Source of the DNA: Halarcobacter sp.
Lineage (GTDB): Bacteria > Campylobacterota > Campylobacteria > Campylobacterales > Arcobacteraceae
Reading direction: 5' to 3'
Length of the DNA: 64,000 nt
Assembly (NCBI GenBank): GCA_048571215.1
Contig: CP182352.1
Span: 2,112,001-2,176,000 of the forward strand
Position numbers and translations under genes: made by a program. Every line of letters starts with the position of its first letter. Positions within the stretch are counted from its first letter, which is position 1. Positions 1 to 64,000 of this stretch are shown here, piece by piece. The notes below the pieces were generated by a model that ran no database searches, had not been told where the DNA came from, and was given only the letters and a program-made list of their open reading frames with translations.

Positions 1-783
1 GTTGCCAAATCTAAAGAGATGATAAAAAGTGGTGATGTTTTTCAAATACTTATGTCTAATAGATTTATCCAAAATGCAAAAGTTGATCACTTTAGTTTTT
101 ATAGAGCATTAAGAAGTAAAAACCCTAGTCCATATCTATTTCTATTAGAGTATGAAAACTTTACAATAGCTGGAAGTTCGCCAGAAGTAATGGTAAGACT
201 TGTTGATGGACATATTCTTTTAAGACCAATTGCAGGTACTAGAAAAAGAGGTAAAAGTTTAGATAGAGATGTAGAGTTAGAAGATGAGATGTTAGGTGAT
301 GAGAAAGAAAAAGCTGAACATATTATGCTAGTTGACCTAGGTAGAAATGATGTAGGAAGAGTTGCAAAGGCTGGAACTGTAAAGGTAACTGAACTTATGA
401 GAGTTGAAAGATATTCTCATGTTATGCATATGGTTTCAGATGTTGAAGCAAAAATAGATGAAGACAAATACGATATGTTTGACCTTTTTGCTGCAACATT
501 TACAGCAGGTACTATGACGGGAGCTCCAAAAATCAGAGCTATGGAACTAATAGCACAATATGAAGGTATAAAAAGAAACTTCTACTCTGGAAGTATTGCT
601 TATTTTGGATTTGATGGGAATATGGATAGTGCTATTACTATTAGAAGTACTATGTTAACCGAAGATAAAGTTATATTCCAAGCAGGTGCTGGAGTTGTAG
701 CTGATAGTATTCCTGAACTTGAATATTTAGAGGTTCAAAATAAATTAGCTGCTAATATCTCAACACTAAAAGATTTATCATAA
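1..783 (+). CDS. trpE: Anthranilate synthase component I, C-terminal part (5'-truncated by window edge)
   Basis: Frame is open from base 1. Motifs NPSPY, GSSPE, RPIAGTRKRG, EHIMLVDLGRND and GAPKIRAME of the chorismate-binding domain. Confidence 0.93.
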   Translation, partial: VAKSKEMIKSGDVFQILMSNRFIQNAKVDHFSFYRALRSKNPSPYLFLLEYENFTIAGSSPEVMVRLVDGHILLRPIAGTRKRGKSLDRDVELEDEMLGDEKEKAEHIMLVDLGRNDVGRVAKAGTVKVTELMRVERYSHVMHMVSDVEAKIDEDKYDMFDLFAATFTAGTMTGAPKIRAMELIAQYEGIKRNFYSGSIAYFGFDGNMDSAITIRSTMLTEDKVIFQAGAGVVADSIPELEYLEVQNKLAANISTLKDLS

Positions 784-795
784 AAAGGATTTGAT

Positions 796-1572
796 TTGTT
801 ACTTGGAGTAAATATAGACCATATTGCAGTCTTAAGAGAAGCTAGAAAAATAAACGATCCAAGCCCTTTGGATGCACTTGGTATTTGTAAAATATCAGGG
901 GCTGATCAAATTACAATTCACCTAAGAGAAGATAGAAGACATATACATGATCAAGATGCAAAAGAGATATGCAAACTATCTATACTTCCTGTAAACTTAG
1001 AGTGTTCAATAAATGAAGATATCATTGATATAGTTTGTAAACTTAAACCTGCAAGAGCAACTTTAGTTCCAGAAAATAGAGATGAAGTAACTACAGAGGG
1101 TGGTCTTGATGTGGAGAAAAACTTCGATAGAATAAAAAAAGCTGTTGAGAAACTACATAAAAATGAGATTGAAGTATCTTTGTTTATTGACCCAAATAAA
1201 AAAATGATTAAAAAAAGTTCTGAACTAAAAGTAGAATGGGTTGAGTTACATACAGGTACATTTGCAAATATTTATGCGATGCTTTATAGTAAACTTTCAA
1301 ATACACATCATAGTATAAAAGAGTTAGAACTACCTAGACGTGAGCTTAAAATACTTCTTGATAAAAGTAGAAAAGAGATTAAAAAAACTGCATATTATGC
1401 ACAAAATTGTGGCTTGAAAGTTGCCGCAGGTCATGGGCTAAATTATCAAAATGTAACAAAAATATCTTCTATAAAAGCTATTGAAGAGTTAAATATTGGG
1501 CAAAGTATAATTGCTCGATCTGTATTTTCAGGATTAAGACAAGCAATTATTGATATGAAAGAACTTTTATGA
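796..1572 (+). CDS. pdxJ: Pyridoxine 5'-phosphate synthase
   Basis: LGVNIDHIAVLREAR, HLREDRRHI, AAGHGL, ELNIGQSI; adjacent to pdxA. Confidence 0.97.
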   Translation: MLLGVNIDHIAVLREARKINDPSPLDALGICKISGADQITIHLREDRRHIHDQDAKEICKLSILPVNLECSINEDIIDIVCKLKPARATLVPENRDEVTTEGGLDVEKNFDRIKKAVEKLHKNEIEVSLFIDPNKKMIKKSSELKVEWVELHTGTFANIYAMLYSKLSNTHHSIKELELPRRELKILLDKSRKEIKKTAYYAQNCGLKVAAGHGLNYQNVTKISSIKAIEELNIGQSIIARSVFSGLRQAIIDMKELL

Positions 1573-2504
1573 GCAAAAAAATAAAAGTAGCTATTTCGGT
1601 AGGTGATTTAAATGGTATTGGTATTGAGATAGCCTTAAAATCTCACCAAAAGATTTCACAACTTTGTACTCCTATTTATTGTATAAATGAAGAGATGCTA
1701 AAACAAGCTGCTAAACTTTTAGAGCTTGATATTCCCAATGATTTTAAAATCCATTCTGTTAAAGGTGACTTTGGAATAAAACCTGGAAAAGTTTCTAAAA
1801 AGAGTGGAAAATATTCTTATGATTCTTTTAGTGAAGCTATAAATTTAGCAAATACAAAAAAAGTTGAAGCAATAGTTACACTTCCTATTAACAAAGAATC
1901 TTGGAGCAATGCAGATATAAAATATAAAGGCCATACAGAAGTTCTAAGAGACTTTTTTGGGAAAAATGCAATTATGATGCTTGGATGTAAAAAGATGTTT
2001 GTTGCACTGTTTACAGAACATATTGCTCTAAAAAAAGTAGCTAAAAAAATCAATCAAGAGGATTTAACTGCTTTTCTTCTTGATTTTCAAAAAAGTGTAA
2101 ATACAGAAAAAATAGCAGTACTAGGCTTAAATCCTCATGCAAGTGATAATGGAGTTTTAGGGGATGAAGAGATAGAAATATTTAAAGCTTTAAAAAAAGC
2201 AAATAAAACTCTAAATAAAGATATTTTCAAAGGTCCAGTAGTTCCGGATACTGCCTTTTCTCCAATCTCTAGAAAAAACTATAAGTATTTTGTTGCCATG
2301 TATCATGATCAAGGATTAGCTCCCCTAAAAGCTTTATATTTTGATCAAAGTATTAATGTAAGTCTTAATTTACCAATAATTAGAACTTCCGTTGACCATG
2401 GTACTGCTTTTGATATTGCATACTTAAAGAATAGAAAACTAAACTGTAAAAGTTATATCAATGCAGTAAAAGAGGCTTTAATACTTTTTGAAAATAGAAA
2501 ATGA
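1569..2504 (+). CDS. pdxA: 4-hydroxythreonine-4-phosphate dehydrogenase
   Basis: GDLNGIGIEI, GHTE, LNPHA, AMYHDQGL, IRTSVDHGTAFDIA. Confidence 0.97.
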   Translation: MSKKIKVAISVGDLNGIGIEIALKSHQKISQLCTPIYCINEEMLKQAAKLLELDIPNDFKIHSVKGDFGIKPGKVSKKSGKYSYDSFSEAINLANTKKVEAIVTLPINKESWSNADIKYKGHTEVLRDFFGKNAIMMLGCKKMFVALFTEHIALKKVAKKINQEDLTAFLLDFQKSVNTEKIAVLGLNPHASDNGVLGDEEIEIFKALKKANKTLNKDIFKGPVVPDTAFSPISRKNYKYFVAMYHDQGLAPLKALYFDQSINVSLNLPIIRTSVDHGTAFDIAYLKNRKLNCKSYINAVKEALILFENRK

Positions 2505-3568
2505 CAAGTTTAGAATTTTGTCATGAATTAGAGTTTTCAAAAATCAACTTTATAGAGCGTAAAGTTCGTATAACTCACCCAAAAACCATACTTTATGGAC
2601 CACCTAAAAGTGGGAAAAGTTATCTTATATATGACTATTTATCAAACTTTGATGCTAAAGATTACCTATATATTGATTTAAACGATTTTAGAAATGATAA
2701 ACAAGAGATTATAAACAATCTTGAAGAGTATACTTTTAGAAATAAAATAAAAGTGATTGTGCTAGAAAATTTTGATTTTGATTTTAAAATCCCTTTTTGT
2801 GAAAGTGTTATTATCTCTACAAATAAAAAACAGTCATTTCAAGGGTTTAAAAATATCTATTTAACCCCTTTAGATTTTGAAGAGTTTTTACTCCATGAAA
2901 ATAAAAATCACATTATCACACAAAGTTTTAACTACTTTTTCAAATATGGAAACCTTCCACAAACAGTTAAGATAATAGAGACTCAAACCCTAAATAACTT
3001 GCAAGAACTTCTTTTAAATATATCAAAAGACTCTACTTCTTTAGAGATACTTAAAATTTTACTTTTAAATATAGATGAAAAAAAATCCCTAAATCAACTC
3101 TATTTAGTTTTAAAAAATAAAATAAAAATATCAAAAGATAGATTTTATGAAGAGTGTAAACACCTTGAAGAGAGTAAAATTATTTTTTTCATTGCAAAAT
3201 ACAATCAAGAAAAGAATTCAAAGAAAATATATGCTTATAATCAGGCTTTATTTAGTGCAATTACCCATGAAAAAAGATTAAAAAGTGAACTAACAAATAT
3301 TATTTTACTTGAACTTATAAATAAATACAAAGATATTTATTATCTTGATTATATTGATTTTTATATACCTTCTAAAAAAAGTGCTTATGTATCAATACCT
3401 TTTTTTAACTCTAACTTTATGCAAAACCAAGTAAAAAAGATAAATAAAGTTATTGCTGACTTAGATATAAAAGAACTAACAATAATCACCATATCAAATA
3501 ATGAAGAGTTTGTTTTTGAAAATATGAAGATAAATGTTTTACCCTTTTATGAATGGGCACTTAGCTAA
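2501..3568 (+). CDS. AAA-family P-loop ATPase (AAA_14/DUF4143-like)
   Basis: Walker A GPPKSGKS, LTPLDFEEF, YGNLP; C-terminal IDFY and LPFYEW. Confidence 0.75.
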   Translation: MTSLEFCHELEFSKINFIERKVRITHPKTILYGPPKSGKSYLIYDYLSNFDAKDYLYIDLNDFRNDKQEIINNLEEYTFRNKIKVIVLENFDFDFKIPFCESVIISTNKKQSFQGFKNIYLTPLDFEEFLLHENKNHIITQSFNYFFKYGNLPQTVKIIETQTLNNLQELLLNISKDSTSLEILKILLLNIDEKKSLNQLYLVLKNKIKISKDRFYEECKHLEESKIIFFIAKYNQEKNSKKIYAYNQALFSAITHEKRLKSELTNIILLELINKYKDIYYLDYIDFYIPSKKSAYVSIPFFNSNFMQNQVKKINKVIADLDIKELTIITISNNEEFVFENMKINVLPFYEWALS

Positions 3569-3620
3569 ATTTATTATAATATGTAATAATATATAATAAA
3601 AAAAATCAAAAGGTTAATCT

Positions 3621-4151
3621 ATGACAAGTTCAATAGTAATCTTAATAATTCTAATAATAATTCTTCTTTATCTGTATAATTCTTTAATAAATAAAAAAAA
3701 ACAAGTTGAAAATATCTTTGCATCAGTTGATGTACAATTAAAAAAAAGATACGATTTATTGCCCAATTTAATTGCAAATGTTAGCAGATACATGGAACAG
3801 GAAAGGGAACTTTTAGAAAAAATTACACAACTTCGCTTACAAGCTATAAACCCACATTTAAGTGATGATGAAAAAATACAACTAGATAGTAAAATAAGCT
3901 CTGCACTTGGTACTGTAATGCTTGCAATTAAAGATTATCCTGAGCTAAAATTAAATGAGAACATATTGAATCTACAACTAATCTTAAATAAAATAGAAGA
4001 GAAAATATCAGTTTCCAAAAGAGCGTACAATCAAGCAGTTACTGATTATAATAATGCCATAGAGATAATACCAACAAACTTCATGGCTAAGAGTATGAAC
4101 TACAAAAGAAAAGAGGTATTTAGTTTAGATAAAAAAACTAGAGAAGATTAG
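3621..4151 (+). CDS. lemA: LemA family protein
   Basis: N-terminal TM helix, DVQLKKRYDLLPNL, YPELK, YNQAVTDYNNAIEIIP. Confidence 0.88.
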   Translation: MTSSIVILIILIIILLYLYNSLINKKKQVENIFASVDVQLKKRYDLLPNLIANVSRYMEQERELLEKITQLRLQAINPHLSDDEKIQLDSKISSALGTVMLAIKDYPELKLNENILNLQLILNKIEEKISVSKRAYNQAVTDYNNAIEIIPTNFMAKSMNYKRKEVFSLDKKTRED

Positions 4152-4297
4152 ATCTAGGTGAACTTTATTAATAACTTTTTATTGCTTATATTTTTTTATT
4201 AAGTAATTTATCTACAAATATTAAAAAAGATTTATTTTAAGCAAAAAATATAGAATAAAGATTGATTAACGAAATATTTAGGATATTTTAGATATAA

Positions 4298-5029
<732 letters not shown>

Positions 5030-5111
5030 ATTAAAAGGCAAAATTTGCCTACTTTAATTTTTGCTACTTTTATCAATTTTCATAAATTGAGTTAAAATAA
5101 AAAGGAAATAA

Positions 5112-5327
5112 ATGAGATTAGAAGAAAGAATGTCAAAAGCTCTTAAAAGAGTAAATAATGATAGATATATTTTATCAATTGCAGTTGGGCAAAGAGCAGA
5201 TGAGTTAAGTAAAGGTGCTAAACCTTTATTAGAGCATAATACACAACATATGAAATATACTGATATTGCAATTGATGAGATTGCCAATGGATTATTAGTA
5301 ATAGAGGGTCTTGTAAATAAAGTTTAG
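5112..5327 (+). CDS. rpoZ: RNA polymerase omega subunit
   Basis: 71 aa with DRYILSIAVGQRA and IAIDEIA; conserved pyrH-rpoZ-spoT order. Confidence 0.95.
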   Translation: MRLEERMSKALKRVNNDRYILSIAVGQRADELSKGAKPLLEHNTQHMKYTDIAIDEIANGLLVIEGLVNKV

Positions 5328-5355
5328 TTCTAAAAGTAAAACTTTTAGAACTAAA
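5323..5355. terminator. Perfect 15-bp inverted repeat between rpoZ and spoT (terminator/attenuator or processing hairpin)
   Basis: TTTAGTTCTAAAAGT-AAA-ACTTTTAGAACTAAA. Confidence 0.55.
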
Positions 5356-5364
5356 GGCTAAATT

Positions 5365-7500
5365 ATGGATCCATTTATTGATAAAATACAAAGTGTCAAC
5401 AACTTAAGTGACGCTATAAATCTTCTTCAAACTGAAGCAAAAATAACACCAAAACTTCAAGATATTATAGACTTTACAATACAAGCACATGAAGGTCAAT
5501 TTAGAAAAAGTGGTGAACCATATGCAGTGCACCCTATTTTAGTAGCCTCTGTTGCTTCACACTTTTCAAATGATGAAGATGTTATAGCAACAGCCCTACT
5601 TCATGATGTAGTAGAAGATACACAATATAGTTTAGAGTTTATTAAAGAAGCTTGGGGTGAAGATATTGCTTATATGGTTGATGGCTTAACTAAAATTGAT
5701 GAGATTAGGGAACATGAATTAGTACCTTCTAGTTCTGATAAAAAATTGATAACTTCTGCTTTAACTTTTAGAAAAATGTTAATAGCTTCAATTGATGATG
5801 TTAGAGTTTTGGTTGTAAAACTTTGTGATAGACTTCACAATATGCTAACTTTAGATGCACTTCCCCAAAACAAACAACTAAGAATTGCAGAAGAAACACT
5901 TGTAGTGTATGTACCAATTGCTCATAGGCTTGGTATTTCAACTGTTAAAAATACTTTAGAAGATTTAGCTTTTTTTTATATTTACCCAGAAGAATATGAA
6001 AAAATTGATAACTTTATAAAAGAGCATGAACATGCTATTCAGCTAACATTTAACAAATTTATATCTTCAACTAAAAAAATACTTGAAAAAAATGGTTTTG
6101 ATTTAGCAAAAGTCAAAATCTTTAGTAGAATTAAACACTATTACTCTATTTATTTAAAAATGCAAAGAAAAGGTGTAACAATAGATGAAGTTTTAGATTT
6201 ATTGGCTATTAGAATCTTAGTTGATAAAGATATAGATTGTTATAGAGTTCTTGGTTTTTTACACTTAGAGTACAAACCTCTTATATCTAGATTTAAAGAT
6301 TATGTGTCAACACCAAAAGAGAATGGATATCAAACTATTCATACAACTGTGTTTTATAACTCAAAAATCTATGAGGTACAAATTAGAACCTTTGAGATGA
6401 ATAAAATAGCAGAATATGGAATAGCAGCTCATTGGAAATATAAAAGTGGAGCTAAACAACCAAATCTAAATTGGCTTAAATCTTTAGAATACTCAAATGA
6501 TAACATAGAAGAGTTTTATGCAGAAACAAAAGAGGATTTATACTCAGAAGAGATAGTTGTATATTCTCCCCATGGTGATACTTTTAATCTACCAAGAGGA
6601 TCTACAGCACTAGATTTTGCATATGCAGTGCATACTGATGTGGGTAGAAATGCAATAGAATCTTACGTAAATAAGGTAAAAAGACCACTGCTAACAGAAC
6701 TTAAAAGCTCAGATATTGTATCTATCAAAACAGTTGATTATGCAATACCTAGATGTTCATGGCAAGATATGGTAAAAACAAATAGAGCAAAAAAACAAAT
6801 TAAATTTTTATGTTCACAAAGATTAAAAGAGATTGATGAGCTTAGTGGTAGAAATATTCTTAATACAGTTTTTTCTCCCTACATGAAAAACATCACTTCT
6901 ACAAATAAGGTGGATTCTTTACAGAAAATTCCACAAATACTTGATTATTTTAAACACGTAAAACATCAAATTGAGAAAAAAATCATAAAAGAGCAAGGTT
7001 TTGTAGCTAGATTTAAAATATATACAAGTAAAATCAAAAGATTTAAATTTGACAATATGTTTATATACTCAAATTTTAGTATTAATTCTGTATCATTTGA
7101 CCACTGTTGCCACCCTAAATTTGCCGATGAAATAGTTGCATTTAAAGAAGGTAACAAAGCTGTAATCCATCATAAAATGTGTGATAAAGCTTATAATAAA
7201 ATTATGAGTAATGATGAAATGCTTTTTTGCAAATGGACAAAAGATACACTATATCAATACAAAATGGTAGTTAGTTTACCAAACACTAAAGGTGAACTTG
7301 CTAGATTGTTAATGTATATGAGTCAATATGAGGGTTATATTTTAGCAATTGAATATGGTAGAGAGAAACACTCATATCGACAATATTGTGATATTGAGTT
7401 TGAATTAAATATAGCGAATGTTGAACAAGTAAGAAAACTAATAGAAAAAAAGGTAAAAGTTATTGAGTTTTACTCAAAAAAAGATGCCTACAATAAATAA
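5365..7500 (+). CDS. spoT: Bifunctional (p)ppGpp synthetase/hydrolase
   Basis: HD domain (ALLHDVVEDT), synthetase (KENGYQTIHT, EVQIRT), TGS (DFAYAVHTDVG), C-terminal ACT-like region. Confidence 0.97.
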   Translation: MDPFIDKIQSVNNLSDAINLLQTEAKITPKLQDIIDFTIQAHEGQFRKSGEPYAVHPILVASVASHFSNDEDVIATALLHDVVEDTQYSLEFIKEAWGEDIAYMVDGLTKIDEIREHELVPSSSDKKLITSALTFRKMLIASIDDVRVLVVKLCDRLHNMLTLDALPQNKQLRIAEETLVVYVPIAHRLGISTVKNTLEDLAFFYIYPEEYEKIDNFIKEHEHAIQLTFNKFISSTKKILEKNGFDLAKVKIFSRIKHYYSIYLKMQRKGVTIDEVLDLLAIRILVDKDIDCYRVLGFLHLEYKPLISRFKDYVSTPKENGYQTIHTTVFYNSKIYEVQIRTFEMNKIAEYGIAAHWKYKSGAKQPNLNWLKSLEYSNDNIEEFYAETKEDLYSEEIVVYSPHGDTFNLPRGSTALDFAYAVHTDVGRNAIESYVNKVKRPLLTELKSSDIVSIKTVDYAIPRCSWQDMVKTNRAKKQIKFLCSQRLKEIDELSGRNILNTVFSPYMKNITSTNKVDSLQKIPQILDYFKHVKHQIEKKIIKEQGFVARFKIYTSKIKRFKFDNMFIYSNFSINSVSFDHCCHPKFADEIVAFKEGNKAVIHHKMCDKAYNKIMSNDEMLFCKWTKDTLYQYKMVVSLPNTKGELARLLMYMSQYEGYILAIEYGREKHSYRQYCDIEFELNIANVEQVRKLIEKKVKVIEFYSKKDAYNK

Positions 7501-7525
7501 ATTTTAAAAGAAGGTAAAAGTTTAA

Positions 7526-8734
7526 ATGGAAGAGAAAATCAAAGAAGCACTAGCAGAAATACAAAGAGGAACAGCTGAAATAATAGATATTGAAAGAATT
7601 GAAAAACTTCTAAGGAACTATTATGAAAATGGCAAAAACTTTTATGTAAAAGCAGGATTTGATCCAACAGCACCAGACTTACACCTAGGACATACAGTAC
7701 TTATTCAAAAACTTGCTGCCTTCCAAAAATATGGAGGGATTGTACAGTTTTTAATTGGAGATTTTACAGCTACCATTGGAGACCCAACAGGTAAAAGTGA
7801 AACAAGAAAAGTTTTAAGTGAAGAGCAAGTTTTACAGAATGCGCAAAGTTATAAAGATCAAGTTTTTAAAATCCTAGACCCAGAAAAAACAGAAGTTATG
7901 TTTAATTCTAAATGGCTAAAAGAGTTAGGAACAGCAGGACTTATCTCACTTGCTTCAAACTTAACAGTTGCAAGAATGTTAGAAAGAGATGATTTTTCAA
8001 AAAGATATGCTTCGAATACTCCAATAGCAGTAAATGAATTTATGTATCCTTTACTTCAAGGTTACGATTCTATAGCTATGAATACAGATATAGAGCTAGG
8101 TGGAACAGATCAAAAGTTTAACTTACTTATGGGTAGAACTTTACAAAAAGCTTATGATACGAAAAAACAACAAGCTGTACTTATGATGCCTATATTAGAA
8201 GGTTTAGATGGGGTACAAAAAATGTCTAAATCACTAGGTAATTATATTGGTGTAACAGATAAAGCAAATGATATGTTTGGAAAAGTTTTATCAATCTCAG
8301 ATGAACTTATGTGGAGATATTTTGAACTATTATCTTCAAAATCGTTAAAAGAGATTGAAGATATGAAAAATAAAGTTGAAGATGGTTCTTTACACCCTAA
8401 AAAGGTAAAAGAGTCTTTAGCTATGGAAATTGTTGATAGATTTCACGGAATTGGACAAGGTGAGATAGCAAAACAAGAATTTGAAAAGGTTTTTGCTAAA
8501 AAAGATATACCTACTGATATGCCAGAATTTCAACTTGAAGCTGGTATTTGGATTTGTCAAGCCTTAGTGGATACAAAACTTGTAAATTCAACTTCACAAG
8601 CTAGACGTGATATAAAAGCTAATGCAGTAAGTATCAATCAAGAAAAAGTTAGCGATGAAAAATTAAATTTAGAAATAGGTGAATATATTTTACAAAAAGG
8701 TAAAAAGAATTTCGCTAAGATAATAATAAAATAA
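7526..8734 (+). CDS. tyrS: Tyrosine--tRNA ligase
   Basis: [19 protein letters not shown]-terminal S4 domain. Confidence 0.98.
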
Positions 8735-8744
8735 AAGGCCAGTA

Positions 8745-9818
8745 TTGAAAATAGGAAAATATGAAATAAAACACCCAATAATACAAGGTGGAATGGGTGT
8801 TGGAATTAGTTGGGATAAATTAGCTGGAACAGTGAGTAAAGAAGGTGGTCTTGGAGTAATTTCTGGTGTTGGAACTGGTTATTATAAAAGTGATGAGTTT
8901 CAAGTAAAAACAAAAAAAGACAAACCAGTAGATGTACTAAATTTTTACTCAAAAGATGCACTAAATACAATAATAAAAAATGCAAGAAAAATATGTGGAG
9001 ATGCGCCACTTGCATGTAATGTTTTATACGCATGTAATGATTATGGAAGAATAGTAAGAGATGCTTGTGAAGCAGGTATAAATATGATAATCACAGGAGC
9101 TGGGATTCCTACAAATATGCCAGAATTTACAAAAGATTTTCCTGATGTTGCTTTGATACCAATTGTATCAAGTGCAAGAGCTTTAAAACTTATTTGTAGA
9201 AAATGGAAAAGATATAATAAACTTCCAGATGCAGTTATTGTTGAGGGACCAAAATCTGGTGGTCATCAAGGTTTCTCTTATGAACAATGTTTTCAAGAAG
9301 AGTTCCAATTAGAAAACATTGTACCTCCTGTACTTGAAGAAGCAAAAAACTGGGGGAATCCTCCAATTATTGCAGCAGGTGGTATTTGGGATAAAAATGA
9401 TATTGATAAGTTTATGGATATGGGTTGTTCTGGTGTTCAAATGGCAACTAGATTTATAGGAACCTTTGAGTGTGATGCTGATCCAGTATTTAAAAAAGTA
9501 CTTATTGATTCAAAATCAGAGGATATAAAACTTATGAAATCACCAGTTGGACTTCCTGCTCGTGGAGTTAGAACCAACTTGCAAAAATCTTTAGATGAAG
9601 GGAATGCCCCAAAAGTAACTTGTATATCTAACTGTGTAGCACCTTGCAATAGAGGTGTTGAAGCTAAAATTGTTGGATATTGTATAGCTGATAGATTAGG
9701 TGCAGCATATCAAGGTGATTTAGATACAGGATTATTTTTCACAGGCTCAAATGGATATAAAATTGAAAAAGTTATATCAGTTCATGAGTTGATGGAAAAA
9801 CTAACAAAAGGAGAGTAA
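8745..9818 (+). CDS. Nitronate monooxygenase-family flavoprotein (FabX-like acyl-ACP dehydrogenase/isomerase)
   Basis: PIIQGGMGVG, EGPKSGGHQG, AAGGIWD; Cys cluster CISNCVAPC...YCIAD as in the Fe-S-binding FabX type. Confidence 0.85.
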   Translation: MKIGKYEIKHPIIQGGMGVGISWDKLAGTVSKEGGLGVISGVGTGYYKSDEFQVKTKKDKPVDVLNFYSKDALNTIIKNARKICGDAPLACNVLYACNDYGRIVRDACEAGINMIITGAGIPTNMPEFTKDFPDVALIPIVSSARALKLICRKWKRYNKLPDAVIVEGPKSGGHQGFSYEQCFQEEFQLENIVPPVLEEAKNWGNPPIIAAGGIWDKNDIDKFMDMGCSGVQMATRFIGTFECDADPVFKKVLIDSKSEDIKLMKSPVGLPARGVRTNLQKSLDEGNAPKVTCISNCVAPCNRGVEAKIVGYCIADRLGAAYQGDLDTGLFFTGSNGYKIEKVISVHELMEKLTKGE

Positions 9819-9820
9819 AA

Positions 9821-11209
9821 ATTTTAAAAAAATTTTTCATCCTAACCTTATTTTTCTTTTCATTTAATTATCTCTTCGCCACAGAAGATTTGCAGCAAAG
9901 ATATAACCAAGCAAGAATGAGTTATTTAAAAGCTGTACTAAATGATAATTCAAATGAACAAATAGAAAATTTAACGATACTAATAAAGACTGGAAAAAAA
10001 CTAAATAAAAATACTAGAAAATATGAAAAAGCTTTAAAAGAGATTGATAAAGAATATAAAAAAATAGAAAAAATTGACCCTATTAAAATAAAAGAAATAA
10101 GACCTATAACAAAACCCATAATCTCAAAAATTGATACAAACGATACAAATAATTCAAAATATACAATAAAATCAGTTGAATCAAGAGACAATATGATTAT
10201 TATTGATTTTAAAACAGATGTTACAAAAGATTTTATTAAATTTTATGAAAAAAGAGTTAAAAATGCACACCAAGATATCTATGATATCAAAGGTAGATTT
10301 AAAGATGCATACCCTACAAAACTATCTATAAATGGCGTTGATCAAATAGTAATTACACAAGAAAAAAATAATACTCTTAGAATACTTTTTGAAGATAAAA
10401 GAAACTTAAAAACTATCTACTTTATAAATGGTAATAGAATTGTATTAAAGGTATTAGATACAAAAAAAAGTACTTCTAAAAAAAACTTAGCAAAAATATC
10501 AAATTCTCCTAAAATTCTAAATATAGGGAAAAATAGAGTTATTGTACTTGATGCAGGACATGGTGGAAAAGATGCGGGAGCAGTTGGGTATCACAATAGA
10601 TATGAAAAACATGCAGTTTACAATGTAACAAGATATTTAGAAACCCTACTTAAACATAGGGGATATAAAGTCTATTTAACAAGAAGTAGTGATAGATTTA
10701 TAAAACTAAAAAATAGAACACTTTTAGCAAACAAGAAAAAAGCTGATATTTTTATCTCTATCCATGCTAACTCTGTACCAAAAAGTAAAAGAAACAAAAT
10801 CAAAGGGGTAGAAACCTTTTTTCTAAGTCCAGCAAGAAGTGCTAGAGCAAAAAGGGTTGCTGAACTTGAAAACAAATCAGATATGAGAAAAATGAACTAC
10901 AGTAGTAAAAGTGCCCTACTTTCAATACTAAATCAAGGTAAAATTACTGCTTCTAATAAACTTGCAATTGATATACATAAAAATATGCTTTATGAAGCAA
11001 GACAAATGTATAAAGATGTTGAGGATAGTGGTGTTAGAGAGGGTCCATTTTGGGTATTAGTTGGAGCTCAAATGCCATCTGTATTAGTTGAGATTGGGTA
11101 TATATCTCATCCTATAGAGGGAAAAAGATTGTACTCTAAAAAATATCAAAAAAAATTAGCTTTAGGTATAGCTAATGGGATTGATTCTTATTTTCTAAAA
11201 AATCCTTAA
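9821..11209 (+). CDS. amiA: N-acetylmuramoyl-L-alanine amidase (Amidase_3); probable ATT start at 9821
   Basis: LDAGHGGKD, FISIHAN, MPSVLVEIGY. The ORF track starts at TTG 9890, but the frame extends to an intact signal peptide starting at ATT 9821, behind AAGGAG. Confidence 0.9.
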   Translation: MLKKFFILTLFFFSFNYLFATEDLQQRYNQARMSYLKAVLNDNSNEQIENLTILIKTGKKLNKNTRKYEKALKEIDKEYKKIEKIDPIKIKEIRPITKPIISKIDTNDTNNSKYTIKSVESRDNMIIIDFKTDVTKDFIKFYEKRVKNAHQDIYDIKGRFKDAYPTKLSINGVDQIVITQEKNNTLRILFEDKRNLKTIYFINGNRIVLKVLDTKKSTSKKNLAKISNSPKILNIGKNRVIVLDAGHGGKDAGAVGYHNRYEKHAVYNVTRYLETLLKHRGYKVYLTRSSDRFIKLKNRTLLANKKKADIFISIHANSVPKSKRNKIKGVETFFLSPARSARAKRVAELENKSDMRKMNYSSKSALLSILNQGKITASNKLAIDIHKNMLYEARQMYKDVEDSGVREGPFWVLVGAQMPSVLVEIGYISHPIEGKRLYSKKYQKKLALGIANGIDSYFLKNP

Positions 11210-11615
11210 TCTTTTCTATTAAGTATTTTTGTTTCTTTTTTATACTAGGTAGATTGTCAATATCAAAGAATTTTGCTTTAGAGTTTTCCCAAGATAGAAA
11301 CTTTTCATTAAGTTTATCATCTAAAAAATACTTTTCGATATTGTCAATTTTATCACAATTTACTATCCAGATTCCTATATCTTTATTTTTATTTCTTTGA
11401 AGAAAAAACTCCTCAAAATGGTGGATTCCAACATTGATGCTACTCTCTTCATAAAACTCTCTTTTTGCACACATTTTAGAGGATTCACTCCCTTGTTGCA
11501 TCCCTTTTAGACAACCCCATTTGTTTAAACTTTTTACTGACTTACATAATAAAATTTTAATCTTTTTATCTTCAAATTTATACGGCAATATACCATATGC
11601 TCTTAACTTTTCCAT
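11172..11615 (-). CDS. NUDIX hydrolase
   Basis: Nudix box-like KG-x5-E-x5-AKREFYEES. Confidence 0.8.
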   Translation of the reverse strand: MEKLRAYGILPYKFEDKKIKILLCKSVKSLNKWGCLKGMQQGSESSKMCAKREFYEESSINVGIHHFEEFFLQRNKNKDIGIWIVNCDKIDNIEKYFLDDKLNEKFLSWENSKAKFFDIDNLPSIKKKQKYLIEKIKDFLENKNQSH

Positions 11616-12682
11616 TATGTCCTATTCTTCTTTCTATAAATAAAATATGAGATTACATACCAAAAAAACATTGGTATTAACATCAGCAATTCAGGCTGTG
11701 AAACACCACTAGCTGAAAACTTATGTAGCATAAAAAACACCCCCCAAATAACTAATGTACCAAATATAGAAAATGAGGTAAAAGTTCCTATATTAAAAAA
11801 TCTTCGATTATTTGAGGTATAAATAAAAATAAGCATAATCAAAGGTATCACAAAAAAAGGAATAATTAAATCATAATAAATTGCCGCTCTAATTCTATCT
11901 GTATTCACCTCTTGTTTTGAAAGTAACATTAAAGCAGAAACAGCATCCAGTATAGAAAATGTTGATCTTTCTTCATATACACTATCTAAAATTTTTGGTT
12001 TAAAGCCTTCTAGTGTGTTTAGAAATTTCTCATATCTTACTTCTAGTTTTGAGCTATTGAAGTTTAATTCTTTTGGTTTTGTAACAATTTTTGCATCAAC
12101 CACATACCATTTATCATTTTGAAAATAAGCTTTTTTGGCAATTATCGTTTCAATAATATCACCATCATTTATCTTGTAGATATGGATTCCTTCTGCTTGT
12201 TTTTGCAAAGGTAATAGCTTTTTAAAATATATAAAATTGTCATTATATTTTAAAAAAATATCAGACTTTGTATTTGTAAAATAATTTCCATCAAGTATTT
12301 TTACCTTTTGCTCATAGGAATAAGCTAAGGGAGTCATCTGTATTGAAATTAATAAAACTAATAAAAGTAAAGAGATATAAATAACAGGAGAATAGATATT
12401 ATATCTTTTTGCGCCAAGAGAAGAAAATGCCACAAGTTCATTATTTCTTACAAAGATTACTAAAGTTACTATCCAAGCAAAAACCAAGCTAAGTGGCAAA
12501 GCTAAAGTAAGTGTGAAAAAGCTATTGTACATTAGGTAAAGTAGTTGTAAGTTAGCTGAGTTAGGTAATTCTTTTACATTTTGAAAAAAATCCATCCCTA
12601 CAAAAAAAAGCTGCAGTGAGATTAAAATAACAAGAAAATTAATAAGATACTTTTTTAAAATATATTTAGTTAATATGCTCAT
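11615..12682 (-). CDS. LPS export permease, LptF/LptG family
   Basis: Three N-terminal TM helices, NELVAFSSLG, periplasmic beta region, three C-terminal TM helices. Confidence 0.88.
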   Translation of the reverse strand: MSILTKYILKKYLINFLVILISLQLFFVGMDFFQNVKELPNSANLQLLYLMYNSFFTLTLALPLSLVFAWIVTLVIFVRNNELVAFSSLGAKRYNIYSPVIYISLLLLVLLISIQMTPLAYSYEQKVKILDGNYFTNTKSDIFLKYNDNFIYFKKLLPLQKQAEGIHIYKINDGDIIETIIAKKAYFQNDKWYVVDAKIVTKPKELNFNSSKLEVRYEKFLNTLEGFKPKILDSVYEERSTFSILDAVSALMLLSKQEVNTDRIRAAIYYDLIIPFFVIPLIMLIFIYTSNNRRFFNIGTFTSFSIFGTLVIWGVFFMLHKFSASGVSQPELLMLIPMFFWYVISYFIYRKKNRT

Positions 12683-12683
12683 A

Positions 12684-13235
12684 TCACTTCAGTGTAAACT
12701 TAGATTTCACAACATCAATTTCTTCACTTTTAAGTGCTTCTATTGCTTTAATTGTGTGAGTGATTATATCCTTTAATTTATTTAATTCCTCTTTTGAAAA
12801 GTTAGATAATACATAATTTACAACTTCACTCTTTTCAGTAGGTTTGCCAATACCTATTCTAACTCTTATATACTCTTTTCCAATATGTGAATCAATAGAT
12901 TTTAAACCATTGTGCCCTCCATGACCTCCACCTACTTTGAATTTTACAGTTCCAAAAGGCAAATCTAAGTCATCATGAATAACAATAATATTTTCTAATT
13001 CTATTTTATAATACTCTTTGATAGCAATTACTGCATCACCTGAGAGATTCATATAAGTTTTTGGTTTTACATAAAGATTATAGCCAGATTTAAAAACATC
13101 TGCTTTGAAGTTTGATTTATTTATATTTGAAGTAGTGAGGTTTTTTAGTATCTCATCGATAACTAAAAAACCTACATTGTGTCTAGTTAGATTGTATTTT
13201 TCACCAATATTACCTAAACCTACTATTAAGTGCAT
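12684..13235 (-). CDS. pth: Peptidyl-tRNA hydrolase
   Basis: VGLGNIG, TRHNVGF, YMNLSG, HDDLDL, GGHNGLKSI. Confidence 0.98.
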   Translation of the reverse strand: MHLIVGLGNIGEKYNLTRHNVGFLVIDEILKNLTTSNINKSNFKADVFKSGYNLYVKPKTYMNLSGDAVIAIKEYYKIELENIIVIHDDLDLPFGTVKFKVGGGHGGHNGLKSIDSHIGKEYIRVRIGIGKPTEKSEVVNYVLSNFSKEELNKLKDIITHTIKAIEALKSEEIDVVKSKFTLK

Positions 13236-13242
13236 GACTAAA

Positions 13243-13779
13243 TTATTTAGCTTTAATTACACCTACAACAGGAACTCTAGGATCTAAATAGCATGAAACA
13301 CCTTCTGGCATTTTAATATCTCTAATTAGAACATTGTCACCTGTATCAAGATCAGCAATTTGAATATGAAAAGATTCTGGTAAATTTTCAATTGTACATT
13401 TTACAGAAACTCTTTTCTTATGGAAAACAAATAGACCTTTGTTTTTAAGACCTTTTGGAGTACCTTCAACAGTTACTGGAACTTTATAGTTAGTTCTAAC
13501 ACCTGGTTGTGCAACCATTAAATCTACATGTAATAACTCAGAAGTAATAGGACCTTTTTGATACTCTTGAACTACTACTTTAAGTACATTATCACCAACT
13601 TTTACATCAAATGCAACAGAAGTTTTGTTTTTTAAAAATTTAATAAACTCATTTCTTTTAAATGCTGCGTTAATATTTTCTAAACCTTTTCCATAGATGT
13701 TTGCAATTAAGTAACCATCTCTTCTAAGAGATTTAGTTTCTTGTTTTGTCATACTATTTCTTACGATACCCTCTAACAT
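13243..13779 (-). CDS. rplY: 50S ribosomal protein L25/Ctc
   Basis: LRRDG..ANIYG, LLHVD; next to pth. Confidence 0.95.
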
Positions 13780-13843
13780 AACTTTCCTTTGTTTTAAAAT
13801 AAGAGGCAGATTTTACTTAAAAAAAGCTAAATATTTGTTTAAA

Positions 13844-14221
13844 CTACCTTCTTTTATCAATATTTTTTATATAATAGTATAAAGACTTCAACTCTTCATC
13901 TGTTAGAAAATACGTTGGCATCACTTTTGATTCAGTTTTATCTGCAGTTAGTTTATCAATAAAGGTTTCAAAATCAACCTTATTTATAGCAGGAGCTATT
14001 ATGGATTTTTCTTCTAGTTTTTTACTCTTTGAACTTTTTTGTTTATATCTAGCTATAACAACCGGTTTATCACCTTTTTCATGACATTTTACACACCCTA
14101 CACCCCTTGGGTTTTCATATAACATTGCGCCATACTCAAACCTTGTTATAAATGAGTTATCAATCTGTTGTTGTGAAAATAAATAAGTTATTGAAAATAA
14201 GATAAAAAAAAGGTATTTCAA
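13844..14221 (-). CDS. Periplasmic monoheme c-type cytochrome
   Basis: Signal peptide, CVKCH heme motif, distal VMP. Confidence 0.85.
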   Translation of the reverse strand: MKYLFFILFSITYLFSQQQIDNSFITRFEYGAMLYENPRGVGCVKCHEKGDKPVVIARYKQKSSKSKKLEEKSIIAPAINKVDFETFIDKLTADKTESKVMPTYFLTDEELKSLYYYIKNIDKRR

Positions 14222-14294
14222 TCTTAACCTTTATGTAAAAAATTTTTAGATATTATAGCAAGCTAAAATTAAAAAAATATGAGGCTACAAAGCA

Positions 14295-15155
14295 ATGACA
14301 ATACTAGATGGTAAAGCATTATCAGATAAAGTAAAAGAAGAAGTTAAAGTTGAAGTAGAGCAACTTCAAAAAGATAAACAAATCACTCCAGGCTTGGCGG
14401 TTATTTTAGTAGGAAATGATGCGGCAAGTGCAACATATGTGGGTATGAAAGCAAAATCATGTAAAAATGCAGGAATATATTCTGTAGTTCATGAGATGCC
14501 TGAGACTATCAGCCAAGATGAGATATTAGGGATTATTGATAGAATGAATAAAAACCCAAGTTTAGATGGTATCTTAGTTCAATTACCACTACCAAAACAA
14601 ATTGATACTACAACTATTCTTGAAGCTATTGATCCACTAAAAGATGTAGATGGATTCCACCCATACAATGTTGGAAGAATGGTTTCTAATCTTGATGCCT
14701 TTTTACCTGCAACTCCATTTGGTGTTATGAAATTACTTGAAGAGTACAAAATTAACGTAGTTGGAAAAAATGTATGTATTATTGGTGCATCTGACATAGT
14801 TGGAAAACCAATGGCTGCATTGATGATAAATGCAAAAGCAACTGTTGAAGTTTGTAATTCTAAAACAAAAGATTTAAAAGCACACACTTTAAATGCAGAT
14901 ATCTTAATAGTTGCAGCAGGTCGTGTAAATCTTATCACAGAAGATATGGTAAAAGATGATGCAATCGTTATTGATGTTGGTATCAATAGACTTGATACTG
15001 GTAAATTAGTTGGAGATGTTGACTTTGAATCTTGTAAAGATAAATGTTCATATATCACTCCTGTTCCTGGTGGGGTAGGACCAATGACTATTGCAATGCT
15101 TTTAAAAAACACCCTTAAAGCTGCAAAATTAAGAGAAGTAAGAGAATCAAAATAA
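14295..15155 (+). CDS. folD: Methylenetetrahydrofolate dehydrogenase/cyclohydrolase
   Basis: GILVQLPLP, KDVDGFH, TPVPGGVGPMT. Confidence 0.98.
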   Translation: MTILDGKALSDKVKEEVKVEVEQLQKDKQITPGLAVILVGNDAASATYVGMKAKSCKNAGIYSVVHEMPETISQDEILGIIDRMNKNPSLDGILVQLPLPKQIDTTTILEAIDPLKDVDGFHPYNVGRMVSNLDAFLPATPFGVMKLLEEYKINVVGKNVCIIGASDIVGKPMAALMINAKATVEVCNSKTKDLKAHTLNADILIVAAGRVNLITEDMVKDDAIVIDVGINRLDTGKLVGDVDFESCKDKCSYITPVPGGVGPMTIAMLLKNTLKAAKLREVRESK

Positions 15156-15156
15156 A

Positions 15157-15942
15157 ATGTTAAAAAAAATATACAACTGGTCATCTTCATGGACTGGTAC
15201 AATTGTAATTGTTCTAACAATTATCTTTTTTATTGCGCAAGCATTTGTTATTCCTAGTGGGAGTATGAAAAATACTCTTCTAATTGGAGATATGCTTTTT
15301 ATTAAAAAGTTTTCATATGGGATTCCAGTTCCTAGAATACCTTGGATAGAAGTTAAAGTGCTTCCTGATTTTAATGGAAATGGACACTTAATAGAAGGAC
15401 CTAAACCACAAAGGGGTGACATAGTTGTATTTAGGTATCCAAAAAATGATTCAATACATTATGTAAAAAGATGTGTTGCAACAGGTGGTGATATTGTAGC
15501 TTTAAAAGATAAACATCTAATTTTGCACCCAAAAGAGGGAAATGATTTTGTAAAAGCAAACTATCCAAAAGAGAATATTATTGAAAGTGGTGGAAAACTT
15601 TGGGTTGTAGATCCATATAGAAAAGAACATCCAGGTATTCATAATGACCCAAGTGTTACAAGAGATGGGCTTCAACCATATCAATTATTTGATATGTTAC
15701 CTATTCAAATCCCAGAAGGGGAGTTTTTTATGATGGGTGATAATAGAGACCACTCAAATGACTCAAGATTTTGGGGAACAGTTGAATATAAATATATAGT
15801 TGGAACACCATGGTTTATCTACTTTTCATGGAATGAAAACAAAGAGATTAGATGGGATAGAGTTTTTAGAAGTGTTAAATCTATTGAAAAAGATATGAAT
15901 GGTAAAAAAATCGAAATAAATCATAAAGAGGGAATTTATTAA
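15157..15942 (+). CDS. lepB: Signal peptidase I
   Basis: IPSGSM (catalytic Ser), YVKRC (Lys), MGDNRDHSNDSRFWG. Confidence 0.97.
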   Translation: MLKKIYNWSSSWTGTIVIVLTIIFFIAQAFVIPSGSMKNTLLIGDMLFIKKFSYGIPVPRIPWIEVKVLPDFNGNGHLIEGPKPQRGDIVVFRYPKNDSIHYVKRCVATGGDIVALKDKHLILHPKEGNDFVKANYPKENIIESGGKLWVVDPYRKEHPGIHNDPSVTRDGLQPYQLFDMLPIQIPEGEFFMMGDNRDHSNDSRFWGTVEYKYIVGTPWFIYFSWNENKEIRWDRVFRSVKSIEKDMNGKKIEINHKEGIY

Positions 15943-16391
15943 TGAAATATTTTATTGGAGCAGATCACGCTGGTATAAATATAAAAGCATATGTAAAAGA
16001 GCTATTTGAAGCTAGAGGTCACGAAGTTATAGACTTAGGACCAAATACAAAAGATAGAGTAGATTATCCAGATTTTGCAGCAAAAGTTTGTAAAGAAGTA
16101 CTTTCAAATGAAGGAAGTAAAGGGATTTTAATCTGTGGTTCAGGAATAGGTATGTCTATGGCAGCAAATAAATTTGATGGTATTAGAGCTGCACTTTGTC
16201 ACAATGAATACTCTGCAAAAATGGCAAGAGAACACAACGATGCAAATGTTATTTGTCTAGGGGAAAGAGTTTCAGGCTATGGTATGGTTGAAGCGATTAT
16301 TGAAGCTTGGGACAAAGCCTCTTTTGAGGGTGGAAGACATGAAGGTAGAGTTGAAAAGATAAATAATCTTTTTGGAAGCTGTAGAGCTTAA
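15942..16391 (+). CDS. rpiB: Ribose-5-phosphate isomerase B
   Basis: DHAG, ICGSGIGMSMAANK, HNDANV, FEGGRH. Confidence 0.97.
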   Translation: MKYFIGADHAGINIKAYVKELFEARGHEVIDLGPNTKDRVDYPDFAAKVCKEVLSNEGSKGILICGSGIGMSMAANKFDGIRAALCHNEYSAKMAREHNDANVICLGERVSGYGMVEAIIEAWDKASFEGGRHEGRVEKINNLFGSCRA

Positions 16392-16410
16392 TCCCTAAAG
16401 AGACTTGAAA

Positions 16411-16833
16411 TTATCTTTCAAGTCTCATCATGACCCCATCCTCATCACCATAATAAGCCTCTAAATTTTTATATATCTTAAAGCCAAACTTTTCGTATAA
16501 CTTAATAGCTTTTTTATTTGATTTTCTAACTTCTAATTGCATATTTTTAGATTCAAGATTTTCTAAACTATATTCAAGAAGTTTTGAAGCAATACCCAAA
16601 GCCCTATACTGAACTAAAACAGCAAGGGAATACAATCTAAAAAAATCTTTTCTTTCTAACCATAAAATATATGCAACAATTTTTTCATCAATAACAACTT
16701 TATATATAAAATTTGTATTTATATGATAATAAAATCCACTAAGACCGATAGCCATACAATCATTTTTAAATACTTTATTTTCTAAATCAAAAAGCTCTTT
16801 TGCATCACTTTTGACTGCTTTAGTTATTTTCAT
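16411..16833 (-). CDS. GNAT acetyltransferase (RimI-like)
   Basis: YRALGIASKLL, LEVRKSNKKAIKLYEKFGF. Confidence 0.85.
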   Translation of the reverse strand: MKITKAVKSDAKELFDLENKVFKNDCMAIGLSGFYYHINTNFIYKVVIDEKIVAYILWLERKDFFRLYSLAVLVQYRALGIASKLLEYSLENLESKNMQLEVRKSNKKAIKLYEKFGFKIYKNLEAYYGDEDGVMMRLER

Positions 16834-17810
16834 TTTTGATAAATTGTATATTTAGGAACTAACTTATTAGGTCTATATGACATTTTTACTTTTTTAAGAT
16901 TTTCAAATCCCATATCATCTCCCACATTTATATACTCAACACTATACCTATCTTTTAAAATTTTTGTAAACTCTCGAAAAATAAACTGAGCACAACCCAA
17001 TACTTCAAAATCAGTTTTTTCTATAATAACACTTGCTGTTTGCTCGTTGATTTTTTCTCCTACTGTGAAACCTTTTAATTCATTATCAATATAAATAACT
17101 AAACCTACAATATCAAGGTTCTCATAGTCATTTACAAGCCTTTTAATTGCAAATCTTTCAAAATATATTCCATCTAAAAAGATTTCAACCTCCTCTTTTG
17201 GCATATAAGTGGTTCTATCTTTTACCCACTTATTAAAAAGTCCCAACACTTCATTTCCATGTTTAGATTTATCTAAAACTTCAATTCTATGCTCTGGATA
17301 TATTTTTTTAAATTTATTTATTTCATTTCTTTTTGATTTATAAGAATCCCCTTTTAAATCAATCAAATCATCAACTTTGTATATATAATCCACAAGTTTT
17401 TTCTCAATAATAAAATCTTTTAACATCTCATAGATTAAAGTCCCCTCCTCTAAATAATCAACAAAACCTTCAAGAATATCTTCATGAACATACTCAATTT
17501 TTGAATAATTTTTATTACTATTGTGAGCATTCATTATCTCAAAACAATTAATTATCGCTTCGTAGGTATTCTCTTTTTTTCCAATTGGTGGCAAAAGCAT
17601 AGTTAACTCACCAGAATTAAGAATAAATAAACAAAAAGTTTCATTTACTATTGTATAAAATCCTGTTGCAGTTGAAAGCCAAATATAGTTTCCTGCAAAA
17701 GTATAATCACTCACATCTACATTTATCAGTTTTAGATACTTATTCATAGTATCCCTAGCATTTAAATCAAAATGCTTTAAAGTATAGTTGCTTATTGTCA
17801 ATGTTGACAT
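16830..17810 (-). CDS. DUF2156 protein (stand-alone MprF/LPG-synthase C-terminal-like, tRNA-dependent aminoacyl transferase fold)
   Basis: DYIY..DDL..LKG...KRNEINKF, IIEKTD, YINVGDDMG...L.K.KMSYRP. Confidence 0.8.
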   Translation of the reverse strand: MSTLTISNYTLKHFDLNARDTMNKYLKLINVDVSDYTFAGNYIWLSTATGFYTIVNETFCLFILNSGELTMLLPPIGKKENTYEAIINCFEIMNAHNSNKNYSKIEYVHEDILEGFVDYLEEGTLIYEMLKDFIIEKKLVDYIYKVDDLIDLKGDSYKSKRNEINKFKKIYPEHRIEVLDKSKHGNEVLGLFNKWVKDRTTYMPKEEVEIFLDGIYFERFAIKRLVNDYENLDIVGLVIYIDNELKGFTVGEKINEQTASVIIEKTDFEVLGCAQFIFREFTKILKDRYSVEYINVGDDMGFENLKKVKMSYRPNKLVPKYTIYQK

Positions 17811-17948
17811 TTAAATCTTTTCCTTATATTAAATATTTTCGCAATTATACATCCAATTTTCAATTTTGCGTCAAAAAGAAAAAAATTTTATACTAAGCAC
17901 CTATTTATCAATATTATGGGATAATCAAATCAAAAAAAAGAAAAGATT

Positions 17949-18065
17949 ATGAGAGAAGATTGGCTTGCTTATGTAGTAGTTTTAAGTGTTGTTGCCCTAA
18001 TGATACTTGGAAAAAAGATGATGTTCTTTCATGATGATTCAAATGACAAAAAAGAGGATAAATGA
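17949..18065 (+). CDS. Unannotated 38-aa single-TM small protein
   Basis: Manual translation MREDWLAYVVVLSVVALMILGKKMMFFHDDSNDKKEDK; its TGA overlaps the next ATG (ATGA at 18062-18065). Confidence 0.65.
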   Translation: MREDWLAYVVVLSVVALMILGKKMMFFHDDSNDKKEDK

Positions 18066-19288
18066 TAAATCCAAAAATAATTGATTATATATTTTCTTCT
18101 GCTTCAATTCAACGATGGAATGATTATCCAAGAATGGTTGAACTTGTAGAACTTGATAAACAAGCCCATAAATTTATAATCGCATATTTTATAGCAAAAC
18201 TTGAAAAAGATGTAAACTTTACCCACCTAATAGAAGCTGGGATTTTTGAATTTTTAAGACGTGTAGTAGTAACAGATATACGACCAGATGTATTTAGAAA
18301 TGCTTTAAAGAAAAAAGAAAAAGAGATAAATACTTGGGTTATAAGTAATCTAGAAAAATCCCTAAAAGATATTGATGATGGTATTTTTCTTCAAAAATTT
18401 GAAGATTATCTAAATAACCCAGAGATGTACAAAAAAGAGAGATTTATTTTAAAAGCTGCTTCATATCTATCGACAAAATGGGAGTTTTCTATAGTATATC
18501 AAACCTCTAAATTTTTATCTGATATTGAAGAGGTTAAAAAAAGTGTTGAAGAGGAGATTGAAGACTATTATGAGCTAATAGGAGTACGAAAAATTGCTCT
18601 AAATAAAAAATTAGCAAAAGTGGTTGACCTAAGTGGAAGACTTAGATTTCAAAAAAGATGGGCACAAACTCCAAGAATCCCAGAAACTTCAGTACTAGGA
18701 CATATGCTCACCGTTGCAGTTTTTTCTTACTTTTACTCACTTAAGGTAAATGCTTGTAAAAAAAGATTAGAAAACAACTTTTTTGTATCACTATTCCATG
18801 ATTTACCAGAAGCCCTTACAAGGGATATTATAACTCCTGTAAAATATAGCGTAGATAAATTATCAGAAATAATAGCAGAATATGAAATCAAAAAAATAAA
18901 TGAAGAGATTCTACCAAACTTGCCAGAATCAATCCATGATGAGTTTTGTTACTACCTTGGCTTATATGATGGCATAAAAGATGAGTTTTTAAATAAAATC
19001 TATGTGGATAAAATAGAAGTTGTAGATGATATTTCTAAATACAATATGGATAAATATAATCCAATAGATGGGAAAGCATTAAAACAATGCGACAAACTCT
19101 CAGCCTTTGTTGAAGCCTCTTTATCAATCTCTCATGGTATAAAATCAAAAGAGTTAGTAAATGGTAAAAAACAGATTATGAAATCTCTAAAAGAGGTACA
19201 AGATGTGGACTTTTTAGCACTGGCAAAACAAATAGATGAAGAGTTTTGTACAACAGGACAAACCCAAGTTAGAATGGATTTTGATTAA
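18062..19288 (+). CDS. Tandem HD-domain phosphohydrolase (YfbR-like)
   Basis: Two repeats (IQRWND... and FQKRW...ETSVLGH, LFHDLPEALTRDI, CDKL). Confidence 0.8.
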   Translation: MINPKIIDYIFSSASIQRWNDYPRMVELVELDKQAHKFIIAYFIAKLEKDVNFTHLIEAGIFEFLRRVVVTDIRPDVFRNALKKKEKEINTWVISNLEKSLKDIDDGIFLQKFEDYLNNPEMYKKERFILKAASYLSTKWEFSIVYQTSKFLSDIEEVKKSVEEEIEDYYELIGVRKIALNKKLAKVVDLSGRLRFQKRWAQTPRIPETSVLGHMLTVAVFSYFYSLKVNACKKRLENNFFVSLFHDLPEALTRDIITPVKYSVDKLSEIIAEYEIKKINEEILPNLPESIHDEFCYYLGLYDGIKDEFLNKIYVDKIEVVDDISKYNMDKYNPIDGKALKQCDKLSAFVEASLSISHGIKSKELVNGKKQIMKSLKEVQDVDFLALAKQIDEEFCTTGQTQVRMDFD

Positions 19289-19305
19289 TCATCTTTTTAT
19301 CAAAT

Positions 19306-20637
19306 TTACATAAGAATTGTTTTTGCAAGATACAAAAAGATAAAAAAACCAAAGATATCAGTTGTTGTTGTAAGCAAAACAGAGGAAGCTATTGCTGGGT
19401 CTATTCCTATTCTTTTTAGGATCAAAGGTATAAAAGCTCCTACTGTTCCTGCAACTAAAAGATTAACATACATTGCAAGAGCGATTACTAAAGAGAGCAT
19501 CTTATCATCAAACCAAAAATAGGTTATACAAGATACAAGAATAGCTATTACTAAACCATTGATTAGGACAATTGATACTTCCCTTTTAAGTACACCAAAA
19601 ACCTTTGATAGTTCCACCTCTCCAAGGGCCAGTTTTCTTATTGTTACTGTCATTGCTTGCATACCTGCATTTCCACCTAAAGCTGCAACAAGAGGTAAAA
19701 GTGCAGCTAAGGCAATATATGAAGATATTGTATCTTTGAACTTATCTATTACAAACGAAGCGGTGATTATTGTTCCTAGATTTATAAACAACCAAAGTAG
19801 ACGCATCTTTTGAGCTGAGAAAAAACTCTCCTCCTCTGCTTCATCATCTACACCTGCTAATTTATATACTTGATCTGTATGAAGTCTTTGGGTTAACTCA
19901 TAAATATCATCATATAAAATCCGACCTATTAAAATTCCCTTTTCATCTACAACAGCAAGTACACTTAAATCGAACTCATTAAATAATCTAACCACTTCAT
20001 CCACATGGGTAGTAGGCTGAATACTCAAAGGTAGATGGGGTTTAAGTTCTTCTACAATCTCTTTGATAGTGGTATTATCCTCAAATAGTATCATATCAGA
20101 AAAATGTAAGGTAGCAACAAATTTATTGTGTTCATCAGTAACAAACAATTTGATAATATGACTACTCTCTTCCTCTTTTCTAAAAGTTCGTACACTATTT
20201 TTTACATCTTTTAAACTATCCAAAAAAGTTGCACAGAGTAACTCTTTTTGCATATAAGCACCTGCTTGAGTTTCATCATATGAAGATAGTTCCAAATACT
20301 CATCATGCTCTTTTTTATTCATAAGTTTATAAAGTTTTTTTGCATATTTTTCATCTAAATTTTCTAATCGTTGCAAAAAGTCAGTCATAATATCACTAGG
20401 AGTTTGTACTAAAGCTTTGTTTATTCTATGAACAGATAACCTATCAATAGCTTCTAAAAATGTCTCACTAGATAGTTCTAAAAAAAGTGAAATTAAATAC
20501 TTATCTTGAACTTTAACTAAGGTTGAAAAAAAAAGTCCAATATCTGTATCCAATAGCTCTTCAAGTTGCTTTGCCATGGTAGTTGGATTGAATTGTGGAA
20601 TTTGTGTTTTATTTTTATTATTTCTTTTTATTATCAT
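19306..20637 (-). CDS. mgtE: Magnesium transporter MgtE
   Basis: CBS pair, ALGGNAGMQA, GIDPAIASSVLLTTTTD. Confidence 0.93.
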   Translation of the reverse strand: MIIKRNNKNKTQIPQFNPTTMAKQLEELLDTDIGLFFSTLVKVQDKYLISLFLELSSETFLEAIDRLSVHRINKALVQTPSDIMTDFLQRLENLDEKYAKKLYKLMNKKEHDEYLELSSYDETQAGAYMQKELLCATFLDSLKDVKNSVRTFRKEEESSHIIKLFVTDEHNKFVATLHFSDMILFEDNTTIKEIVEELKPHLPLSIQPTTHVDEVVRLFNEFDLSVLAVVDEKGILIGRILYDDIYELTQRLHTDQVYKLAGVDDEAEEESFFSAQKMRLLWLFINLGTIITASFVIDKFKDTISSYIALAALLPLVAALGGNAGMQAMTVTIRKLALGEVELSKVFGVLKREVSIVLINGLVIAILVSCITYFWFDDKMLSLVIALAMYVNLLVAGTVGAFIPLILKRIGIDPAIASSVLLTTTTDIFGFFIFLYLAKTILM

Positions 20638-20733
20638 CTCATATTATCAATACATATTTAGATTTGGGCGATTATATATTATATTGATAACAATACTATT
20701 ACAAAAGTTTAAATATGGTTAAAATATAGCTTA

Positions 20734-22686
20734 TTAAAAGCTATATTTTAAATTTAGATACATATATCTACCTGGGTCATTAAAAAGTTCTGTAGTTCCC
20801 ACCCCAATATATTTTATATCATTATAGGTATTTGTTGAGGCATATGTTTTATCAAAAATATTATCTACACCTAATGTGATGTCAAAGTTTTTATTGATTT
20901 TATAGTTATATTTAGCATTTACAACTGCATATCCACCAAGCTCTTGTTCCCCATTGTCACTATCATAATTATCCCAAGAATCAACAGCTACAACTTGAGT
21001 AGTGAACATACTTGAACCAGACTCATAATTTAATGATAAGTTTACTTTTAGTGGTGGAATTTCAGCTAAATCTTTATCTGTTTGTCCAACTAACGCTTTA
21101 TCTTTTTTCCCTTTTTGATAAGCCAATCCAAAATCTAAACTAAACTCATCATTAAACATATAAAGCCCTGAAACCTCTATACCATAAATATCTGCATCGA
21201 TATTTTCAAAACTTGTACCATTATTGTTATAGATATAATCTTTTAACATTGAATAAAATGTTTTTGTTTTAATAGAGAAATTCTCATATGTTTTTTCAAC
21301 TCCCAAATCAATCTCATAGTTTTTTGTACTCTTAAGATTTTGATTTCCTGAACCACTATAGTATAACTCTCTTGCATCTGGAACTCTTGAAGATTTACCT
21401 ACACCTGCAAAAAACTTTGTACTAGTATCTAAATTATACACAGCAAAAACATTTGCATTTAAGTCATTATAATCATTGTCTTTTTTTGTTATATCTGCTA
21501 CATCTACAGAAGTATGATCATATCTTGCACCAAATTCTAAATCAAATTTATCTATAGTTTTTTTATAAGTTGTGAAAATTGCCTTATTATCAGTATCTGT
21601 TGAAGATAAACTAACAGTATTTACACTTAGGTCACTGTTATATTTTCTACCTTTCCAGTTTCTAATACTAGTGTCTAAACCAACACTCAACTCCCCATTT
21701 GCTACATCAAGAGTATTTTTAAGTTTTGCACCCCAAATTGATGATTTCATATGGTTTGTCATATTTTTCATCATCATTGCACCATTTCTATGTCTAACAC
21801 TCATTGGGTGATCAACTTTAGAATAATAGTACTCTAAATTAAGAAGTTTTGAGTATTTTCCTAAATCTCTTTTTTCATAATCTAAGGTAAAAATATCAGA
21901 ATCATCATAATCAGCATCCATAGGTGTATTTGGATATAAAACATCATCACTTCTATTTGCAGTATATGAAACAGCAATATCTGAACTATCATCTATATCA
22001 AATATAAGTTTTGATAAAACAGTTTTTTTCTCATAGGCATCAAGACTGCTACTTGAATATCTATTTGGTACAGGAACACCATGTTTGATTTGTTGTTCTA
22101 AGAAATTGTCCCCATCTCCATCTTTATATTGATCTGAAGTTTCTTTTGAAGCAGACAATAAGAATCTAACATAATCATTCCCTCCACTTACACTAAATGA
22201 ACCTTTTTTATAGCCAAAACTTCCGACATTTAGATTTATATCTCCACTTAACTCTTTTGTTGGTTCTTTGGTTTTTATTTTTACTAAACCACTTAAAGTA
22301 CCAAAGTTTTCAACATCATAAGGTCCCTCTATAACTTCAACACTCTCAACATTGTTTGCTAAGATATGAGAAGTTGGTGGGTCCATTCTATTAGGACAAG
22401 CCCCATAAATCTTGCTATTATCTATCAAGATATTTATATTATCTTTTTTTTGCCCTCTTAATATAATATCATTTGCTATACCACTTCGTCTTACTATAGA
22501 AATAGAAGGAACATGCTTTGTTAAAGCTTCAGCTAAATCAGCTGATTTTATATCTTCTGAACTAATATCTTTTACAACTTGTGTATTTATCTTTTCACTT
22601 ACCTCAATAGTTTGAGTTGTTATCTCATCACTAGCACAAACAAGTGATGCACAAATTATAGAAAAACTAATAATTTTTTTCATCAT
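20734..22686 (-). CDS. TonB-dependent outer-membrane receptor, OprC-like (probably copper)
   Basis: Signal peptide, plug motif GACPNRMDPP (CxxxM), HPM and MMM loop residues, C-terminal Phe. Confidence 0.82.
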   Translation of the reverse strand: MMKKIISFSIICASLVCASDEITTQTIEVSEKINTQVVKDISSEDIKSADLAEALTKHVPSISIVRRSGIANDIILRGQKKDNINILIDNSKIYGACPNRMDPPTSHILANNVESVEVIEGPYDVENFGTLSGLVKIKTKEPTKELSGDINLNVGSFGYKKGSFSVSGGNDYVRFLLSASKETSDQYKDGDGDNFLEQQIKHGVPVPNRYSSSSLDAYEKKTVLSKLIFDIDDSSDIAVSYTANRSDDVLYPNTPMDADYDDSDIFTLDYEKRDLGKYSKLLNLEYYYSKVDHPMSVRHRNGAMMMKNMTNHMKSSIWGAKLKNTLDVANGELSVGLDTSIRNWKGRKYNSDLSVNTVSLSSTDTDNKAIFTTYKKTIDKFDLEFGARYDHTSVDVADITKKDNDYNDLNANVFAVYNLDTSTKFFAGVGKSSRVPDARELYYSGSGNQNLKSTKNYEIDLGVEKTYENFSIKTKTFYSMLKDYIYNNNGTSFENIDADIYGIEVSGLYMFNDEFSLDFGLAYQKGKKDKALVGQTDKDLAEIPPLKVNLSLNYESGSSMFTTQVVAVDSWDNYDSDNGEQELGGYAVVNAKYNYKINKNFDITLGVDNIFDKTYASTNTYNDIKYIGVGTTELFNDPGRYMYLNLKYSF

Positions 22687-22756
22687 TAACCTTTTATTTT
22701 TTTTTAATTCTATTTAACCTTTGTTAATTAGATGTTAATTTTTAGCTTAGTTTAAG

Positions 22757-23095
22757 TTGTTATCTAAAAAAATATTTTCTAATTTTATGATATACTTGAA
22801 AAAAAGGATGTTTATGGCAAAAATCACTCTTGATATTGATGAAAAAAATATTTCAACTGTAATGAATATTTTAAAAAATTTAAAAGTAGGTTTGATTAAA
22901 AATATAACTCAAGAACAAATAAAACCTATATCATCTTCAATTTCAAATGTAAATAATAAAAAATATATATCTAAGGAAACCTATAAAAAAAGATTAAACC
23001 AAGATGTTTTAGAAGATGAATTTTTACCAAAATCAACTTCTTCAAAAAGGTACTTAACACCTAACGAATTTAAAAATAAATTAAATAGGAAATAA
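22757..23095 (+). CDS. Hypothetical protein (true start probably about 22808-22814)
   Basis: ORF track; AAGGA precedes the internal ATGs. Confidence 0.55.
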   Translation: MLSKKIFSNFMIYLKKRMFMAKITLDIDEKNISTVMNILKNLKVGLIKNITQEQIKPISSSISNVNNKKYISKETYKKRLNQDVLEDEFLPKSTSSKRYLTPNEFKNKLNRK

Positions 23096-23099
23096 TCAA

Positions 23100-23510
23100 A
23101 TGCAAATAATGATAACCTTTATAGTTTCAGCTATCTTGCTGATACTTATAATATATAAAATAAATAATAGATTTCAAATGAAAGAGTTTTTGGTTTTTAT
23201 AGGAATAGTAATTGTATCTATAACATTAACTTGGTATTTTCTAGAAGAAAATAAAAATAAAGTACCCCAATTATTTAAAACAAAATATGAAAAAGATAAA
23301 GGTGTGAAAATAGATAAACTCTCTTTTGAAAGAGTTAATAATAAAACTTTATCATCAAATACAAACTTTATTTATAACTTTGATTTTATTGTTTTAAAAG
23401 ATGGAAAAGAGTTTGTTTGTACCATAAAAAATGTAAAAATAAGAAAAATAGAAGATGAATTTATTTTTGATAATTATGATAATTTAAAGCAGGAGTGTAA
23501 AGAGAATTAA
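23100..23510 (+). CDS. Hypothetical membrane protein
   Basis: Two N-terminal hydrophobic helices; operonic spacing. Confidence 0.65.
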   Translation: MQIMITFIVSAILLILIIYKINNRFQMKEFLVFIGIVIVSITLTWYFLEENKNKVPQLFKTKYEKDKGVKIDKLSFERVNNKTLSSNTNFIYNFDFIVLKDGKEFVCTIKNVKIRKIEDEFIFDNYDNLKQECKEN

Positions 23511-23513
23511 TTT

Positions 23514-24503
23514 ATGGACAATGATATAAAAAAATATTTAAAGATTTTAAAAAAGACTGAAAAAAGTATAAAAAAACTTCCTATCAAAGAGCTTGATCAT
23601 GATGTAAAACAACTAAAAAAAGCCTTTGATATAGCTTATGATAATGAAGTTTTTGCCTTATATAAATATGAGAGTACGATACAAGACAAACTTAAATTTT
23701 TACTTTTTTGCAAACTAACAAAATACTCTGGAACTTTATCATTTTTAGCTATTCAAATACTTGCAGCAAACTCCATAATGAATAAAAATAACTTTTCTAA
23801 AAGAAAGTTTTATTTTAATAAAAAATGTGGAATTGCAATAAATCATCTAAGGGTAAATAAAACAATAATCAGTGCAAAAAAATGTAAAAATGGCTATAAA
23901 TTAAATGGAGTATTAACTTGGGCTAGTGGATATAAAATCTTTGATAAATTACTTATTGGATTTCATTTTGAAAATAAAGAGTATGAGGTCTTAACTGATT
24001 TTAAAGTTACAAAAAAATTTAAAATAGCCCAAGCCCCTGAAACTTTAGTTGGATATTCACTAAATACGATAAATGTAAAACTTGAAGATTTTTTTGTAAA
24101 AGAGGAAAATATAGTTTCTTCAAATAGTATAGGAAATTACACAAAAAATAAATCTTTATCAAAAACAGTTCATTATGCTCTATATGGGATAGGTTTAGGT
24201 GCTGTTAAAAATATTGAAAACAAAAAACTAAAAAGCTCTTCAAAAAGTAGATTAAAGAAAATAAAAAACAAGTTTTTAAACTCAAATAATGGTGAAGAAT
24301 TAGATAAACTTAGAATAGAACTTTTTAATTTAATACAAGATGTTATTACTACAGGTATGATTTTAAATGGAGGAAGTTCAATACTTCTTGAAAAAAACCT
24401 ACAAAGATATTATAGGGAACTTATAATGTTCAATTCAAATGGTTTAAACACAAAAATAAAAACTCTTTTTTTAGAAAGTTTTTTAAATAAATATATGCCT
24501 TAA
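23514..24503 (+). CDS. Acyl-CoA dehydrogenase-like flavoprotein
   Basis: GYKLNGVLTWASG and C-terminal GGSS...LQRYYRE resemble the ACAD fold. Confidence 0.65.
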   Translation: MDNDIKKYLKILKKTEKSIKKLPIKELDHDVKQLKKAFDIAYDNEVFALYKYESTIQDKLKFLLFCKLTKYSGTLSFLAIQILAANSIMNKNNFSKRKFYFNKKCGIAINHLRVNKTIISAKKCKNGYKLNGVLTWASGYKIFDKLLIGFHFENKEYEVLTDFKVTKKFKIAQAPETLVGYSLNTINVKLEDFFVKEENIVSSNSIGNYTKNKSLSKTVHYALYGIGLGAVKNIENKKLKSSSKSRLKKIKNKFLNSNNGEELDKLRIELFNLIQDVITTGMILNGGSSILLEKNLQRYYRELIMFNSNGLNTKIKTLFLESFLNKYMP

Positions 24504-24517
24504 ATGGCATATATTTA
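24488..24517. terminator. Bidirectional terminator-like hairpin between convergent genes
   Basis: TAAATATATGCC-TTAAAT-GGCATATATTTA. Confidence 0.6.
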
Positions 24518-24522
24518 AGATA

Positions 24523-24801
24523 CTATTGTCCACCACCAACACTTGCATCTAGTTCTGCATGTATATCTTCGTGGGGTGTTTTATTGTAATCATCTTTTGC
24601 ACTTTGTAGTGCATTTATCACTTCATCTATATTTTCATAAGGAATTTCAACATTTCCAACTGCTTTACCAAACTCTGTGATATCTACTTTTACCACTGGA
24701 TCACTATATTCACCATGTGGTTTTTCTACGTGTGAGATTTCTATTCTATCTTCACTAAAATGATGAGCTAATTTTATTGATTTTATATTTTTCTCTGACA
24801 T
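24523..24801 (-). CDS. Small His-containing hypothetical protein, tandem paralog 1
   Basis: AAGGAG RBS; clear paralog of 24957-25238. Confidence 0.85.
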   Translation of the reverse strand: MSEKNIKSIKLAHHFSEDRIEISHVEKPHGEYSDPVVKVDITEFGKAVGNVEIPYENIDEVINALQSAKDDYNKTPHEDIHAELDASVGGGQ

Positions 24802-24956
24802 AATTTGCTCCTTAATTTCTTTTATTGTGACATAAAGAAATAAAGTTAGTTATTAAATATTTATATTAGATTTTAAAATTTAAGTTTGATTTTAGCTAAA
24901 TTGAATTTGAAGATAAAACATATGTTTAAAAAACATATGTTTTATTTGATTAATCT

Positions 24957-25238
24957 TTATTGTCCTCCACCAACATCTGCATTTAGTTCTGCATGCACAT
25001 CAGAATGGGGAATAGAATTAAAAACACTTTTTGCTTTATTTAGTGCATTAATCAACTCATCTATATTTTCATAAGGAATCTCTAACTTGCCACTGCTTTT
25101 ACCAAACTCAGTCACATCAATTTTAACAACAGGATCACTATAATCACCATATGGTTTTTCCACATGACTTACATTGATTTTATCTTTTTTAAAATGGTGT
25201 GCTAACTTAATTGACTTAACTTTTATACTTTCGCTCAT
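24957..25238 (-). CDS. Small His-containing hypothetical protein, tandem paralog 2
   Basis: AAGGAGG RBS; shares KSIKLAHHF, SDPVVK, EIPYENIDE and C-terminal VGGGQ with paralog 1. Confidence 0.85.
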   Translation of the reverse strand: MSESIKVKSIKLAHHFKKDKINVSHVEKPYGDYSDPVVKIDVTEFGKSSGKLEIPYENIDELINALNKAKSVFNSIPHSDVHAELNADVGGGQ

Positions 25239-25453
25239 AGTAGCCTCCTTTAAAGTTATTGAACAATTATAGCACTAAATGGATAATTTTCAGACATTTT
25301 TTCTGTATACTATTTATCATATTTTAAGTTTTGCTAAAAAATAAAATCTAAAATATAAGAAAAATGGAAAGTTTTGAAAAAAATAAAGTTTTAAAATCTT
25401 TTTGTAAATTTTAATAGTAACTAAAAAAGTTATTAATAAATGATAGATAAAGG

Positions 25454-25513
25454 TGAAATATAAATTTTATGAGGAGCATACTAAAGTATGTGGCGATTAA
25501 AATTTATACTTCA
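25454..25513. repeat. Intergenic palindromic element (possible miniature repeat)
   Basis: Outer arms TGAAATATAAATTTTA / TAAAATTTATACTTCA (15/16 complementary) enclosing GAGGAG-CATACT-AA-AGTATG. Confidence 0.5.
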
Positions 25514-25552
25514 ACGCATAGATATTTTAAAAGATGATGTTTTATTTATCAA

Positions 25553-26206
25553 TTATTGAGGTTTGAATGACTTTGTTGTCTTACATACATGAGGGAAAAG
25601 ACACTTATCGCAATCAGGATTTAAAGCTTTGCAAGTATATCTTCCAAACAAAACCATAGCTTGATGAAAAATATGTAAATCCCCTTTTAGTTTTTTAACT
25701 AAATGCTCTTCTGTTTGCTCAACTGTTTTACCATCACTAAGACCTAACCTATGTGATACTCTAAATACGTGTGTATCTACAGCCATAAGATTCGCACCCT
25801 CAGCTTCTATCATAAATACATTAGCGGTTTTATTTCCTACACCTGCAAGTTTTATTAACTGTTTTGTATCATGGGGAATATCTCCACCATGAAGATTTAC
25901 TACACTTTGAGCCATTTTAATAATATTTTTTGATTTATTATTAAAAAAAGAGCAAGATTTTAACAACTCTTTCACATCTTCAAGTGAAGCTTCTGCTAAA
26001 TCAAAAGGTGTAGGATATCTTTCAAATAAAGCAGGAGTTATTATATTTACTCTTTTATCAGTACATTGAGCAGATAAGATAATCGCAATAAGTAACTCAA
26101 AATCATTTCTATAATTTAATTCAGTTACAGCATCTGAATATTTTTCAACAAAGGCCTCTTTTATAATCTGTATATCTTCTTTTGTAGCTTTTTTTATTCT
26201 TGCCAA
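25553..26206 (-). CDS. nth: Endonuclease III
   Basis: LSAQCTDKRVN, HhH motif GVGNKTANV, VDTHVFRV, C-x6-C-x2-C-x5-C Fe-S motif. Confidence 0.97.
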   Translation of the reverse strand: MARIKKATKEDIQIIKEAFVEKYSDAVTELNYRNDFELLIAIILSAQCTDKRVNIITPALFERYPTPFDLAEASLEDVKELLKSCSFFNNKSKNIIKMAQSVVNLHGGDIPHDTKQLIKLAGVGNKTANVFMIEAEGANLMAVDTHVFRVSHRLGLSDGKTVEQTEEHLVKKLKGDLHIFHQAMVLFGRYTCKALNPDCDKCLFPHVCKTTKSFKPQ

Positions 26207-26299
26207 AATTGTATTCCTATTTTTTTAATAAAATTGTAGTGAATTTTTATTAAGAAAATATTAGATATAATTTTATTTCAAATTACTTTAAGGTAAGAA

Positions 26300-26560
26300 A
26301 TGTTTATAAAAAGAAATGAAGAGTTACTATCATCAGAAATGGATGATGAATTAGTTATGATGAATCTTGAATCTAATAATTATTTTGGATTAAATAAAGT
26401 TGGGAAAGATATTTGGGAATTTCTTGAAGAAGAACAAACACTAAATAACTTATGTGAAAAGCTTACAAATAAATATGATGTATCTTTAGAACAATGCAAA
26501 GAAGATATTACTCCTTTTATTGATAAACTAAAAGAGTTAAATATTATTGAAGTATCTTAA
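26300..26560 (+). CDS. Lasso peptide RiPP recognition element (PqqD family, B1)
   Basis: 86 aa; DDELVMMNLESNNYFGLNKVGKDIWEFL...YDVSLEQCKEDI; directly upstream of B2. Confidence 0.92.
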   Translation: MFIKRNEELLSSEMDDELVMMNLESNNYFGLNKVGKDIWEFLEEEQTLNNLCEKLTNKYDVSLEQCKEDITPFIDKLKELNIIEVS

Positions 26561-27005
26561 CTCCTTAATCAATTTTTTAAAAAGACCAAAGAGGGAAATG
26601 CTTTTAATTGTAAAATCATTTCTTTTACTTTTGCAAATTAAATTTCAACTAAAAAAATATAATTTTAATACACTTGCAAAAAAATATAATTTAATCTTAC
26701 AAAAAGATGATATTATCCATAAAGATATAGATATAAAAAAAGTAAAAACAATTGGCTGGGCAGTTGAAAGGTCAGCTTTACTTTTACCTTGGGATGGTTT
26801 ATGTCTTGTAAAAGCCTTAGCAGCACAACAATTACTTAAAAAACAAAACTTATCGGGAACAATTTTTATGGGTGTGAAAAAAGATAAAGAAGGAAAAGAA
26901 TTAGAAGCTCATGCCTGGCTTAAATATAATGATACTTTTTTAACTGGACGAGCTGGACATAAAGAGTTTACTGTTGTCTCAAGATTTACTTGGAGTATAA
27001 ATTAA
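26547..27005 (+). CDS. Lasso peptide leader peptidase (B2, transglutaminase-like)
   Basis: PW..LCLVKALA (catalytic Cys), GVKK, LEAHAWL (His). Confidence 0.92.
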   Translation: MKYLNSLINFLKRPKREMLLIVKSFLLLLQIKFQLKKYNFNTLAKKYNLILQKDDIIHKDIDIKKVKTIGWAVERSALLLPWDGLCLVKALAAQQLLKKQNLSGTIFMGVKKDKEGKELEAHAWLKYNDTFLTGRAGHKEFTVVSRFTWSIN

Positions 27006-27006
27006 A

Positions 27007-28827
27007 ATGAGTAGTTTTAAAGATAAATATATTGATTTTAAAGCACAAATAAAATACTTTCCAAAAACAATAAAACTAATATGGAATGCTTCAAGATTTC
27101 TAATATTTGCTTGGGCGAGTTTACTAATATTTTTAGGAACACTTCCCGCTTTGCAAATATATTTAATAAAACCTCTAGTTGATACATTATCAAATATAGA
27201 AAAAGAAAATATAGATTTAATAATAAATGATTTATACTTGCCAATTATAGTTTTAGCATTAACTTTACTTTTAACTCCAATATTAACATCTTTATTATCC
27301 TATGTTAGAAATATACAAGCCCAAAAGGTGCAAAACTCTATTAGAAAAAAGATTCAAAAAAAAGCAGTATCTTTAGATATGAAACACTTTGAAGATAGTG
27401 AGTATTATAATAAACTACATAGAGCTCATATTGATGCTATTAGTAAACCCATTGCCCTATTAGAAAATATAGGAACCTTTTTTCAAAATATATTAACTTT
27501 TCTTGCTATATTAATTATCTTACTTCCAATTGCTTGGTGGTTCCCTTTAGTTTTAATAGTATCAATCATCCCGTCACTAATCATCTCATTAAAATTTATT
27601 TTAAAACTACATAATCATAGAATAAAAACTACGAAAGATGAAAGAAAATTAAACTATTTAGATTTTCTAATGACAAATAATGAATCAGCTGCAGAAGTTA
27701 GAACATTTAATCTTGAACATTATTTTAAAAAAATTTATTGGAAATTAAAACACTCTATTCAAAGTGAATATTTTTCAATTTTAAAATCCCAATTAAAGCT
27801 TGAAACGATTAGTTCACTTTTCTCTTTTTTTGTTGTTATTATTGTAATGTTATTTGTTGTAAATCAAACATTAAATGGTAATATTTCAATTGGTTCTTTA
27901 GTTATGTATTATTTTGCCTTTACTCAAGGACAAAAGGTCTTAAAAACACTATTTTCAAATATTAGTGAACTATATAAAAATATTATGTTTATTGAAAACC
28001 TATTTGAGTTTTTATCTATTGAGAATTTAAAAATCAAATATGATAAAAAACTAAAGAAAAATGTACCATGTAAAATAGAAATTAGTAATATATCTTTTAA
28101 ATATCCAAAAGCAAATAAATATGCTATTGAAAACTTATCAATGAATTTAGAACCAAATCAAATAACTGCAATAGTTGGAACAAATGGAAGTGGTAAAAGT
28201 ACACTAATAAAACTGCTTAATGCTTTTTACTACTCTGAGACGGGAAGTATAAAAATAAATGATGAAGATATAAGAGATATTGATCCAAAATCCATTAGAA
28301 AAAATATAACAATTCTTTTTCAAAATTTTATAAAATATAATCTAAAAGTTAAAGAGAATATAACTTTAGCAGATACTACAAAAAAAATATCAAAAGATAA
28401 ACTTGATGATATTAGTTCAATAGTAGGAATCAATGAAGTTATTAAAAAACTTCCAAATGAATATGAAACAGTTTTAGGAAGATGGTTTGGTGGAGTTGAA
28501 CTAAGCGGTGGGGAATGGCAAAAAGTAGCACTTGCTAGAGCTTATTTAAAAGATTCGAGTATATTAATACTAGATGAACCAACAAGTGCTATGGACTCTT
28601 GGGCAGAAGCTAAATGGCTAGAAAAATTTAAAATACTGTGCAAAGATAAAACTGCTTTAATAGTAACCCATAGATTTACCACTGCAAAACATGCAGATAT
28701 AATTCATGTAATGAAAGATGGTAAAATAGTTGAATCAGGTAGTCATGAAGAATTAATCAAACAAAATAGTCTTTATGCAACATCTTGGAATAAACAAATA
28801 AAAGAGTTTAAGGAAAAAGATGAGTGA
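27007..28827 (+). CDS. ABC exporter (fused permease-ATPase), lasso D protein
   Basis: TM domain plus GTNGSGKS, LSGGEWQKVALARA, LILDEPT. Confidence 0.92.
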   Translation: MSSFKDKYIDFKAQIKYFPKTIKLIWNASRFLIFAWASLLIFLGTLPALQIYLIKPLVDTLSNIEKENIDLIINDLYLPIIVLALTLLLTPILTSLLSYVRNIQAQKVQNSIRKKIQKKAVSLDMKHFEDSEYYNKLHRAHIDAISKPIALLENIGTFFQNILTFLAILIILLPIAWWFPLVLIVSIIPSLIISLKFILKLHNHRIKTTKDERKLNYLDFLMTNNESAAEVRTFNLEHYFKKIYWKLKHSIQSEYFSILKSQLKLETISSLFSFFVVIIVMLFVVNQTLNGNISIGSLVMYYFAFTQGQKVLKTLFSNISELYKNIMFIENLFEFLSIENLKIKYDKKLKKNVPCKIEISNISFKYPKANKYAIENLSMNLEPNQITAIVGTNGSGKSTLIKLLNAFYYSETGSIKINDEDIRDIDPKSIRKNITILFQNFIKYNLKVKENITLADTTKKISKDKLDDISSIVGINEVIKKLPNEYETVLGRWFGGVELSGGEWQKVALARAYLKDSSILILDEPTSAMDSWAEAKWLEKFKILCKDKTALIVTHRFTTAKHADIIHVMKDGKIVESGSHEELIKQNSLYATSWNKQIKEFKEKDE

Positions 28828-29608
28828 TTTTACATATAGTCTAAAAAAGTTTATATCATTTTTCTTTGAACCTTTAAGTATTTTATTTATACTTTTAACT
28901 ATTATTCTTTTTATATCACTATGTAAAGGGTATAAACAACTTATCCCTCTGATAATTTTTTCAATCTTATGGCTTTTTATTTCAAGTTATCATCCTGTAT
29001 CAGAATACTTTATAAAAGAACTTGAATCCTCTTTAAAACCTTTTCAAGTAGATAAAAAAGATGTTAAGTATATTGTTGTACTTGGAGGAGGGGCAAGGTC
29101 AACTACTTCTGATATACCCAATGCTCAGAAGCTTAAGTATAGTGGATATCAAAGATTTCATGAGAGTATGAGACTATTAAAAGCATATCCAAAATCAAAA
29201 GTTATATTCTTAGGTCCTAAATTAAAAAATAGAACTTATAGTGAAGCTTCTATTTATAAAGAGCTTGCACTAAATGCAAAAGTTGATAATAATAGAATAA
29301 TCATAGTTGAAGATGCAAAAGATACAATATCAGAAGCTAAAAGTGTAAAACAAATAGTTAATAGTGATTCTTTGGTTCTAATTACAACTGCTTTTCATAT
29401 GAAAAGAGCCTCAAAGATATTTAAAAAATATGATATGAATCCTTTATTAGCCCCTGTAAGTTTTGCTAAAACAGGCAAATATAAATGGAGTAAAATTCTA
29501 TCTATTAGTTCAATGTATAGAACTAACATATTACTTCATGAGTATATTGGTCAGTTATGGATAAAAATAAAATACTTTTTTATAAGGGATGATAGATTAA
29601 ATGATTGA
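28820..29608 (+). CDS. DUF218/YdcF (ElyC/SanA-like) membrane-anchored protein
   Basis: Two N-terminal TM helices, IVVLGGG, DTISEA, LITTAFHMKRA, HEYIG. Confidence 0.85.
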   Translation: MSDFTYSLKKFISFFFEPLSILFILLTIILFISLCKGYKQLIPLIIFSILWLFISSYHPVSEYFIKELESSLKPFQVDKKDVKYIVVLGGGARSTTSDIPNAQKLKYSGYQRFHESMRLLKAYPKSKVIFLGPKLKNRTYSEASIYKELALNAKVDNNRIIIVEDAKDTISEAKSVKQIVNSDSLVLITTAFHMKRASKIFKKYDMNPLLAPVSFAKTGKYKWSKILSISSMYRTNILLHEYIGQLWIKIKYFFIRDDRLND

Positions 29609-30815
29609 TAATATCAGTGATAAAATTAAAATAAATCTTCTAAAAATGTTAAATTATAATATAAAGATTGATGATGAATTAAAATCTTTATCTAGTGATG
29701 AGATTGAAGAGATTATATTCTTATGTAAAAGACATCATATAAAAGAGTATTTATATTATAACCTAAAGAAAAATGATTTATTATCACTTCTTTCACAAGA
29801 GCAAATAAAAGATTTAGAAGACTCTTTTAAACAAAAAACTTTTTATAATATGTCTTTACTTGCAGAACTAAAAAATATATCAAAAGAGTTTAAAAAAGAT
29901 AATATACCACTAATTGCACTAAAAGGTCTACATCTTATACAAGATATTTACCCTCATATTGCATTAAGATATTCAAGAGATTTGGATATATTAGTTCCCA
30001 AAAATAAAGGTAAAGCTTCATATGAAACTTCAAAAAGATTAGATTACTACTGTGATAAAAAACTAACAGAATATGACTACTCTTTTAAATATCATCACCA
30101 TTTGCATCAGTTTTTTAACAGTAAAAAGGGATTTATACTTGAACTTCATGCTCACTTAAGTGAACAAATTCATATAAATACCAATAGGCTATGGCAAAAT
30201 TCAAAGGAAGAAAAACTTGATTTAGAAGATTTGATTATTCATTTATCTATTCATATGTCTTATTCAGATATATTTAAAAATGATTTAAGGCATTACTTAG
30301 ATCTTTATGTAGTATTAGAAGAGTTAAAAGATGATATAAATTGGAAAATAGTAAAACAAAGAGCAGAAGATGATAAGTGTTTAGAAGGTATTTATTTAAT
30401 GTTTAAAATCATTGGAATACTTTTTTCTATAACTTTACCAAAAGAGGTAGAAAGTTTTTATTCATATACTAGTCAAAGAGAACAAATAGTAAATAATGCA
30501 ATAGATTTTATGTGGCTTTATGATAAATCTTCACAAGATTATGTATTTTATAGAGCACAAAATATTAGTATTACACAAAGAAACTCTTTATTTAAAAAAG
30601 TATTATCAAGGATATTCATTCCAAAACATGAATTAGCATATATATATTCACAAGAAAAAAACTCTAAGAAGATATATATCTATTATTTTATAAGATTCTA
30701 TGATTTAATAAAAAGACACACATTTAAAATAATTGGTATTAATACAAATGACTCAAAGAAAAAGTTTGTTGAAAAAACTTTATTTGTATATAACTATTTA
30801 AACAAAGGTAAGTAA
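29601..30815 (+). CDS. Nucleotidyltransferase (NTP_transf_5-like; PadeN/PsmN-type lasso tailoring enzyme)
   Basis: IPLIALKG, YP...LRYSRDLDILV, LELH, DLIIHLSIH; lasso cluster context. Confidence 0.85.
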   Translation: MIDNISDKIKINLLKMLNYNIKIDDELKSLSSDEIEEIIFLCKRHHIKEYLYYNLKKNDLLSLLSQEQIKDLEDSFKQKTFYNMSLLAELKNISKEFKKDNIPLIALKGLHLIQDIYPHIALRYSRDLDILVPKNKGKASYETSKRLDYYCDKKLTEYDYSFKYHHHLHQFFNSKKGFILELHAHLSEQIHINTNRLWQNSKEEKLDLEDLIIHLSIHMSYSDIFKNDLRHYLDLYVVLEELKDDINWKIVKQRAEDDKCLEGIYLMFKIIGILFSITLPKEVESFYSYTSQREQIVNNAIDFMWLYDKSSQDYVFYRAQNISITQRNSLFKKVLSRIFIPKHELAYIYSQEKNSKKIYIYYFIRFYDLIKRHTFKIIGINTNDSKKKFVEKTLFVYNYLNKGK

Positions 30816-30820
30816 TAAAC

Positions 30821-32150
30821 GAGACCGTTCAAAAATCTGTGTCAAGTCACCTAAAGTAACAAATCCATACTTGTTACAACTCTAAATAATTATCCAATCT
30901 CCCTTCGAAAAATATAGCAAGTTGGGAGATTGTTAAACTCCAATTATGCACTGGCTGAGTCCATTTTACTTTTGCATTTAATATTCCCATATACAACAAT
31001 TTTAAAAGTGAATTCTCATTAGGGAAAGCTCCTTTTGTTTTGGTTAATTTTCTAAATTGCCTATGTACAGATTCAATAATATTTGTAGTGTACATAATCT
31101 TTCTTATCTCTTTTGGATATTTAAAATAATAAGATAAATTCTCCCATTTATTTTGCCAAGATTGAAGTACTATGGGATATCTTTTCCCCCATTTTTCATC
31201 TAGTTTTAAAAGCTCATCTTCTGCAAGTTCTTTTGTTGTTGCTTGATAAACAAGTTTTAAATCTCTCATAAACTCTTTTTGGTCTTTAGAAGCTACATAC
31301 TTCAATGAATTACGAATTTGATGTACAACACAAAGTTGTACTTCGGTATTTGGATATATTGTTTTAATAGCTTCAGGAAAGCCTTTAAGACCATCTACTG
31401 ATGCAATTAGTATATCTTCTAATCCTCTATTATTTAAATCAGTAAGAACACTAAGCCAGAAGTTTGCTCCTTCACTTTGGGATAAATATAATCCTAATAT
31501 ATCTTTTTTACCATCAATTCCCATCCCTAAAACTGTGTAAACTGCTTTACTCACATACTTCCCACCATCTTTTATTTTATAATGTATCGCATCAAGCCAT
31601 ACAAATGGATAAATAGCTTCTAAAGGTCTACTTTGCCAAGCTTTTACCTTATCTATAATTTTATCTGTAATAGTGCTTATTGTTGCACTTGATAATTGTA
31701 TTTGATATATCTCTTCAATATGTTTTATAATATCTCTATAGCTTAATCCTAAGCCATACATAGATAATATCTTTTCTTCTATTTCATTAGACATTGTTGT
31801 TTGGTTTTTCTTTACAAGTTGTGGTTCAAAAGAACCTGTTCTATCTCTTGGAGTATTCAATTCAAAGGAACCACTTGTTGATTTTATTGTTTTAGAGCTT
31901 TTACCATTCTTTCTATTTTTATTTCCTGCAAATACATCTTGAGTTATATGAGAATCTAATTCTGCTTCTAAAGCAGCTTCAACTAATTGTTTTACTAATG
32001 GAGCAAGTACTCCATCTTTACCATTGATATTTTTACCTGCAAGTAAATCTTGTACAGCTTCATTAAAATCAAATTGTTTTTTCTTTTCCATCTATATCAA
32101 TCCTTATAATATTTATTATATCAGACTGACACAGATTTTCTAACACTCCC
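30821..32150 (-). mobile_element. IS256-family insertion sequence, 1330 bp
   Basis: Terminal inverted repeats GAGACCGTTCAAAAATCTGTGTCA (30821-30844) and reverse complement GGGAGTGTTAGAAAATCTGTGTCA (32127-32150), 19/24 identical. 8-bp direct repeat TAATAAAC at 30813-30820 and 32151-32158. Confidence 0.95.
30874..32091 (-). CDS. IS256-family (Mutator) DDE transposase
   Basis: PRDRTGSFEP, VWLDA, VDGLKGF, QLCVVHQIRN, TTNIIES. Confidence 0.97.
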   Translation of the reverse strand: MEKKKQFDFNEAVQDLLAGKNINGKDGVLAPLVKQLVEAALEAELDSHITQDVFAGNKNRKNGKSSKTIKSTSGSFELNTPRDRTGSFEPQLVKKNQTTMSNEIEEKILSMYGLGLSYRDIIKHIEEIYQIQLSSATISTITDKIIDKVKAWQSRPLEAIYPFVWLDAIHYKIKDGGKYVSKAVYTVLGMGIDGKKDILGLYLSQSEGANFWLSVLTDLNNRGLEDILIASVDGLKGFPEAIKTIYPNTEVQLCVVHQIRNSLKYVASKDQKEFMRDLKLVYQATTKELAEDELLKLDEKWGKRYPIVLQSWQNKWENLSYYFKYPKEIRKIMYTTNIIESVHRQFRKLTKTKGAFPNENSLLKLLYMGILNAKVKWTQPVHNWSLTISQLAIFFEGRLDNYLEL

Positions 32151-32197
32151 TAATAAACTCATTATATATATAAATTGCTATGTTCATTACTATATTT

Positions 32198-33817
32198 TTA
32201 CTCAAATAATTTATATTTTTTTACTAAGCTCATACCTGAAGAAGTTAAAAATGTACTACATTCTTCTTTTATTATAAAAATATCTTTTTCATCTAAATAT
32301 TTATTATAATTATTTATTTTTCCCTCTCTAACTCTAAGACTTTCTTTATTTATGGTGTCTAAATCATATCCTGCTACACCTTTTTCAATTTCAACTTTCT
32401 GCATATTTTCAAAACTTCCATTATTTATTGCTTCAATTATAATTTTATCATCAATAGGTAATTCTAAAAAAAATATCAATTTTTTTATATTTGTATAAAT
32501 ATTTAAATGCATATTTTCATATGTAATAAAAAAATTTGTATTATCACTATTATCAAACAGACTATAATTATTTAATAATTCACAATACTGTTTTAAAACA
32601 TTTGTATTTTTTATAAAATCACACAATTTTCCCTCAAAAATTTTCAAGCGATTTTTTTGTTGAAAATAATCTGATACAATAATTTCAAAAATATTTCTTA
32701 ACAAAATTATTTTAGGGAAGCTATTTATCCCTTCACTTATATTTTTATGACTTGATATGATTAATGGAAACTTACTATTTTCATAAAAATCATATCCTAA
32801 AATACCCTTTATATTTTCATATTCTTCATTTGGCATTAAAGAAAACATATTTTTCAAATTTAAATCTATATTTAAATTAAATATCTTATTAATATATGAT
32901 GCAATAATAAATCTTAACCAAGTCCTTCCTGATTTTGGAATCGAATACAAATAAAATATTTTTTTCCTTTTTAAAATTGAATTGAAAAAATAGTTTTTAT
33001 GATTACTTATTTTTTTTGTAATTTTTGTTTTTTCTTCACTTAAATTAGGCACAAGTTTAAAATTTTTAAAACCAATATCAGATAGTTTTTTTACGTCAAA
33101 AAATACATGACCTAAATCTAATCTAGGGATTAAATCTTTTGAGCATGCTTGCATTGAAGAAGTTATAGTATTATTATTTTGATGAGATATTGTATTATAA
33201 CAAATTCTAGCCGTACAATTATAGGCACAATTAGCGTTTGCAAAAAGTGTAATTCTATCTTTGTTAGGTAATGAAATTAGAAAATCATCATCATCATTTT
33301 TATCCATTGGAATAACAATATTATCATAAATAGTTAATGCATTTATAACTTTTTCAAGAGTATTTAAATTTTTAATTAAACTTGCTTTTATCTTATACTT
33401 AGGAAAGTCTTTCCTTATTTGCTTTGCAAGTTCGTCATTTACACAAACTACAGAATTTCCTTTTTTATGATGCTTTTTAAGAAATTCTAAACTTTCTTTA
33501 TAAGTATTTATATCAAAAGAATGATTAGTTAAAGTCAATGAGACACCTATTGAGTTATCCATTAAAGTTTGAAGATGAAAAGAATCCAATGAATATTTTT
33601 TCTGATATATTCTTCCTCCATATAGTTTACTATATTCAGTTGTTGAACCAAAAATACTTTCAATACTTTTAAAAGGTATATACATATAAAATATTCTTAA
33701 ATAGTCCAAGATATTCATATCTTTTTCAATTCCTCTAGAAGATAGAGTAAATTTAAGGCCTTCAATATTAAAACTATTTTTTACGTCAGATGGTTTAATT
33801 AAATTATTGTTTTTCAT
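32198..33817 (-). CDS. Fusion protein: N-terminal peptidase-U32-like (putative Fe-S) domain plus C-terminal PAPS-dependent sulfotransferase
   Basis: N-half LFANANCAYNCTARICYNTISH...QACSK and GFKNFKL. C-half YSIPKSGRTWLRFII (5'-PSB), LLRNIFEIIVS, ITYE, SFENMQ, LRVREG. The sulfotransferase call is strong; the U32 call is weaker. Confidence 0.7.
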   Translation of the reverse strand: MKNNNLIKPSDVKNSFNIEGLKFTLSSRGIEKDMNILDYLRIFYMYIPFKSIESIFGSTTEYSKLYGGRIYQKKYSLDSFHLQTLMDNSIGVSLTLTNHSFDINTYKESLEFLKKHHKKGNSVVCVNDELAKQIRKDFPKYKIKASLIKNLNTLEKVINALTIYDNIVIPMDKNDDDDFLISLPNKDRITLFANANCAYNCTARICYNTISHQNNNTITSSMQACSKDLIPRLDLGHVFFDVKKLSDIGFKNFKLVPNLSEEKTKITKKISNHKNYFFNSILKRKKIFYLYSIPKSGRTWLRFIIASYINKIFNLNIDLNLKNMFSLMPNEEYENIKGILGYDFYENSKFPLIISSHKNISEGINSFPKIILLRNIFEIIVSDYFQQKNRLKIFEGKLCDFIKNTNVLKQYCELLNNYSLFDNSDNTNFFITYENMHLNIYTNIKKLIFFLELPIDDKIIIEAINNGSFENMQKVEIEKGVAGYDLDTINKESLRVREGKINNYNKYLDEKDIFIIKEECSTFLTSSGMSLVKKYKLFE

Positions 33818-33895
33818 ATAGTATAATATTTTATTTTTACTAATAAAAAGTTTTAAAAAAGCTTCTTAAAATAAATTCATAAAAAAAGGTAGCAT

Positions 33896-34807
33896 TTGTT
33901 TCACTATAAAGCTTTTAATTTACATCTATCAGTCCCATTTGAATGTCCAGAATTAATTGAAATAGATAAAAAAGAAAATGAGTTAGATTTAATATCAGTT
34001 TATTATACTTCATCTTTACCTGAAAAACTAGACAACTTTACCAACTCAGGTCCAACTTTTACTTCAAATAAAAATCAATTTTTATTAAATACAAAAGCAG
34101 ATGTAAAGTTTTTAGTAATAAATGGAAATAAAATATATATTGATTTAGGTGAAGATTGTACAATTGAACAGATGAAACTTTTATTTTTTAGTTCTGTCAT
34201 GGCAGCCTTATTTATGCAAAAGAAGATGTTAGTTTTTCATGCGAGTACCATAAATATAAATGATAAAGCTGTACTTTTTTGTGGAGATTCAGGTCTTGGT
34301 AAATCAACAATTTCAGAAACTTTAGTTAAACAAGGTTATAAAAAACTATCGGATGACATGAGCGTAATATATTATAATAACGAAAAACAAAAAATTATGT
34401 GCATACCATCCTATCCACAATCAAAACTTTGGGAAGAAAGTATAAACTTATTAAATATAGATACTAATGGATTAAAACATGTTCATAATAGATTAAATAA
34501 ATATTTAGTAACAAATAAAGAAAGTTTTTATCATAAAGAACTTCCTGTAGAAAAAATATATATATTATCCATTAATAATAAACAAAATGTATTATTAAAC
34601 GATATAGATAAGTTAAAAGCTATTTATGAAATTGAAAATCAGACTTTTAGAAAAAAATTTTATATAAAAGATGAATATCGAAAGAACTATTTTAATTTAT
34701 TCGTAAAAATAGTTGAACAAGCTACTATTAAACACCTATCAAGACCCTATAAAACGAACTCTATATCTGAAATTAAAAATATATTAAACAATGATTTAAA
34801 TGGATAA
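33896..34807 (+). CDS. HPr-kinase-like lasso peptide kinase (PadeK-type)
   Basis: LVFHAS (His), GDSGLGKST (P-loop), LSDD, PSYPQSKLW. Confidence 0.88.
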   Translation: MFHYKAFNLHLSVPFECPELIEIDKKENELDLISVYYTSSLPEKLDNFTNSGPTFTSNKNQFLLNTKADVKFLVINGNKIYIDLGEDCTIEQMKLLFFSSVMAALFMQKKMLVFHASTININDKAVLFCGDSGLGKSTISETLVKQGYKKLSDDMSVIYYNNEKQKIMCIPSYPQSKLWEESINLLNIDTNGLKHVHNRLNKYLVTNKESFYHKELPVEKIYILSINNKQNVLLNDIDKLKAIYEIENQTFRKKFYIKDEYRKNYFNLFVKIVEQATIKHLSRPYKTNSISEIKNILNNDLNG

Positions 34808-35639
34808 TGGTATTTATTGGATAGTATCATATCCTAAAAGTGGCAATACTTGGTGTAGGATGATTTTAAATAATTATATTGCAAACTTAAATGAACCTTT
34901 AAATATAAATCATTTAAATACAAAATTCATATCTTCAAATAGAAAATTTTTTGATGAGATAATTGGTTTATCATCATCAGATATGAGTGAAGATGAGATA
35001 AAACTATATCAACCTGAAGTTTATAAAGAGTTAATAAAAAACACAAATGAAGATTTATTTATAAAAGTACATGATGCATATATTTTTAATAAAGATAATA
35101 AACCTATATTTCCAGAAGAAATTACTAAAGGGGTAATATACATAGTTAGAAACCCTTTAGATGTTGTAGTTTCATATGCAAATCATATGGATGAAACTAT
35201 AGAAAATACAATTAAAATTCTAAATAATAAAACACATACTTTGGATATTCAATTTGATGAATTAAATATAAGATTACCACAATTTTTAGGAGATTGGAGT
35301 TTTAATGTAAATTCATGGTTAGATTCAAAATTACCTATACATTTAATTAAATATGAAGATATGCTTGACAATACATTTAGTACCTTTTATAAAACATTAG
35401 AATTTTTAGGATTTGATATAGATACAAAAAGATTACAAAAAGCAATAGATTTTTCCTCTTTTAAAGAGTTACAAAAACAGGAAAAAATACATGGTTTTAT
35501 AGAAAAGTCACCTAAAACTAAAAAGTTTTTTAATAGTGGTAAAAAAGATATTTTTAAGGAACATTTAACAGAAAAACAAATAAAATATATTGTATACAAC
35601 AATTTTCATTTAATGAAAAAATTAAATTATATTCATTAA
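34800..35639 (+). CDS. PAPS-dependent sulfotransferase (Sulfotransfer_1)
   Basis: IYWIVSYPKSGNTW, KVH, YIVRNPLDVVVS, IKYEDM, FFNSG. Confidence 0.9.
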   Translation: MDNGIYWIVSYPKSGNTWCRMILNNYIANLNEPLNINHLNTKFISSNRKFFDEIIGLSSSDMSEDEIKLYQPEVYKELIKNTNEDLFIKVHDAYIFNKDNKPIFPEEITKGVIYIVRNPLDVVVSYANHMDETIENTIKILNNKTHTLDIQFDELNIRLPQFLGDWSFNVNSWLDSKLPIHLIKYEDMLDNTFSTFYKTLEFLGFDIDTKRLQKAIDFSSFKELQKQEKIHGFIEKSPKTKKFFNSGKKDIFKEHLTEKQIKYIVYNNFHLMKKLNYIH

Positions 35640-35677
35640 AATGTGATGTATGCACTGCTTTATAAATGGAGGAAAAT

Positions 35678-35821
35678 ATGGAAAAGATTGAATTAGATGA
35701 AAATCATTTACAAGCTGAAAATAAAGAAACTTGGGAAATACCTGCAATAGAAGTTTTAGATACAGATGAAACAAAGGTTGGTGCTCCTGGTCCTTTTGAT
35801 GGAAGCGGGCCATACTCTTAA
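35678..35821 (+). CDS. Lasso peptide precursor (47 aa; not in ORF track)
   Basis: GGAGG at 35668-35672. Manual translation MEKIELDENHLQAENKETWEIPAIEVLDTDETK-VGAPGPFDGSGPYS: WxxPxI leader motif, Thr at -2, Asp at core position 8, C-terminal Ser; lies 16 bp before the cyclase. Confidence 0.92.
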   Translation: MEKIELDENHLQAENKETWEIPAIEVLDTDETKVGAPGPFDGSGPYS

Positions 35822-35837
35822 TCTAGATTAAGTTATT

Positions 35838-37616
35838 TTGAATAGTTTTTTATGTGAATATAAGAAAAATTTTCTTTACCCATTTTCTAATAATGATAAT
35901 ATTGACACTTTCGAGTATAAAAATATAACTTGTACTATAGATAATAAAGATTCTACATATCTAGATATAAAAAATAGTTTTTTTTATATACTTATAGGTG
36001 ATATTTATAATATAGATGAACTTTATATATTAGAAAATCTAAACAAAGAAACTACAAGTAAGTTTGAACTTATCGAAACTTTATATCAAAAATATGATAA
36101 AAATATATTTGATATGTTGATAGGAGATTGGTTTTTACTTATTTATAATAGTGTAATTGATAGCTTAATATTTGCACAAAGCCATCTAGGTTTCTGTGCA
36201 ATATACTACTATATGGATGATAATAAACTTTTCTTTTCAAATACTCTTGAAAAACTTTTAAATATAGATGAGATTCCTAAAAAAGTCAATTATAATTATA
36301 TTAAAAATATACAACTATTTTCCATACCAAACCAATATAATGAAACCTCGTTTTTACATATCAAAACTTTAAATCCTGGGAAATATATGTATATAGATAA
36401 AAACAACTTTATACATAAAAAATATTGGTATCCTGAAAATCTAGAAAAGAATAAATCTATCAAAAAAGAAGAAGCTATAATTAAAGTAAAAGAGATTTTC
36501 ACTGAAGCTATAAGAGCTAGAATAAAAGATAAAACTATAGTAAGTTCAATGCTTAGTGGTGGATTAGATAGTAGCAGTGTTTCTATTATATCTTCAATAT
36601 TACTAAAGGAAAAAAATAAAAAATTAAATTGCTTTAGTCATATTCCAGCTTTTGATGTTGATAAAAATAAAATACCAAAAAATAGAATATCAAGTGAAGA
36701 AAAGTTAATATTAAAAATATTAGATAAATATCCAAATATAAAAGAAAACTTTGTAGATTCAAAGCAATACACAATACTTGATGGTATAGATGAGTATATA
36801 AATACTTTCAATGAAATACCACTAAATCTTAATGCTTATTGGTTGATAGATATTTGTAAAAAAGCTAAAGAATTAAATTCAGATATTTTACTGACAGGAG
36901 ATTTAGGAAATTATACAATCTCTTATAAAGGAGCTAAAAATAGTTTAAATATATTTAAATATTTTAAATTGTTTGGTTTGAAACATACCCTTAAAGAAAA
37001 AGTGATAAAAAAGTTAATATTCTACAAATACAAAACTATTTATACTATAAATTCTACTTTTATAAAAGAAAGCTATATAAATAAAAGATATATAAATAGA
37101 TATAAATTATTTAAGTTTAGACTTATCAAAATGAATTATTTAAATAATGGAAAGTTTATGTTAGCTGGGCATTATCAAAGAGCAAAGATTATGGGTGGAT
37201 TTGTATCACAGCTTCAATTAAATATAAGTGACCCAAGCTCCGACAAAGAACTTATTGAGTTTCTTTATCAATTGCCACAGGAGTTCTTTTTCAGTAAAAA
37301 AGGGGAAGAAAAAGATATAATAAAAAACTTTATGAAAGATTTAACGCCAGATAAAGTCTTGTTTCAAAAGAAAAGAGGACTACAAGCTTCTGATATTTTT
37401 GAACGTATATTATTGGATGTTGATAAAATAGAAAATATAATAAAAAACTTTAAAACAGATGATTTAGATTTTGAACTTTTCAATAAAACAAAAATGTTAG
37501 AAGACCTAGAAAGATTAAGAAAAAAAGAATTACCTTTAGAATCATTACATTCTTTAGTAAAAACTGTAGCCCAAATGAAATTTATAAATTATGTTAAAGA
37601 TAAATATAAAGTCTAA
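35838..37616 (+). CDS. Lasso cyclase (asparagine-synthetase-like, C protein)
   Basis: Degenerate N-terminal glutaminase-like domain, SSMLSGGLDSSSV PP-loop, LLTGDLGN, DPSSDKELIEF, KRGLQA. Confidence 0.9.
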   Translation: MNSFLCEYKKNFLYPFSNNDNIDTFEYKNITCTIDNKDSTYLDIKNSFFYILIGDIYNIDELYILENLNKETTSKFELIETLYQKYDKNIFDMLIGDWFLLIYNSVIDSLIFAQSHLGFCAIYYYMDDNKLFFSNTLEKLLNIDEIPKKVNYNYIKNIQLFSIPNQYNETSFLHIKTLNPGKYMYIDKNNFIHKKYWYPENLEKNKSIKKEEAIIKVKEIFTEAIRARIKDKTIVSSMLSGGLDSSSVSIISSILLKEKNKKLNCFSHIPAFDVDKNKIPKNRISSEEKLILKILDKYPNIKENFVDSKQYTILDGIDEYINTFNEIPLNLNAYWLIDICKKAKELNSDILLTGDLGNYTISYKGAKNSLNIFKYFKLFGLKHTLKEKVIKKLIFYKYKTIYTINSTFIKESYINKRYINRYKLFKFRLIKMNYLNNGKFMLAGHYQRAKIMGGFVSQLQLNISDPSSDKELIEFLYQLPQEFFFSKKGEEKDIIKNFMKDLTPDKVLFQKKRGLQASDIFERILLDVDKIENIIKNFKTDDLDFELFNKTKMLEDLERLRKKELPLESLHSLVKTVAQMKFINYVKDKYKV

Positions 37617-37620
37617 TATT

Positions 37621-39594
37621 TTAAATCTTCTTAATCTTTTCTATTTCATCTCTTAATCTAATAGCCTCTTCAAAGTTCAAGTCTTTTGCAGCTTTTGTCA
37701 TCTTTTTATTTAACTCTATTAAGATTTTTTTACGCTCTGCTGCTGGCATTTTTTCTATTTTATTTTTCTTCCATGCCAAATCATCATACTCTTCTAATTT
37801 TAGACTTTCCTCTAATCTTCTTATTGTAGAGGTTGGTGTTATATTATGCTCTTTATTGTATGCTTCTTGTATCTCTCTTCTTTTATTTGTCAAATCAATT
37901 GCATACTGCATAGAGTCTGTGATTCTTTTTGCAAAAAGTATTACCCTACCATTTTGATTTCTTGCAGCTCTTCCCATAGTTTGAACTAAAGAGGTTCTAC
38001 TTCTAAGAAAACCTTCTTTATCTGCATCAAGTATAGCTACTAGTGAAGTTTCTGGGATATCAAGTCCCTCCCTTAGAAGGTTAATTCCAACTAAAACATC
38101 AAACTCACCAAGTCTTAACTCTCTTATGATTTGGTTTCTTTCAATAGCATCTATATCACTATGCATATATTTTACTTTGATACCTAAGTCTTGATAATAT
38201 GTCGTTAACTCTTCTGCCATTTTTTTTGTAAGTACTGTTACTAAAACTCTTTCATTTTTTTCAGTGACTTTTTTTATCTCATCATGTAACTTTTCAACTT
38301 GAAACTCACTATCTATTACCTCAACAACAGGATCTAAAAGTCCAGTAGGTCGAATAATTTGTTTTGCAACAACATCACTTTTTTCTATTTCAAGTTCAGC
38401 TGGAGTTGCAGATACAAAAAGGTAGTTTGGTGCTTTTTTTATAAACTCATCAAACTTTAAAGGTCTATTATCTAAGGCACTTGGAAGTCTAAAACCATAA
38501 TCAACAAGAACCTCTTTCCTACTTCTATCAGCTGCATGCATCCCTCTAAACTGAGGAAGTGATACATGAGACTCATCAACTATAAGTAAAAAATCTTTCC
38601 CTATTTGTTCAAAATAATCCATCATAGAGTATGGGGTTTCACCAGGTTTTAAACCAGTAAGATGTCTAGCATAATTCTCAATACCCTTACACATTCCAGT
38701 ACTTTCAATCATCTCTAAATCAAACTCAACCCTTTGTTTAAGTCTTTGATACTCTACTCTTTTATCCTCTTTTTCATAATACTTTAGTCTCTCATCTAAC
38801 TCTTCTTCTATTTGTTTTACTGCTCGACCTAAATTCTCACTTGTAACAACAAAAGGATTAACTGAATAGATTATTGCTTCATCTAACTCTTTTCTTTTTT
38901 CATTTGTTAGATATTCGTGTTTAGTTATAGATTCAACCTCATCACCAAAAAACTCAACTCTAATAAACTCATCTTCATAATATGCCGGAAAGATATCTAT
39001 AACATCTCCATTTACTCTAAAATCAGCTCTATCAAAAAAACTATCATTTCTCTTATAACCCATCTCAACAAGTTTTAGTAAAAACTGTCTTTGTGAATAT
39101 TCAAAGCCCACTTCTATTCTTTGAACCATTGCTTTATATTCACTTGGATTTCCTAAACCATAGTTTGCAGAAACTGAAGCTATAACAATTACATCATCAA
39201 AACTAAGAAGTGATGCAGTTGCACTAAGTCTTAATCTTTCAAGTTCTGCATTTATAGATGAATCTTTTTCTATAAATAAATCAGTTCTTGGTATATAAGC
39301 TTCTGGTTGATAATAATCATAGTATGAGATAAAATATTCCACATGGTTGTTTGGGAAAAAAGCTTTAAATTCACTATAAAGTTGAGCTGCAAGGGTTTTA
39401 TTATGAGTCATAATAAGTGTGGGCATTTGTGTTTTTTCAATCACCTTTGCCATAGTATAGGTTTTACCTGAACCCGTTACACCCTCTAAGGTTGTATATC
39501 TATTCCCACTTAGGATAGAATCACTTATCTGTTTAATTGCAACAGGTTGATCACCTGCTGGTTTGTATTCGCTATTTACTTTAAATTTTGCCAT
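37621..39594 (-). CDS. uvrB: Excinuclease ABC subunit B
   Basis: [35 protein letters not shown]-terminal UVR domain. Confidence 0.99.
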
Positions 39595-39681
39595 GGAGCG
39601 ATTATAACTAATTGTAGCTTTTTGAAGCTTTTATAAATTGTTCAATATATAAGCAAAACTACAATTAAGTTAAATATTTGT

Positions 39682-40584
39682 TTAAGATTCTTTTTTTAGA
39701 CTTCTTAATCTTTTTGTTTCATCCATAATCTCTAATTCTTTTTTAGCAGTAATTACAATATTAGGATCAACTTCAAAATCTAATCTACTATCTCTTCCCT
39801 CATAATCCACTTTATTTAGTATTGTTTTTATTGCATTATATCTTGCTTCAAACTTATTATCACTTCTTATTATAGTCCAAGGAGATTTTGATGTATTTGT
39901 ATCTTTTAACATTCTATATTTTTTTGCTGTAAACTCATCCCATCTTTCTTGCATTTGCAAATCTATTTCACTTAGTTTCCACTGTTTTAATGGGTTTTCT
40001 TCTCTCTCTTCAAACCTTCTTGATTGCTCCTCTTTTGATACTGAAAAATAGATTTTCAAAAAGTGGATCTCATGTTCAATTAAATCCTCTTCAAACCTAG
40101 GTACAGTATTCATAAAAGTTTCATACTCTTTATCAGTACAAAAACCAAATACAGGCTCTACCATTGATCTGTTATACCAACTTCTATCAAAGATTACAAT
40201 CTCCCCTGCTTTTGGAAACTGTTGTACATATCTTTGAAAATACCATTGACTTCTTTCCACATTTGAAGGTTTTCCTAAAGCAACAACTCTATAATGTTTT
40301 TCATTCATATATCTAGTGATTCGTCTGATTGCTCCACCTTTACCTGAAGCATCCCTTCCCTCAACTAAGATTATCATCTTTTCATTATGTTTCTCTAAAT
40401 GTTCTTGCAGTTTAATAAGCTCAACTTGTAACAATCTTAAAGCTTCTTCTTGAGATCTATATTCATATTTTTTATGTAAATCTTTTAAAAACTCTTCAGA
40501 GGGACCTTCTTTTAATTTGTTTATAAAATCTTCATAATCTAAAATATCTTCCAAATCTTTATCATATAGTTTTTCTATTTGCAT
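39682..40584 (-). CDS. ppk2: Polyphosphate kinase 2
   Basis: EGRDASGKGGAI, FDRSWYNR, WKLS. Confidence 0.95.
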   Translation of the reverse strand: MQIEKLYDKDLEDILDYEDFINKLKEGPSEEFLKDLHKKYEYRSQEEALRLLQVELIKLQEHLEKHNEKMIILVEGRDASGKGGAIRRITRYMNEKHYRVVALGKPSNVERSQWYFQRYVQQFPKAGEIVIFDRSWYNRSMVEPVFGFCTDKEYETFMNTVPRFEEDLIEHEIHFLKIYFSVSKEEQSRRFEEREENPLKQWKLSEIDLQMQERWDEFTAKKYRMLKDTNTSKSPWTIIRSDNKFEARYNAIKTILNKVDYEGRDSRLDFEVDPNIVITAKKELEIMDETKRLRSLKKES

Positions 40585-40638
40585 TTATCACTCCCTTTTA
40601 AAAGAAATATACTATAAATTAATTACACTTTGATTATA

Positions 40639-41193
40639 CTAATTATACTTTTTATAGTTTGCTAAAAAATAAAAGATTATAGATATCTCTCTATTTGACC
40701 AAATATACTCTTTAGACAAAAAATCCTTACTTGCATTTATATCAACATTTGTTTTGTATTTTCTAAGTATTCCATTCATCAAACTTTTTATACTATTTTT
40801 ATCTGCTTTTAATAAAAAGTCATGGAATACCTCTTCTTGATTTGGAATAAAAAACTCCTCATCATATTTAAATAACATCAAAACCAAAGAGACTTGCCAA
40901 GTATGCCACTCTTTTTTATCTAAGCTATTTAAACTCATATTTTTGTAATCAAATACAGTATAAGCATCATAAACTTTTTTGACAATTCCTCTTAGATTGT
41001 ATTTTGATATATCTTCAATATTTTTAGGTAACCATAATCCTATGGAGCTAGGCATTGGGATATCTATTGGTGTATTTTTTACTACATAACTTTTTTTATT
41101 TACACTCTTTTTATTTTTTTTTAATAATATAAAAAAAACAATCAAAACTACTACAAATAAAAAAAAAGCAACTAGTACTTCAATCAAATTCAA
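40639..41193 (-). CDS. Hypothetical membrane-anchored protein
   Basis: N-terminal TM helix followed by a Lys-rich stretch; overlaps lpxH. Confidence 0.65.
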   Translation of the reverse strand: MNLIEVLVAFFLFVVVLIVFFILLKKNKKSVNKKSYVVKNTPIDIPMPSSIGLWLPKNIEDISKYNLRGIVKKVYDAYTVFDYKNMSLNSLDKKEWHTWQVSLVLMLFKYDEEFFIPNQEEVFHDFLLKADKNSIKSLMNGILRKYKTNVDINASKDFLSKEYIWSNREISIIFYFLANYKKYN

Positions 41194-41885
41194 AAATCTA
41201 CCACCAAAAACTCATCTTCTAAAATAAAATATTTTTTATTGCAACATAAAGATGGGATATTTACATAGGTTTTATTTTCTGATTTATAGATTTTTCCTTG
41301 ATGAAAATGTCCCTCAATTACTAAATCACTTTTGTAGTTTTTTAATCTTCTTTTTGCAAAAGAGTCAAAGTCATCTATTGTTGAACAAATACTCTTTTTT
41401 TGTAAGGTATAAAAGATTTTTTTAGATATGAAATTATTAAAATCAATCATATTTAAAAAAGTCAATAAAGAATGATTTCTAATAATCTTGCAATATAGAT
41501 TGTAATGCCATGGTGTAAAATTGTCCCCATGGGATAAATTTACACTTCTATCTTCAAAAGTAGCAAATAGAGGTTGATCTTCCCTTTTTATAACAATAAT
41601 ACCTGGAAATAAAACCTCCATATTATAATCATGATTACCCTCTAAATATACTATTTGTATATCTTCAGATAACTCATTTATAATATCAAGTAATTCTTGA
41701 TTTCTTTTTACGAAATATTTACTTTCACCAGAGATAAAATCAAACATATCACCCATCAAAAAAAGTTGAGTTGTTTGTATTGTTTTATCTTGCAACTTTT
41801 TTAAGAAAACTAAAAACTCCTGATTTATCTCATTATAGTGGGAATCGGCTACAAAAATAGCCCCTTTTTGTATATTAAGGTACAT
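41190..41885 (-). CDS. lpxH: UDP-2,3-diacylglucosamine hydrolase (calcineurin-like metallophosphoesterase)
   Basis: ADSH, GDMFD, EGNHD, SHGD, GHFH. Confidence 0.8.
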   Translation of the reverse strand: MYLNIQKGAIFVADSHYNEINQEFLVFLKKLQDKTIQTTQLFLMGDMFDFISGESKYFVKRNQELLDIINELSEDIQIVYLEGNHDYNMEVLFPGIIVIKREDQPLFATFEDRSVNLSHGDNFTPWHYNLYCKIIRNHSLLTFLNMIDFNNFISKKIFYTLQKKSICSTIDDFDSFAKRRLKNYKSDLVIEGHFHQGKIYKSENKTYVNIPSLCCNKKYFILEDEFLVVDF

Positions 41886-42879
41886 AGGCTATTTTTGGTA
41901 TTCCTTCACCCTCTTCAAATCCACACATAAGATTTGCATTTACCACAGCTTGTGATGAAGCCCCTCTTAGAAGATTGTCAATTGAAGAGTTTATAAATAA
42001 TGCTTTTGCATTTTTTGCTACAAAGATATCACAAAAGTTTGTTCCTGCTGTCATTTTTATATCAACTGCACTATTTCTAATTCTTACAAACTCTGAATCT
42101 TTATAAGCATCTTCTAAAACTTTTTCAACATCAATATCCTCTTTTAGTGTTGCATAAACAGACACTAACATCCCTCTTGTAACTGGGATTAGGTGTGGTA
42201 CAAAATTGATTTGGAAATCTTTTTGTTTTAAAAGTTTTATTTTTTCTTCTATCTCTGGCATATGTCTATGTTTAAATGGATTATAGGCATGAATATTTTC
42301 ATTTAGATTTGCAAAATGTGCTGCTTCTGTAAGCTTTTTTCCTGCTCCACTTATACCTGTTTTTGCATCAATAAATATAGGTGTTCCCTCTTGAATATAA
42401 TCAATAAAAGGGAATAATGCCAAAAGTGAGGCTGTTGGATAACACCCTGGGTTTGCTATTAGTTTTGCATTTTTTATTTCATCTTTATAATATTCTGGCA
42501 AACCATATACCGCATCTTTAATATGCTCTTTATCTTCATGTGGACAATAATGTTTTTCATAAGTATCTAATTCTAGTCTATAATCAGCACTAAAATCAAC
42601 TACTTTTATACCCAAGTTTAGAAGCTCTTTTGCAAAAAACATTGAAGTTTTATGAGGAAGTGCTAAAAAAGCAAGTTCGGCATTTTTTGCTACATCTGCA
42701 GCATTTGCACAACTAACGTCTATATTTATAACATCTTTTAAACATGGATGTAAATCTTGAACATTCTCATTACCTGTTGAGTTTGCAATATATGTTATAT
42801 TGAACTTTGGATGGTTTATCAGTATTTTAATTAATTCTAAACCTGTATATCCGCTTGCACCAATAATTGCTACATTCAT
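41875..42879 (-). CDS. argC: N-acetyl-gamma-glutamyl-phosphate reductase
   Basis: GASGYTG, ANPGCYPT, DNLLRGASSQA. Confidence 0.97.
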   Translation of the reverse strand: MNVAIIGASGYTGLELIKILINHPKFNITYIANSTGNENVQDLHPCLKDVINIDVSCANAADVAKNAELAFLALPHKTSMFFAKELLNLGIKVVDFSADYRLELDTYEKHYCPHEDKEHIKDAVYGLPEYYKDEIKNAKLIANPGCYPTASLLALFPFIDYIQEGTPIFIDAKTGISGAGKKLTEAAHFANLNENIHAYNPFKHRHMPEIEEKIKLLKQKDFQINFVPHLIPVTRGMLVSVYATLKEDIDVEKVLEDAYKDSEFVRIRNSAVDIKMTAGTNFCDIFVAKNAKALFINSSIDNLLRGASSQAVVNANLMCGFEEGEGIPKIAYVP

Positions 42880-43364
42880 GATAGTTTCAACTCCTTATAA
42901 CCAACTGATAATATTTCAAATATTTTTTCACCACCTGGAAGTTTTGCGGTAATCTCATCACCCTCTTCTTTTCCAAGTAATTGTTTAGCTAAAGGTGAAT
43001 TAAAAGAGATAAATCCTTTTTCAACATTTGATTCAACTCCCCCAACTATTGCATAAGTAAACTCTTCATCTGTATCAACATCAACTAAATTGATAGTTGA
43101 ACCAAAACTTACTTTATCATGAGGAAGAGTTTCTGGGTCAACAATAACTGCTTTTGAGATAACTGCTCCAAGCTCTGCAATGTGAGAGTCTATCAATGCT
43201 AACTTATCTTTTGCCGCATGGTATTCAGCATTCTCTTTTAAGTCACCTAACTGTCTAGCTTCATCTAAGGCTATTACCGTTTCTGGTCTTTCTGTTCTTT
43301 TTAAAAATTCTAACTCTTTTGTAATCTTTTCATATCCGATTCTGGTCATTGGCTCTTTTTCCAC
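42876..43364 (-). CDS. greA: Transcription elongation factor GreA
   Basis: GDLKENAEYHAAK, ISFNSPLAKQLLGK. Confidence 0.97.
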   Translation of the reverse strand: MEKEPMTRIGYEKITKELEFLKRTERPETVIALDEARQLGDLKENAEYHAAKDKLALIDSHIAELGAVISKAVIVDPETLPHDKVSFGSTINLVDVDTDEEFTYAIVGGVESNVEKGFISFNSPLAKQLLGKEEGDEITAKLPGGEKIFEILSVGYKELKLS

Positions 43365-43444
43365 ATAAGCCTCCTATATATATTATTTTAAAATTTTAAT
43401 ACTTTAATTTGGTATAATACCGAAATTTTAATAAAAGAGTGTAA

Positions 43445-44092
43445 ATGCAACAATATGATAGAACTATAAAACTATTTGGTGAAGAGAATTTTAAAAAGTT
43501 TCAAAAAACAAAATTAATACTCCTAGGGGTAGGTGGTGTAGGAAGTTTCGCTTTGGATTCTTTATACAATACTGGTATTACAGATATAACAATAGTTGAT
43601 TTTGATACTTATGAAGAGTCTAATATGAACAGACAATTAGGAAGCCATGGAAATATTGGTAGAATAAAAGTTGAAAGTTTAAAAGAGAAATACCCAAAAA
43701 TAACTCCAATTCATGCAAAAATAACTCCTGAATGGATAGATGAATTTGATTTTTCTTCTTATGATTATATTTTAGATGCAATTGATGATATAAAACCAAA
43801 GGTTCATTTAATCAATAAATTCTTTACAAAGGTTATTAGTACAAGTGGTAGTGCCAAAAGATTAGATCCTAGTAAAATAGAGTATAAATCTATTTGGGAT
43901 ACATATAATGATCCATTTATAAGAAAAATAAGATATGAATTAAAACAAAAAGGTTTTAAAAAGAAATTTAAAGTTGTTTTTTCAAGTGAAGAGCCAAAAT
44001 CTATTGAAAAGGGCAGTTTTGAGGCGGTTACAGGCTCATTTGGTTTTATGATTACCTCAGTTGTTATAAAAAAGATTCTTGACAAAAAGTGA
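43445..44092 (+). CDS. tcdA: ThiF-family enzyme, tRNA threonylcarbamoyladenosine dehydratase-like
   Basis: GVGGVGS, SNMNRQ, DAID, VVFSSE. Confidence 0.8.
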   Translation: MQQYDRTIKLFGEENFKKFQKTKLILLGVGGVGSFALDSLYNTGITDITIVDFDTYEESNMNRQLGSHGNIGRIKVESLKEKYPKITPIHAKITPEWIDEFDFSSYDYILDAIDDIKPKVHLINKFFTKVISTSGSAKRLDPSKIEYKSIWDTYNDPFIRKIRYELKQKGFKKKFKVVFSSEEPKSIEKGSFEAVTGSFGFMITSVVIKKILDKK

Positions 44093-44166
44093 TAAAATAA
44101 TTTTCTAAAGTTAAGTATAAGAAAAAAAGCAATATAATTTAGCTATATTTGATATAAAGGGACTTC

Positions 44167-45069
44167 ATGAGTGGTATTAATAGTGTTGAACAAATGACCC
44201 AAGGTCATTTAAGAAATGTACAACAGCTAGCAGTTTTCTATACTGGTCACAATAATATTTATGCAATAAATATTGCAAAAGTTAAAGCATTTATAATAAC
44301 TGAAGAAGTAACAATTAACGAAACACCTACTGATTCAAATGTTATAGCAGGTATAGCAACAATTAGAGGGGAACCTATTACACTTATTAATCTTGATGCT
44401 TGGTTAAATATTCCAACACTTGATATAAAAGAGTATAAACTTATTATCTACTGTGAATTTAATCATAAAAAAGTAGGTTTTTTAATAAAAGACATGTTAG
44501 ATATTGTCGAAAAAACTACTGATGAATTAAGACATACAGAAGAAGCTAACTCAAAAATTACATATACTACATATGTAAAGGTTCATAATAAAGATGAGTT
44601 ATGTTCTGTATTCAATGCAGAGCAACTTCTAAAAGATTTAGGATGGGTTGATGATGGAGATGATACAGTAAATAAATATGTAGAATCACCTTTTAACACA
44701 GATAAACTTGTATTAGCAGCTGAAGACTCAGGAGTAGCAAGAGAAGTTTTAAATAAATTTTTCAAAAAAGCAAAAATAAGTTATGAAATCTATAATGATG
44801 GTGCTTTATTACTTGAACGAATCAAAGAGTTAGATCCAAATGATATTGGAATGGTTATTACAGATATAGAGATGCCTGAAACTGATGGTTTTCAAGTTGC
44901 ATCTTTTATAAAAAACAGTAATAAGTATTCACATATTCCTGTAATAGTAAACTCATCTATGACTACAGATGCAGTAAAAAATAAAATGAATAATATTGGG
45001 ATAGAAGGTTTTATTGGTAAAACTGATATCCAATCACTTTATACTACAGTAAAAAAATTCTTGAACTAA
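44167..45069 (+). CDS. cheV: Chemotaxis protein CheV (CheW plus receiver domain)
   Basis: YAINIAKV, IRGEPITLINL, AEDS, ITDIEMP..DG. Confidence 0.93.
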   Translation: MSGINSVEQMTQGHLRNVQQLAVFYTGHNNIYAINIAKVKAFIITEEVTINETPTDSNVIAGIATIRGEPITLINLDAWLNIPTLDIKEYKLIIYCEFNHKKVGFLIKDMLDIVEKTTDELRHTEEANSKITYTTYVKVHNKDELCSVFNAEQLLKDLGWVDDGDDTVNKYVESPFNTDKLVLAAEDSGVAREVLNKFFKKAKISYEIYNDGALLLERIKELDPNDIGMVITDIEMPETDGFQVASFIKNSNKYSHIPVIVNSSMTTDAVKNKMNNIGIEGFIGKTDIQSLYTTVKKFLN

Positions 45070-45074
45070 ATCTT

Positions 45075-45103
45075 AACTAAAGATAGTTTTACTATCTTTA
45101 GTT
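45075..45103. terminator. Bidirectional terminator between cheV and argH
   Basis: AACTAAAGATAGT-TTT-ACTATCTTTAGTT. Confidence 0.7.
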
Positions 45104-45107
45104 TTTA

Positions 45108-46499
45108 TTAGTTATTTTCTAACCACTCTTTAAATTGCCCTATTTGATTCTCAGTTTGAGCAGAAGATGTTCCCCCATATGATTTTCTTGCATTCATAGA
45201 GTTTCTCAAGTCTAAATAAAATAAAATCTCTTCATTTATATCTTTTATCTCTTCATTTGAAGATCTAATCTCTTCAATTGTAAGTTCACTAATATCTTTA
45301 TCTAAAGAGTTTGCACAAGCAACTACATCTTTTGTAATATAGTATGCAGTTCTAAATGGCATATTCTCTTTTTGTACTAAATAATCTGCTAAATCCGTTG
45401 CACATAGATGACCTATTTTACAAGCATTTTGCATTTTATCAACATTTACTATCATAGTTTTAATAACTTCATTTAAGATTTTAATAGAAATTTCAGCAGT
45501 TTTAACAGAATCAAAAACCCCCTCTTTATCCTCTTGTGTATCTTTATTATATGCAAGAGGCAAGCCTTTCATTACTGTTAGAAGTGAAATTAGATTTCCA
45601 TACACTCTCCCTGTTTTACCCCTTAAAAGTTCTGGAACATCTGGATTTTTCTTTTGGGGCATAATTGAAGAAGTTGTTGCGTATTCATCACTCATTCGTA
45701 CAAACTGAAACTCATAAGATGACCATAAGATAAGCTCTTCTGAGATTCTACTTATATGCATCATAAGTGTACTAATATTAAATAAAATCTCTAAAGCAAA
45801 ATCCCTATCACTTACTGTATCCATTGCATGAGGTGTTGGTTCTTTGAAGCCTAATTTTTCACAAGAACTATCTCTATTTATATTGTGTGGAGTTCCAGCT
45901 AATGCTGCACTTCCTAAAGGTGAATAATCATTTCTTTCAATTGAGCTTTCAAATCTTTCAAAATCTCTTTTAAACATATTTGCATAAGCTAATAGATGAT
46001 AACCAAAATTTAAAGGTTGGGCATGTTGTAAGTGGGTCATTCCAGGAATTAGCGTTTCGGTATGTTTAGAAGCAACTTCAACAAATGTCTCTACTAGATC
46101 TTTTAGTAAAGCCTTTATATCAATAGATTTTTCTTTTACATATAGTCTAAAATCTGTTGCCACTTGATCATTTCTACTTCTTGCAGTATGAAGTCTTTTT
46201 CCAGGTTCTCCAATAATTTCAGTAAGTCTATTTTCTACTGCCATATGAATATCTTCAAAAGCTAAAGAAAACTCAAACTCTCCACTTTCAATTTCATCTT
46301 TTACTTGAAGTAAACCTTTTTCAATTGCCTCTTGTTCCTCTTTATTTAAAACCCCTTGTTCACAAAGCATTTGTGAATGGGCAATACTTCCTTTTATATC
46401 CTGAGAATATAACTCTTTATCAAACATGATTGAAGCGTTAAATTCATCTAAAATTTGCGCATTTGTATTTTTTAAGATTTGATTATTTTGATTTGACAT
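45108..46499 (-). CDS. argH: Argininosuccinate lyase
   Basis: [26 protein letters not shown]. Confidence 0.98.
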
Positions 46500-46553
46500 C
46501 TGTATCCTTATGTTCTAATAAGCTTTTTAGGGCATATTATAACATAAGTGATA

Positions 46554-47822
46554 TTAGTTAAAAGTGTTTAAATCCATTGGTTTGGTTTTTACTATAGTTT
46601 GATACTTTTTTATTGCAAATAAAATATTAACTAAAAATAAAATATTTGATACTATAAAAATAATTGCTGCAATATACAAAAATATTTCACTTAAAAAGTT
46701 TGCTAAAATAAATACTAATAAAGAGCTTGCATAGATATAAAATTGTACCTTTATCATATCTTCAACAATTAGCTCCCTCATAGTTGGAACAGCAAAATAT
46801 CCCTTTGAAGTTAAATGAAACCAACACAAAAATGGGATAATCTTATATATCATCCCTTGAAGTAGTGAATATAAAAAGCCAAAAGCTATAGTTATAGCAA
46901 GCAGATAATTGTTTTGTGAAAGAAAAAGCCAGACAAACATAGAGATAATAAGACTCCATAAAGATAATTTCCAATAAAGCAAAGTAACATCAAAAATTGG
47001 TCTTTTTCTATTATTTAAACTATCTAAAGCAAAATATGAAAATACAATTACTACTAGGGAAATAAATACCTTAACAAACGAGGTATCAATTTGTGTTATC
47101 TCAAAAATTGAGTATAATAATAAAAAACAAAATAATATATTAACAAGCTTATCTTCTACAAATTTAGGAAACTTCTTAGCCACATAAAACATTGGTATCA
47201 CTTGAAATGAGACACCAACTATTATAATAAGTGCAAAACCAAAGATACCAAATAACATATGGATATTTACTATATTATAATGTAGAGTACCTATATTTAA
47301 GAAAATATGAGATGAAGCTAAATAGATACCTAATAAAATTGTAATAAAACCAGCTATAGTAAAAACACGCATAGCTTTAACTGTTGGTGTTAAAAACTCA
47401 ACTTTAAATAGCAATCTCATTGAATATGCAAAAAAGGTAAAAAAAGAGATTGCTAAAAAGATTGTTGCAAATATTAGTAAATTTTTATTTCCCATTAAAA
47501 AATATAAAACGAAAACTATTGTACCTAATGTTAAAAATAGGTGAATAACAGTTGCAAATATTTTTGGCTTTTTTATAACTGCTCCTGCTAGAACTGGCAT
47601 CATTTGTTGCATAGCACCCATTATAATCATAGATAATATCCCAAGGGTAAACAAATGAACCATTGCAATAGCAAGATTTGAGTATCTATTAGTAATCATA
47701 CTTGCATCATTGCTTAATATCAAAATACCAAGAACAATAGCAAATATTGGTGCAGTTATAAAAAACCGAAAGGGTACTGATATAGGAGGTGCTTGTTCTA
47801 AAGATAAGCCTTGGTTAAACAT
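46554..47822 (-). CDS. Polytopic membrane protein with His residues in TM helices, co-transcribed with hemerythrin
   Basis: About 12 hydrophobic segments; HLFTLG, GAMQQMMPV, QVIPMF, YKIIPFLCW. Confidence 0.7.
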   Translation of the reverse strand: MFNQGLSLEQAPPISVPFRFFITAPIFAIVLGILILSNDASMITNRYSNLAIAMVHLFTLGILSMIIMGAMQQMMPVLAGAVIKKPKIFATVIHLFLTLGTIVFVLYFLMGNKNLLIFATIFLAISFFTFFAYSMRLLFKVEFLTPTVKAMRVFTIAGFITILLGIYLASSHIFLNIGTLHYNIVNIHMLFGIFGFALIIIVGVSFQVIPMFYVAKKFPKFVEDKLVNILFCFLLLYSIFEITQIDTSFVKVFISLVVIVFSYFALDSLNNRKRPIFDVTLLYWKLSLWSLIISMFVWLFLSQNNYLLAITIAFGFLYSLLQGMIYKIIPFLCWFHLTSKGYFAVPTMRELIVEDMIKVQFYIYASSLLVFILANFLSEIFLYIAAIIFIVSNILFLVNILFAIKKYQTIVKTKPMDLNTFN

Positions 47823-48260
47823 CTATAAACTTTTCATCTCTTGAATAATATTTGTAGAATCTTGTGCCAAATGCATATCTGCCATTTTATAAAGCATCTG
47901 TTCCTCTTTCATATTGTGTTGTTGCATCAACATCATTAAAGTTTCACTAAGACCAAAAAAATGGTTTTTATCTTTTTTTTCAATATCATTTTGCATTTGC
48001 TCTAATACTTGTAACATTTGAGAATGTTCCATTCTCATAACTTGTGTTGGTCCACCACGCATACCAGTTTTATCTTCAAACGCTTTAAACATAACCTTTT
48101 CTTCCATATCAAAGTGGTGTTTTAAATCCAAATTAAACTCATTAAATAGTTTTTTTACTTCACTCCAATTTTCACTTGCAACACTATTTTCTAGTTTTGC
48201 AAACTCTTCATCACAGTTTCTATGATCTTGTGTTAAAAATGTTGAAATTGTCTCACTCAT
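47823..48260 (-). CDS. Hemerythrin-like (HHE) di-iron protein
   Basis: DHRNCD, HFDMEE, MRMEH, HNMKEEQMLY. Confidence 0.9.
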   Translation of the reverse strand: MSETISTFLTQDHRNCDEEFAKLENSVASENWSEVKKLFNEFNLDLKHHFDMEEKVMFKAFEDKTGMRGGPTQVMRMEHSQMLQVLEQMQNDIEKKDKNHFFGLSETLMMLMQQHNMKEEQMLYKMADMHLAQDSTNIIQEMKSL

Positions 48261-48312
48261 AATCTAACCTTTATTTTTATGGAAAGTATATAAAAAAATA
48301 CTCTTTTTTTAA

Positions 48313-48326
48313 TTGATTATAATCAA
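48313..48326. promoter_or_regulatory. Crp/Fnr-family (NssR/Dnr-type) binding box
   Basis: Perfect TTGAT-TATA-ATCAA; minus-strand -10 TATACT at 48285-48290 places the box centre near -41.5. Confidence 0.8.
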
Positions 48327-48356
48327 GTTTTAGATTAAATTTGCTATTCTTAAAGG

Positions 48357-48644
48357 ATGAATACTTTAGAACTAATAAAAAAATTATCCCTATGGGAAGA
48401 TAGATTAAATCGATATAAAAGAGCCTTTAAAGATAATCAAGATATTGAGAACTATGAAGAGGTCAAAAGATTTTTAGATACCATAGATGAATTTATTGAT
48501 ATGTATAACACTACAGAAACAAAAAAAGATGAAAAGAGATATTATAATTCAATTAAATATTGGATAAAGATGAATGAAAACTATATGCAACTTTTAGAAA
48601 ATCTATATAAGGCATATGAAGAAGAGTATTTAAAAAATAAATAG
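48357..48644 (+). CDS. Hypothetical protein
   Basis: 95-aa helical ORF followed by a terminator hairpin. Confidence 0.6.
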   Translation: MNTLELIKKLSLWEDRLNRYKRAFKDNQDIENYEEVKRFLDTIDEFIDMYNTTETKKDEKRYYNSIKYWIKMNENYMQLLENLYKAYEEEYLKNK

Positions 48645-48664
48645 AAGCCTTAGCTTCTATTTAT
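48637..48664. terminator. Bidirectional terminator
   Basis: ATAAATAGAAGC-CTTA-GCTTCTATTTAT between convergent genes. Confidence 0.7.
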
Positions 48665-48669
48665 ATAAA

Positions 48670-49650
48670 TTAGATAGGTAAAACTCTGATGTTTTCATCA
48701 ACTTTTTGTTTTAAAACTGATTCAATAGCATAAAGTGTACCAGTATCACCCGAAGCACAACCATTACATGCTCCAAGATATCTAATATAAATATCATAAT
48801 GAGGAATATTTTCTTTAATATCAATAATCTCCATATTACCACCGTCCATCATTAACATTGGTCTGATATCACTATCTAAAATCTCATCAATCATTTTAAT
48901 TCTTTGAACAATAGTCATTTTATCAAATGAAGATTCCCCTGCAGCACTTGCATCAGCAGCTTGTTTTAATTTATCATGCTCTAACTCATTTCTAGTATCA
49001 GCTAAAATATCTACAAGATACATCTCTTTTTCTTCATGTCCACCTGGTTTAATACATGATTTACAAAATGCACCTGCTTTTGTATAATCTGTAATCTCTT
49101 CAACAGTTTTTAAATCATTTAATTTAATAACTTCTTGTAGAGTTGCTAATGAAACCCTTGCACACTCACAAACAATAAACTCTTCTTCTAAAGAGTCCAT
49201 ATCTACACCTTTGTATTGTGAAGCTGCTTTTTTGATAACATCATATGCCATAACTGAACAGTGCATTTTTTGTGGTGGTACTGCTGGAACATCTGGATGA
49301 TCTCTTAATGCTTTTTCAACATCAATATTAGTTATCTTAATAGCTTCATCAACTGTTTTACCAATACAAAGTTCTGCCATAGCATCAGATGAAGCGATAG
49401 CTGTACCACATCCAAAAGATTTAAATTTTGAATCTAAAATTTTATCTGTTCCCTCTTCAACACACCAGTAAAGTCTAACTGCATCCCCACATGATTCAGC
49501 TCCAAAGTCTGCAACAATTAGTTTTCCACCTAACTCTTTTGCTTTTTCTTCTGTAATCTCACCTTGATGAGTTGGTTCGTCCATTCTTCTAATAACTTGA
49601 TTTGAGTACTCGTCCCAAATTGAACCACTAATTAAATCATTCTTAGCCAT
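48670..49650 (-). CDS. nifU: Fe-S cluster scaffold NifU (IscU + BFD + Nfu domains)
   Basis: ESCGD, FGCGTAIASS, KMHCS, VCEC, CKSC, GACNGC. Confidence 0.96.
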   Translation of the reverse strand: MAKNDLISGSIWDEYSNQVIRRMDEPTHQGEITEEKAKELGGKLIVADFGAESCGDAVRLYWCVEEGTDKILDSKFKSFGCGTAIASSDAMAELCIGKTVDEAIKITNIDVEKALRDHPDVPAVPPQKMHCSVMAYDVIKKAASQYKGVDMDSLEEEFIVCECARVSLATLQEVIKLNDLKTVEEITDYTKAGAFCKSCIKPGGHEEKEMYLVDILADTRNELEHDKLKQAADASAAGESSFDKMTIVQRIKMIDEILDSDIRPMLMMDGGNMEIIDIKENIPHYDIYIRYLGACNGCASGDTGTLYAIESVLKQKVDENIRVLPI

Positions 49651-49676
49651 TTTTTTTCCTTATCTTATTTTTATTT

Positions 49677-50894
<1,218 letters not shown>

Positions 50895-50957
50895 TCATGC
50901 AATAATCATTCCATGAAAAATACCAATTTTTGATTAATTTGTGAAATTATATTTTAA

Positions 50958-50978
50958 ATAGGATAAAAATTGTCTTAA
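50958..50978. promoter_or_regulatory. Candidate operator upstream of nifS
   Basis: ATAGGATA-AAAAT-TGTCTTAA, an imperfect copy of the palindrome upstream of sufB. Confidence 0.55.
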
Positions 50979-51246
50979 TTAAAAAAGTTACTCTTCAATT
51001 TTGTAAAAAATGTTATTTATAGAAAAAACAGATTTTGTCTAAAGTAGTTACTTTATAATTAGAAGCTTAAAATATAGTTTCATTTTTATTATTGTAACTG
51101 CTTAATATACATCAATCAAGATTAAAATTGTATAAGATATATACACTTATTATTAATTTAACCATATGCTTCTAAGAATTTTAAAAAAAGTATACAAAAT
51201 ATAAAAACCCCACTTTTTCTACACTTTAATCTACTATAATTACAAC

Positions 51247-51333
51247 AAGTAAACATAAATAACAACTTTTCCCAATATTTGTGTTTATATTCCTCCAAGT
51301 TAAAGGAAAGATTTACTCCTTTTCTTTCCTTTT
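51247..51333 (+). ncRNA. Candidate small regulatory RNA with C/U-rich (anti-SD) loops
   Basis: TATAAT at 51235-51240; stem 51250-51261/51276-51287; linker TTCCTCC; stem AAAGGAAAGA/TCTTTCCTTT with loop TTTACTCCTTT; no ORF. Confidence 0.5.
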
Positions 51334-51578
51334 CATATTCCTAAAGTGTAAAAGCTTTCAAAAACTTGATTATTTTTAAAAATATTTATACTTTTTTTCC
51401 AAGTTTTTGATTAAGCTTTCTAATTTTCATATAAATATCGTATTTTGGTATATATCATATCTTTTTTCATATATATAACTACTACTTATAATTAATATAT
51501 ATATTTTATATATTATTTTTATCTTAATATTATTTTTTATTTGATATAGTTAATTTATACCGAAAATAAGGAGAAAAT

Positions 51579-52037
51579 ATGAAAAAGATTTTATTATCTT
51601 TATGTGTGATTTTTATAGGATTTGCATTTGCTGCAAAACCTACTACCCCAGAACCTTTAGAAGCTGCAAATTATGGCGCTAAATATATTGCTATTGCTGA
51701 TGCAAAAAAACTTTTTGATAATGGTGCAACTTTTTTAGATACAAGAAAACCAGTAGATGTATCTAAAAGTAAAATCAAAGGTGCAAAAAGAGCTTTTTAT
51801 AATGAAAAGGGTGGAAACAAAAATAGAATTGCCCAATGGGATACTTCAAAAGATAAATTTCAAACAGAAAATGTTCCAACAGATAAAAATGCAGTAATTG
51901 TAACTTATTGTAATGGAGCACAATGTTGGAAATCTTATAAAGGTGCTGTAACACTTACAAAAATGGGTTATACAAATGTACATTGGATGAGAGATGGAAT
52001 TCCAGCATGGCAAAAAGCTGGTTATCCTGTAGAATAA
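51579..52037 (+). CDS. Exported rhodanese-domain protein
   Basis: Signal peptide, FLDTR, active-site loop YCNGAQCWKS, RDGIPAWQKAGYP. Confidence 0.88.
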   Translation: MKKILLSLCVIFIGFAFAAKPTTPEPLEAANYGAKYIAIADAKKLFDNGATFLDTRKPVDVSKSKIKGAKRAFYNEKGGNKNRIAQWDTSKDKFQTENVPTDKNAVIVTYCNGAQCWKSYKGAVTLTKMGYTNVHWMRDGIPAWQKAGYPVE

Positions 52038-52054
52038 ATTTTATTTTCAAAAAC

Positions 52055-52140
52055 TATAAAAAAGTGGGGGGGGGAAGATAATTTCCCCCTTTTTATATTT
52101 ATGTCAAAATTTACTTATAAGTTTTGACATAAATATAAAA
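52055..52140 (+). promoter_or_regulatory. G9 tract and terminator-like hairpin, followed by a 19-bp perfect inverted repeat abutting the MCP RBS
   Basis: G9 at 52066-52074; GGGGGAA/TTCCCCC stem plus T5; arms 52091-52109 and 52122-52140. Confidence 0.6.
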
Positions 52141-52145
52141 GGATT

Positions 52146-54008
52146 ATGATGAAAGATTTTAGCTTTAAATCAAAAATTTTAGTACTAGTATCTATTGGTT
52201 TACTTGGTATATTATTTGCAACTTTTATGACTATACAAAATGCTCATAAAGGTAAAGTATCTTTAAATGATTTTATTCAAAAAGCAGTAATACCAAATAG
52301 CAAATTAGAAAAACTAGAACAAACAATAAATTGGACTTATGCAAATATGGTTGAAGTCACAAGTGATTTTGCTCCTACTGTTGCATCATATGATTTAATG
52401 AAGACCAAATTTGTTGAAGTTGAAAAACAATTAAACAATTTAAATAATGAAGTTTTTATAGAAAACAAAAAATTAATCAATGATATAAAAAAAGATTGGT
52501 TTTCGATGAAAAAAGTTATTATAGAAAAAATTCTACCTGCATATGAAGATGAAGATTTAGAATTAGTTGGAGAGATAACGCAAATAGATATTTCACCCTA
52601 TTTTTTCAGTATCAAAAAAACTTTTAAACAATTGAATATAAAGGTGAAAAAATACTATCAAGAGATACAAGAGAATAGTACAAAAAGACTTGATGACAGT
52701 AGTAATTTTTCACTTATTATCTCAATTATTAATATAATTGCTGTTTTACTTATAGGATATTATATTGCAGTGACCCAGTTTACAAAACCAATTTTAGAGT
52801 TTCAAAAAGGTTTATTGTTGTTCTTTGATTATATGAATAAAAAAACAACACAAATCACTTTATTGGATGAAAATAGAAAAGATGAATTTGGGCAAATGGC
52901 AAAAGTTTTAAATGAAAATATCTTAAAAATTGAGAAAAACCTAAAAATAGATTTTGAACTTATTGAAGATACTACACAAATAGCAAACAATGTAAAATCT
53001 GGTGATTTAACATCTAGAGTTACAAAGATATCAAATAATGAGGAACTTAACAAGTTAAAAGATGTATTAAATCATATGATTGACTCAATAGATACCTATA
53101 TATCAAAAATACTTAATGTACTTGATAGCTACTCTAATCTTGATTATACTAAAAAAGTTAAAGATATAAATGTTGAAGCACAACTAGCTCAACTATCAAA
53201 TGGAATAAACAACTTAGGGGAAACCATCTCTAAAATGTTATTAGATAGTTTAAACAATGGCTCAAAACTAAAAGAAAATGCCAATTTTTTACAAGAAAAT
53301 GTTGAAAAAGTAAGTGCAAGTACAAGTCAGGAAGCTGCTAGTTTAGAAGAAACTGCAGCAGCTTTAGAGGAGATTACTGAAACAATAGTGAGTAATGCAA
53401 CAAATATAAATCAAATGTCAAATTATGCAAAAGAACTAGCAAGTGCAGTAAAACAAGGAGAAGAATTAGCCCATAAAACAACCTCATCAATGGATAAGAT
53501 AAATACAGAAATAACAGCAATAAATGAAGCAATTACAGTTATAGACCAAATCGCTTTTCAAACAAATATATTATCTTTAAATGCTGCAGTTGAAGCAGCC
53601 ACTGCTGGTGAAGCAGGAAAAGGTTTTGCTGTTGTAGCAGGAGAAGTTAGAAATTTAGCAGCAAGATCAGCTGAGGCAGCAAGTGAGATAAAAAACTTAG
53701 TTCAAAGTGCTACAACTAAAGCAAATGATGGGAAAATTGTTTCTGATAGTATGATTGAAGGTTATAATAATCTAAATAGAAATATACAAGATACAATTGA
53801 ACTTATAAATAATGTATCTATATCATCATCAGAACAAAAAACAGGGATAGAACAAATCAATGATGCAATAGGAAAACTAGATCAACAAACCCAAGCAAAT
53901 GCATCTGCATCAAGTCAAACAAAAGAGATTGCTAACCTTGTAAATAAAATGGCTGAAAATATTGTAACAGAAACAAATCATAAAAAATTTATTGGAAAAG
54001 ATATCTAA
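52146..54008 (+). CDS. Methyl-accepting chemotaxis protein
   Basis: Two TM helices around a periplasmic sensor domain, [39 protein letters not shown]. Confidence 0.96.
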
Positions 54009-54029
54009 AACACTAAAACTTTTGTAAGT

Positions 54030-54899
54030 TTATATTTCAATAATATAAAAACTTTCAAAAGTTTCATCACTATTTAAAATATTTATACCTCTTTTTTCTT
54101 CAAGTTTTTGATTATGTTCTATAAAATCAGCAACTCCATGCCAAGGCTCTATACAAATAAATGGTGCACCTGTAGGTTTTGACCATAAACCTAAATAAGG
54201 AAAACCTTTAAAATCTATTTTTATAAATCTATTGTTTTTAGTATTTTTAAAACAGATAGTATCAATACTTTTATCATTTAAAACAAGGGCATCATCTTTA
54301 AATATTGTTTCATCTAAAAAGAGTCTATTTTCTTTTAGATCTATCTTCACACTATTTTTATCTACACCATGATTAGTCAAAGGAAATCTTTCTAAACTAT
54401 TTATATTTTTAAAAGCAAAATAACAATCTTGTTTCTCTTCATTTTCTAAAGGCCAATTAAATGCTGGATGAGCCCCAATTGAAAAATAGATTTTGTCATT
54501 TGATTTATTTACTACTTTATAACTAACTATCAAAGAACTATTTTTTAAAGTGTATGTTATAAAAAGCTTAAAGTAAAAAGGATATTTTTTGTAACTCTCT
54601 TTTGTATTTTCAAGTTTTAAAGTGATCTTATCATCTTCTTTTTCAACAACTTCAAATAAACTATCCCTTGCAAACCCATGTTGCCCCATACTATAAGTTT
54701 TCTCTTTATAAATATATTTATCATCCAAAAGTTTTCCAACTATGGGAAATAGTACAGGGGCGTGTCTATTCCAATATTTAGCATCACCTTGCCAAATATA
54801 TTCAATATCCTCATCATTTTTTTTTAAACTACAAAGTTCTGCTCCAAAATCTTTTATATTTGCTTGTAAAAAACTATTTCTTATGGTGTATATTTTCAT
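54030..54899 (-). CDS. Aldose 1-epimerase family protein (LacX-like)
   Basis: APVLFPIVG, QHGFAR, GAHPAF, FICIEPW. Confidence 0.9.
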   Translation of the reverse strand: MKIYTIRNSFLQANIKDFGAELCSLKKNDEDIEYIWQGDAKYWNRHAPVLFPIVGKLLDDKYIYKEKTYSMGQHGFARDSLFEVVEKEDDKITLKLENTKESYKKYPFYFKLFITYTLKNSSLIVSYKVVNKSNDKIYFSIGAHPAFNWPLENEEKQDCYFAFKNINSLERFPLTNHGVDKNSVKIDLKENRLFLDETIFKDDALVLNDKSIDTICFKNTKNNRFIKIDFKGFPYLGLWSKPTGAPFICIEPWHGVADFIEHNQKLEEKRGINILNSDETFESFYIIEI

Positions 54900-54907
54900 A
54901 AAATCTC

Positions 54908-55558
54908 TTATTGTTTTAATATTTGTATTTTTTTTAATAATAATTGTTTTTGATTTATATCATTTTCTATTTTATAAAGATAATTTAACCAATATAAAAC
55001 CAAACTTTTATATCCATAAAATGATGCTTTATCTATTAAATATTTTATATCTTCTTTTTTTAGCTGTTTTTTTACTAAACTTGCTGCTATAAATTGAGAA
55101 GAGACTTGTTTTATTGATTTGATAGACTCAAATAATAACTCATAGTTTTTTTCTAAATTATACTTTTCAAAAGTTTGATACTGTTTTGGTAAGAGTTCTA
55201 TTTGTTCTTTTTTTATTTTATTTTGCAACATTAAATAATAAGCATTTAACTCTTTTGAAGAGATCAACTCTTCTATTTGCTTAAACTGCAAACACTTATC
55301 ATCTTCCCCCACACTTATATTTAAAGCGCAAGAACCTAAGTAAATCCTTCCTAATTGGTTTAAGTTTGCACTTTGTTTTGCATATTTTATTGCCCTATTT
55401 AAATCATCCTTTGCTAAGTCTATATCTGCACTTAAAAAACTTTTTGTATATGAACTAAAAGCACTTGAGCTATTGTATTCCCATTGATTTTCAGGTGCTT
55501 TAAAAGAACAACCATAAAAAAGAACTATTAAAAAAACTATTAAGATATTTAGTTTCAT
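54908..55558 (-). CDS. Lipoprotein associated with the MCE/Mla system
   Basis: Lipobox LFYGC; overlaps the MCE gene. Confidence 0.75.
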   Translation of the reverse strand: MKLNILIVFLIVLFYGCSFKAPENQWEYNSSSAFSSYTKSFLSADIDLAKDDLNRAIKYAKQSANLNQLGRIYLGSCALNISVGEDDKCLQFKQIEELISSKELNAYYLMLQNKIKKEQIELLPKQYQTFEKYNLEKNYELLFESIKSIKQVSSQFIAASLVKKQLKKEDIKYLIDKASFYGYKSLVLYWLNYLYKIENDINQKQLLLKKIQILKQ

Positions 55559-56469
55559 GGTAAAACTACCTTTTGATTTTTTTGCTCTAAGAATAGATTA
55601 TCAACTTTTTCTATGATTTTATTTGATTTTGTTATTGCTGCTTTTACCTGTTGTTTTATTTGAATTAAATCTTTTTCTGATGAACCAACTGAGTTAACCA
55701 CACCATCTAAACTTTTCAGTTTTTTTTGTATATCTTGTGCAATATTCCCTAACTGTTTCATAAACTGAGCTAACTGGGGTATTACATCGCTATTTACATC
55801 AGAGCTTATTTTATTGAATTTTTTTAATAAGATAGGTAGTTCATTTATAGTTTTTATAAAAGATTCAGTTGATTTTTTATCTCCTGTTATACTTGTAAGC
55901 AAGGATTTGTTCTCCACTAAACTTGCACTAAATTTTTCTATGTTTTTAACAATTTTCATCAACTCAGAATCATCTTTGGCAAGATAAGTTGTGATTTTAT
56001 CCACAGAAGTAACTATATTTGATATTTTAGAGATTATAGGTTCTAAACTTAAAACTAAATCATTTATATCATTGCTAACTATTGTGTTTATTGTTGAGCC
56101 ATCTTTTAAAATAGGATTTCCAATAGCAGAATATAATATGATTTGAGCAGAACCTAAAACAGGTTTTTGTATCATTAGTAAACTTCCTTCACTAAGCCAC
56201 TTTTGGTTTTCTTTATCTACTGAAAAAGTAAATTTTACATTCCCATTATCTAAAAGTTTAATTGTATCTATTCTACCAATAGCAAAACCAGAAACTTTCA
56301 CAGGCATCCCAACAGTAAATGAATCAGCACTAAAAGTTATAAAAGAGTAGTTATATCTTTTATCAAAAGTGCCTTTTTTTACTAAGATATAATATACCAC
56401 ACCAAAAAGGTTTAAAAGTAAGAAAAGTACAAATAATCCCACCTTAAATTTTATATTATTATAAGTCAT
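55555..56469 (-). CDS. MCE/MlaD-family protein
   Basis: KVGLFV TM helix, GMPVKVSGFAIGRI, long helical C-terminus. Confidence 0.88.
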   Translation of the reverse strand: MTYNNIKFKVGLFVLFLLLNLFGVVYYILVKKGTFDKRYNYSFITFSADSFTVGMPVKVSGFAIGRIDTIKLLDNGNVKFTFSVDKENQKWLSEGSLLMIQKPVLGSAQIILYSAIGNPILKDGSTINTIVSNDINDLVLSLEPIISKISNIVTSVDKITTYLAKDDSELMKIVKNIEKFSASLVENKSLLTSITGDKKSTESFIKTINELPILLKKFNKISSDVNSDVIPQLAQFMKQLGNIAQDIQKKLKSLDGVVNSVGSSEKDLIQIKQQVKAAITKSNKIIEKVDNLFLEQKNQKVVLP

Positions 56470-56483
56470 TTTTTTCCTAAATT

Positions 56484-57239
56484 TTAATAAAGTATCAATA
56501 TAAACAATGATTCTACTAAGATTAGCATACTTAATATTATGATTAAATTTTTTATTACCAATCTAGTTACATCAGAGGCACTCTTTCTTATATGCCCTGA
56601 ATAAAGTGGTATAAAAACACAAATAAAACCAAAGATAGCACCCTTTATCAATAAAACTAAAATATTTTTAAAATTAATAGAAGTGATAATCATATTTTTA
56701 TATGTCATAAAATCGATATTTAGATATAAAGAAGAAACAATATAACCACTAGCTATCATAATAGTTGCAAACAACAAAGCCATTAGGGGTACTATAAATA
56801 AACCTGTTATCAATTTTGGTATATAAACCTTACTACCTAAAACATTTTGCTCTTTTTTCATATCATGTATTTTTTCTTGTAAAGATAAACTATAAACTAA
56901 AACAAAAAAGATAGCTGTAAAAAATGGTGAAAATTCATTTATCACAAATAAAATCAATAACTTACCCATTTGATCAACAAGATTAAAACTTATTGAAAAA
57001 CTAATTGCAAGTACCAAAAGAGCTGAACCCAAAAATAAAGCTAAAAAAATAAAAGAAAATAGATTTCTAATACCACTTAAATAAATTTGTTCAACAAAAA
57101 TAATTCTCGAAGATTTACCATAATTTCTAGGCAAAAATATATTACCAAGGGATTGAAAAAGAAAAATAAAAAAAGCATAAGTAGAGATAGAATAATCAAT
57201 AACCCTACTTCCGATATTTTCTACAAATTTTACAAACAA
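56484..57239 (-). CDS. MlaE-family ABC permease (divergent)
   Basis: EQIYLSG, NEFSPFFTA, IPK, LIKGAIFG; adjacent to the MCE gene. Confidence 0.8.
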   Translation of the reverse strand: MFVKFVENIGSRVIDYSISTYAFFIFLFQSLGNIFLPRNYGKSSRIIFVEQIYLSGIRNLFSFIFLALFLGSALLVLAISFSISFNLVDQMGKLLILFVINEFSPFFTAIFFVLVYSLSLQEKIHDMKKEQNVLGSKVYIPKLITGLFIVPLMALLFATIMIASGYIVSSLYLNIDFMTYKNMIITSINFKNILVLLIKGAIFGFICVFIPLYSGHIRKSASDVTRLVIKNLIIILSMLILVESLFILILY

Positions 57240-57333
57240 ATTTGACTCTTTCAGATTATGTAAAACTATATAATCATAAATTTTATATTAAATAATAGTA
57301 CCAAAATAGTAATGAATAGTGTATAAACTCTAA

Positions 57334-58251
57334 TTAATTGTTTAATGAAAGTAATTTTTGTTTGAGTTTTCTTTTTAACATTTTTTTAAAAGATTGGGGA
57401 GATATAATATTTATATTTGGTAACCATTTAATTACTAATTCTGCAAGCTCATTCAATGAACTTACATTATAATGTACTTCTATATCTCCATTATCAAAGG
57501 TGTGGACAACTTCTTGTGAAGGAAGATACTTTTTGAAAATAAAAAATCTACTTACTTTTTTTGAAACTCGTAATTTTACAAGGATATTATCTTTTCCAAA
57601 TACCGCCCAAGGTGTTTGTATTTTTTTAATGAACTTTTGTATATCTGAATGTGCATAAAATGTTTTTTTTGTATCTGTCACTTCCTCAATCATAGAGATA
57701 CGTCGAAATTCAAATTGTGATTTAGAAGCGTTTTCCCCAACAAGATAGAAGTTTTCATTTAAAAATAGTATTTTGTACGGTCTAAAATTTGTTTGAGTAA
57801 CAGCTCTCTCACTTTTATACTTTATCTTTACCTCTTTGTTGAACTTAATCGCATGCTCAAGTTTTTTTATTACTTCAATCTTCTTTATACTCTCAAATGG
57901 GCGAGATTTAAAGTCATATACACTCATTGACTGCTTTATCAGTGCCTTTGTTTTATCAGAGATAAGAGATTCTTTTTGCGTAATGCCAAAAAGATTAACT
58001 ATATTTGCTAATGTCATCAAGTCTCTAGCATTAAGTACATCTTCAAGTAATACTTTTTTGTAAGCTTGATAACACTCTCCCTCTTTGCTCACAAAGTCCC
58101 CAAAAATCTCTTTTATCAGTTCAAAATCTCTTCGTATAGTTCTGTCACTAACTTCATATGCAGTAGCTAGATTTGAAATACAAAGTTTTTTACCAGCATT
58201 TAGATCTTTTAAAATTTCTATAGTTCGATATAGGCTAGATTTTTGGCTCAA
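57334..58251 (-). CDS. wHTH-WYL(-WCX) transcriptional regulator (YafY/PafBC-like)
   Basis: HTH LATAYEVSDRTIRRDF; WYL domain PYKILFLNENFYLVG...FRRISMI; C-terminal IISPQSFK. Confidence 0.9.
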   Translation of the reverse strand: MSQKSSLYRTIEILKDLNAGKKLCISNLATAYEVSDRTIRRDFELIKEIFGDFVSKEGECYQAYKKVLLEDVLNARDLMTLANIVNLFGITQKESLISDKTKALIKQSMSVYDFKSRPFESIKKIEVIKKLEHAIKFNKEVKIKYKSERAVTQTNFRPYKILFLNENFYLVGENASKSQFEFRRISMIEEVTDTKKTFYAHSDIQKFIKKIQTPWAVFGKDNILVKLRVSKKVSRFFIFKKYLPSQEVVHTFDNGDIEVHYNVSSLNELAELVIKWLPNINIISPQSFKKMLKRKLKQKLLSLNN

Positions 58252-58796
58252 TTATTTTTTCCATTTATGATATCTAAATACTCTTCTTTGACATCATCAT
58301 CTATTTCAACACCTTTATTGCCACCATAGAGTTTGTCACTTTGATTTTTTTTGAAACCACTAATCCAGTATTCTTCCCCTGTATCTACATCATAATAATT
58401 AGATTTGTATCCATTACCTTTTAAACTAGAAAATCGTTTATCGCCATAATATAAGCTTTTACCAGACTTAGAAAAATAAACTCTACCTATACGTCCATCA
58501 CCCAATATGCCACCACCTTTATATTCTATATACATGATACGTGATTTGAGATTTTTCTTTAATGGCATAATCCAATCATCATTGGATTCTACTGCCTCAC
58601 TTTCACACTCTTTGATAATTTCATCAGCCTTTTCTAATATCTGCCATTTTTCAAAACCACGACTTTGAAGTTCATATTCTATACGTCTTTTTTTAGCATT
58701 TAAGTATCTACGATTTTTATTGTATTTAGAATTTTCTTCATCATCAACACATTGAGCGAAATTTTCCAATAAAGTTTCTGTTGGGATATTTTTCAT
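58248..58796 (-). CDS. Conserved hypothetical protein
   Basis: Helical N-terminus plus Gly/aromatic-rich domain RIMYIEYK...GRIGRVYFSKSGKSLYY...NYYDVDTGEEYWISG; ATGA overlaps with both neighbours. Confidence 0.7.
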   Translation of the reverse strand: MKNIPTETLLENFAQCVDDEENSKYNKNRRYLNAKKRRIEYELQSRGFEKWQILEKADEIIKECESEAVESNDDWIMPLKKNLKSRIMYIEYKGGGILGDGRIGRVYFSKSGKSLYYGDKRFSSLKGNGYKSNYYDVDTGEEYWISGFKKNQSDKLYGGNKGVEIDDDVKEEYLDIINGKNN

Positions 58797-59116
58797 TTTA
58801 AGTATTCCTCTACTGATGTTTTTAACAATTTTACCAATTCTTCATCCATATATTGATACTCATCAGGAATATCAAGAACAATAATTTTTTTATATTGTAG
58901 TTGTCTAGAAAAGTCAGATTTTAGCCTTTCTTTATGTTTGTACTCCATCACAAAGATAAGTTCTGCCCACTGTATATCTTTAGCATTAACTATTTTTCTT
59001 GCACTTGGACTTGTTCCGGCCGAGCGAACATTGACACGATCATCTTTGCTATATATTTTCTCAGCCGTAGGGCTTCGCCATTGGTTACGGCTACATATAA
59101 ATAGGATGTTTTTCAT
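58793..59116 (-). CDS. Low-molecular-weight PTP/ArsC-fold phosphatase
   Basis: P-loop LFICSRNQWRSPTAE, SAGT, WAELIFVME, LDIPDEY. Confidence 0.85.
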   Translation of the reverse strand: MKNILFICSRNQWRSPTAEKIYSKDDRVNVRSAGTSPSARKIVNAKDIQWAELIFVMEYKHKERLKSDFSRQLQYKKIIVLDIPDEYQYMDEELVKLLKTSVEEYLK

Positions 59117-59643
59117 CTTATCTTTATTCGTTTCTTTTTAAATTTTTTAAATCCATAGGCAAGTACTCTTTGAATAAGTTTTAACTCTTTTGCATTGAAC
59201 TTTGGATGATATGGTGGATTATTTTGAGTTACACTTGGTAAGTTTGTGCCAAAAAAAACTTTTTCATATACTTTATATGCTTTTACAGCTTTACTACGAT
59301 ATGCTTGTAATTCATCATTATCAAGCTCAAAAGTATTTGCCATATCAATAAAAAAATTCCAAACAGTTAAGATGTCTGTACACTCAATTTTACCTTTAGC
59401 ATTCTTTTTTATCCATTTCAAAACTATGTCTAAATTATGCACTATAGGTTCAGAGTCTTTTACCACTTTTATATCTCTTTTTTTTGCATATTGTTTTAAA
59501 AATTTTAATTCTGTAAAAACAGGAATTTTGTTAGATTTTTTATCAATATAAAATGTATCTTCATTCTCATCATCTATTTCTAAAATAAGATACCTATTCT
59601 TTTTATTTAATCTATAGAGTAATGGGTAAAATTTAGTTTTCAA
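59113..59643 (-). CDS. Hypothetical protein
   Basis: 176-aa ORF with TTG start behind AAGGAAG; overlaps the downstream gene. Confidence 0.65.
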   Translation of the reverse strand: MKTKFYPLLYRLNKKNRYLILEIDDENEDTFYIDKKSNKIPVFTELKFLKQYAKKRDIKVVKDSEPIVHNLDIVLKWIKKNAKGKIECTDILTVWNFFIDMANTFELDNDELQAYRSKAVKAYKVYEKVFFGTNLPSVTQNNPPYHPKFNAKELKLIQRVLAYGFKKFKKKRIKIR

Positions 59644-59730
59644 AATAAAATACTTCCTTTATTTAAAACTGGACAAAATACGTCAAAAAAATATTGTAAC
59701 ATCTTTTCAATAAAAAATAAGGAGTCAAAT

Positions 59731-59841
59731 ATGAAATCATTAACAAAACAAAATCAACACAATACACAAAACAAAAATAACAAACCATGGAGAAATAATG
59801 GACAATTTAACAATCATCGCTTCAAAGAAAAACTGGATTGA
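59731..59841 (+). CDS. Putative 36-aa leader ORF overlapping the rtcB start out of frame
   Basis: AAGGAG at 59719-59724; manual translation MKSLTKQNQHNTQNKNNKPWRNNGQFNNHRFKEKLD. Confidence 0.45.
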   Translation: MKSLTKQNQHNTQNKNNKPWRNNGQFNNHRFKEKLD

Positions 59842-60859
59842 TACTAGAAGCGTAGAAACATTAAAAAATATTACACAATTTAAAGGTGTAAAAAAAGTAG
59901 TCGGATTACCAGACTTAAGTATAGGACTTGTCCCTAATGGCAGTGCAATACTAACAGAAGATAGAATCTATCCACATCTAATAGGTGGGGATATAGGATG
60001 TGGAATGAGCCTATTTGAGGTGCCTTTAAAAGCTAAAAGAATAAAAGTATCAAAATTTGTAAAAGCTCTTTCAAAGATAGAAAGTTTAGATGATATTGAT
60101 ATAGATGAACCATCACTTGGATACCATTTAGGAACTATAGGAAAAGGGAACCATTTTGCTGAGTTACATCTTGTAAATGAGATTAAAGATTATATGCTTT
60201 TTAAACAATTAAGTTTAGATGAAAATTCACTTTATACTTTAGTACATAGCGGTTCTCGTGCATTTGGACAGATTATATTTGATAAAGTAGCTGGACAATA
60301 CAATCCAAATGAGGGTTTATCCATTACTCAAGCAAGTAGTTATTTAAAAGAGCATGATAAAGCAATTATATATGCAAAAAAAAGTCGTCTACAAATAGCG
60401 AAAAAATTACTCAAAGCTATAAAACTAGAATCTAATTTAAAATGTGTAAGTGATACAGCACATAATAGTATTGAAAAAACAAAAGATGGTTTATTGCATA
60501 GAAAAGGTGCAACACCTACAAATAAAGGTGCTGTAATAATAGCTGGAAGTAGAGGGACACTTAGTTACCTTGTTATGGCAACGAATGACACAAAGAAATC
60601 TAATTATTCATTGGCTCATGGTGCAGGGAGAAAATGGGAAAGAAGTTCAGCAGAAGCTAAACTAAGAAACAATTACAATAAAACTGAATTGGAACGTACT
60701 TCTATAGGTTCACGTGTACTTTGCAAAGATAAAAAGTTACTTTATGAAGAAGCACCACAAGCTTATAAAAATATTGAAATTGTAATAAATGATTTAGTAG
60801 ATGCAGGACTTGCAACTGTTATAGCTACATTTAAACCTATACTTACATATAAGGAGTAG
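59798..60859 (+). CDS. rtcB: RtcB-family RNA ligase, release-factor-H-coupled (RtcB2) type
   Basis: GLPDL, IGGDIGCGM, LGTIGKGNHFAEL, VHSGSR, HRKGA, SLAHGAGRK, EEAPQAYK; short length and prfH neighbour. Confidence 0.92.
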   Translation: MDNLTIIASKKNWIDTRSVETLKNITQFKGVKKVVGLPDLSIGLVPNGSAILTEDRIYPHLIGGDIGCGMSLFEVPLKAKRIKVSKFVKALSKIESLDDIDIDEPSLGYHLGTIGKGNHFAELHLVNEIKDYMLFKQLSLDENSLYTLVHSGSRAFGQIIFDKVAGQYNPNEGLSITQASSYLKEHDKAIIYAKKSRLQIAKKLLKAIKLESNLKCVSDTAHNSIEKTKDGLLHRKGATPTNKGAVIIAGSRGTLSYLVMATNDTKKSNYSLAHGAGRKWERSSAEAKLRNNYNKTELERTSIGSRVLCKDKKLLYEEAPQAYKNIEIVINDLVDAGLATVIATFKPILTYKE

Positions 60860-60862
60860 AAA

Positions 60863-61456
60863 ATGATTATCTATATTAGTAGTGGTAATGGAGTAGATGA
60901 AGTTTGTAGAGCAATATGGCTTTTTTGTAACTGGCTAGAAAAAAACTATGACTTTGAAATTATCTCTATAGAGAAATCATCTCATGATTGTTATAAGTCG
61001 GTTCTTATAAAAAGTGATGATAAAAGCTTTAAGCATTTAGAAGGAACACATCTTTGGAAATCAACCAGCCCATTTAGACCAAAACATAAAAGAAAAAATT
61101 GGTATTTTTCTTTACAATGTTACGAAGAAAATAAAATTGAGCAAATAGATATAACAAAAATCATCTATCAAACAATGAAAAGTCCTAAAAAAGGTGGGCA
61201 ACATGTTAATACTACATCAAGTGGAGTGAGAGCTTTATACCCACCTTTGAATATAGAAGCATTAAGTTATGATGAAAGAAGTCAGCATCAAAACAAAAAA
61301 ATTGCACAAGAAAGACTTTTACAAAAAGTAAATTCCATAAATCATAAAAAAATACAAAAAAAAGCAATAATGATGTGGAAAGAAGGAAAAGAGATTGTAA
61401 GAGGAAATCCTATAAAGATTTTTGAAGGGCTTAAGTTTAAAGAGCTAATAAAATAA
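60863..61456 (+). CDS. prfH: Peptide chain release factor H
   Basis: W..TSPFRPKHKRKNWY hallmark, GGQHVNTTSSGVRA, ERSQHQNK. Confidence 0.92.
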   Translation: MIIYISSGNGVDEVCRAIWLFCNWLEKNYDFEIISIEKSSHDCYKSVLIKSDDKSFKHLEGTHLWKSTSPFRPKHKRKNWYFSLQCYEENKIEQIDITKIIYQTMKSPKKGGQHVNTTSSGVRALYPPLNIEALSYDERSQHQNKKIAQERLLQKVNSINHKKIQKKAIMMWKEGKEIVRGNPIKIFEGLKFKELIK

Positions 61457-61478
61457 AGATTATCTTACAATTTATCTC

Positions 61479-61501
61479 ATTCCCAAGCTAAGCTTGGGAA
61501 T
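61479..61501. repeat. GC-rich palindrome between convergent genes (terminator or REP-like)
   Basis: ATTCCCAAGCT-A-AGCTTGGGAAT. Confidence 0.55.
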
Positions 61502-61507
61502 AAATAC

Positions 61508-61885
61508 TTACTTTATTTTAGCCAAGATATTTCTATAAATCTTGTTATTTACATCTTTAATGATTATTTGAGAACGAAAAAGTGCCCAAAGTTCCACAAT
61601 TGAGATCAAAATAATCATTCCAAGCCCTATTTTATAATCTCCTTCAATTATCAATATTATACCAATAATAAAAACTAATAAATTTATACAAGCATTAATC
61701 CATTTTTCCAAATAAAAATGGTGTAAACCAGCTACAAAAAACCAATTTAAGGTTGCATATGTATCAGGGTCTTTTATTTTATCTTTTACCTCCAAATAAA
61801 AATTTTTTCTTTCTTCCTCACTTAAACTACTAATTTGATTACGTAGTTGTTCCTCTTCTTTATTTATTTCATCTTTATCAAGCAA
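61508..61885 (-). CDS. TM2-domain-like membrane protein
   Basis: KDPDTYATLNWFFVAGLHHFYL followed by two TM helices. Confidence 0.7.
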   Translation of the reverse strand: MLDKDEINKEEEQLRNQISSLSEEERKNFYLEVKDKIKDPDTYATLNWFFVAGLHHFYLEKWINACINLLVFIIGIILIIEGDYKIGLGMIILISIVELWALFRSQIIIKDVNNKIYRNILAKIK

Positions 61886-61888
61886 TGC

Positions 61889-62119
61889 CTACTCCTGTTT
61901 TTCTAATGGGTCAATACATTTACAAATACTATCATGTCTATTACAATTTTTCATTCTATTTATCCCCAACTTAATTCCAGAAAATAAACCAAATTTATCT
62001 ATTGCTTGGTAAGTGTATAAAGAACAAGATGGTTCAAAATTACATTCTACACCAAACCATCTTTTACCACCACCAGTTTGACGATATTTTTTTATCATAA
62101 TTAGTATTAATTGTTTCAA
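61889..62119 (-). CDS. Membrane protein insertion efficiency factor YidD-like
   Basis: CNFEPSCSLY...AIDKFG...G...R..NC. Confidence 0.8.
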   Translation of the reverse strand: MKQLILIMIKKYRQTGGGKRWFGVECNFEPSCSLYTYQAIDKFGLFSGIKLGINRMKNCNRHDSICKCIDPLEKQE

Positions 62120-62123
62120 AATC

Positions 62124-62345
62124 TTAACGCCCTAAAGTGATAATAGCAGCTTCTCTTTGCCAAAACAACCAAAATCTTTTTGATTCTATAACTTGAAAAG
62201 CAAGTTGCCAACCTTCACTTGCATGATAATTCAACTCTGCTTCTATCTTTTTTAATGGTAAACCAGCTGAACCTAAAAATATTGTTCCACAACCACCTTC
62301 TACAACATAAATTACCTTATATTCTTTAAATCTATTATTTTCCAT
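62124..62345 (-). CDS. DUF4177-like small protein
   Basis: EYKV...LN....EGWQL. Confidence 0.7.
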   Translation of the reverse strand: MENNRFKEYKVIYVVEGGCGTIFLGSAGLPLKKIEAELNYHASEGWQLAFQVIESKRFWLFWQREAAIITLGR

Positions 62346-62479
62346 AATTTACCTTTTTCTTTTATTATTATGATTATAAAAATATCTATAATAAATAATA
62401 TTATGAAAACAAAACTTAAATCTTTATGTTACTTTATAGTATAAATAGTTTTTTAATGCACATATGTTACATTATAGAT

Positions 62480-62500
62480 ATAGGATAATTTATATCCTAT
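62480..62500. promoter_or_regulatory. Perfect palindromic operator upstream of sufB
   Basis: ATAGGATA-ATTTA-TATCCTAT, 19 bp before the ATG. Confidence 0.7.
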
Positions 62501-62519
62501 TTAAATTAAAGGAGTTATT

Positions 62520-63956
62520 ATGGCTTCAAATGCACATATAAAGGAATTATTAAAACAAGATTATAAGCTAGGTTTTGAAACCTTGGTTGAGAGTGATACT
62601 TTCCCAAAAGGCTTAGATGAAAATATTATTAAAGCTATCTCTAAAAAGAAAGATGAGCCTGATTGGCTTTTGGATTTTAGATTAAAGGCTTTTAACAAAT
62701 GGCTTAAAATGGAAGAACCTTCTTGGGCAAATTTAAAATATCCTAAAATCGATTACCAAGATATCTCTTACTATTCAGCTCCTAAAAAAAGTCTTGATAG
62801 TTTAGATGAAGTTGACCCTGAGATTTTAAAGACTTACGAAAAACTTGGGATTCCACTTGAAGAACAAAAACTTTTAGCAGGGGTTGCAGTGGATGCTGTT
62901 TTTGATTCGGTTTCTGTTAAAACAACTTTTCAAGATGAACTTGAAAAACTTGGAATAATCTTTTGTTCTATTTCGGAAGCAGCGCACAATCACCCAGAGC
63001 TTTTAAAAAAATATTTAGCTTCAGTTGTGGGTTCAGGAGACAATTTTTTTGCCTCATTAAATGCTGCTGTATTTACAGATGGAAGTTTTGTATATATCCC
63101 ACCAAATGTTAGATGCCCTATGGAGTTATCAACATATTTTAGAATAAATGCTTTAAATACAGGACAATTTGAAAGAACACTTATCATAGCAGATAAAGGA
63201 AGTTATGTTTCATACAACGAAGGGTGTTCAGCCCCAAGTAGAGATGAAAGACAACTTCATGCAGCAGTTGTTGAACTTGTAGCTTTAGAGGATGCCCAAA
63301 TAAAATATTCTACTATACAAAATTGGTATCCTGGGGATGATGAAGGTAAAGGTGGTATTTTGAACTTTGTAACAAAAAGGGGTATTTGTAAAGGTAATAA
63401 CTCAAAAATATCTTGGACACAAGTTGAAACGGGTTCATCACTTACTTGGAAATACCCTTCCTGTATACTAAAAGGGGATAATAGTGTTGGAGAGTTTTAC
63501 TCTGTGGCTATTTCTAGCCATGCCCAACAAGCTGATACAGGTTCAAAGATGATACATCTTGGAAAAAATACAAAATCAACTATTATCTCAAAAGGGATTT
63601 CAGCTATGCATGGGGTAAATGGTTATAGGGGATTGGTTAAAGTTGCTAAAAATGCTGACAATGCAAGAAATGTATCACAATGTGATTCCTTGTTGATTGG
63701 AAATAAATGTCAAGCAAATACCTATCCATACCATGAAATTGGAAATATGACAGCAAACATTGAACATGAAGCAACCACTTCTAAGATATCAGAAGAACAA
63801 CTGTTTTATTTAAATCAAAGGGGTATCAAAGAAGAGGATGCCATAGCTATGATAGTAAATGGTTTTTGTAAAGAGGTTCTAAAAGAGCTTCCAATGGAGT
63901 TTGCAGCTGAAGCTAAAGAGTTACTTAGTATCTCTTTAGAGGGAAGCGTTGGATAA
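62520..63956 (+). CDS. sufB: Fe-S cluster assembly protein SufB
   Basis: [34 protein letters not shown]. Confidence 0.97.
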
Positions 63957-64000
63957 AAAGTAGAAGACAACTCGTTGTCTCCTTTAGAGTTTGTTTCTTT

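Follow-up and report, generated by a model that had tools for sequence, protein, structure and literature searches.

The island between nth and uvrB in a Halarcobacter genome is reasonably likely to make one exported, sulfated class II lasso peptide of the kinase type, with a U32-fold/sulfotransferase fusion as a member of its pathway. The lasso peptide is probably both phosphorylated and sulfated, and the likely product is a sulfated lasso peptide with phospho(hexosyl)-Ser14 and Tyr13 as the likely target. Kinase and nucleotidyltransferase chemistry, lasso clusters bearing sulfotransferases and other lasso clusters of Campylobacterota are already known; the new part of this cluster is the fusion, which may put oxygen on the Tyr, a reaction so far undescribed in lasso peptides. 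The gene content, motifs, folds, island status and conserved linkage were established here; the cyclised product and its modifications are inferred. The window is the whole stretch of 64,000 nucleotides that was analysed, with positions counted from its first letter, and contains the following features.

25553..26206, minus strand: nth, bordering the insertion site on the left (TIGR01083, synteny)
26300..26560, plus strand: B1, RiPP recognition element (RRE), 86 aa (PF05402, 70 bits; best PDB match TbiB1)
26547..27005, plus strand: B2, leader peptidase, 152 aa, Cys86/His122 (PF13471, 70.4; NF033537, 67.4, cut-off 33)
27007..28827, plus strand: D, MsbA-like ABC exporter, 606 aa (ABC_membrane and ABC_tran)
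28820..29608, plus strand: DUF218/ElyC-like membrane protein (PF02698), overlapping D and N
29601..30815, plus strand: N, PsmN-like nucleotidyltransferase-fold (NTP_transf_5) enzyme with DxD motif (PF14907, 133 bits)
30821-32150, minus strand: IS256 element, transposase at 30874-32091 (NF033543, 411 bits; sequence)
32198..33817, minus strand: fusion of a U32-fold (Mk0906-like) TIM barrel and a PAPS-dependent sulfotransferase, 539 aa (PF00685, residues 290-519)
33896..34807, plus strand: K, HprK-like precursor kinase, 303 aa (PF07475, 35.4, cut-off 33.3)
34800..35639, plus strand: ST, stand-alone sulfotransferase of 279 aa, coupled to K (PF00685, 79.8)
35666..35821, plus strand: A, precursor, 51 aa, with a 37-aa leader (W-x-x-P ... 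Thr-2) and core VGAPGPFDGSGPYS
35838..37616, plus strand: C, lasso cyclase, 592 aa, with the SGGLDSS loop and without Cys1
37621..39594, minus strand: uvrB, bordering the insertion site on the right (TIGR00631, synteny)

An acquired lasso cluster

The initial annotation described a complete lasso cluster in an AT-rich, acquired block, and both points held up: every gene that it named was found in place, and the block is an island. Its GC content is 0.235 without the IS element and 0.242 with it; the flanks have 0.278 and 0.287 and the whole genome 0.285, and no 10-kb segment of the genome has a value as low as 0.235. In all 23 congeners with both matches, uvrB and nth are at most 1.74 kb apart. 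The block is not one operon, because the fusion gene lies on the opposite strand. The IS256 element is flanked by an 8-bp target duplication that repeats the stop codon of N, and the genome holds 15 full-length, near-identical copies; contigs from two public DNA runs, from which the assembly itself may derive, match both sides of the element with zero differences. This element, intergenic between N and the fusion gene, and two paralogous lasso loci in the genome (L001 and L002) are additions to the initial annotation.

Judged by its sequences, the block is a class II lasso cluster, with an RRE, a Cys peptidase, an AsnB-like cyclase and a precursor. B1 scores 79.7 with NF033536 (cut-off 80) and matches TbiB1 with an E-value of 2.8e-10. 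The annotation had made the lasso assignment depend on a Transglut_core3 match in B2, which PF13471 provides, and on a cyclase distinct from true asparagine synthetases. C falls outside the AsnB clade: in a quick tree with SH-aLRT support only, 20 of 20 AsnB-like proteins with Cys1, taken from this genome and its relatives, form a clade of support 100 without C, which lacks this N-terminal asparagine-synthetase nucleophile. The best NCBIfam match of C is NF033535, with 151 bits and thus under the cut-off of 525. According to an HMM scan, B2 is the only intact copy in the genome, and D is 48% and 41% identical to the exporters of two sister lasso clusters, L143 and L149.

The predicted core VGAPGPFDGSGPYS (35777-35818) has 14 residues, including Val1, Asp8, Tyr13 and terminal Ser14, with a ring predicted between Val1 and Asp8, Thr36 at position -2 and no Cys in the precursor. 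The register is the same in paralog L001 and in related loci, whose precursors have in common W/Y-x-x-P...Thr-2, an acidic residue at 8-9 and Ser as the last residue. With NF033524 the precursor scores 17.8 bits, below the cut-off of 27, which places it outside the NCBIfam paeninodin family. Val1 is atypical; the same first core residue is seen in L029 and, twice, in L042. Formation of a cyclised product is very likely.

Kinase, nucleotidyltransferase and sulfotransferase

The assignment to the kinase/C-terminal-Ser type of class II lasso clusters is borne out by PF07475, PF14907 and Ser14, i.e. by an HprK-like kinase whose PDB matches are HPr kinase, a terminal Ser, and a PsmN-like NTP_transf_5 enzyme with DxD that is the only full copy of N in the genome. 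The view of this type as a Firmicutes one has to be dropped, because characterised proteobacterial kinase clusters exist; clusters with kinase, sulfotransferase and nucleotidyltransferase also appear in reviews. It is established that the kinase acts on the C-terminal Ser of the precursor (PMC8498205), PsmN chemistry is likewise established, and pseudomycoidin without modification is not threaded (PMC6993621). By analogy with these systems (PMC8498205, PMC6993621), Ser14 is in all likelihood phosphorylated, and a hexose on this phosphate is somewhat favoured.

The pseudomycoidin (psm) cluster of Bacillus pseudomycoides (PMC6993621) shares with the island the split B1/B2, C, D, the HprK-like kinase, NTP_transf_5 with DxD and a precursor ending in Ser, and phospho- and then hexosyl-Ser would be expected here as well. 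The island differs in gene order, in its 14-residue core with Val1 and in its Campylobacterota host, and adds the K-coupled sulfotransferase and the fusion. Paeninodin-type and proteobacterial kinase clusters (PadeK, ThcoK, SyanK; PMC8498205) have the kinase acting on the C-terminal Ser, the W-x-x-P leader and a weak NF033524 match in common with the island, whereas the island precursor is under the NF033524 cut-off and no U32 domain is described there. Some Firmicutes kinase lasso clusters carry sulfotransferase and nucleotidyltransferase genes, and the parts of that paper dealing with them report no function for these sulfotransferases (PMC8498205).

The DUF218 gene, initially listed among the tailoring genes, is not supported as one because none of 26 related loci with U32 and none of 60 further B2 loci has it; in L143, D adjoins N directly. 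It is probably a passenger.

Both PF00685 domains of the window, in ST and in the fusion, score over the cut-off, and the 5'-phosphosulfate loop, catalytic His and 3'-phosphate Arg/Ser of PAPS-dependent sulfotransferases are in place. The best PDB matches of ST are Teg12 and Teg14, both glycopeptide aryl sulfotransferases. ST lies directly after K in all 22 ST-carrying loci of the set L024-L049; His91, Arg117 and Ser125 are invariant in ST, and the C-terminal RKG..G motif is degenerate in the window copy. The host chromosome carries cysD, cysN and cysC, while in L149 cysD, cysN and two APS kinases lie downstream of an N-B1-ST-K operon, and in L152 an APS kinase sits between B1 and B2. At least one sulfate on the product is likely. 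Mentions of sulfotransferases in lasso clusters go back to 2014 and give them no function, and a June 2026 review, in the portion consulted, lists lasso modifications without sulfation. Tyr sulfation of RiPPs has precedent in RaxST and SslST (PMC11143521). RaxX/RaxST and the sulfonated lanthipeptides of SslST show the same PAPS-dependent O-sulfation of peptide Tyr, on linear or cyclic substrates, but belong to other RiPP classes, and SslST is closest to TPST1, whereas the island enzymes are of Sulfotransfer_1 type with Teg12/Teg14 as best matches (PMC11143521).

The U32-fold/sulfotransferase fusion

The structure model of the fusion has a pLDDT of 93, and fold comparison agrees with the initial label 'U32-like': Foldseek aligned the domain to Mk0906 (5d88) with a TM of 0.63 and an E-value of 3.7e-8, and VIA gave Z 16.9 and rmsd 3.6 over 218 aligned residues, the next match being at Z 11.2. 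At E<=0.1 not one of 46 aligned members matched PF01136; the sole lead, a weak one from the Atlas, is a cluster in which 13% of the members carry PF01136. UbiU/UbiV, RlhA, TrhP and the solved Mk0906, the clear best match, share the TIM-barrel fold and a set of four conserved Cys close to the barrel's C-terminal end. In the island domain these are Cys197, 201, 206 and 225, three invariant and one at least 90% conserved, spaced CX3CX4CX18C, unlike the CX6CX15CX3/4C of characterised U32 enzymes. The domain further differs from U32 proteins in its lack of a PF01136 match, its 11-12% identity, its fused sulfotransferase and its link to a peptide pathway rather than to quinone or RNA. Direct hydroxylase activity has been demonstrated for no U32 protein (PMC10990095).

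The fusion family is unnamed, with ~60 full-length relatives, and its lasso-linked members span several phyla of anaerobes and microaerobes. K or C is present in the fetched loci of 15 of 16 full-length fusions from several phyla and of 9/10 of the closest stand-alone U32 domains, compared to 0/23 of the more distant ones, and the window domain sits on a branch of support 100 in which 23 of 24 rows are lasso-linked. Among cultured organisms, Mariprofundus sp. KV (L027) carries the fusion with a lasso cluster, and Methylomonas methanica and Labilibaculum euxinus carry the fusion gene.

A Tyr among the last eight precursor residues is present at 20/21 U32 loci, 3/6 ST-only loci and 7/38 loci with neither, a U32 versus ST-only split that was made post hoc, after the replication result. 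In independent pairs on the cyclase tree, any ST and Tyr changed in the same direction in 6.7 pairs, opposite in 0.2 and tied in 2.1 (median p 0.016), compared to 5.1, 0.0 and 1.9 for U32 (p ~0.06). The pre-specified replication covered 60 B2 loci from an independent search, among them just three with ST and none with U32; in this small sample, tail Tyr occurred in 0/1 ST versus 0/4 non-ST loci by automatic choice and in 1/3 versus 2/17 with hand-picked precursors, which does not confirm the link to Tyr. Exceptions are L049, a U32 locus without tail Tyr; L151, L241 and L269, with ST and without the Tyr; 3 of 4 precursors of L152; and L143, L158, L173/174/178, L262 and L267, with the Tyr and without ST. 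A sulfate on Tyr13 has slightly less than an even chance. That the U32 domain hydroxylates the ring of Tyr13 is a plausible but tentative proposal, clearly less likely than not. The same holds for the full model, with the island as one example of a lasso subfamily spread across phyla: a new branch of U32-fold Fe-S enzymes would hydroxylate the tail-Tyr ring without O2 (prephenate as donor) and the fused sulfotransferase would sulfate the new hydroxyl, next to a phospho-hexosylated terminal Ser.

Clearly less probable than the favoured reading is that the same lasso peptide is sulfated on its C-terminal phospho-hexose (or Ser) instead of Tyr, with U32 serving the glycan or a general sulfotransferase need (acceptor hydroxyl, PAPS/PAP handling). 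The tie of ST to K fits this, as do the Tyr in just half of the ST-only loci, the fusion of U32-like domains elsewhere to Sulfotransfer_1, _2 and _3 in either order, DUF4915 or TPR, and the GT8 glycosyltransferases (8/10), other sulfotransferases (9/10) and N (7/10) at the closest stand-alone U32 loci. It would, however, leave the tail Tyr of the U32 loci unexplained; the fetched stretches of fusion loci contain GT8 in 1/16 and N in 4/16 cases, a glycosyltransferase is absent from the window, and a sulfotransferase is missing from the surroundings of 20 of the 23 distant stand-alone U32 domains.

Proposed pathway and state of the cluster

In the pathway we favour, B1 would bind the leader, K would phosphorylate Ser14 while the precursor is still linear, and B2 would cleave after Lys37. 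C would then close the macrolactam between Asp8 and the amine of Val1, which leaves a ring of eight residues and a tail of six, with Tyr13 as the only bulky residue of the tail, N would add a hexose onto the Ser14 phosphate, and D would export the product. With PAPS supplied by the chromosomal cysDNC, the fusion would be a true pathway member though inverted, its most likely target being Tyr13, which it would O-sulfate, perhaps once the Fe-S U32 domain has hydroxylated the ring independently of O2. Bulky groups on Tyr13 and Ser14 would probably keep the short tail trapped inside the ring. The peptide would, we infer, be a secreted signalling or competitive peptide.

It is improbable that the cluster, while real, is silent or decaying in this strain. 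The IS256 insertion is recent, paralog L001 has a broken B2, a broken N and a frameshifted second precursor, ST misses 7/55 conserved columns (second worst of 27, some drift), the cyclase branch is long (1.24 versus 0.41-0.54 in its neighbours), and B2, K and C start with TTG. Yet all ten cluster ORFs are full length, the insertion broke none, B2 misses 0 of 11 conserved columns and B1 none, the fusion is at its family median, C, K and N are inside their family ranges, and the B2 and N of the island are the only intact pair for up to three precursor loci.

Slightly less probable still is that, in this genome, the fusion gene is only a passenger and the product belongs, as pseudomycoidin does, to the ordinary phospho/hexosyl lasso peptides. 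The gene is inverted and adjoins IS256, the N remnant of L001 abuts K with no fusion between, L143, the closest B1-B2-D-N module, has neither ST nor U32, and the fusion of L033 has DUF4915 and giant surface proteins as neighbours and no lasso genes. Against this stand the lasso linkage of the fusions and their clade, and L149, where a fusion of 50% identity lies between C and B2 in translational coupling. The genome has the domain a second time, again within a lasso locus, paralog L002 has ST followed by a stand-alone U32 domain, and the domain was not found in 183 other genomes of the family.

That C is instead an asparagine synthetase or amidotransferase for a surface polysaccharide, as its best PDB sequence matches (hydroxyamidotransferase and AsnB) and sub-threshold NF033535 score might suggest, is extremely improbable given its missing Cys1, its exclusion from the AsnB-like clade and the adjoining RRE, B2 and canonical precursor, and a lasso cyclase match in the PDB is not expected, no such crystal structure existing according to PMC13352647.

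The lineage had been presented as unique for such a cluster. It is not, because 7 of 400 other Campylobacterota genomes carry B2 over the cut-off, most of them inside K/C/B1/B2/D clusters, although a search of 183 other genomes of the family turned up none. The single short precursor has one Tyr and one terminal Ser, and therefore the modification question is directly testable. If the full model with ring hydroxylation is true, the fusion would be the first U32 enzyme on a peptide and the product the first sulfated lasso peptide, offering the small soluble substrate for an in vitro U32 assay that has so far been missing; if the fusion hydroxylates the peptide, O2-independent U32 chemistry would extend to RiPPs. 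The island is also a record of rare lasso-locus acquisition, multiplication and decay within one Arcobacter.

Gene content and insertion site of the island

Eleven ORFs occupy the nth–uvrB interval in the window, and all island ORFs are full length. They are arranged as follows.

B1 (RRE protein), B2 (leader peptidase), D (ABC exporter), DUF218 and N (PsmN-like nucleotidyltransferase); plus strand; ends abut or overlap
IS256 and the U32-like/sulfotransferase fusion; minus strand; between N and K
Window 30821-32150; IS256, flanked by an 8-bp target duplication in which the N stop codon recurs; no ORF broken
K (HprK-like kinase), ST (stand-alone sulfotransferase), A (precursor) and C (cyclase); plus strand; right part of the island

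The IS256 insertion is recent, as the genome carries 15 near-identical full-length copies of the element, along with two partial ones. In six of the full-length copies the transposase match covers 306 residues only.

The host genome is complete (3.61 Mb, 28.5% GC), and its nth shares a 90% cluster with named Arcobacter proteins. Once IS256 is set aside, the island has a GC content of 23.5%, a value below that of every 10-kb genome window. Of 24 congeners, 23 gave hits for both uvrB and nth; in all 23 the gap between the two is −4 to 1,738 bases, in contrast to 11,417 in the window. Among 184 genomes of the family, B2 (PF13471) passes the cut-off in the host genome only, and the U32-like profile likewise matches no other. 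The low GC, the spacing in congeners and the confinement of B2 and the U32-like domain to this genome make horizontal acquisition of the island, as proposed in the initial annotation, well supported. Since the gap varies among the 23 species, the site appears prone to repeated small insertions. A promoter and terminator scan gave no more sites than shuffled sequence (82 versus 97). Just outside the island are two tandem paralogous ORFs of 92–93 aa (window 24523-24801 and 24957-25238) without a Pfam match.

Core machinery, precursor and related lasso loci

Judged by its genes and motifs, the island is a genuine class II lasso cluster, predicted to work like that of pseudomycoidin. B1 matches PqqD and TbiB1, and B2 exceeds the cut-off of the lasso B2 model and retains Cys86 and His122. 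C has the SGGLDSS motif and lacks Cys1; in a quick tree, all 20 Cys1-bearing AsnB-like proteins from the host genome and its relatives form a clade with support of 100 that excludes C, which clusters with cyclases from other lasso loci. An AsnB identity for C was rejected. With the paeninodin precursor model, precursor A scores 17.8, under the cut-off of 27; its sequence shows W-x-x-P followed by Thr36-Lys37 and the core VGAPGPFDGSGPYS, with Asp8, Tyr13 and Ser14. Related precursors share this register, and Val1 is seen again in the precursors of loci L029 and L042. The latter, a Bacteroidales locus (L042:5125-8849), has six precursor genes, two of them with Val1. When conserved columns were counted, B1 and B2 missed none, the fusion was at the family median, and C, K and N were within range; ST was second worst of 27.

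Characterised kinases that phosphorylate the terminal Ser come from both Firmicutes and Proteobacteria, and additional sulfotransferase and nucleotidyltransferase genes are on record for some clusters of Firmicutes (PMC8498205). A kinase with an NTP transferase is called typical of paeninodin-like clusters (PMC13381572). Addition of a hexose to the phosphate requires PsmN, and pseudomycoidin without modification is not threaded (PMC6993621). HPr kinase and sulfotransferase genes have also been recorded in lasso clusters of anaerobes, with an unclear role (PMC4289311), and sulfation is absent from the lasso modification list in a 2026 review (PMC13352647). Literature searches, in which most subscription journals were not covered, gave no report of an Arcobacter or Campylobacterota lasso peptide among the matches listed, and none on lasso peptides with U32, peptidase U32 with a sulfotransferase, or U32 hydroxylation of a RiPP precursor peptide.

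Outside this genome, B2 passed the cut-off in 7 of 400 sampled Campylobacterota genomes; six of the seven fetched loci also have K, C and D, and the seventh is a 2.9-kb contig. Among them, L143 carries the closest B1-B2-D-N module. Between its kinase and precursor genes (L143:4428-6770) lie a geranylgeranyl-reductase-like flavoprotein gene and two unknown genes. PF07484 tail-collar genes, often three in a row and with a GNAT gene, adjoin kinase-type lasso clusters at L024, L029, L032, L034, L036, L037, L041, L049, L153, L179 and L269.

The host genome itself holds two paralogous loci.

L001:6523-12108 (genome about 604.5-610.1 kb); second lasso locus, partly decayed
L002:2872-13026 (genome about 763-773 kb); third lasso-like locus

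L001 has B1 (68% identical) along with a B2 that is broken and a remnant of N; the rest of the locus is K, a precursor, an SGNH-like gene, a second precursor and C, with the cyclase on the opposite strand. Its first precursor is intact (39 aa, 8259-8378) and has Asp8 and a terminal Ser in the same register as A; the second is frameshifted near 9767. In L002, a precursor and a divergent RRE are accompanied by C, K and ST, with a stand-alone U32-like domain after ST; the locus also carries a GT8 gene, two more sulfotransferase genes, genes for three tail-collar proteins, a GNAT and an Asp/Asn hydroxylase, and no B2, D or N was found in it. Its precursor combines a Y-x-x-P leader with a ring whose size is ambiguous. 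As no other locus of the genome has an intact B2 or a full N, the window copies may serve the other two loci in trans. The gene labels SGNH-like, efp and DJ-1 are tentative.

The U32-fold/sulfotransferase fusion

The fusion (window 32198-33817) has about 60 relatives over most of its length, at 37–50% identity. Its N-terminal domain was assigned to no family in Pfam or PDB sequence searches and had no match in plasmids. The structural model of this domain is a TIM barrel (pLDDT 93), with the U32 protein Mk0906 as the clear best match. Cys197, Cys201 and Cys206 show no variation across 46 sequences and Cys225 shows almost none; their spacing differs from that of the U32 motif described in 10.1101/587956. 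U32 proteins have been tied to O2-independent, prephenate-dependent aromatic hydroxylation, with direct activity unproven (PMC10990095).

A single-protein scan of genome contigs with the fusion gave no match; the 80 genome loci analysed come from an alignment-based scan. Among these, K or C is present in 15 of the 16 full-length fusion loci, and the sole exception, L033, has no lasso genes in 21 kb. In that Sulfurimonadaceae locus (L033:9980-19897) the fusion lies near DUF4915 and giant surface proteins, with DUF4915 and a surface protein of 2,427 aa coming after it. Loci matching only the sulfotransferase half have C-like genes in 2 of 31 cases. For stand-alone U32 domains, K or C occurs in 9 of the 10 closest loci versus 0 of 23 distant ones, with the cut made by rank and set after inspection. 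A quick tree of 46 domains confirms this cut: one side, with support of 100, holds 24 rows including the window domain, 23 of them lasso-linked, and none of the 22 rows on the other side is lasso-linked.

Locus L149 has the gene set of the window except DUF218. DUF218, initially listed among candidate tailoring or accessory genes, was rejected as a tailoring enzyme and is probably incidental to the island. In L149 the fusion gene sits between C and B2 in translational coupling, and directly downstream of N come cysD, cysN and two APS kinase genes.

In the wider U32-like family, the fusion partners are sulfotransferases of three families, DUF4915 and TPR. The subtype is rare: of 60 loci found through B2 in two other phyla, 3 have ST and 0 have U32. 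Stand-alone U32-fold proteins of a sister branch (L050-L072; Shewanella, Thalassotalea and others) occur in varied non-lasso contexts, and related ESM Atlas clusters are mostly viral. In six Bacteroidota lasso-type loci (L039, L040, L043, L045, L047 and L048) the U32 domain is followed by arrays of GT8 glycosyltransferase and sulfotransferase genes, which suggests a sulfated glycan on the peptide there.

The predicted site of sulfation

From the genes present, sulfate would very probably be added to the predicted lasso peptide. Calculated neutral monoisotopic masses are 1288.572 for the cyclic core, 1368.539 with phosphate, 1368.529 with sulfate, 1448.496 with both, 1530.592 with phosphate and hexose, and 1610.548 when sulfate joins these two; one more oxygen and a second sulfate would bring this to 1706.500. 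ST lies directly 3' of K in all 22 ST-bearing loci of L024-L049, and its best matches are Teg12 and Teg14. The host can make PAPS, as a cluster for surface polysaccharide some 65 kb distant contains cysD, cysN and cysC.

In the first set, Tyr occurs among the last eight precursor residues in 22 of 24 loci bearing ST or U32, versus 5 of 21 loci without them; to enter the latter group a locus had to carry K and reach 4.4 kb. A detected precursor was needed for every Tyr count, and near-duplicates were retained because dropping them removes the counterexample L151. Per precursor, the figures are 26 of 34 versus 6 of 25, including three further Tyr-less precursor-like ORFs in L152 that blur its contrast with the sister locus L153. 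Six other residue classes showed no comparable excess in the tails of ST/U32 loci, and Asp went in the opposite direction to Tyr. A pre-specified replication in 60 B2-found loci was too small; with hand-picked precursors it gave 1 of 3 versus 2 of 17.

When pooled in a post hoc split, tail Tyr is found in 20 of 21 U32 loci, 3 of 6 with ST alone and 7 of 38 with neither. For any ST, independent pairs on a quick 64-row cyclase tree agreed in direction in 6.7 cases and opposed it in 0.2, with 2.1 tied (median p 0.016); the corresponding figures for U32 were 5.1, 0.0 and 1.9 (p 0.06). The link of tail Tyr with these genes is suggestive rather than proven, and in the pooled counts it follows the U32 domain better than ST alone. 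The residue could also be favoured as a steric plug; for Tyr sulfation there is precedent in RiPPs (PMC11143521). The value of the island lies in the unstudied U32-fold/sulfotransferase family, together with a simple substrate of one Tyr and one Ser on which to test it.

Follow-up and report, generated by a model that had tools for sequence, protein, structure and literature searches.

In the genome of a Halarcobacter species, a lasso peptide island contains a gene for a 539-aa protein that joins a predicted U32-like TIM barrel to a SULT-type sulfotransferase domain, a new variant of a known enzyme type in a new biosynthetic setting. By analogy with U32 hydroxylases, we propose, with a probability of roughly 45%, that the barrel carries a 4Fe-4S cluster and hydroxylates Tyr13 of the lasso core without O2, and that the fused domain then sulfates the product from PAPS. 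The fusion gene (P0001) occupies positions 32198..33817, on the minus strand, of the window, i.e. the whole 64,000-nt stretch of DNA analysed here.

The fusion gene lies in an inserted lasso peptide island

The island (26300..37616, with genes on both strands) was delimited by same-genus comparison and GC content. Because nth (25553-26206) and uvrB (37621-39594), which flank it, adjoin in 12 of 12 same-genus genomes, where about 16-920 bp separate the end of uvrB from the start of nth, the island represents one insertion; its GC content is 24.2%, compared with 28.5% for the genome. It begins on the plus strand with genes for the lasso B1 leader-binding protein (PqqD/RRE; 26300..26560; PF05402; NF033536 at 79.7 bits, cut-off 80), the B2 leader peptidase (26547..27005; NF033537 above cut-off), an ABC exporter (27007..28827; PF00005 and PF00664), a DUF218/ElyC-like protein whose gene overlaps those on both sides (28820..29608; PF02698), and a nucleotidyltransferase (29601..30815; NTP_transf_5, PF14907). 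An apparently intact insertion sequence of the IS256/Mutator family (30827..32144, minus strand; PF00872; inverted arms at 30827-30844 and 32127-32144) separates the nucleotidyltransferase gene from the fusion gene, with its transposase (30874-32091) directly downstream of the latter.

The fusion ORF has an ATG start and no internal stops. As described in the first-pass annotation, it is divergent, across 78 bp, from a plus-strand gene starting at 33896, which encodes an HPr-kinase-like lasso peptide kinase (33896..34807; PF07475). The remaining plus-strand genes encode a second, standalone sulfotransferase, ST_b (34800..35639; PF00685), which is about 25% identical to the fused domain and belongs to a type common in kinase-type lasso clusters, the 51-aa lasso precursor (35666..35821), and the asparagine synthetase-like lasso cyclase (35838..37616; PF00733; NF033535 with E 4e-44, below cut-off). 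The gene content is that of a kinase-type (paeninodin-like) cluster, with NCBIfam scores of B1 and the cyclase under their cut-offs. The precursor has a W-x-x-P leader with Thr at -2, and its leader motif is common to 15 other precursors. The predicted 14-residue core (35777-35818), whose boundary we placed by the Thr(-2) rule of lasso peptides, contains a putative ring acceptor Asp8, a single Tyr at position 13 (35813-35815), a terminal Ser14, and no His. No collar or GT8 genes were found in the island.

Outside the island, two tandem paralogues of 92-93 aa (24523-25238; 69% identical) are located downstream of nth; most relatives have a single copy and L135 has two. The nearby 329-aa ORF at 23514-24503 has no Pfam match and is weakly similar to oxygenase components of flavin monooxygenases.

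The N-terminal domain is a predicted distant relative of U32 proteins

Residues 15-262 of the fusion protein (33032..33775, minus strand) match no Pfam or NCBIfam model. The structure model of this domain (pLDDT 96.6) is a predicted TIM barrel with a clear top structural match to PDB 5D88 (Mk0906), at 11-12% identity. Alignment of profiles with hhalign gave 65% (E 8e-6) in global mode and 43% (E 2.5e-4) in local mode for canonical U32, and at most 0.4% for six controls; an earlier run against a low-diversity template had given 0.4%. PF01136 does not match the fusion protein at E≤0.1, let alone at its gathering cut-off, finds the canonical gene alone in the host genome, matches 2 of 131 homologues weakly (best E 0.0066), and is assigned to 13% of the members of the rank-8 Atlas cluster.

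The Cys pattern reported earlier is present as written (N194, N196, C197, C201, C206, Y207, S211, H212 and C225, followed by G249-F253-K254). The pattern exceeds what chance would give: its four Cys, encoded at 33143-33229, occur without exception in the aligned homologues (77 of 77) and are near-invariant in a more diverse set of 131 (C197 in 130, C201 and C206 in 131 each, C225 in 129), whereas N196 is kept in just 17 of the 131 and H212 is likewise poorly conserved. The four Cys are placed after strand 7, and three of them align with canonical U32 Cys in the profile alignment. Their spacing, CX3CX4CX18C, matches none of the three published U32 spacings, namely the canonical CX6CX15CX3/4C and the variants of UbiU and UbiV (10.1101/587956). 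The U32 enzymes TrhP and RlhA also have an essential Glu eight residues ahead of the first Cys (E162 and E161, respectively; PMC6599085); the 131 homologues have no conserved Glu there, columns 188-190 being occupied by R/K, I/V, and I/R/V/T. The strand-6 RE and strand-8 EGR residues of U32 are absent from the N-domain in the profile alignment. Thus, the proposal of a U32-like N-half agrees with the predicted fold and profile homology and disagrees with the Cys spacing and the conserved Glu. We regard the domain as a predicted distant relative of U32 iron-sulfur hydroxylases, with a barrel that likely binds a 4Fe-4S cluster.

Loss of the catalytic Glu and of two U32 motifs would also fit a barrel that is not an enzyme, and four Cys within a short stretch could bind Zn. 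Such a barrel might serve as a metal-binding scaffold or as a redox or O2 sensor, with a role in peptide binding or in gating of the sulfotransferase, and the many standalone copies that are orphans at variable sites are compatible with this. We consider it quite improbable, given that the Arg, Asn, Ser and Lys of the barrel core are near-invariant in the 131 sequences, resembling an active site, and that the standalone and phage copies described below speak for an activity of the domain's own.

The C-terminal half is a SULT-type sulfotransferase

The C-terminal domain (residues 290-519; 32261..32950, minus strand) is a PAPS-dependent sulfotransferase of the cytosolic SULT (aryl/steroid) type, with predicted activity. 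The earlier assignment from the PKSGRTW motif, which begins at residue 294, is upheld by PF00685 (E 6e-18; 65.6 bits against a cut-off of 22). SULT motifs are found at residues 294 (5'-PSB loop), 374 (3'-phosphate Arg/Ser), and 495 (C-terminal RxG), and H357, near-invariant among the 77 aligned homologues, aligns with a His of 1AQU; we presume that these residues, including the catalytic His, have their usual roles in the fusion protein. The best solved relatives, according to the profile of the 77 homologues, are estrogen sulfotransferase and SULT1B1, and the bacterial ones are the glycopeptide aryl sulfotransferases Teg12, Teg14 and StaL. PF00685 is present in 76 of 86 homologues of 296-944 aa.

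Fused forms belong to a lasso-associated branch

The U32-like domain has at least 342 representatives at 50% identity (E≤0.001), which Pfam misses. In the 150 family genomes, it was detected in just one other, as a weak match (E 1e-4) at L003 (G003:C15:50724-51173) within a 1526-aa frame of the family relative. The host genome itself has a second, standalone copy, which closes a different lasso cluster, L004 (G000:C1:762000-781999, 872-11026). This cluster encodes AspH, GNAT, three tail-collar proteins, two more sulfotransferases, GT8, PqqD, a cyclase, a kinase, ST_b, and a precursor (6108-6281, minus strand). Tail-collar triplets recur next to lasso machinery in many loci.

Among 75 loci examined in other genomes, 28 show one or more lasso genes, and 14 of the 16 fused forms are among these. 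Another 45 are standalone copies near which no lasso gene is visible (a sulfotransferase is visible in 17 of these). This goes partly against the reading of the first-pass annotation, which named occurrence mainly at unrelated loci as a ground for refuting it, although nearly all of the 45 belong to a separate branch. A quick-search tree of 98 domains recovered a lasso branch of 41 rows from several phyla (SH-aLRT 91), which takes in every fused form (20) together with 17 standalone forms of the lasso type (of these 17, three are on short contigs and were grouped by their GT8 neighbours), and an orphan branch (SH-aLRT 98), containing 41 of 42 orphans and 6 of 7 phage-like copies. Together with the insertion and the neighbourhoods of the homologues, the tree assigns the fusion gene to the cluster, which had previously been inferred from position. 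The lasso-branch hosts are, we assume, largely anaerobic or microaerophilic lineages; the orphan branch includes aerobic ones, and host lifestyle therefore does not establish an adaptation to oxygen.

ST_b loci were gathered without reference to the domain (79 metagenomic loci, from the best 80 of 578, and 46 regions from 42 genomes). None of the 38 lasso-like metagenome loci from this best 80 of 578 carries the U32-like domain, which is thus accessory.

Related loci were also noted. At L023/L278, five precursor copies lie in tandem; the locus also has a sixth copy, along with two cyclases, a U32-like gene in standalone form and one sulfotransferase. A kinase-PqqD-nucleotidyltransferase cassette without a cyclase is found in a polysaccharide export locus of four family relatives (L122:4755-6115, L124:8137-9486, L125:6458-8955 and L123:5352-9160); in three of the four, the kinase gene follows an ORF of 69-71 aa whose leader is twin-arginine-like, and the cassette possibly specifies a RiPP other than a lasso peptide, or else a peptide that anchors a glycan.

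The domain accompanies a second sulfotransferase and occupies a hydroxylase slot

The hydroxylate-then-sulfate logic suggested in the first-pass annotation is favored by two lines of comparative evidence, a coupling to second sulfotransferases and a shared slot with AspH. Its fusion partners are Sulfotransfer_1, _2 and _3 domains, in either order, as well as DUF4915 and TPR. Second sulfotransferases, TPR types excluded, were counted at 76 lasso loci that are at least 8 kb long and carry both the kinase and ST_b: 22 of 22 loci that have the domain possess one, as do 2 of 4 that have AspH alone and 1 of 50 that have neither (3 of 50 when one duplicated locus pair, added by a motif scan and Pfam, is included); 11 of the 22 cases are fusions, the counts ignore kinship, and the HMMs for the extra sulfotransferases were derived from domain-holding loci.

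In another fusion protein, P0107, the domain is joined to a Sulfotransfer_3 partner, 815 homologues of which were found in the length range 306-977 aa. AspH, an O2-dependent Fe/2OG enzyme, is annotated on 68 of the 119 best-listed homologues and was detected by a local HMM in 75 of the 119, always N-terminal; the U32-like domain occurs in none of these 119. Since AspH is N-terminal to the same Sulfotransfer_3 type, the U32-like domain sits in a hydroxylase slot. For the window gene's own sulfotransferase subfamily, AspH is listed in 0 of 15 homologues. L004 and L071 hold both AspH and a U32-like gene, and the two are therefore not mutually exclusive.

Phage cassettes (L226-L231 and L073) combine the U32-like gene with genes for Fe/2OG, sulfotransferase and APS-kinase-like proteins, mostly after tail-fibre-like genes. 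Among six viral loci, Fe/2OG oxygenases are adjacent in four, and one has a sulfatase-like gene. A copy from the orphan branch comes first in the operon at L039, L046, L050, L052 and L283, which also has a GNAT-like ORF, TauE, cysD and cysNC; in the Syntrophaceae-type operons, TauE, cysD and cysNC are seen in L039, L050 and L052, and cysD and cysNC in L283. The copies in L046, L050 and L052 are near genes for a GLUG-repeat surface protein and a sulfotransferase.

A domain that joins at least three sulfotransferase types, in both orders, might have the sulfate donor as the common factor. The fused sulfotransferase could then sulfate Tyr13 directly (+80 Da), leaving to the barrel a role in sulfation such as redox chemistry of the donor (supply or recycling of sulfite, APS, PAPS or PAP), with the peptide untouched. 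The sulfotransferase and APS-kinase-like genes downstream of the domain in 4 of 6 viral loci and the domain-headed operons with TauE, cysD and cysNC are real evidence in its favour; it would also fit the presence of APS-kinase/CysNC genes in 7 of 38 lasso loci without the domain and 1 of 28 with it, the missing U32 Glu, and the RiPP sulfotransferase SslST, which acts on Tyr directly (PMC11143521). In our estimate this reading is unlikely: the domain occurs where cysD/cysNC sets are complete and does not substitute for them, the host has its own cysD, cysN/ATP sulfurylase and two APS kinases, and an enzyme of donor supply would be expected neither to track a second sulfotransferase over ST_b nor to occupy the AspH slot. 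No U32-fold protein with sulfur chemistry was found in the literature examined.

Tyrosine is the candidate target in the core

To compare cores, a single pattern that requires a terminal Ser was used on both locus sets. With the domain, it gave 29 cores at 21 of 29 loci (eight gave none); all 29 contain Tyr, in 25 within the last six residues, and with the window and L004 added, 23 of 23 loci are Tyr-bearing. Without the domain, Tyr is present in 8 of 17 cores (from 15 of 45 metagenome loci) and in 9 of 15 of the Bacteroidales-type set and 1 of 2 others, or 18 of 31 pooled, with one duplicate pair merged and L181 counted once. The difference has a Fisher p of 2e-4, or 4e-3 when the domain set only is collapsed to 13 lineages, for raw cores of uncontrolled length and counts that are not phylogenetically independent. 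Pro (24 of 29 cores with the domain vs 12 of 17 without) and Phe (12 of 29 vs 12 of 17) do not track the domain, so that among the candidate targets named earlier these two lose ground and Tyr is retained. His is also enriched (22 of 29 vs 4 of 17).

Of the 18 Tyr-positive loci without the domain, 6 have either AspH within the cluster or, elsewhere in the genome, an orphan copy that is not linked to it. The third lasso cluster of the host, L120 (G000:C1:597000-614000, 7523-13108), which encodes PqqD, B2, a kinase, a 39-aa precursor, an unassigned 362-aa ORF and a cyclase, has no sulfotransferase, no U32-like gene and no Tyr. Genome G232 has three clusters: Tyr is present in the two that carry the fusion, L009 and L030, and missing from the third, L274. 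ST_b is probably not Tyr-specific, because 13 ST_b clusters (L158, L169, L181, L195, L207, L221, L252, L254, L258, L260, L262, L265 and L274) have Tyr-free predicted cores. Every cluster with the domain has an extra sulfotransferase, to which alone the Tyr signal may therefore belong; as the two always co-occur, this signal by itself cannot separate the hydroxylase from the extra sulfotransferase.

AspH belongs to an aliphatic hydroxylase family, and the hydroxylation may for this reason not be on the ring. A credible if unlikely reading is an O2-independent hydroxylase coupled to a sulfotransferase, with the hydroxyl placed on the beta-carbon of Tyr or Asp, on Pro, on a sugar that the nucleotidyltransferase or the GT8 enzymes attach, or on a co-encoded protein such as tail-collar. 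The swap partners of the domain, AspH-family and Fe/2OG enzymes, typically hydroxylate aliphatic carbons; GT8 is encoded at 13, the nucleotidyltransferase at 11 and collar at 8 of the 28 lasso-linked loci with the domain (the collar match in L012 is putative), and the viral copies come after tail-fibre genes. The lasso hydroxylase CanE yields beta-OH-Asp (PMC8498205). These points are offset by the window island, which has neither a collar nor a GT8 gene, by Pro, which is absent from 5 of 29 cores and unenriched, and by the characterised U32 substrates, all of which are aromatic rings, the proposed mechanism requiring an oxidisable ring (PMC10990095).

A model for O2-independent hydroxylation and sulfation

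In the model that we infer for Fe-S binding, target residue, position, oxygen donor and order of steps, the barrel would hydroxylate the penultimate core residue, Tyr13, independently of O2. UbiU/V act on octaprenylphenol, and by this analogy the likeliest product would be a ring-hydroxylated catechol (DOPA), with prephenate as the putative oxygen donor; a prephenate mechanism has been proposed for UbiU/V acting on a phenol (PMC10990095). Transfer of sulfate from PAPS to the new hydroxyl by the fused SULT domain would yield DOPA-O-sulfate (+96 Da). Ser14 would be the target of the kinase, for phosphorylation, and a further site that of ST_b, for sulfation. More tentatively, the domain could represent a U32 subfamily with a new ligand set that acts as the O2-free counterpart of Fe/2OG enzymes, its lasso branch converting Tyr to DOPA and then to a sulfate ester. 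Bacteria and phages would then share O2-free hydroxylate-then-sulfate modules, and the DOPA oxygen would derive from prephenate.

The prevailing view takes U32 proteins for prephenate-dependent, O2-free hydroxylases. As of 2024, direct activity had yet to be demonstrated and in vitro assays were still awaited (PMC10990095); the substrates are hydrophobic and unavailable (10.1101/587956). The fusion gene offers a 250-residue soluble barrel and a 14-residue, genetically encoded candidate substrate, with a built-in sulfation trap and a clear mass readout (+16 and +96 Da) that make the question of U32 activity directly testable. If the model is correct, RiPP tailoring would gain its first U32 enzyme and lasso peptides a new residue, and U32 chemistry could be assayed in vitro for the first time with one polypeptide and a small soluble substrate. 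The fusion gene would also extend lasso tailoring chemistry and predicts which lasso clusters with a kinase and sulfotransferase have a second layer of modification.

Comparison with known systems

In the open literature, we found no paper on a U32-sulfotransferase fusion or on U32 proteins in RiPPs, and the accessible portions of PMC13417212 and PMC13381572 do not describe the fusion. The accessible part of a lasso review (PMC8498205) names the sulfotransferase just as putative and describes no such fusion. According to this review, paeninodin and pseudomycoidin clusters share B1, B2, cyclase, ABC exporter, HPr-like kinase and nucleotidyltransferase with the window island, together with a putative sulfotransferase and a terminal Ser in the precursor; the window adds the U32-like/sulfotransferase fusion and DUF218. 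The lasso hydroxylases named there are CanE (canucin A) and the unassigned ResE (RES-701). Both resemble our model in a hydroxylated residue near the lasso C-terminus and differ in that neither is coupled to sulfation: CanE is an O2-dependent Fe/2OG enzyme acting on the Asp beta-carbon, whereas ResE, as an unassigned hydroxylase, acts on Trp.

SslST, RaxST, Teg12, Teg14 and StaL share with the fusion the PAPS-dependent sulfation of a peptide phenol, but their acceptor is an existing phenol and a fused hydroxylase is absent. Fusions of AspH to a sulfotransferase are widespread (P0230-P0348, e.g. P0273, P0284 and P0301), and some include TIGR03032/DUF4915 as a third domain; no characterisation of them was found in the open literature. 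They too place a hydroxylase-type domain before a sulfotransferase, which is of the Sulfotransfer_3 subfamily of P0107, P0108 and P0145. In contrast to the window gene, their hydroxylase-type domain is an O2-dependent Fe/2OG domain and their sulfotransferase is not of its SULT type.

The closest known relatives are the U32 hydroxylases (UbiU/UbiV, TrhP, RlhA; 5D88), with which the N-domain shares the predicted TIM barrel, the four Cys and the Arg/Asn/Ser/Lys core. Its replacement of an O2-dependent hydroxylase parallels that of UbiIHF by UbiUV (PMC10990095), and likewise TrhP parallels TrhO (PMC6599085). Unlike them, the N-domain is distant from 5D88 in sequence, negative for PF01136, and divergent in Cys spacing and at the conserved Glu; it is fused to or paired with sulfotransferases in a RiPP cluster, whereas the known U32 members act on RNA or a quinone precursor.

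Follow-up and report, generated by a model that had tools for sequence, protein, structure and literature searches.

A candidate 14-residue, Val-initiated lasso peptide encoded beside a U32-fold/sulfotransferase fusion in Halarcobacter

A 47-residue frame in the genome of Halarcobacter sp. was read in a preliminary description as a hidden lasso precursor with a very short, Val-initiated core, which raises the question of whether it encodes a working precursor and what the genes around it would make of it. The open frame (MEKIELDENHLQAENKETWEIPAIEVLDTDETKVGAPGPFDGSGPYS; 35678..35821, + strand) lies in a window of 64,000 nucleotides of contig CP182352.1 (positions 2,112,001 to 2,176,000), the whole stretch of DNA that was analysed. 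It divides into a leader (35678-35776, +) and a core, VGAPGPFDGSGPYS (35777-35818, +), the cut-site junction at its end being WEIPAIEVLDTDETK followed by VGAPGPFDGSGPYS. A GGAGG ribosome-binding site (35668..35672, +) stands 5 nt 5′ of the ATG at 35678, and the frame, this site and the leader are real features, as first described. The frame had also been reported as absent from the ORF track; a 63-residue antisense ORF (35622-35813) is indeed present there, but the 47-residue form is a called gene in the protein collection. A longer leader from the in-frame ATG at 35666 is unlikely, because this ATG overlaps the GGAGG and is without a Shine-Dalgarno sequence of its own, leaving 35678 as the likelier start. 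Judging from the sequence, we put at roughly 0.7 the probability that the frame encodes a functional-looking lasso precursor of the paeninodin-like kinase class, belonging to a broad, uncharacterised branch with short cores.

The leader carries the motif Trp(-15)-x-x-Pro(-12) ... Thr(-2) (35732..35773, +). This is the register of PbaA, whose leader, crystallised with the RRE, is numbered with the same Trp(-15) (PMC13381572), and it upholds the paeninodin-like leader and 14-residue core proposed at the outset. From it follow a predicted eight-residue Val1-Asp8 ring and a six-residue tail, GSGPYS, in which Tyr13 is, as proposed, the sole bulky residue; the achromosin sequence offers a 14-residue precedent for this 8 + 6 layout (PMC12427821). 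Lasso precursors are recognised by Thr(-2) with Asp or Glu at core positions 7-9, here Thr(-2) and Asp8, and the RRE, leader peptidase and cyclase are all encoded locally with their catalytic residues present. Assignment to the kinase class rests on the WxxP leader with Trp(-15), the His-Lys-Asp-Asp residues of the kinase and the C-terminal Ser of the core, Ser14. Membership among the linear polyphosphorylated peptides (LPP), which have a YxxP leader, an SpI-like peptidase and no cyclase, was rejected: the leader here is WxxP, B2 and a cyclase are encoded, and there is no SpI gene among the island ORFs.

Residues 16-36 match the paeninodin precursor family NF033524 of NCBIfam with an E-value of 0.0017 and 18 bits, below the cut-off of 27. 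The strict pattern W-x2-P-x-[LIVMFA]...T...[DE]...S-stop occurs three times in the 3.6-Mb genome, two of the three adjoining lasso genes, and this rarity argues that the precursor is not a chance frame. A direct homology search with the precursor sequence returned only itself, and its Atlas neighbours (0.89-0.90) are unnamed. No substitutions over the island are listed in DNA contigs from four runs, all of one study and drawn from no more than two samples, which may be the source itself; the single-base gaps among those listed all come from one run, and none falls within the precursor. Promoter-like sites did not exceed shuffled sequences (87 versus 100.9), and folding of the precursor region was no better than that of shuffled sequence (z 0.52).

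Relatives were mined from 170 loci, of which 80 came from metagenomes through a cyclase alignment, 80 from genomes through a kinase alignment, seven from the phylum and three from the host genome. Small ORFs were retained when they contained [W/Y/F]xxP followed 12-15 residues later by Thr and one of core positions 7-10 was acidic; four of the 87 distinct candidates were dropped as chance frames, leaving 83, and in two Thr-Thr candidates the core boundary was shifted by one residue. The 83 rows are related to one another, which inflates significance in p-values, and since the miner itself demanded these Thr and acidic positions (W+12 to W+15 and 7-10), the agreement in register, including a preferred acceptor at position 8 in 39 precursors and position 9 in 38 (77 together), is partly built in. 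The core ends in Ser in 70 of the 83. Its length is at most 13 residues in 10, at most 14 in 21 and at most 15 in 32, so that 14 residues, first described as at the short extreme for lasso peptides, is not the extreme; huascopeptin has 13 residues and a Gly1-Asp7 ring, achromosin 14 with Asp at position 8 (PMC12427821), and the canucins are 14-mers (PMC9266682).

The view of Val1 as exceptional has to be given up as well. Twelve different residues occur at position 1 (A19, N16, G15, S11, K5, Y5, L3, F3, T3, M1, D1, V1), and while the single Val belongs to the studied precursor, 38 of the 83 cores begin with a residue other than G/A/S/C. Asn1 of metanodin has been shown by MS (PMC12670498), halolassin begins with Tyr, and FusC tolerates changes at position 1 (10.1101/2020.11.25.399105); a review table of 62 lasso peptides includes Leu1 and Trp1 and no Val1 (PMC12427821). 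Together with the Asn1 cores of four clade neighbours, metanodin indicates that a small first residue is not needed in this lineage. Among the lassos compared, Val1 would be new at position 1, yet an expected kind of extension. In the literature searched, mostly non-subscription, no Val1 lasso, sulfated lasso peptide or lasso peptide of this lineage was found, and large RODEO precursor datasets may hold predicted Val1 cores.

Cleavage one residue later, which had been put forward as an alternative, would yield a 13-residue peptide with a seven-residue Gly1-Asp7 ring. Gly is the commonest first residue among characterised lassos, and huascopeptin provides a precedent for both ring and length, but the later cut would place Lys at -2 and Thr at -3, and it would break the W-15 register; the exceptions to Thr(-2), as reported, are Ile, Val and Ala (PMC10368454). 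Applied to the four clade neighbours, the same shift would leave three of them with His1, Asn1 or Ala1, and in 20 of the 38 non-canonical cores position 2 is likewise not G/A/S/C. The set as a whole often has Gly at position 2, but less often after a non-canonical first residue (12/38) than after G/A/S/C (33/45), which gives no sign of a later cut. The requirement for Lys at -2 in particular makes the Gly1-Asp7 product very improbable, and the Val1-Asp8 ring is retained below. A register with Val at -2 was discarded, since its six-residue ring would lie under the 7-9 range.

The lasso cyclase C (35838..37616, +) has the Asn_synthase fold and keeps SGGLDS, G354/G357, P466 and D469. Its N-terminal domain is divergent, and it has a TTG start without a clear ribosome-binding site; it scores 151 bits on NF033535 (cut-off 525) and keeps 41 of 70 consensus positions (median 59). 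Its nearest homologue, 49% identical, keeps 39 and has the same deviations. In a FastTree phylogeny of 74 rows with SH-like support, cyclase C falls outside the Bacillota clade on a long branch (1.28), in a group of five (support 100%) whose other four members have Asn1 cores of 13-16 residues in the same register. In the wider group (support 99), 25 of 33 cores have at most 15 residues, versus 7 of 50 outside it; the branch of cyclase C is compositionally biased, and loci with two clusters are possibly mislabelled. The precursor and its machinery would work like those of paeninodin, yet form a separate branch.

The precursor belongs to an 11.4-kb island (26207..37620) between nth (25553-26206) and uvrB (37621-39594). 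In five of five congeners tested uvrB and nth are spaced by ~20-1740 bp, and this near-adjacency marks the island as an insertion. It opens on the + strand with the RRE protein B1 of PqqD type (26300..26560; NF033536, 79.7 bits versus a cut-off of 80), the leader peptidase B2 (26547..27005; NF033537, 67 bits, above cut-off; C86 and H122 kept), the ABC exporter D (27007..28827), an ElyC/DUF218 protein (28820..29608) and a PsmN-like nucleotidyltransferase of PF14907 (29601..30815; D127-x-D129 kept). The ElyC/DUF218 gene overlaps the exporter and nucleotidyltransferase genes and has no counterpart among the other mined lasso loci. On the - strand follow an IS256 element (30821..32150; transposase 30874-32091) and a gene (32198..33817) for a 539-residue fusion of an unnamed U32-fold domain (aa ~15-265) and a sulfotransferase, ST2 (aa 290-519). 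The + strand then encodes an HPr-kinase-like lasso kinase K (33896..34807; H115, K136, D153 and D154 kept) and, directly 3′ of it, a sulfotransferase of PF00685, ST1 (34800..35639), which keeps the PAPS-binding motifs PKSGNTW and RNP. Matches to the cyclase were found in 163 of 184 family genomes; those outside the host genome (best E 2.5e-23), mostly N-terminal partial matches, are taken as asparagine-synthetase-like, and B2 was therefore chosen as the lasso marker. B2 occurs in one of the 184 family genomes, namely the host genome, with none in the other 183, and lies above cut-off in 8 of 401 sampled phylum genomes, the host included.

A horizontally acquired island could also be silent or decaying, with Val1 arising by drift after the precursor had ceased to be processed. 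The long cyclase branch, the IS256 element inside the island and a decayed lasso locus in the same genome would fit such decay. Nevertheless, each of the ten island genes is full-length and keeps its catalytic residues, the IS256 element sits between convergent genes and breaks none, the nearest cyclase homologue has the same deviations as cyclase C, and the ribosome-binding site of the precursor is intact; decay is accordingly an improbable account, and we keep to a functional-looking cluster. The genome contains another 14 full, near-identical copies of IS256 as well as two partial copies, pointing to a recent expansion. The decayed locus (L031, G000:C1:604522-610107) has a B1 68% identical to that of the island, a broken B2, a nucleotidyltransferase remnant, an intact kinase and cyclase, and two precursors, one intact with a 13-residue core, NATSVNSDGSLLS, the other, near 607770, frameshifted. 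Its state indicates that lasso loci can be lost in this genome, and the B2 of the island might serve it in trans.

From the gene content, intact catalytic motifs, register and recurring architecture, a pathway can be proposed in which all chemistry is borrowed from characterised systems. B1 would bind the WxxP leader, and kinase K would phosphorylate the C-terminal Ser14 on the precursor. B2 would cut after Lys(-1), a position set by Thr(-2), and cyclase C would join the Val1 amine to the side chain of Asp8, closing the eight-residue ring around the tail; below the ring, Tyr13 and modified Ser14 would presumably serve as the lock. As in pseudomycoidin, the phosphate may receive a sugar added or enabled by the nucleotidyltransferase. 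PAPS-derived sulfate may be added at the C-terminal end by either or both of the sulfotransferases, and exporter D would export the product.

The kinase step has the closest precedent. Kinases of the paeninodin class phosphorylate the C-terminal Ser of the precursor (PMC8498205, PMC9266682), and kinase K keeps the H-K-D-D motif (PMC9266682), so that the earlier proposal of Ser14 as its target stands; by analogy, Ser14 phosphorylation is well supported. PsmN is needed for the hexose on the phosphate of pseudomycoidin, and the authors of that work proposed the sugars as a lock (PMC6993621). Without its kinase and nucleotidyltransferase, pseudomycoidin behaved as a branched cycle (PMC6993621), and the present product might likewise be cyclised but unthreaded, or threaded only while Ser14 is modified. 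The tail is rich in Gly, Ser and Pro, and the unmodified ring may therefore unthread. Among the 32 short cores an aromatic residue lies beyond the third tail position in 11 and is lacking there in 21, and seven have no large residue there at all, which would fit modification acting as a lock. The studied core, however, has Tyr13 under an eight-residue ring, and the class II lassos listed include peptides of 13-14 residues whose tails have six residues (PMC12427821). An unthreaded product is unlikely on this evidence, and a threaded peptide is still preferred.

Sulfotransferase genes in lasso clusters are known and are described as uncharacterised (PMC8498205, PMC4289311). A relative of ST1 is the next annotated gene 3′ of the kinase in 45 of 52 loci, or in 16 of 22 counting the loci not fetched with the kinase. 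The best solved relatives of ST1 are the aryl sulfotransferases Teg12/Teg14 (E 2e-12) and aryl SULT1A, and Tyr is the sulfation target in RaxX and in a sulfonated lanthipeptide (PMC11143521); both points count in favour of Tyr13. Tyr occurs in the mined core of 14 of 28 sulfotransferase loci versus 12 of 45 others, a degree of enrichment, but the 14 loci without it indicate that Tyr is not the general target, unless precursors were missed; Tyr as a universal sulfotransferase target is thus rejected. Sulfation of Tyr13 by the kinase-coupled ST1, argued from these analogues, is uncertain, and nothing in the analysis favours Ser10, the other site suggested earlier. As for the supply of PAPS, two full-length APS-kinase matches are present in the host genome.

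More unusual than the precursor is the fusion. Its U32-fold domain was modelled with a pLDDT of 95.8, and its best fold match is Mk0906 (PDB 5d88; Foldseek E 1.1e-8, TM 0.61; VIA Z 16.9, r.m.s.d. 3.7, 218 aligned, 12% identity; next Z 11.2). The predicted U32 barrel is accompanied by four Cys residues, invariant or nearly so in 84 family rows, with the spacing C-x3-C-x4-C-x18-C, and the model is consistent with membership of the U32 proteins. A profile of the family, which comprises 338 representatives at E 0.001 or better, matches a PF01136 protein at E 4.6e-11. Pfam, including PF01136, gave no match for the fused domain and only weak ones for 2 of 84 family members (best E 0.0066); no PHROGs family, PDB sequence match or phage-collection match was found, and plasmid matches to the fusion cover the sulfotransferase part only.

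Among the 401 phylum genomes the U32-fold domain is confined to the host. A further 803 genomes from three lineages gave 10 matches: seven strong, all with a sulfotransferase fused, adjacent or within ~4.4 kb, and three others, namely a weaker one in a radical-SAM/PqqD locus, a plain U32 protein and a marginal case. A sulfotransferase domain is also carried by 18 of 150 listed family representatives. The domain is not lasso-specific: a kinase-sulfotransferase pair lies beside one of the seven strong bacterial matches, and one more match lies near a lone B2. Among six viral contigs (L215-L220) the U32-fold gene lies amid sulfotransferase, APS-kinase, 2OG-oxygenase or sulfatase-like genes, and tail-fibre-like genes are often close by. 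In the two viral loci checked with Pfam, a sulfotransferase and an APS-kinase adjoin it, in one together with a 2OG oxygenase. A distant U32-fold gene near two radical-SAM/PqqD genes (L237:4088-10333) is a possible second RiPP context.

Three lasso loci contain the U32-fold domain, namely the island, a metagenome contig and the third locus of the host, whose precursor is outside the 83. All three precursors end in Tyr-Ser, versus 1 of 81 other mined precursors; this pairing is observed in very small numbers and is treated as a lead. The metagenome contig (L035:1308-14481) has the island gene set minus ElyC, the fusion included, with the core NHTNPGGTDAFIYS, and adjoins sulfate-activation genes (two APS kinases, CysN- and CysD-like genes). 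The third host locus (L032, G000:C1:762871-773025), without B2, contains PqqD, a cyclase, a kinase, a sulfotransferase and a stand-alone U32-fold gene, along with two more sulfotransferases, GT8, three tail-collar-like genes, and a GNAT-like and a hydroxylase-like gene. Its YxxP precursor ends in DGIADYS; the usual Thr register would put Asp at 12, and a later Thr would give a 14-residue core with Asp8. At many loci with kinase-class lasso machinery, tail-collar-like genes occur alongside it in runs, together with GNAT and hydroxylase-like genes (for example, L042, L059, L136, L142, L143 and L153).

Known U32 proteins (UbiU/UbiV, RlhA, TrhP) are described as Fe-S enzymes linked to O2-independent, prephenate-dependent hydroxylation (PMC10990095). 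The fusion might accordingly hydroxylate Tyr13 without O2, with an Fe-S centre and prephenate as donor, and sulfate it, while the kinase, nucleotidyltransferase and ST1 build a bulky phospho-sugar-sulfate lock on Ser14. The three of three Tyr-Ser loci and seven of seven sulfotransferase neighbours speak for Tyr13 hydroxylation, but two of these loci are closely related and the domain mostly occurs away from lasso clusters; the proposal is speculative and rather unlikely to be right as a whole. If true, the product would be a sulfated lasso peptide with Val1, and a U32-type enzyme would have a ribosomal peptide as its substrate, neither of which was found described in the literature searched.

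Taken by itself, the precursor adds modestly to known diversity, and the fusion merits more attention than Val1. A small peptide with one Tyr, one terminal Ser and an 11-kb pathway offers a clean test case for questions standing since paeninodin: the role of lasso-cluster sulfotransferases, the tolerance of cyclases for a β-branched Val1, and C-terminal modifications as a lock. Two wider groups come into view as well: an uncharacterised branch of 12-15-residue cores, and an unnamed U32-fold family associated with bacterial and phage sulfotransferases.

The closest known systems are the paeninodin and pseudomycoidin clusters (PadeA/K/B1/B2/C/D; PsmK, PsmN), which share the WxxP leader with Trp(-15)/Thr(-2), the split B1/B2, the HPr-kinase homologue with H-K-D-D, the C-terminal Ser and the nucleotidyltransferase. 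They have Ala1 rather than Val1 and cores of 23-24 residues, whereas the core here has 14, divided into an eight-residue ring and six-residue tail; the island further differs in its two sulfotransferases, one of them fused to a U32-fold domain. Huascopeptin, achromosin, the canucins, metanodin, citrulassin/lagmysin/stlassin (Leu1), fusilassin (Trp1) and halolassin resemble the predicted peptide in size range and in tolerating larger first residues; as listed in the sources, none has Val1 and none is described with a kinase-sulfotransferase set, unlike the studied cluster. RaxST, SslST (lanthipeptide) and StaL/Teg12 (glycopeptide) carry out PAPS-dependent sulfation of peptide aryl hydroxyls; the likeness of ST1 to them is distant, and at half of the lasso loci that have an ST1 relative the mined cores lack Tyr. 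With the U32 family (Mk0906, UbiU/UbiV, RlhA, TrhP) the fused domain shares a common fold and four invariant Cys residues; the substrates described for that family are quinone precursors and RNA (PMC10990095), whereas the fused domain steadily partners sulfotransferases.
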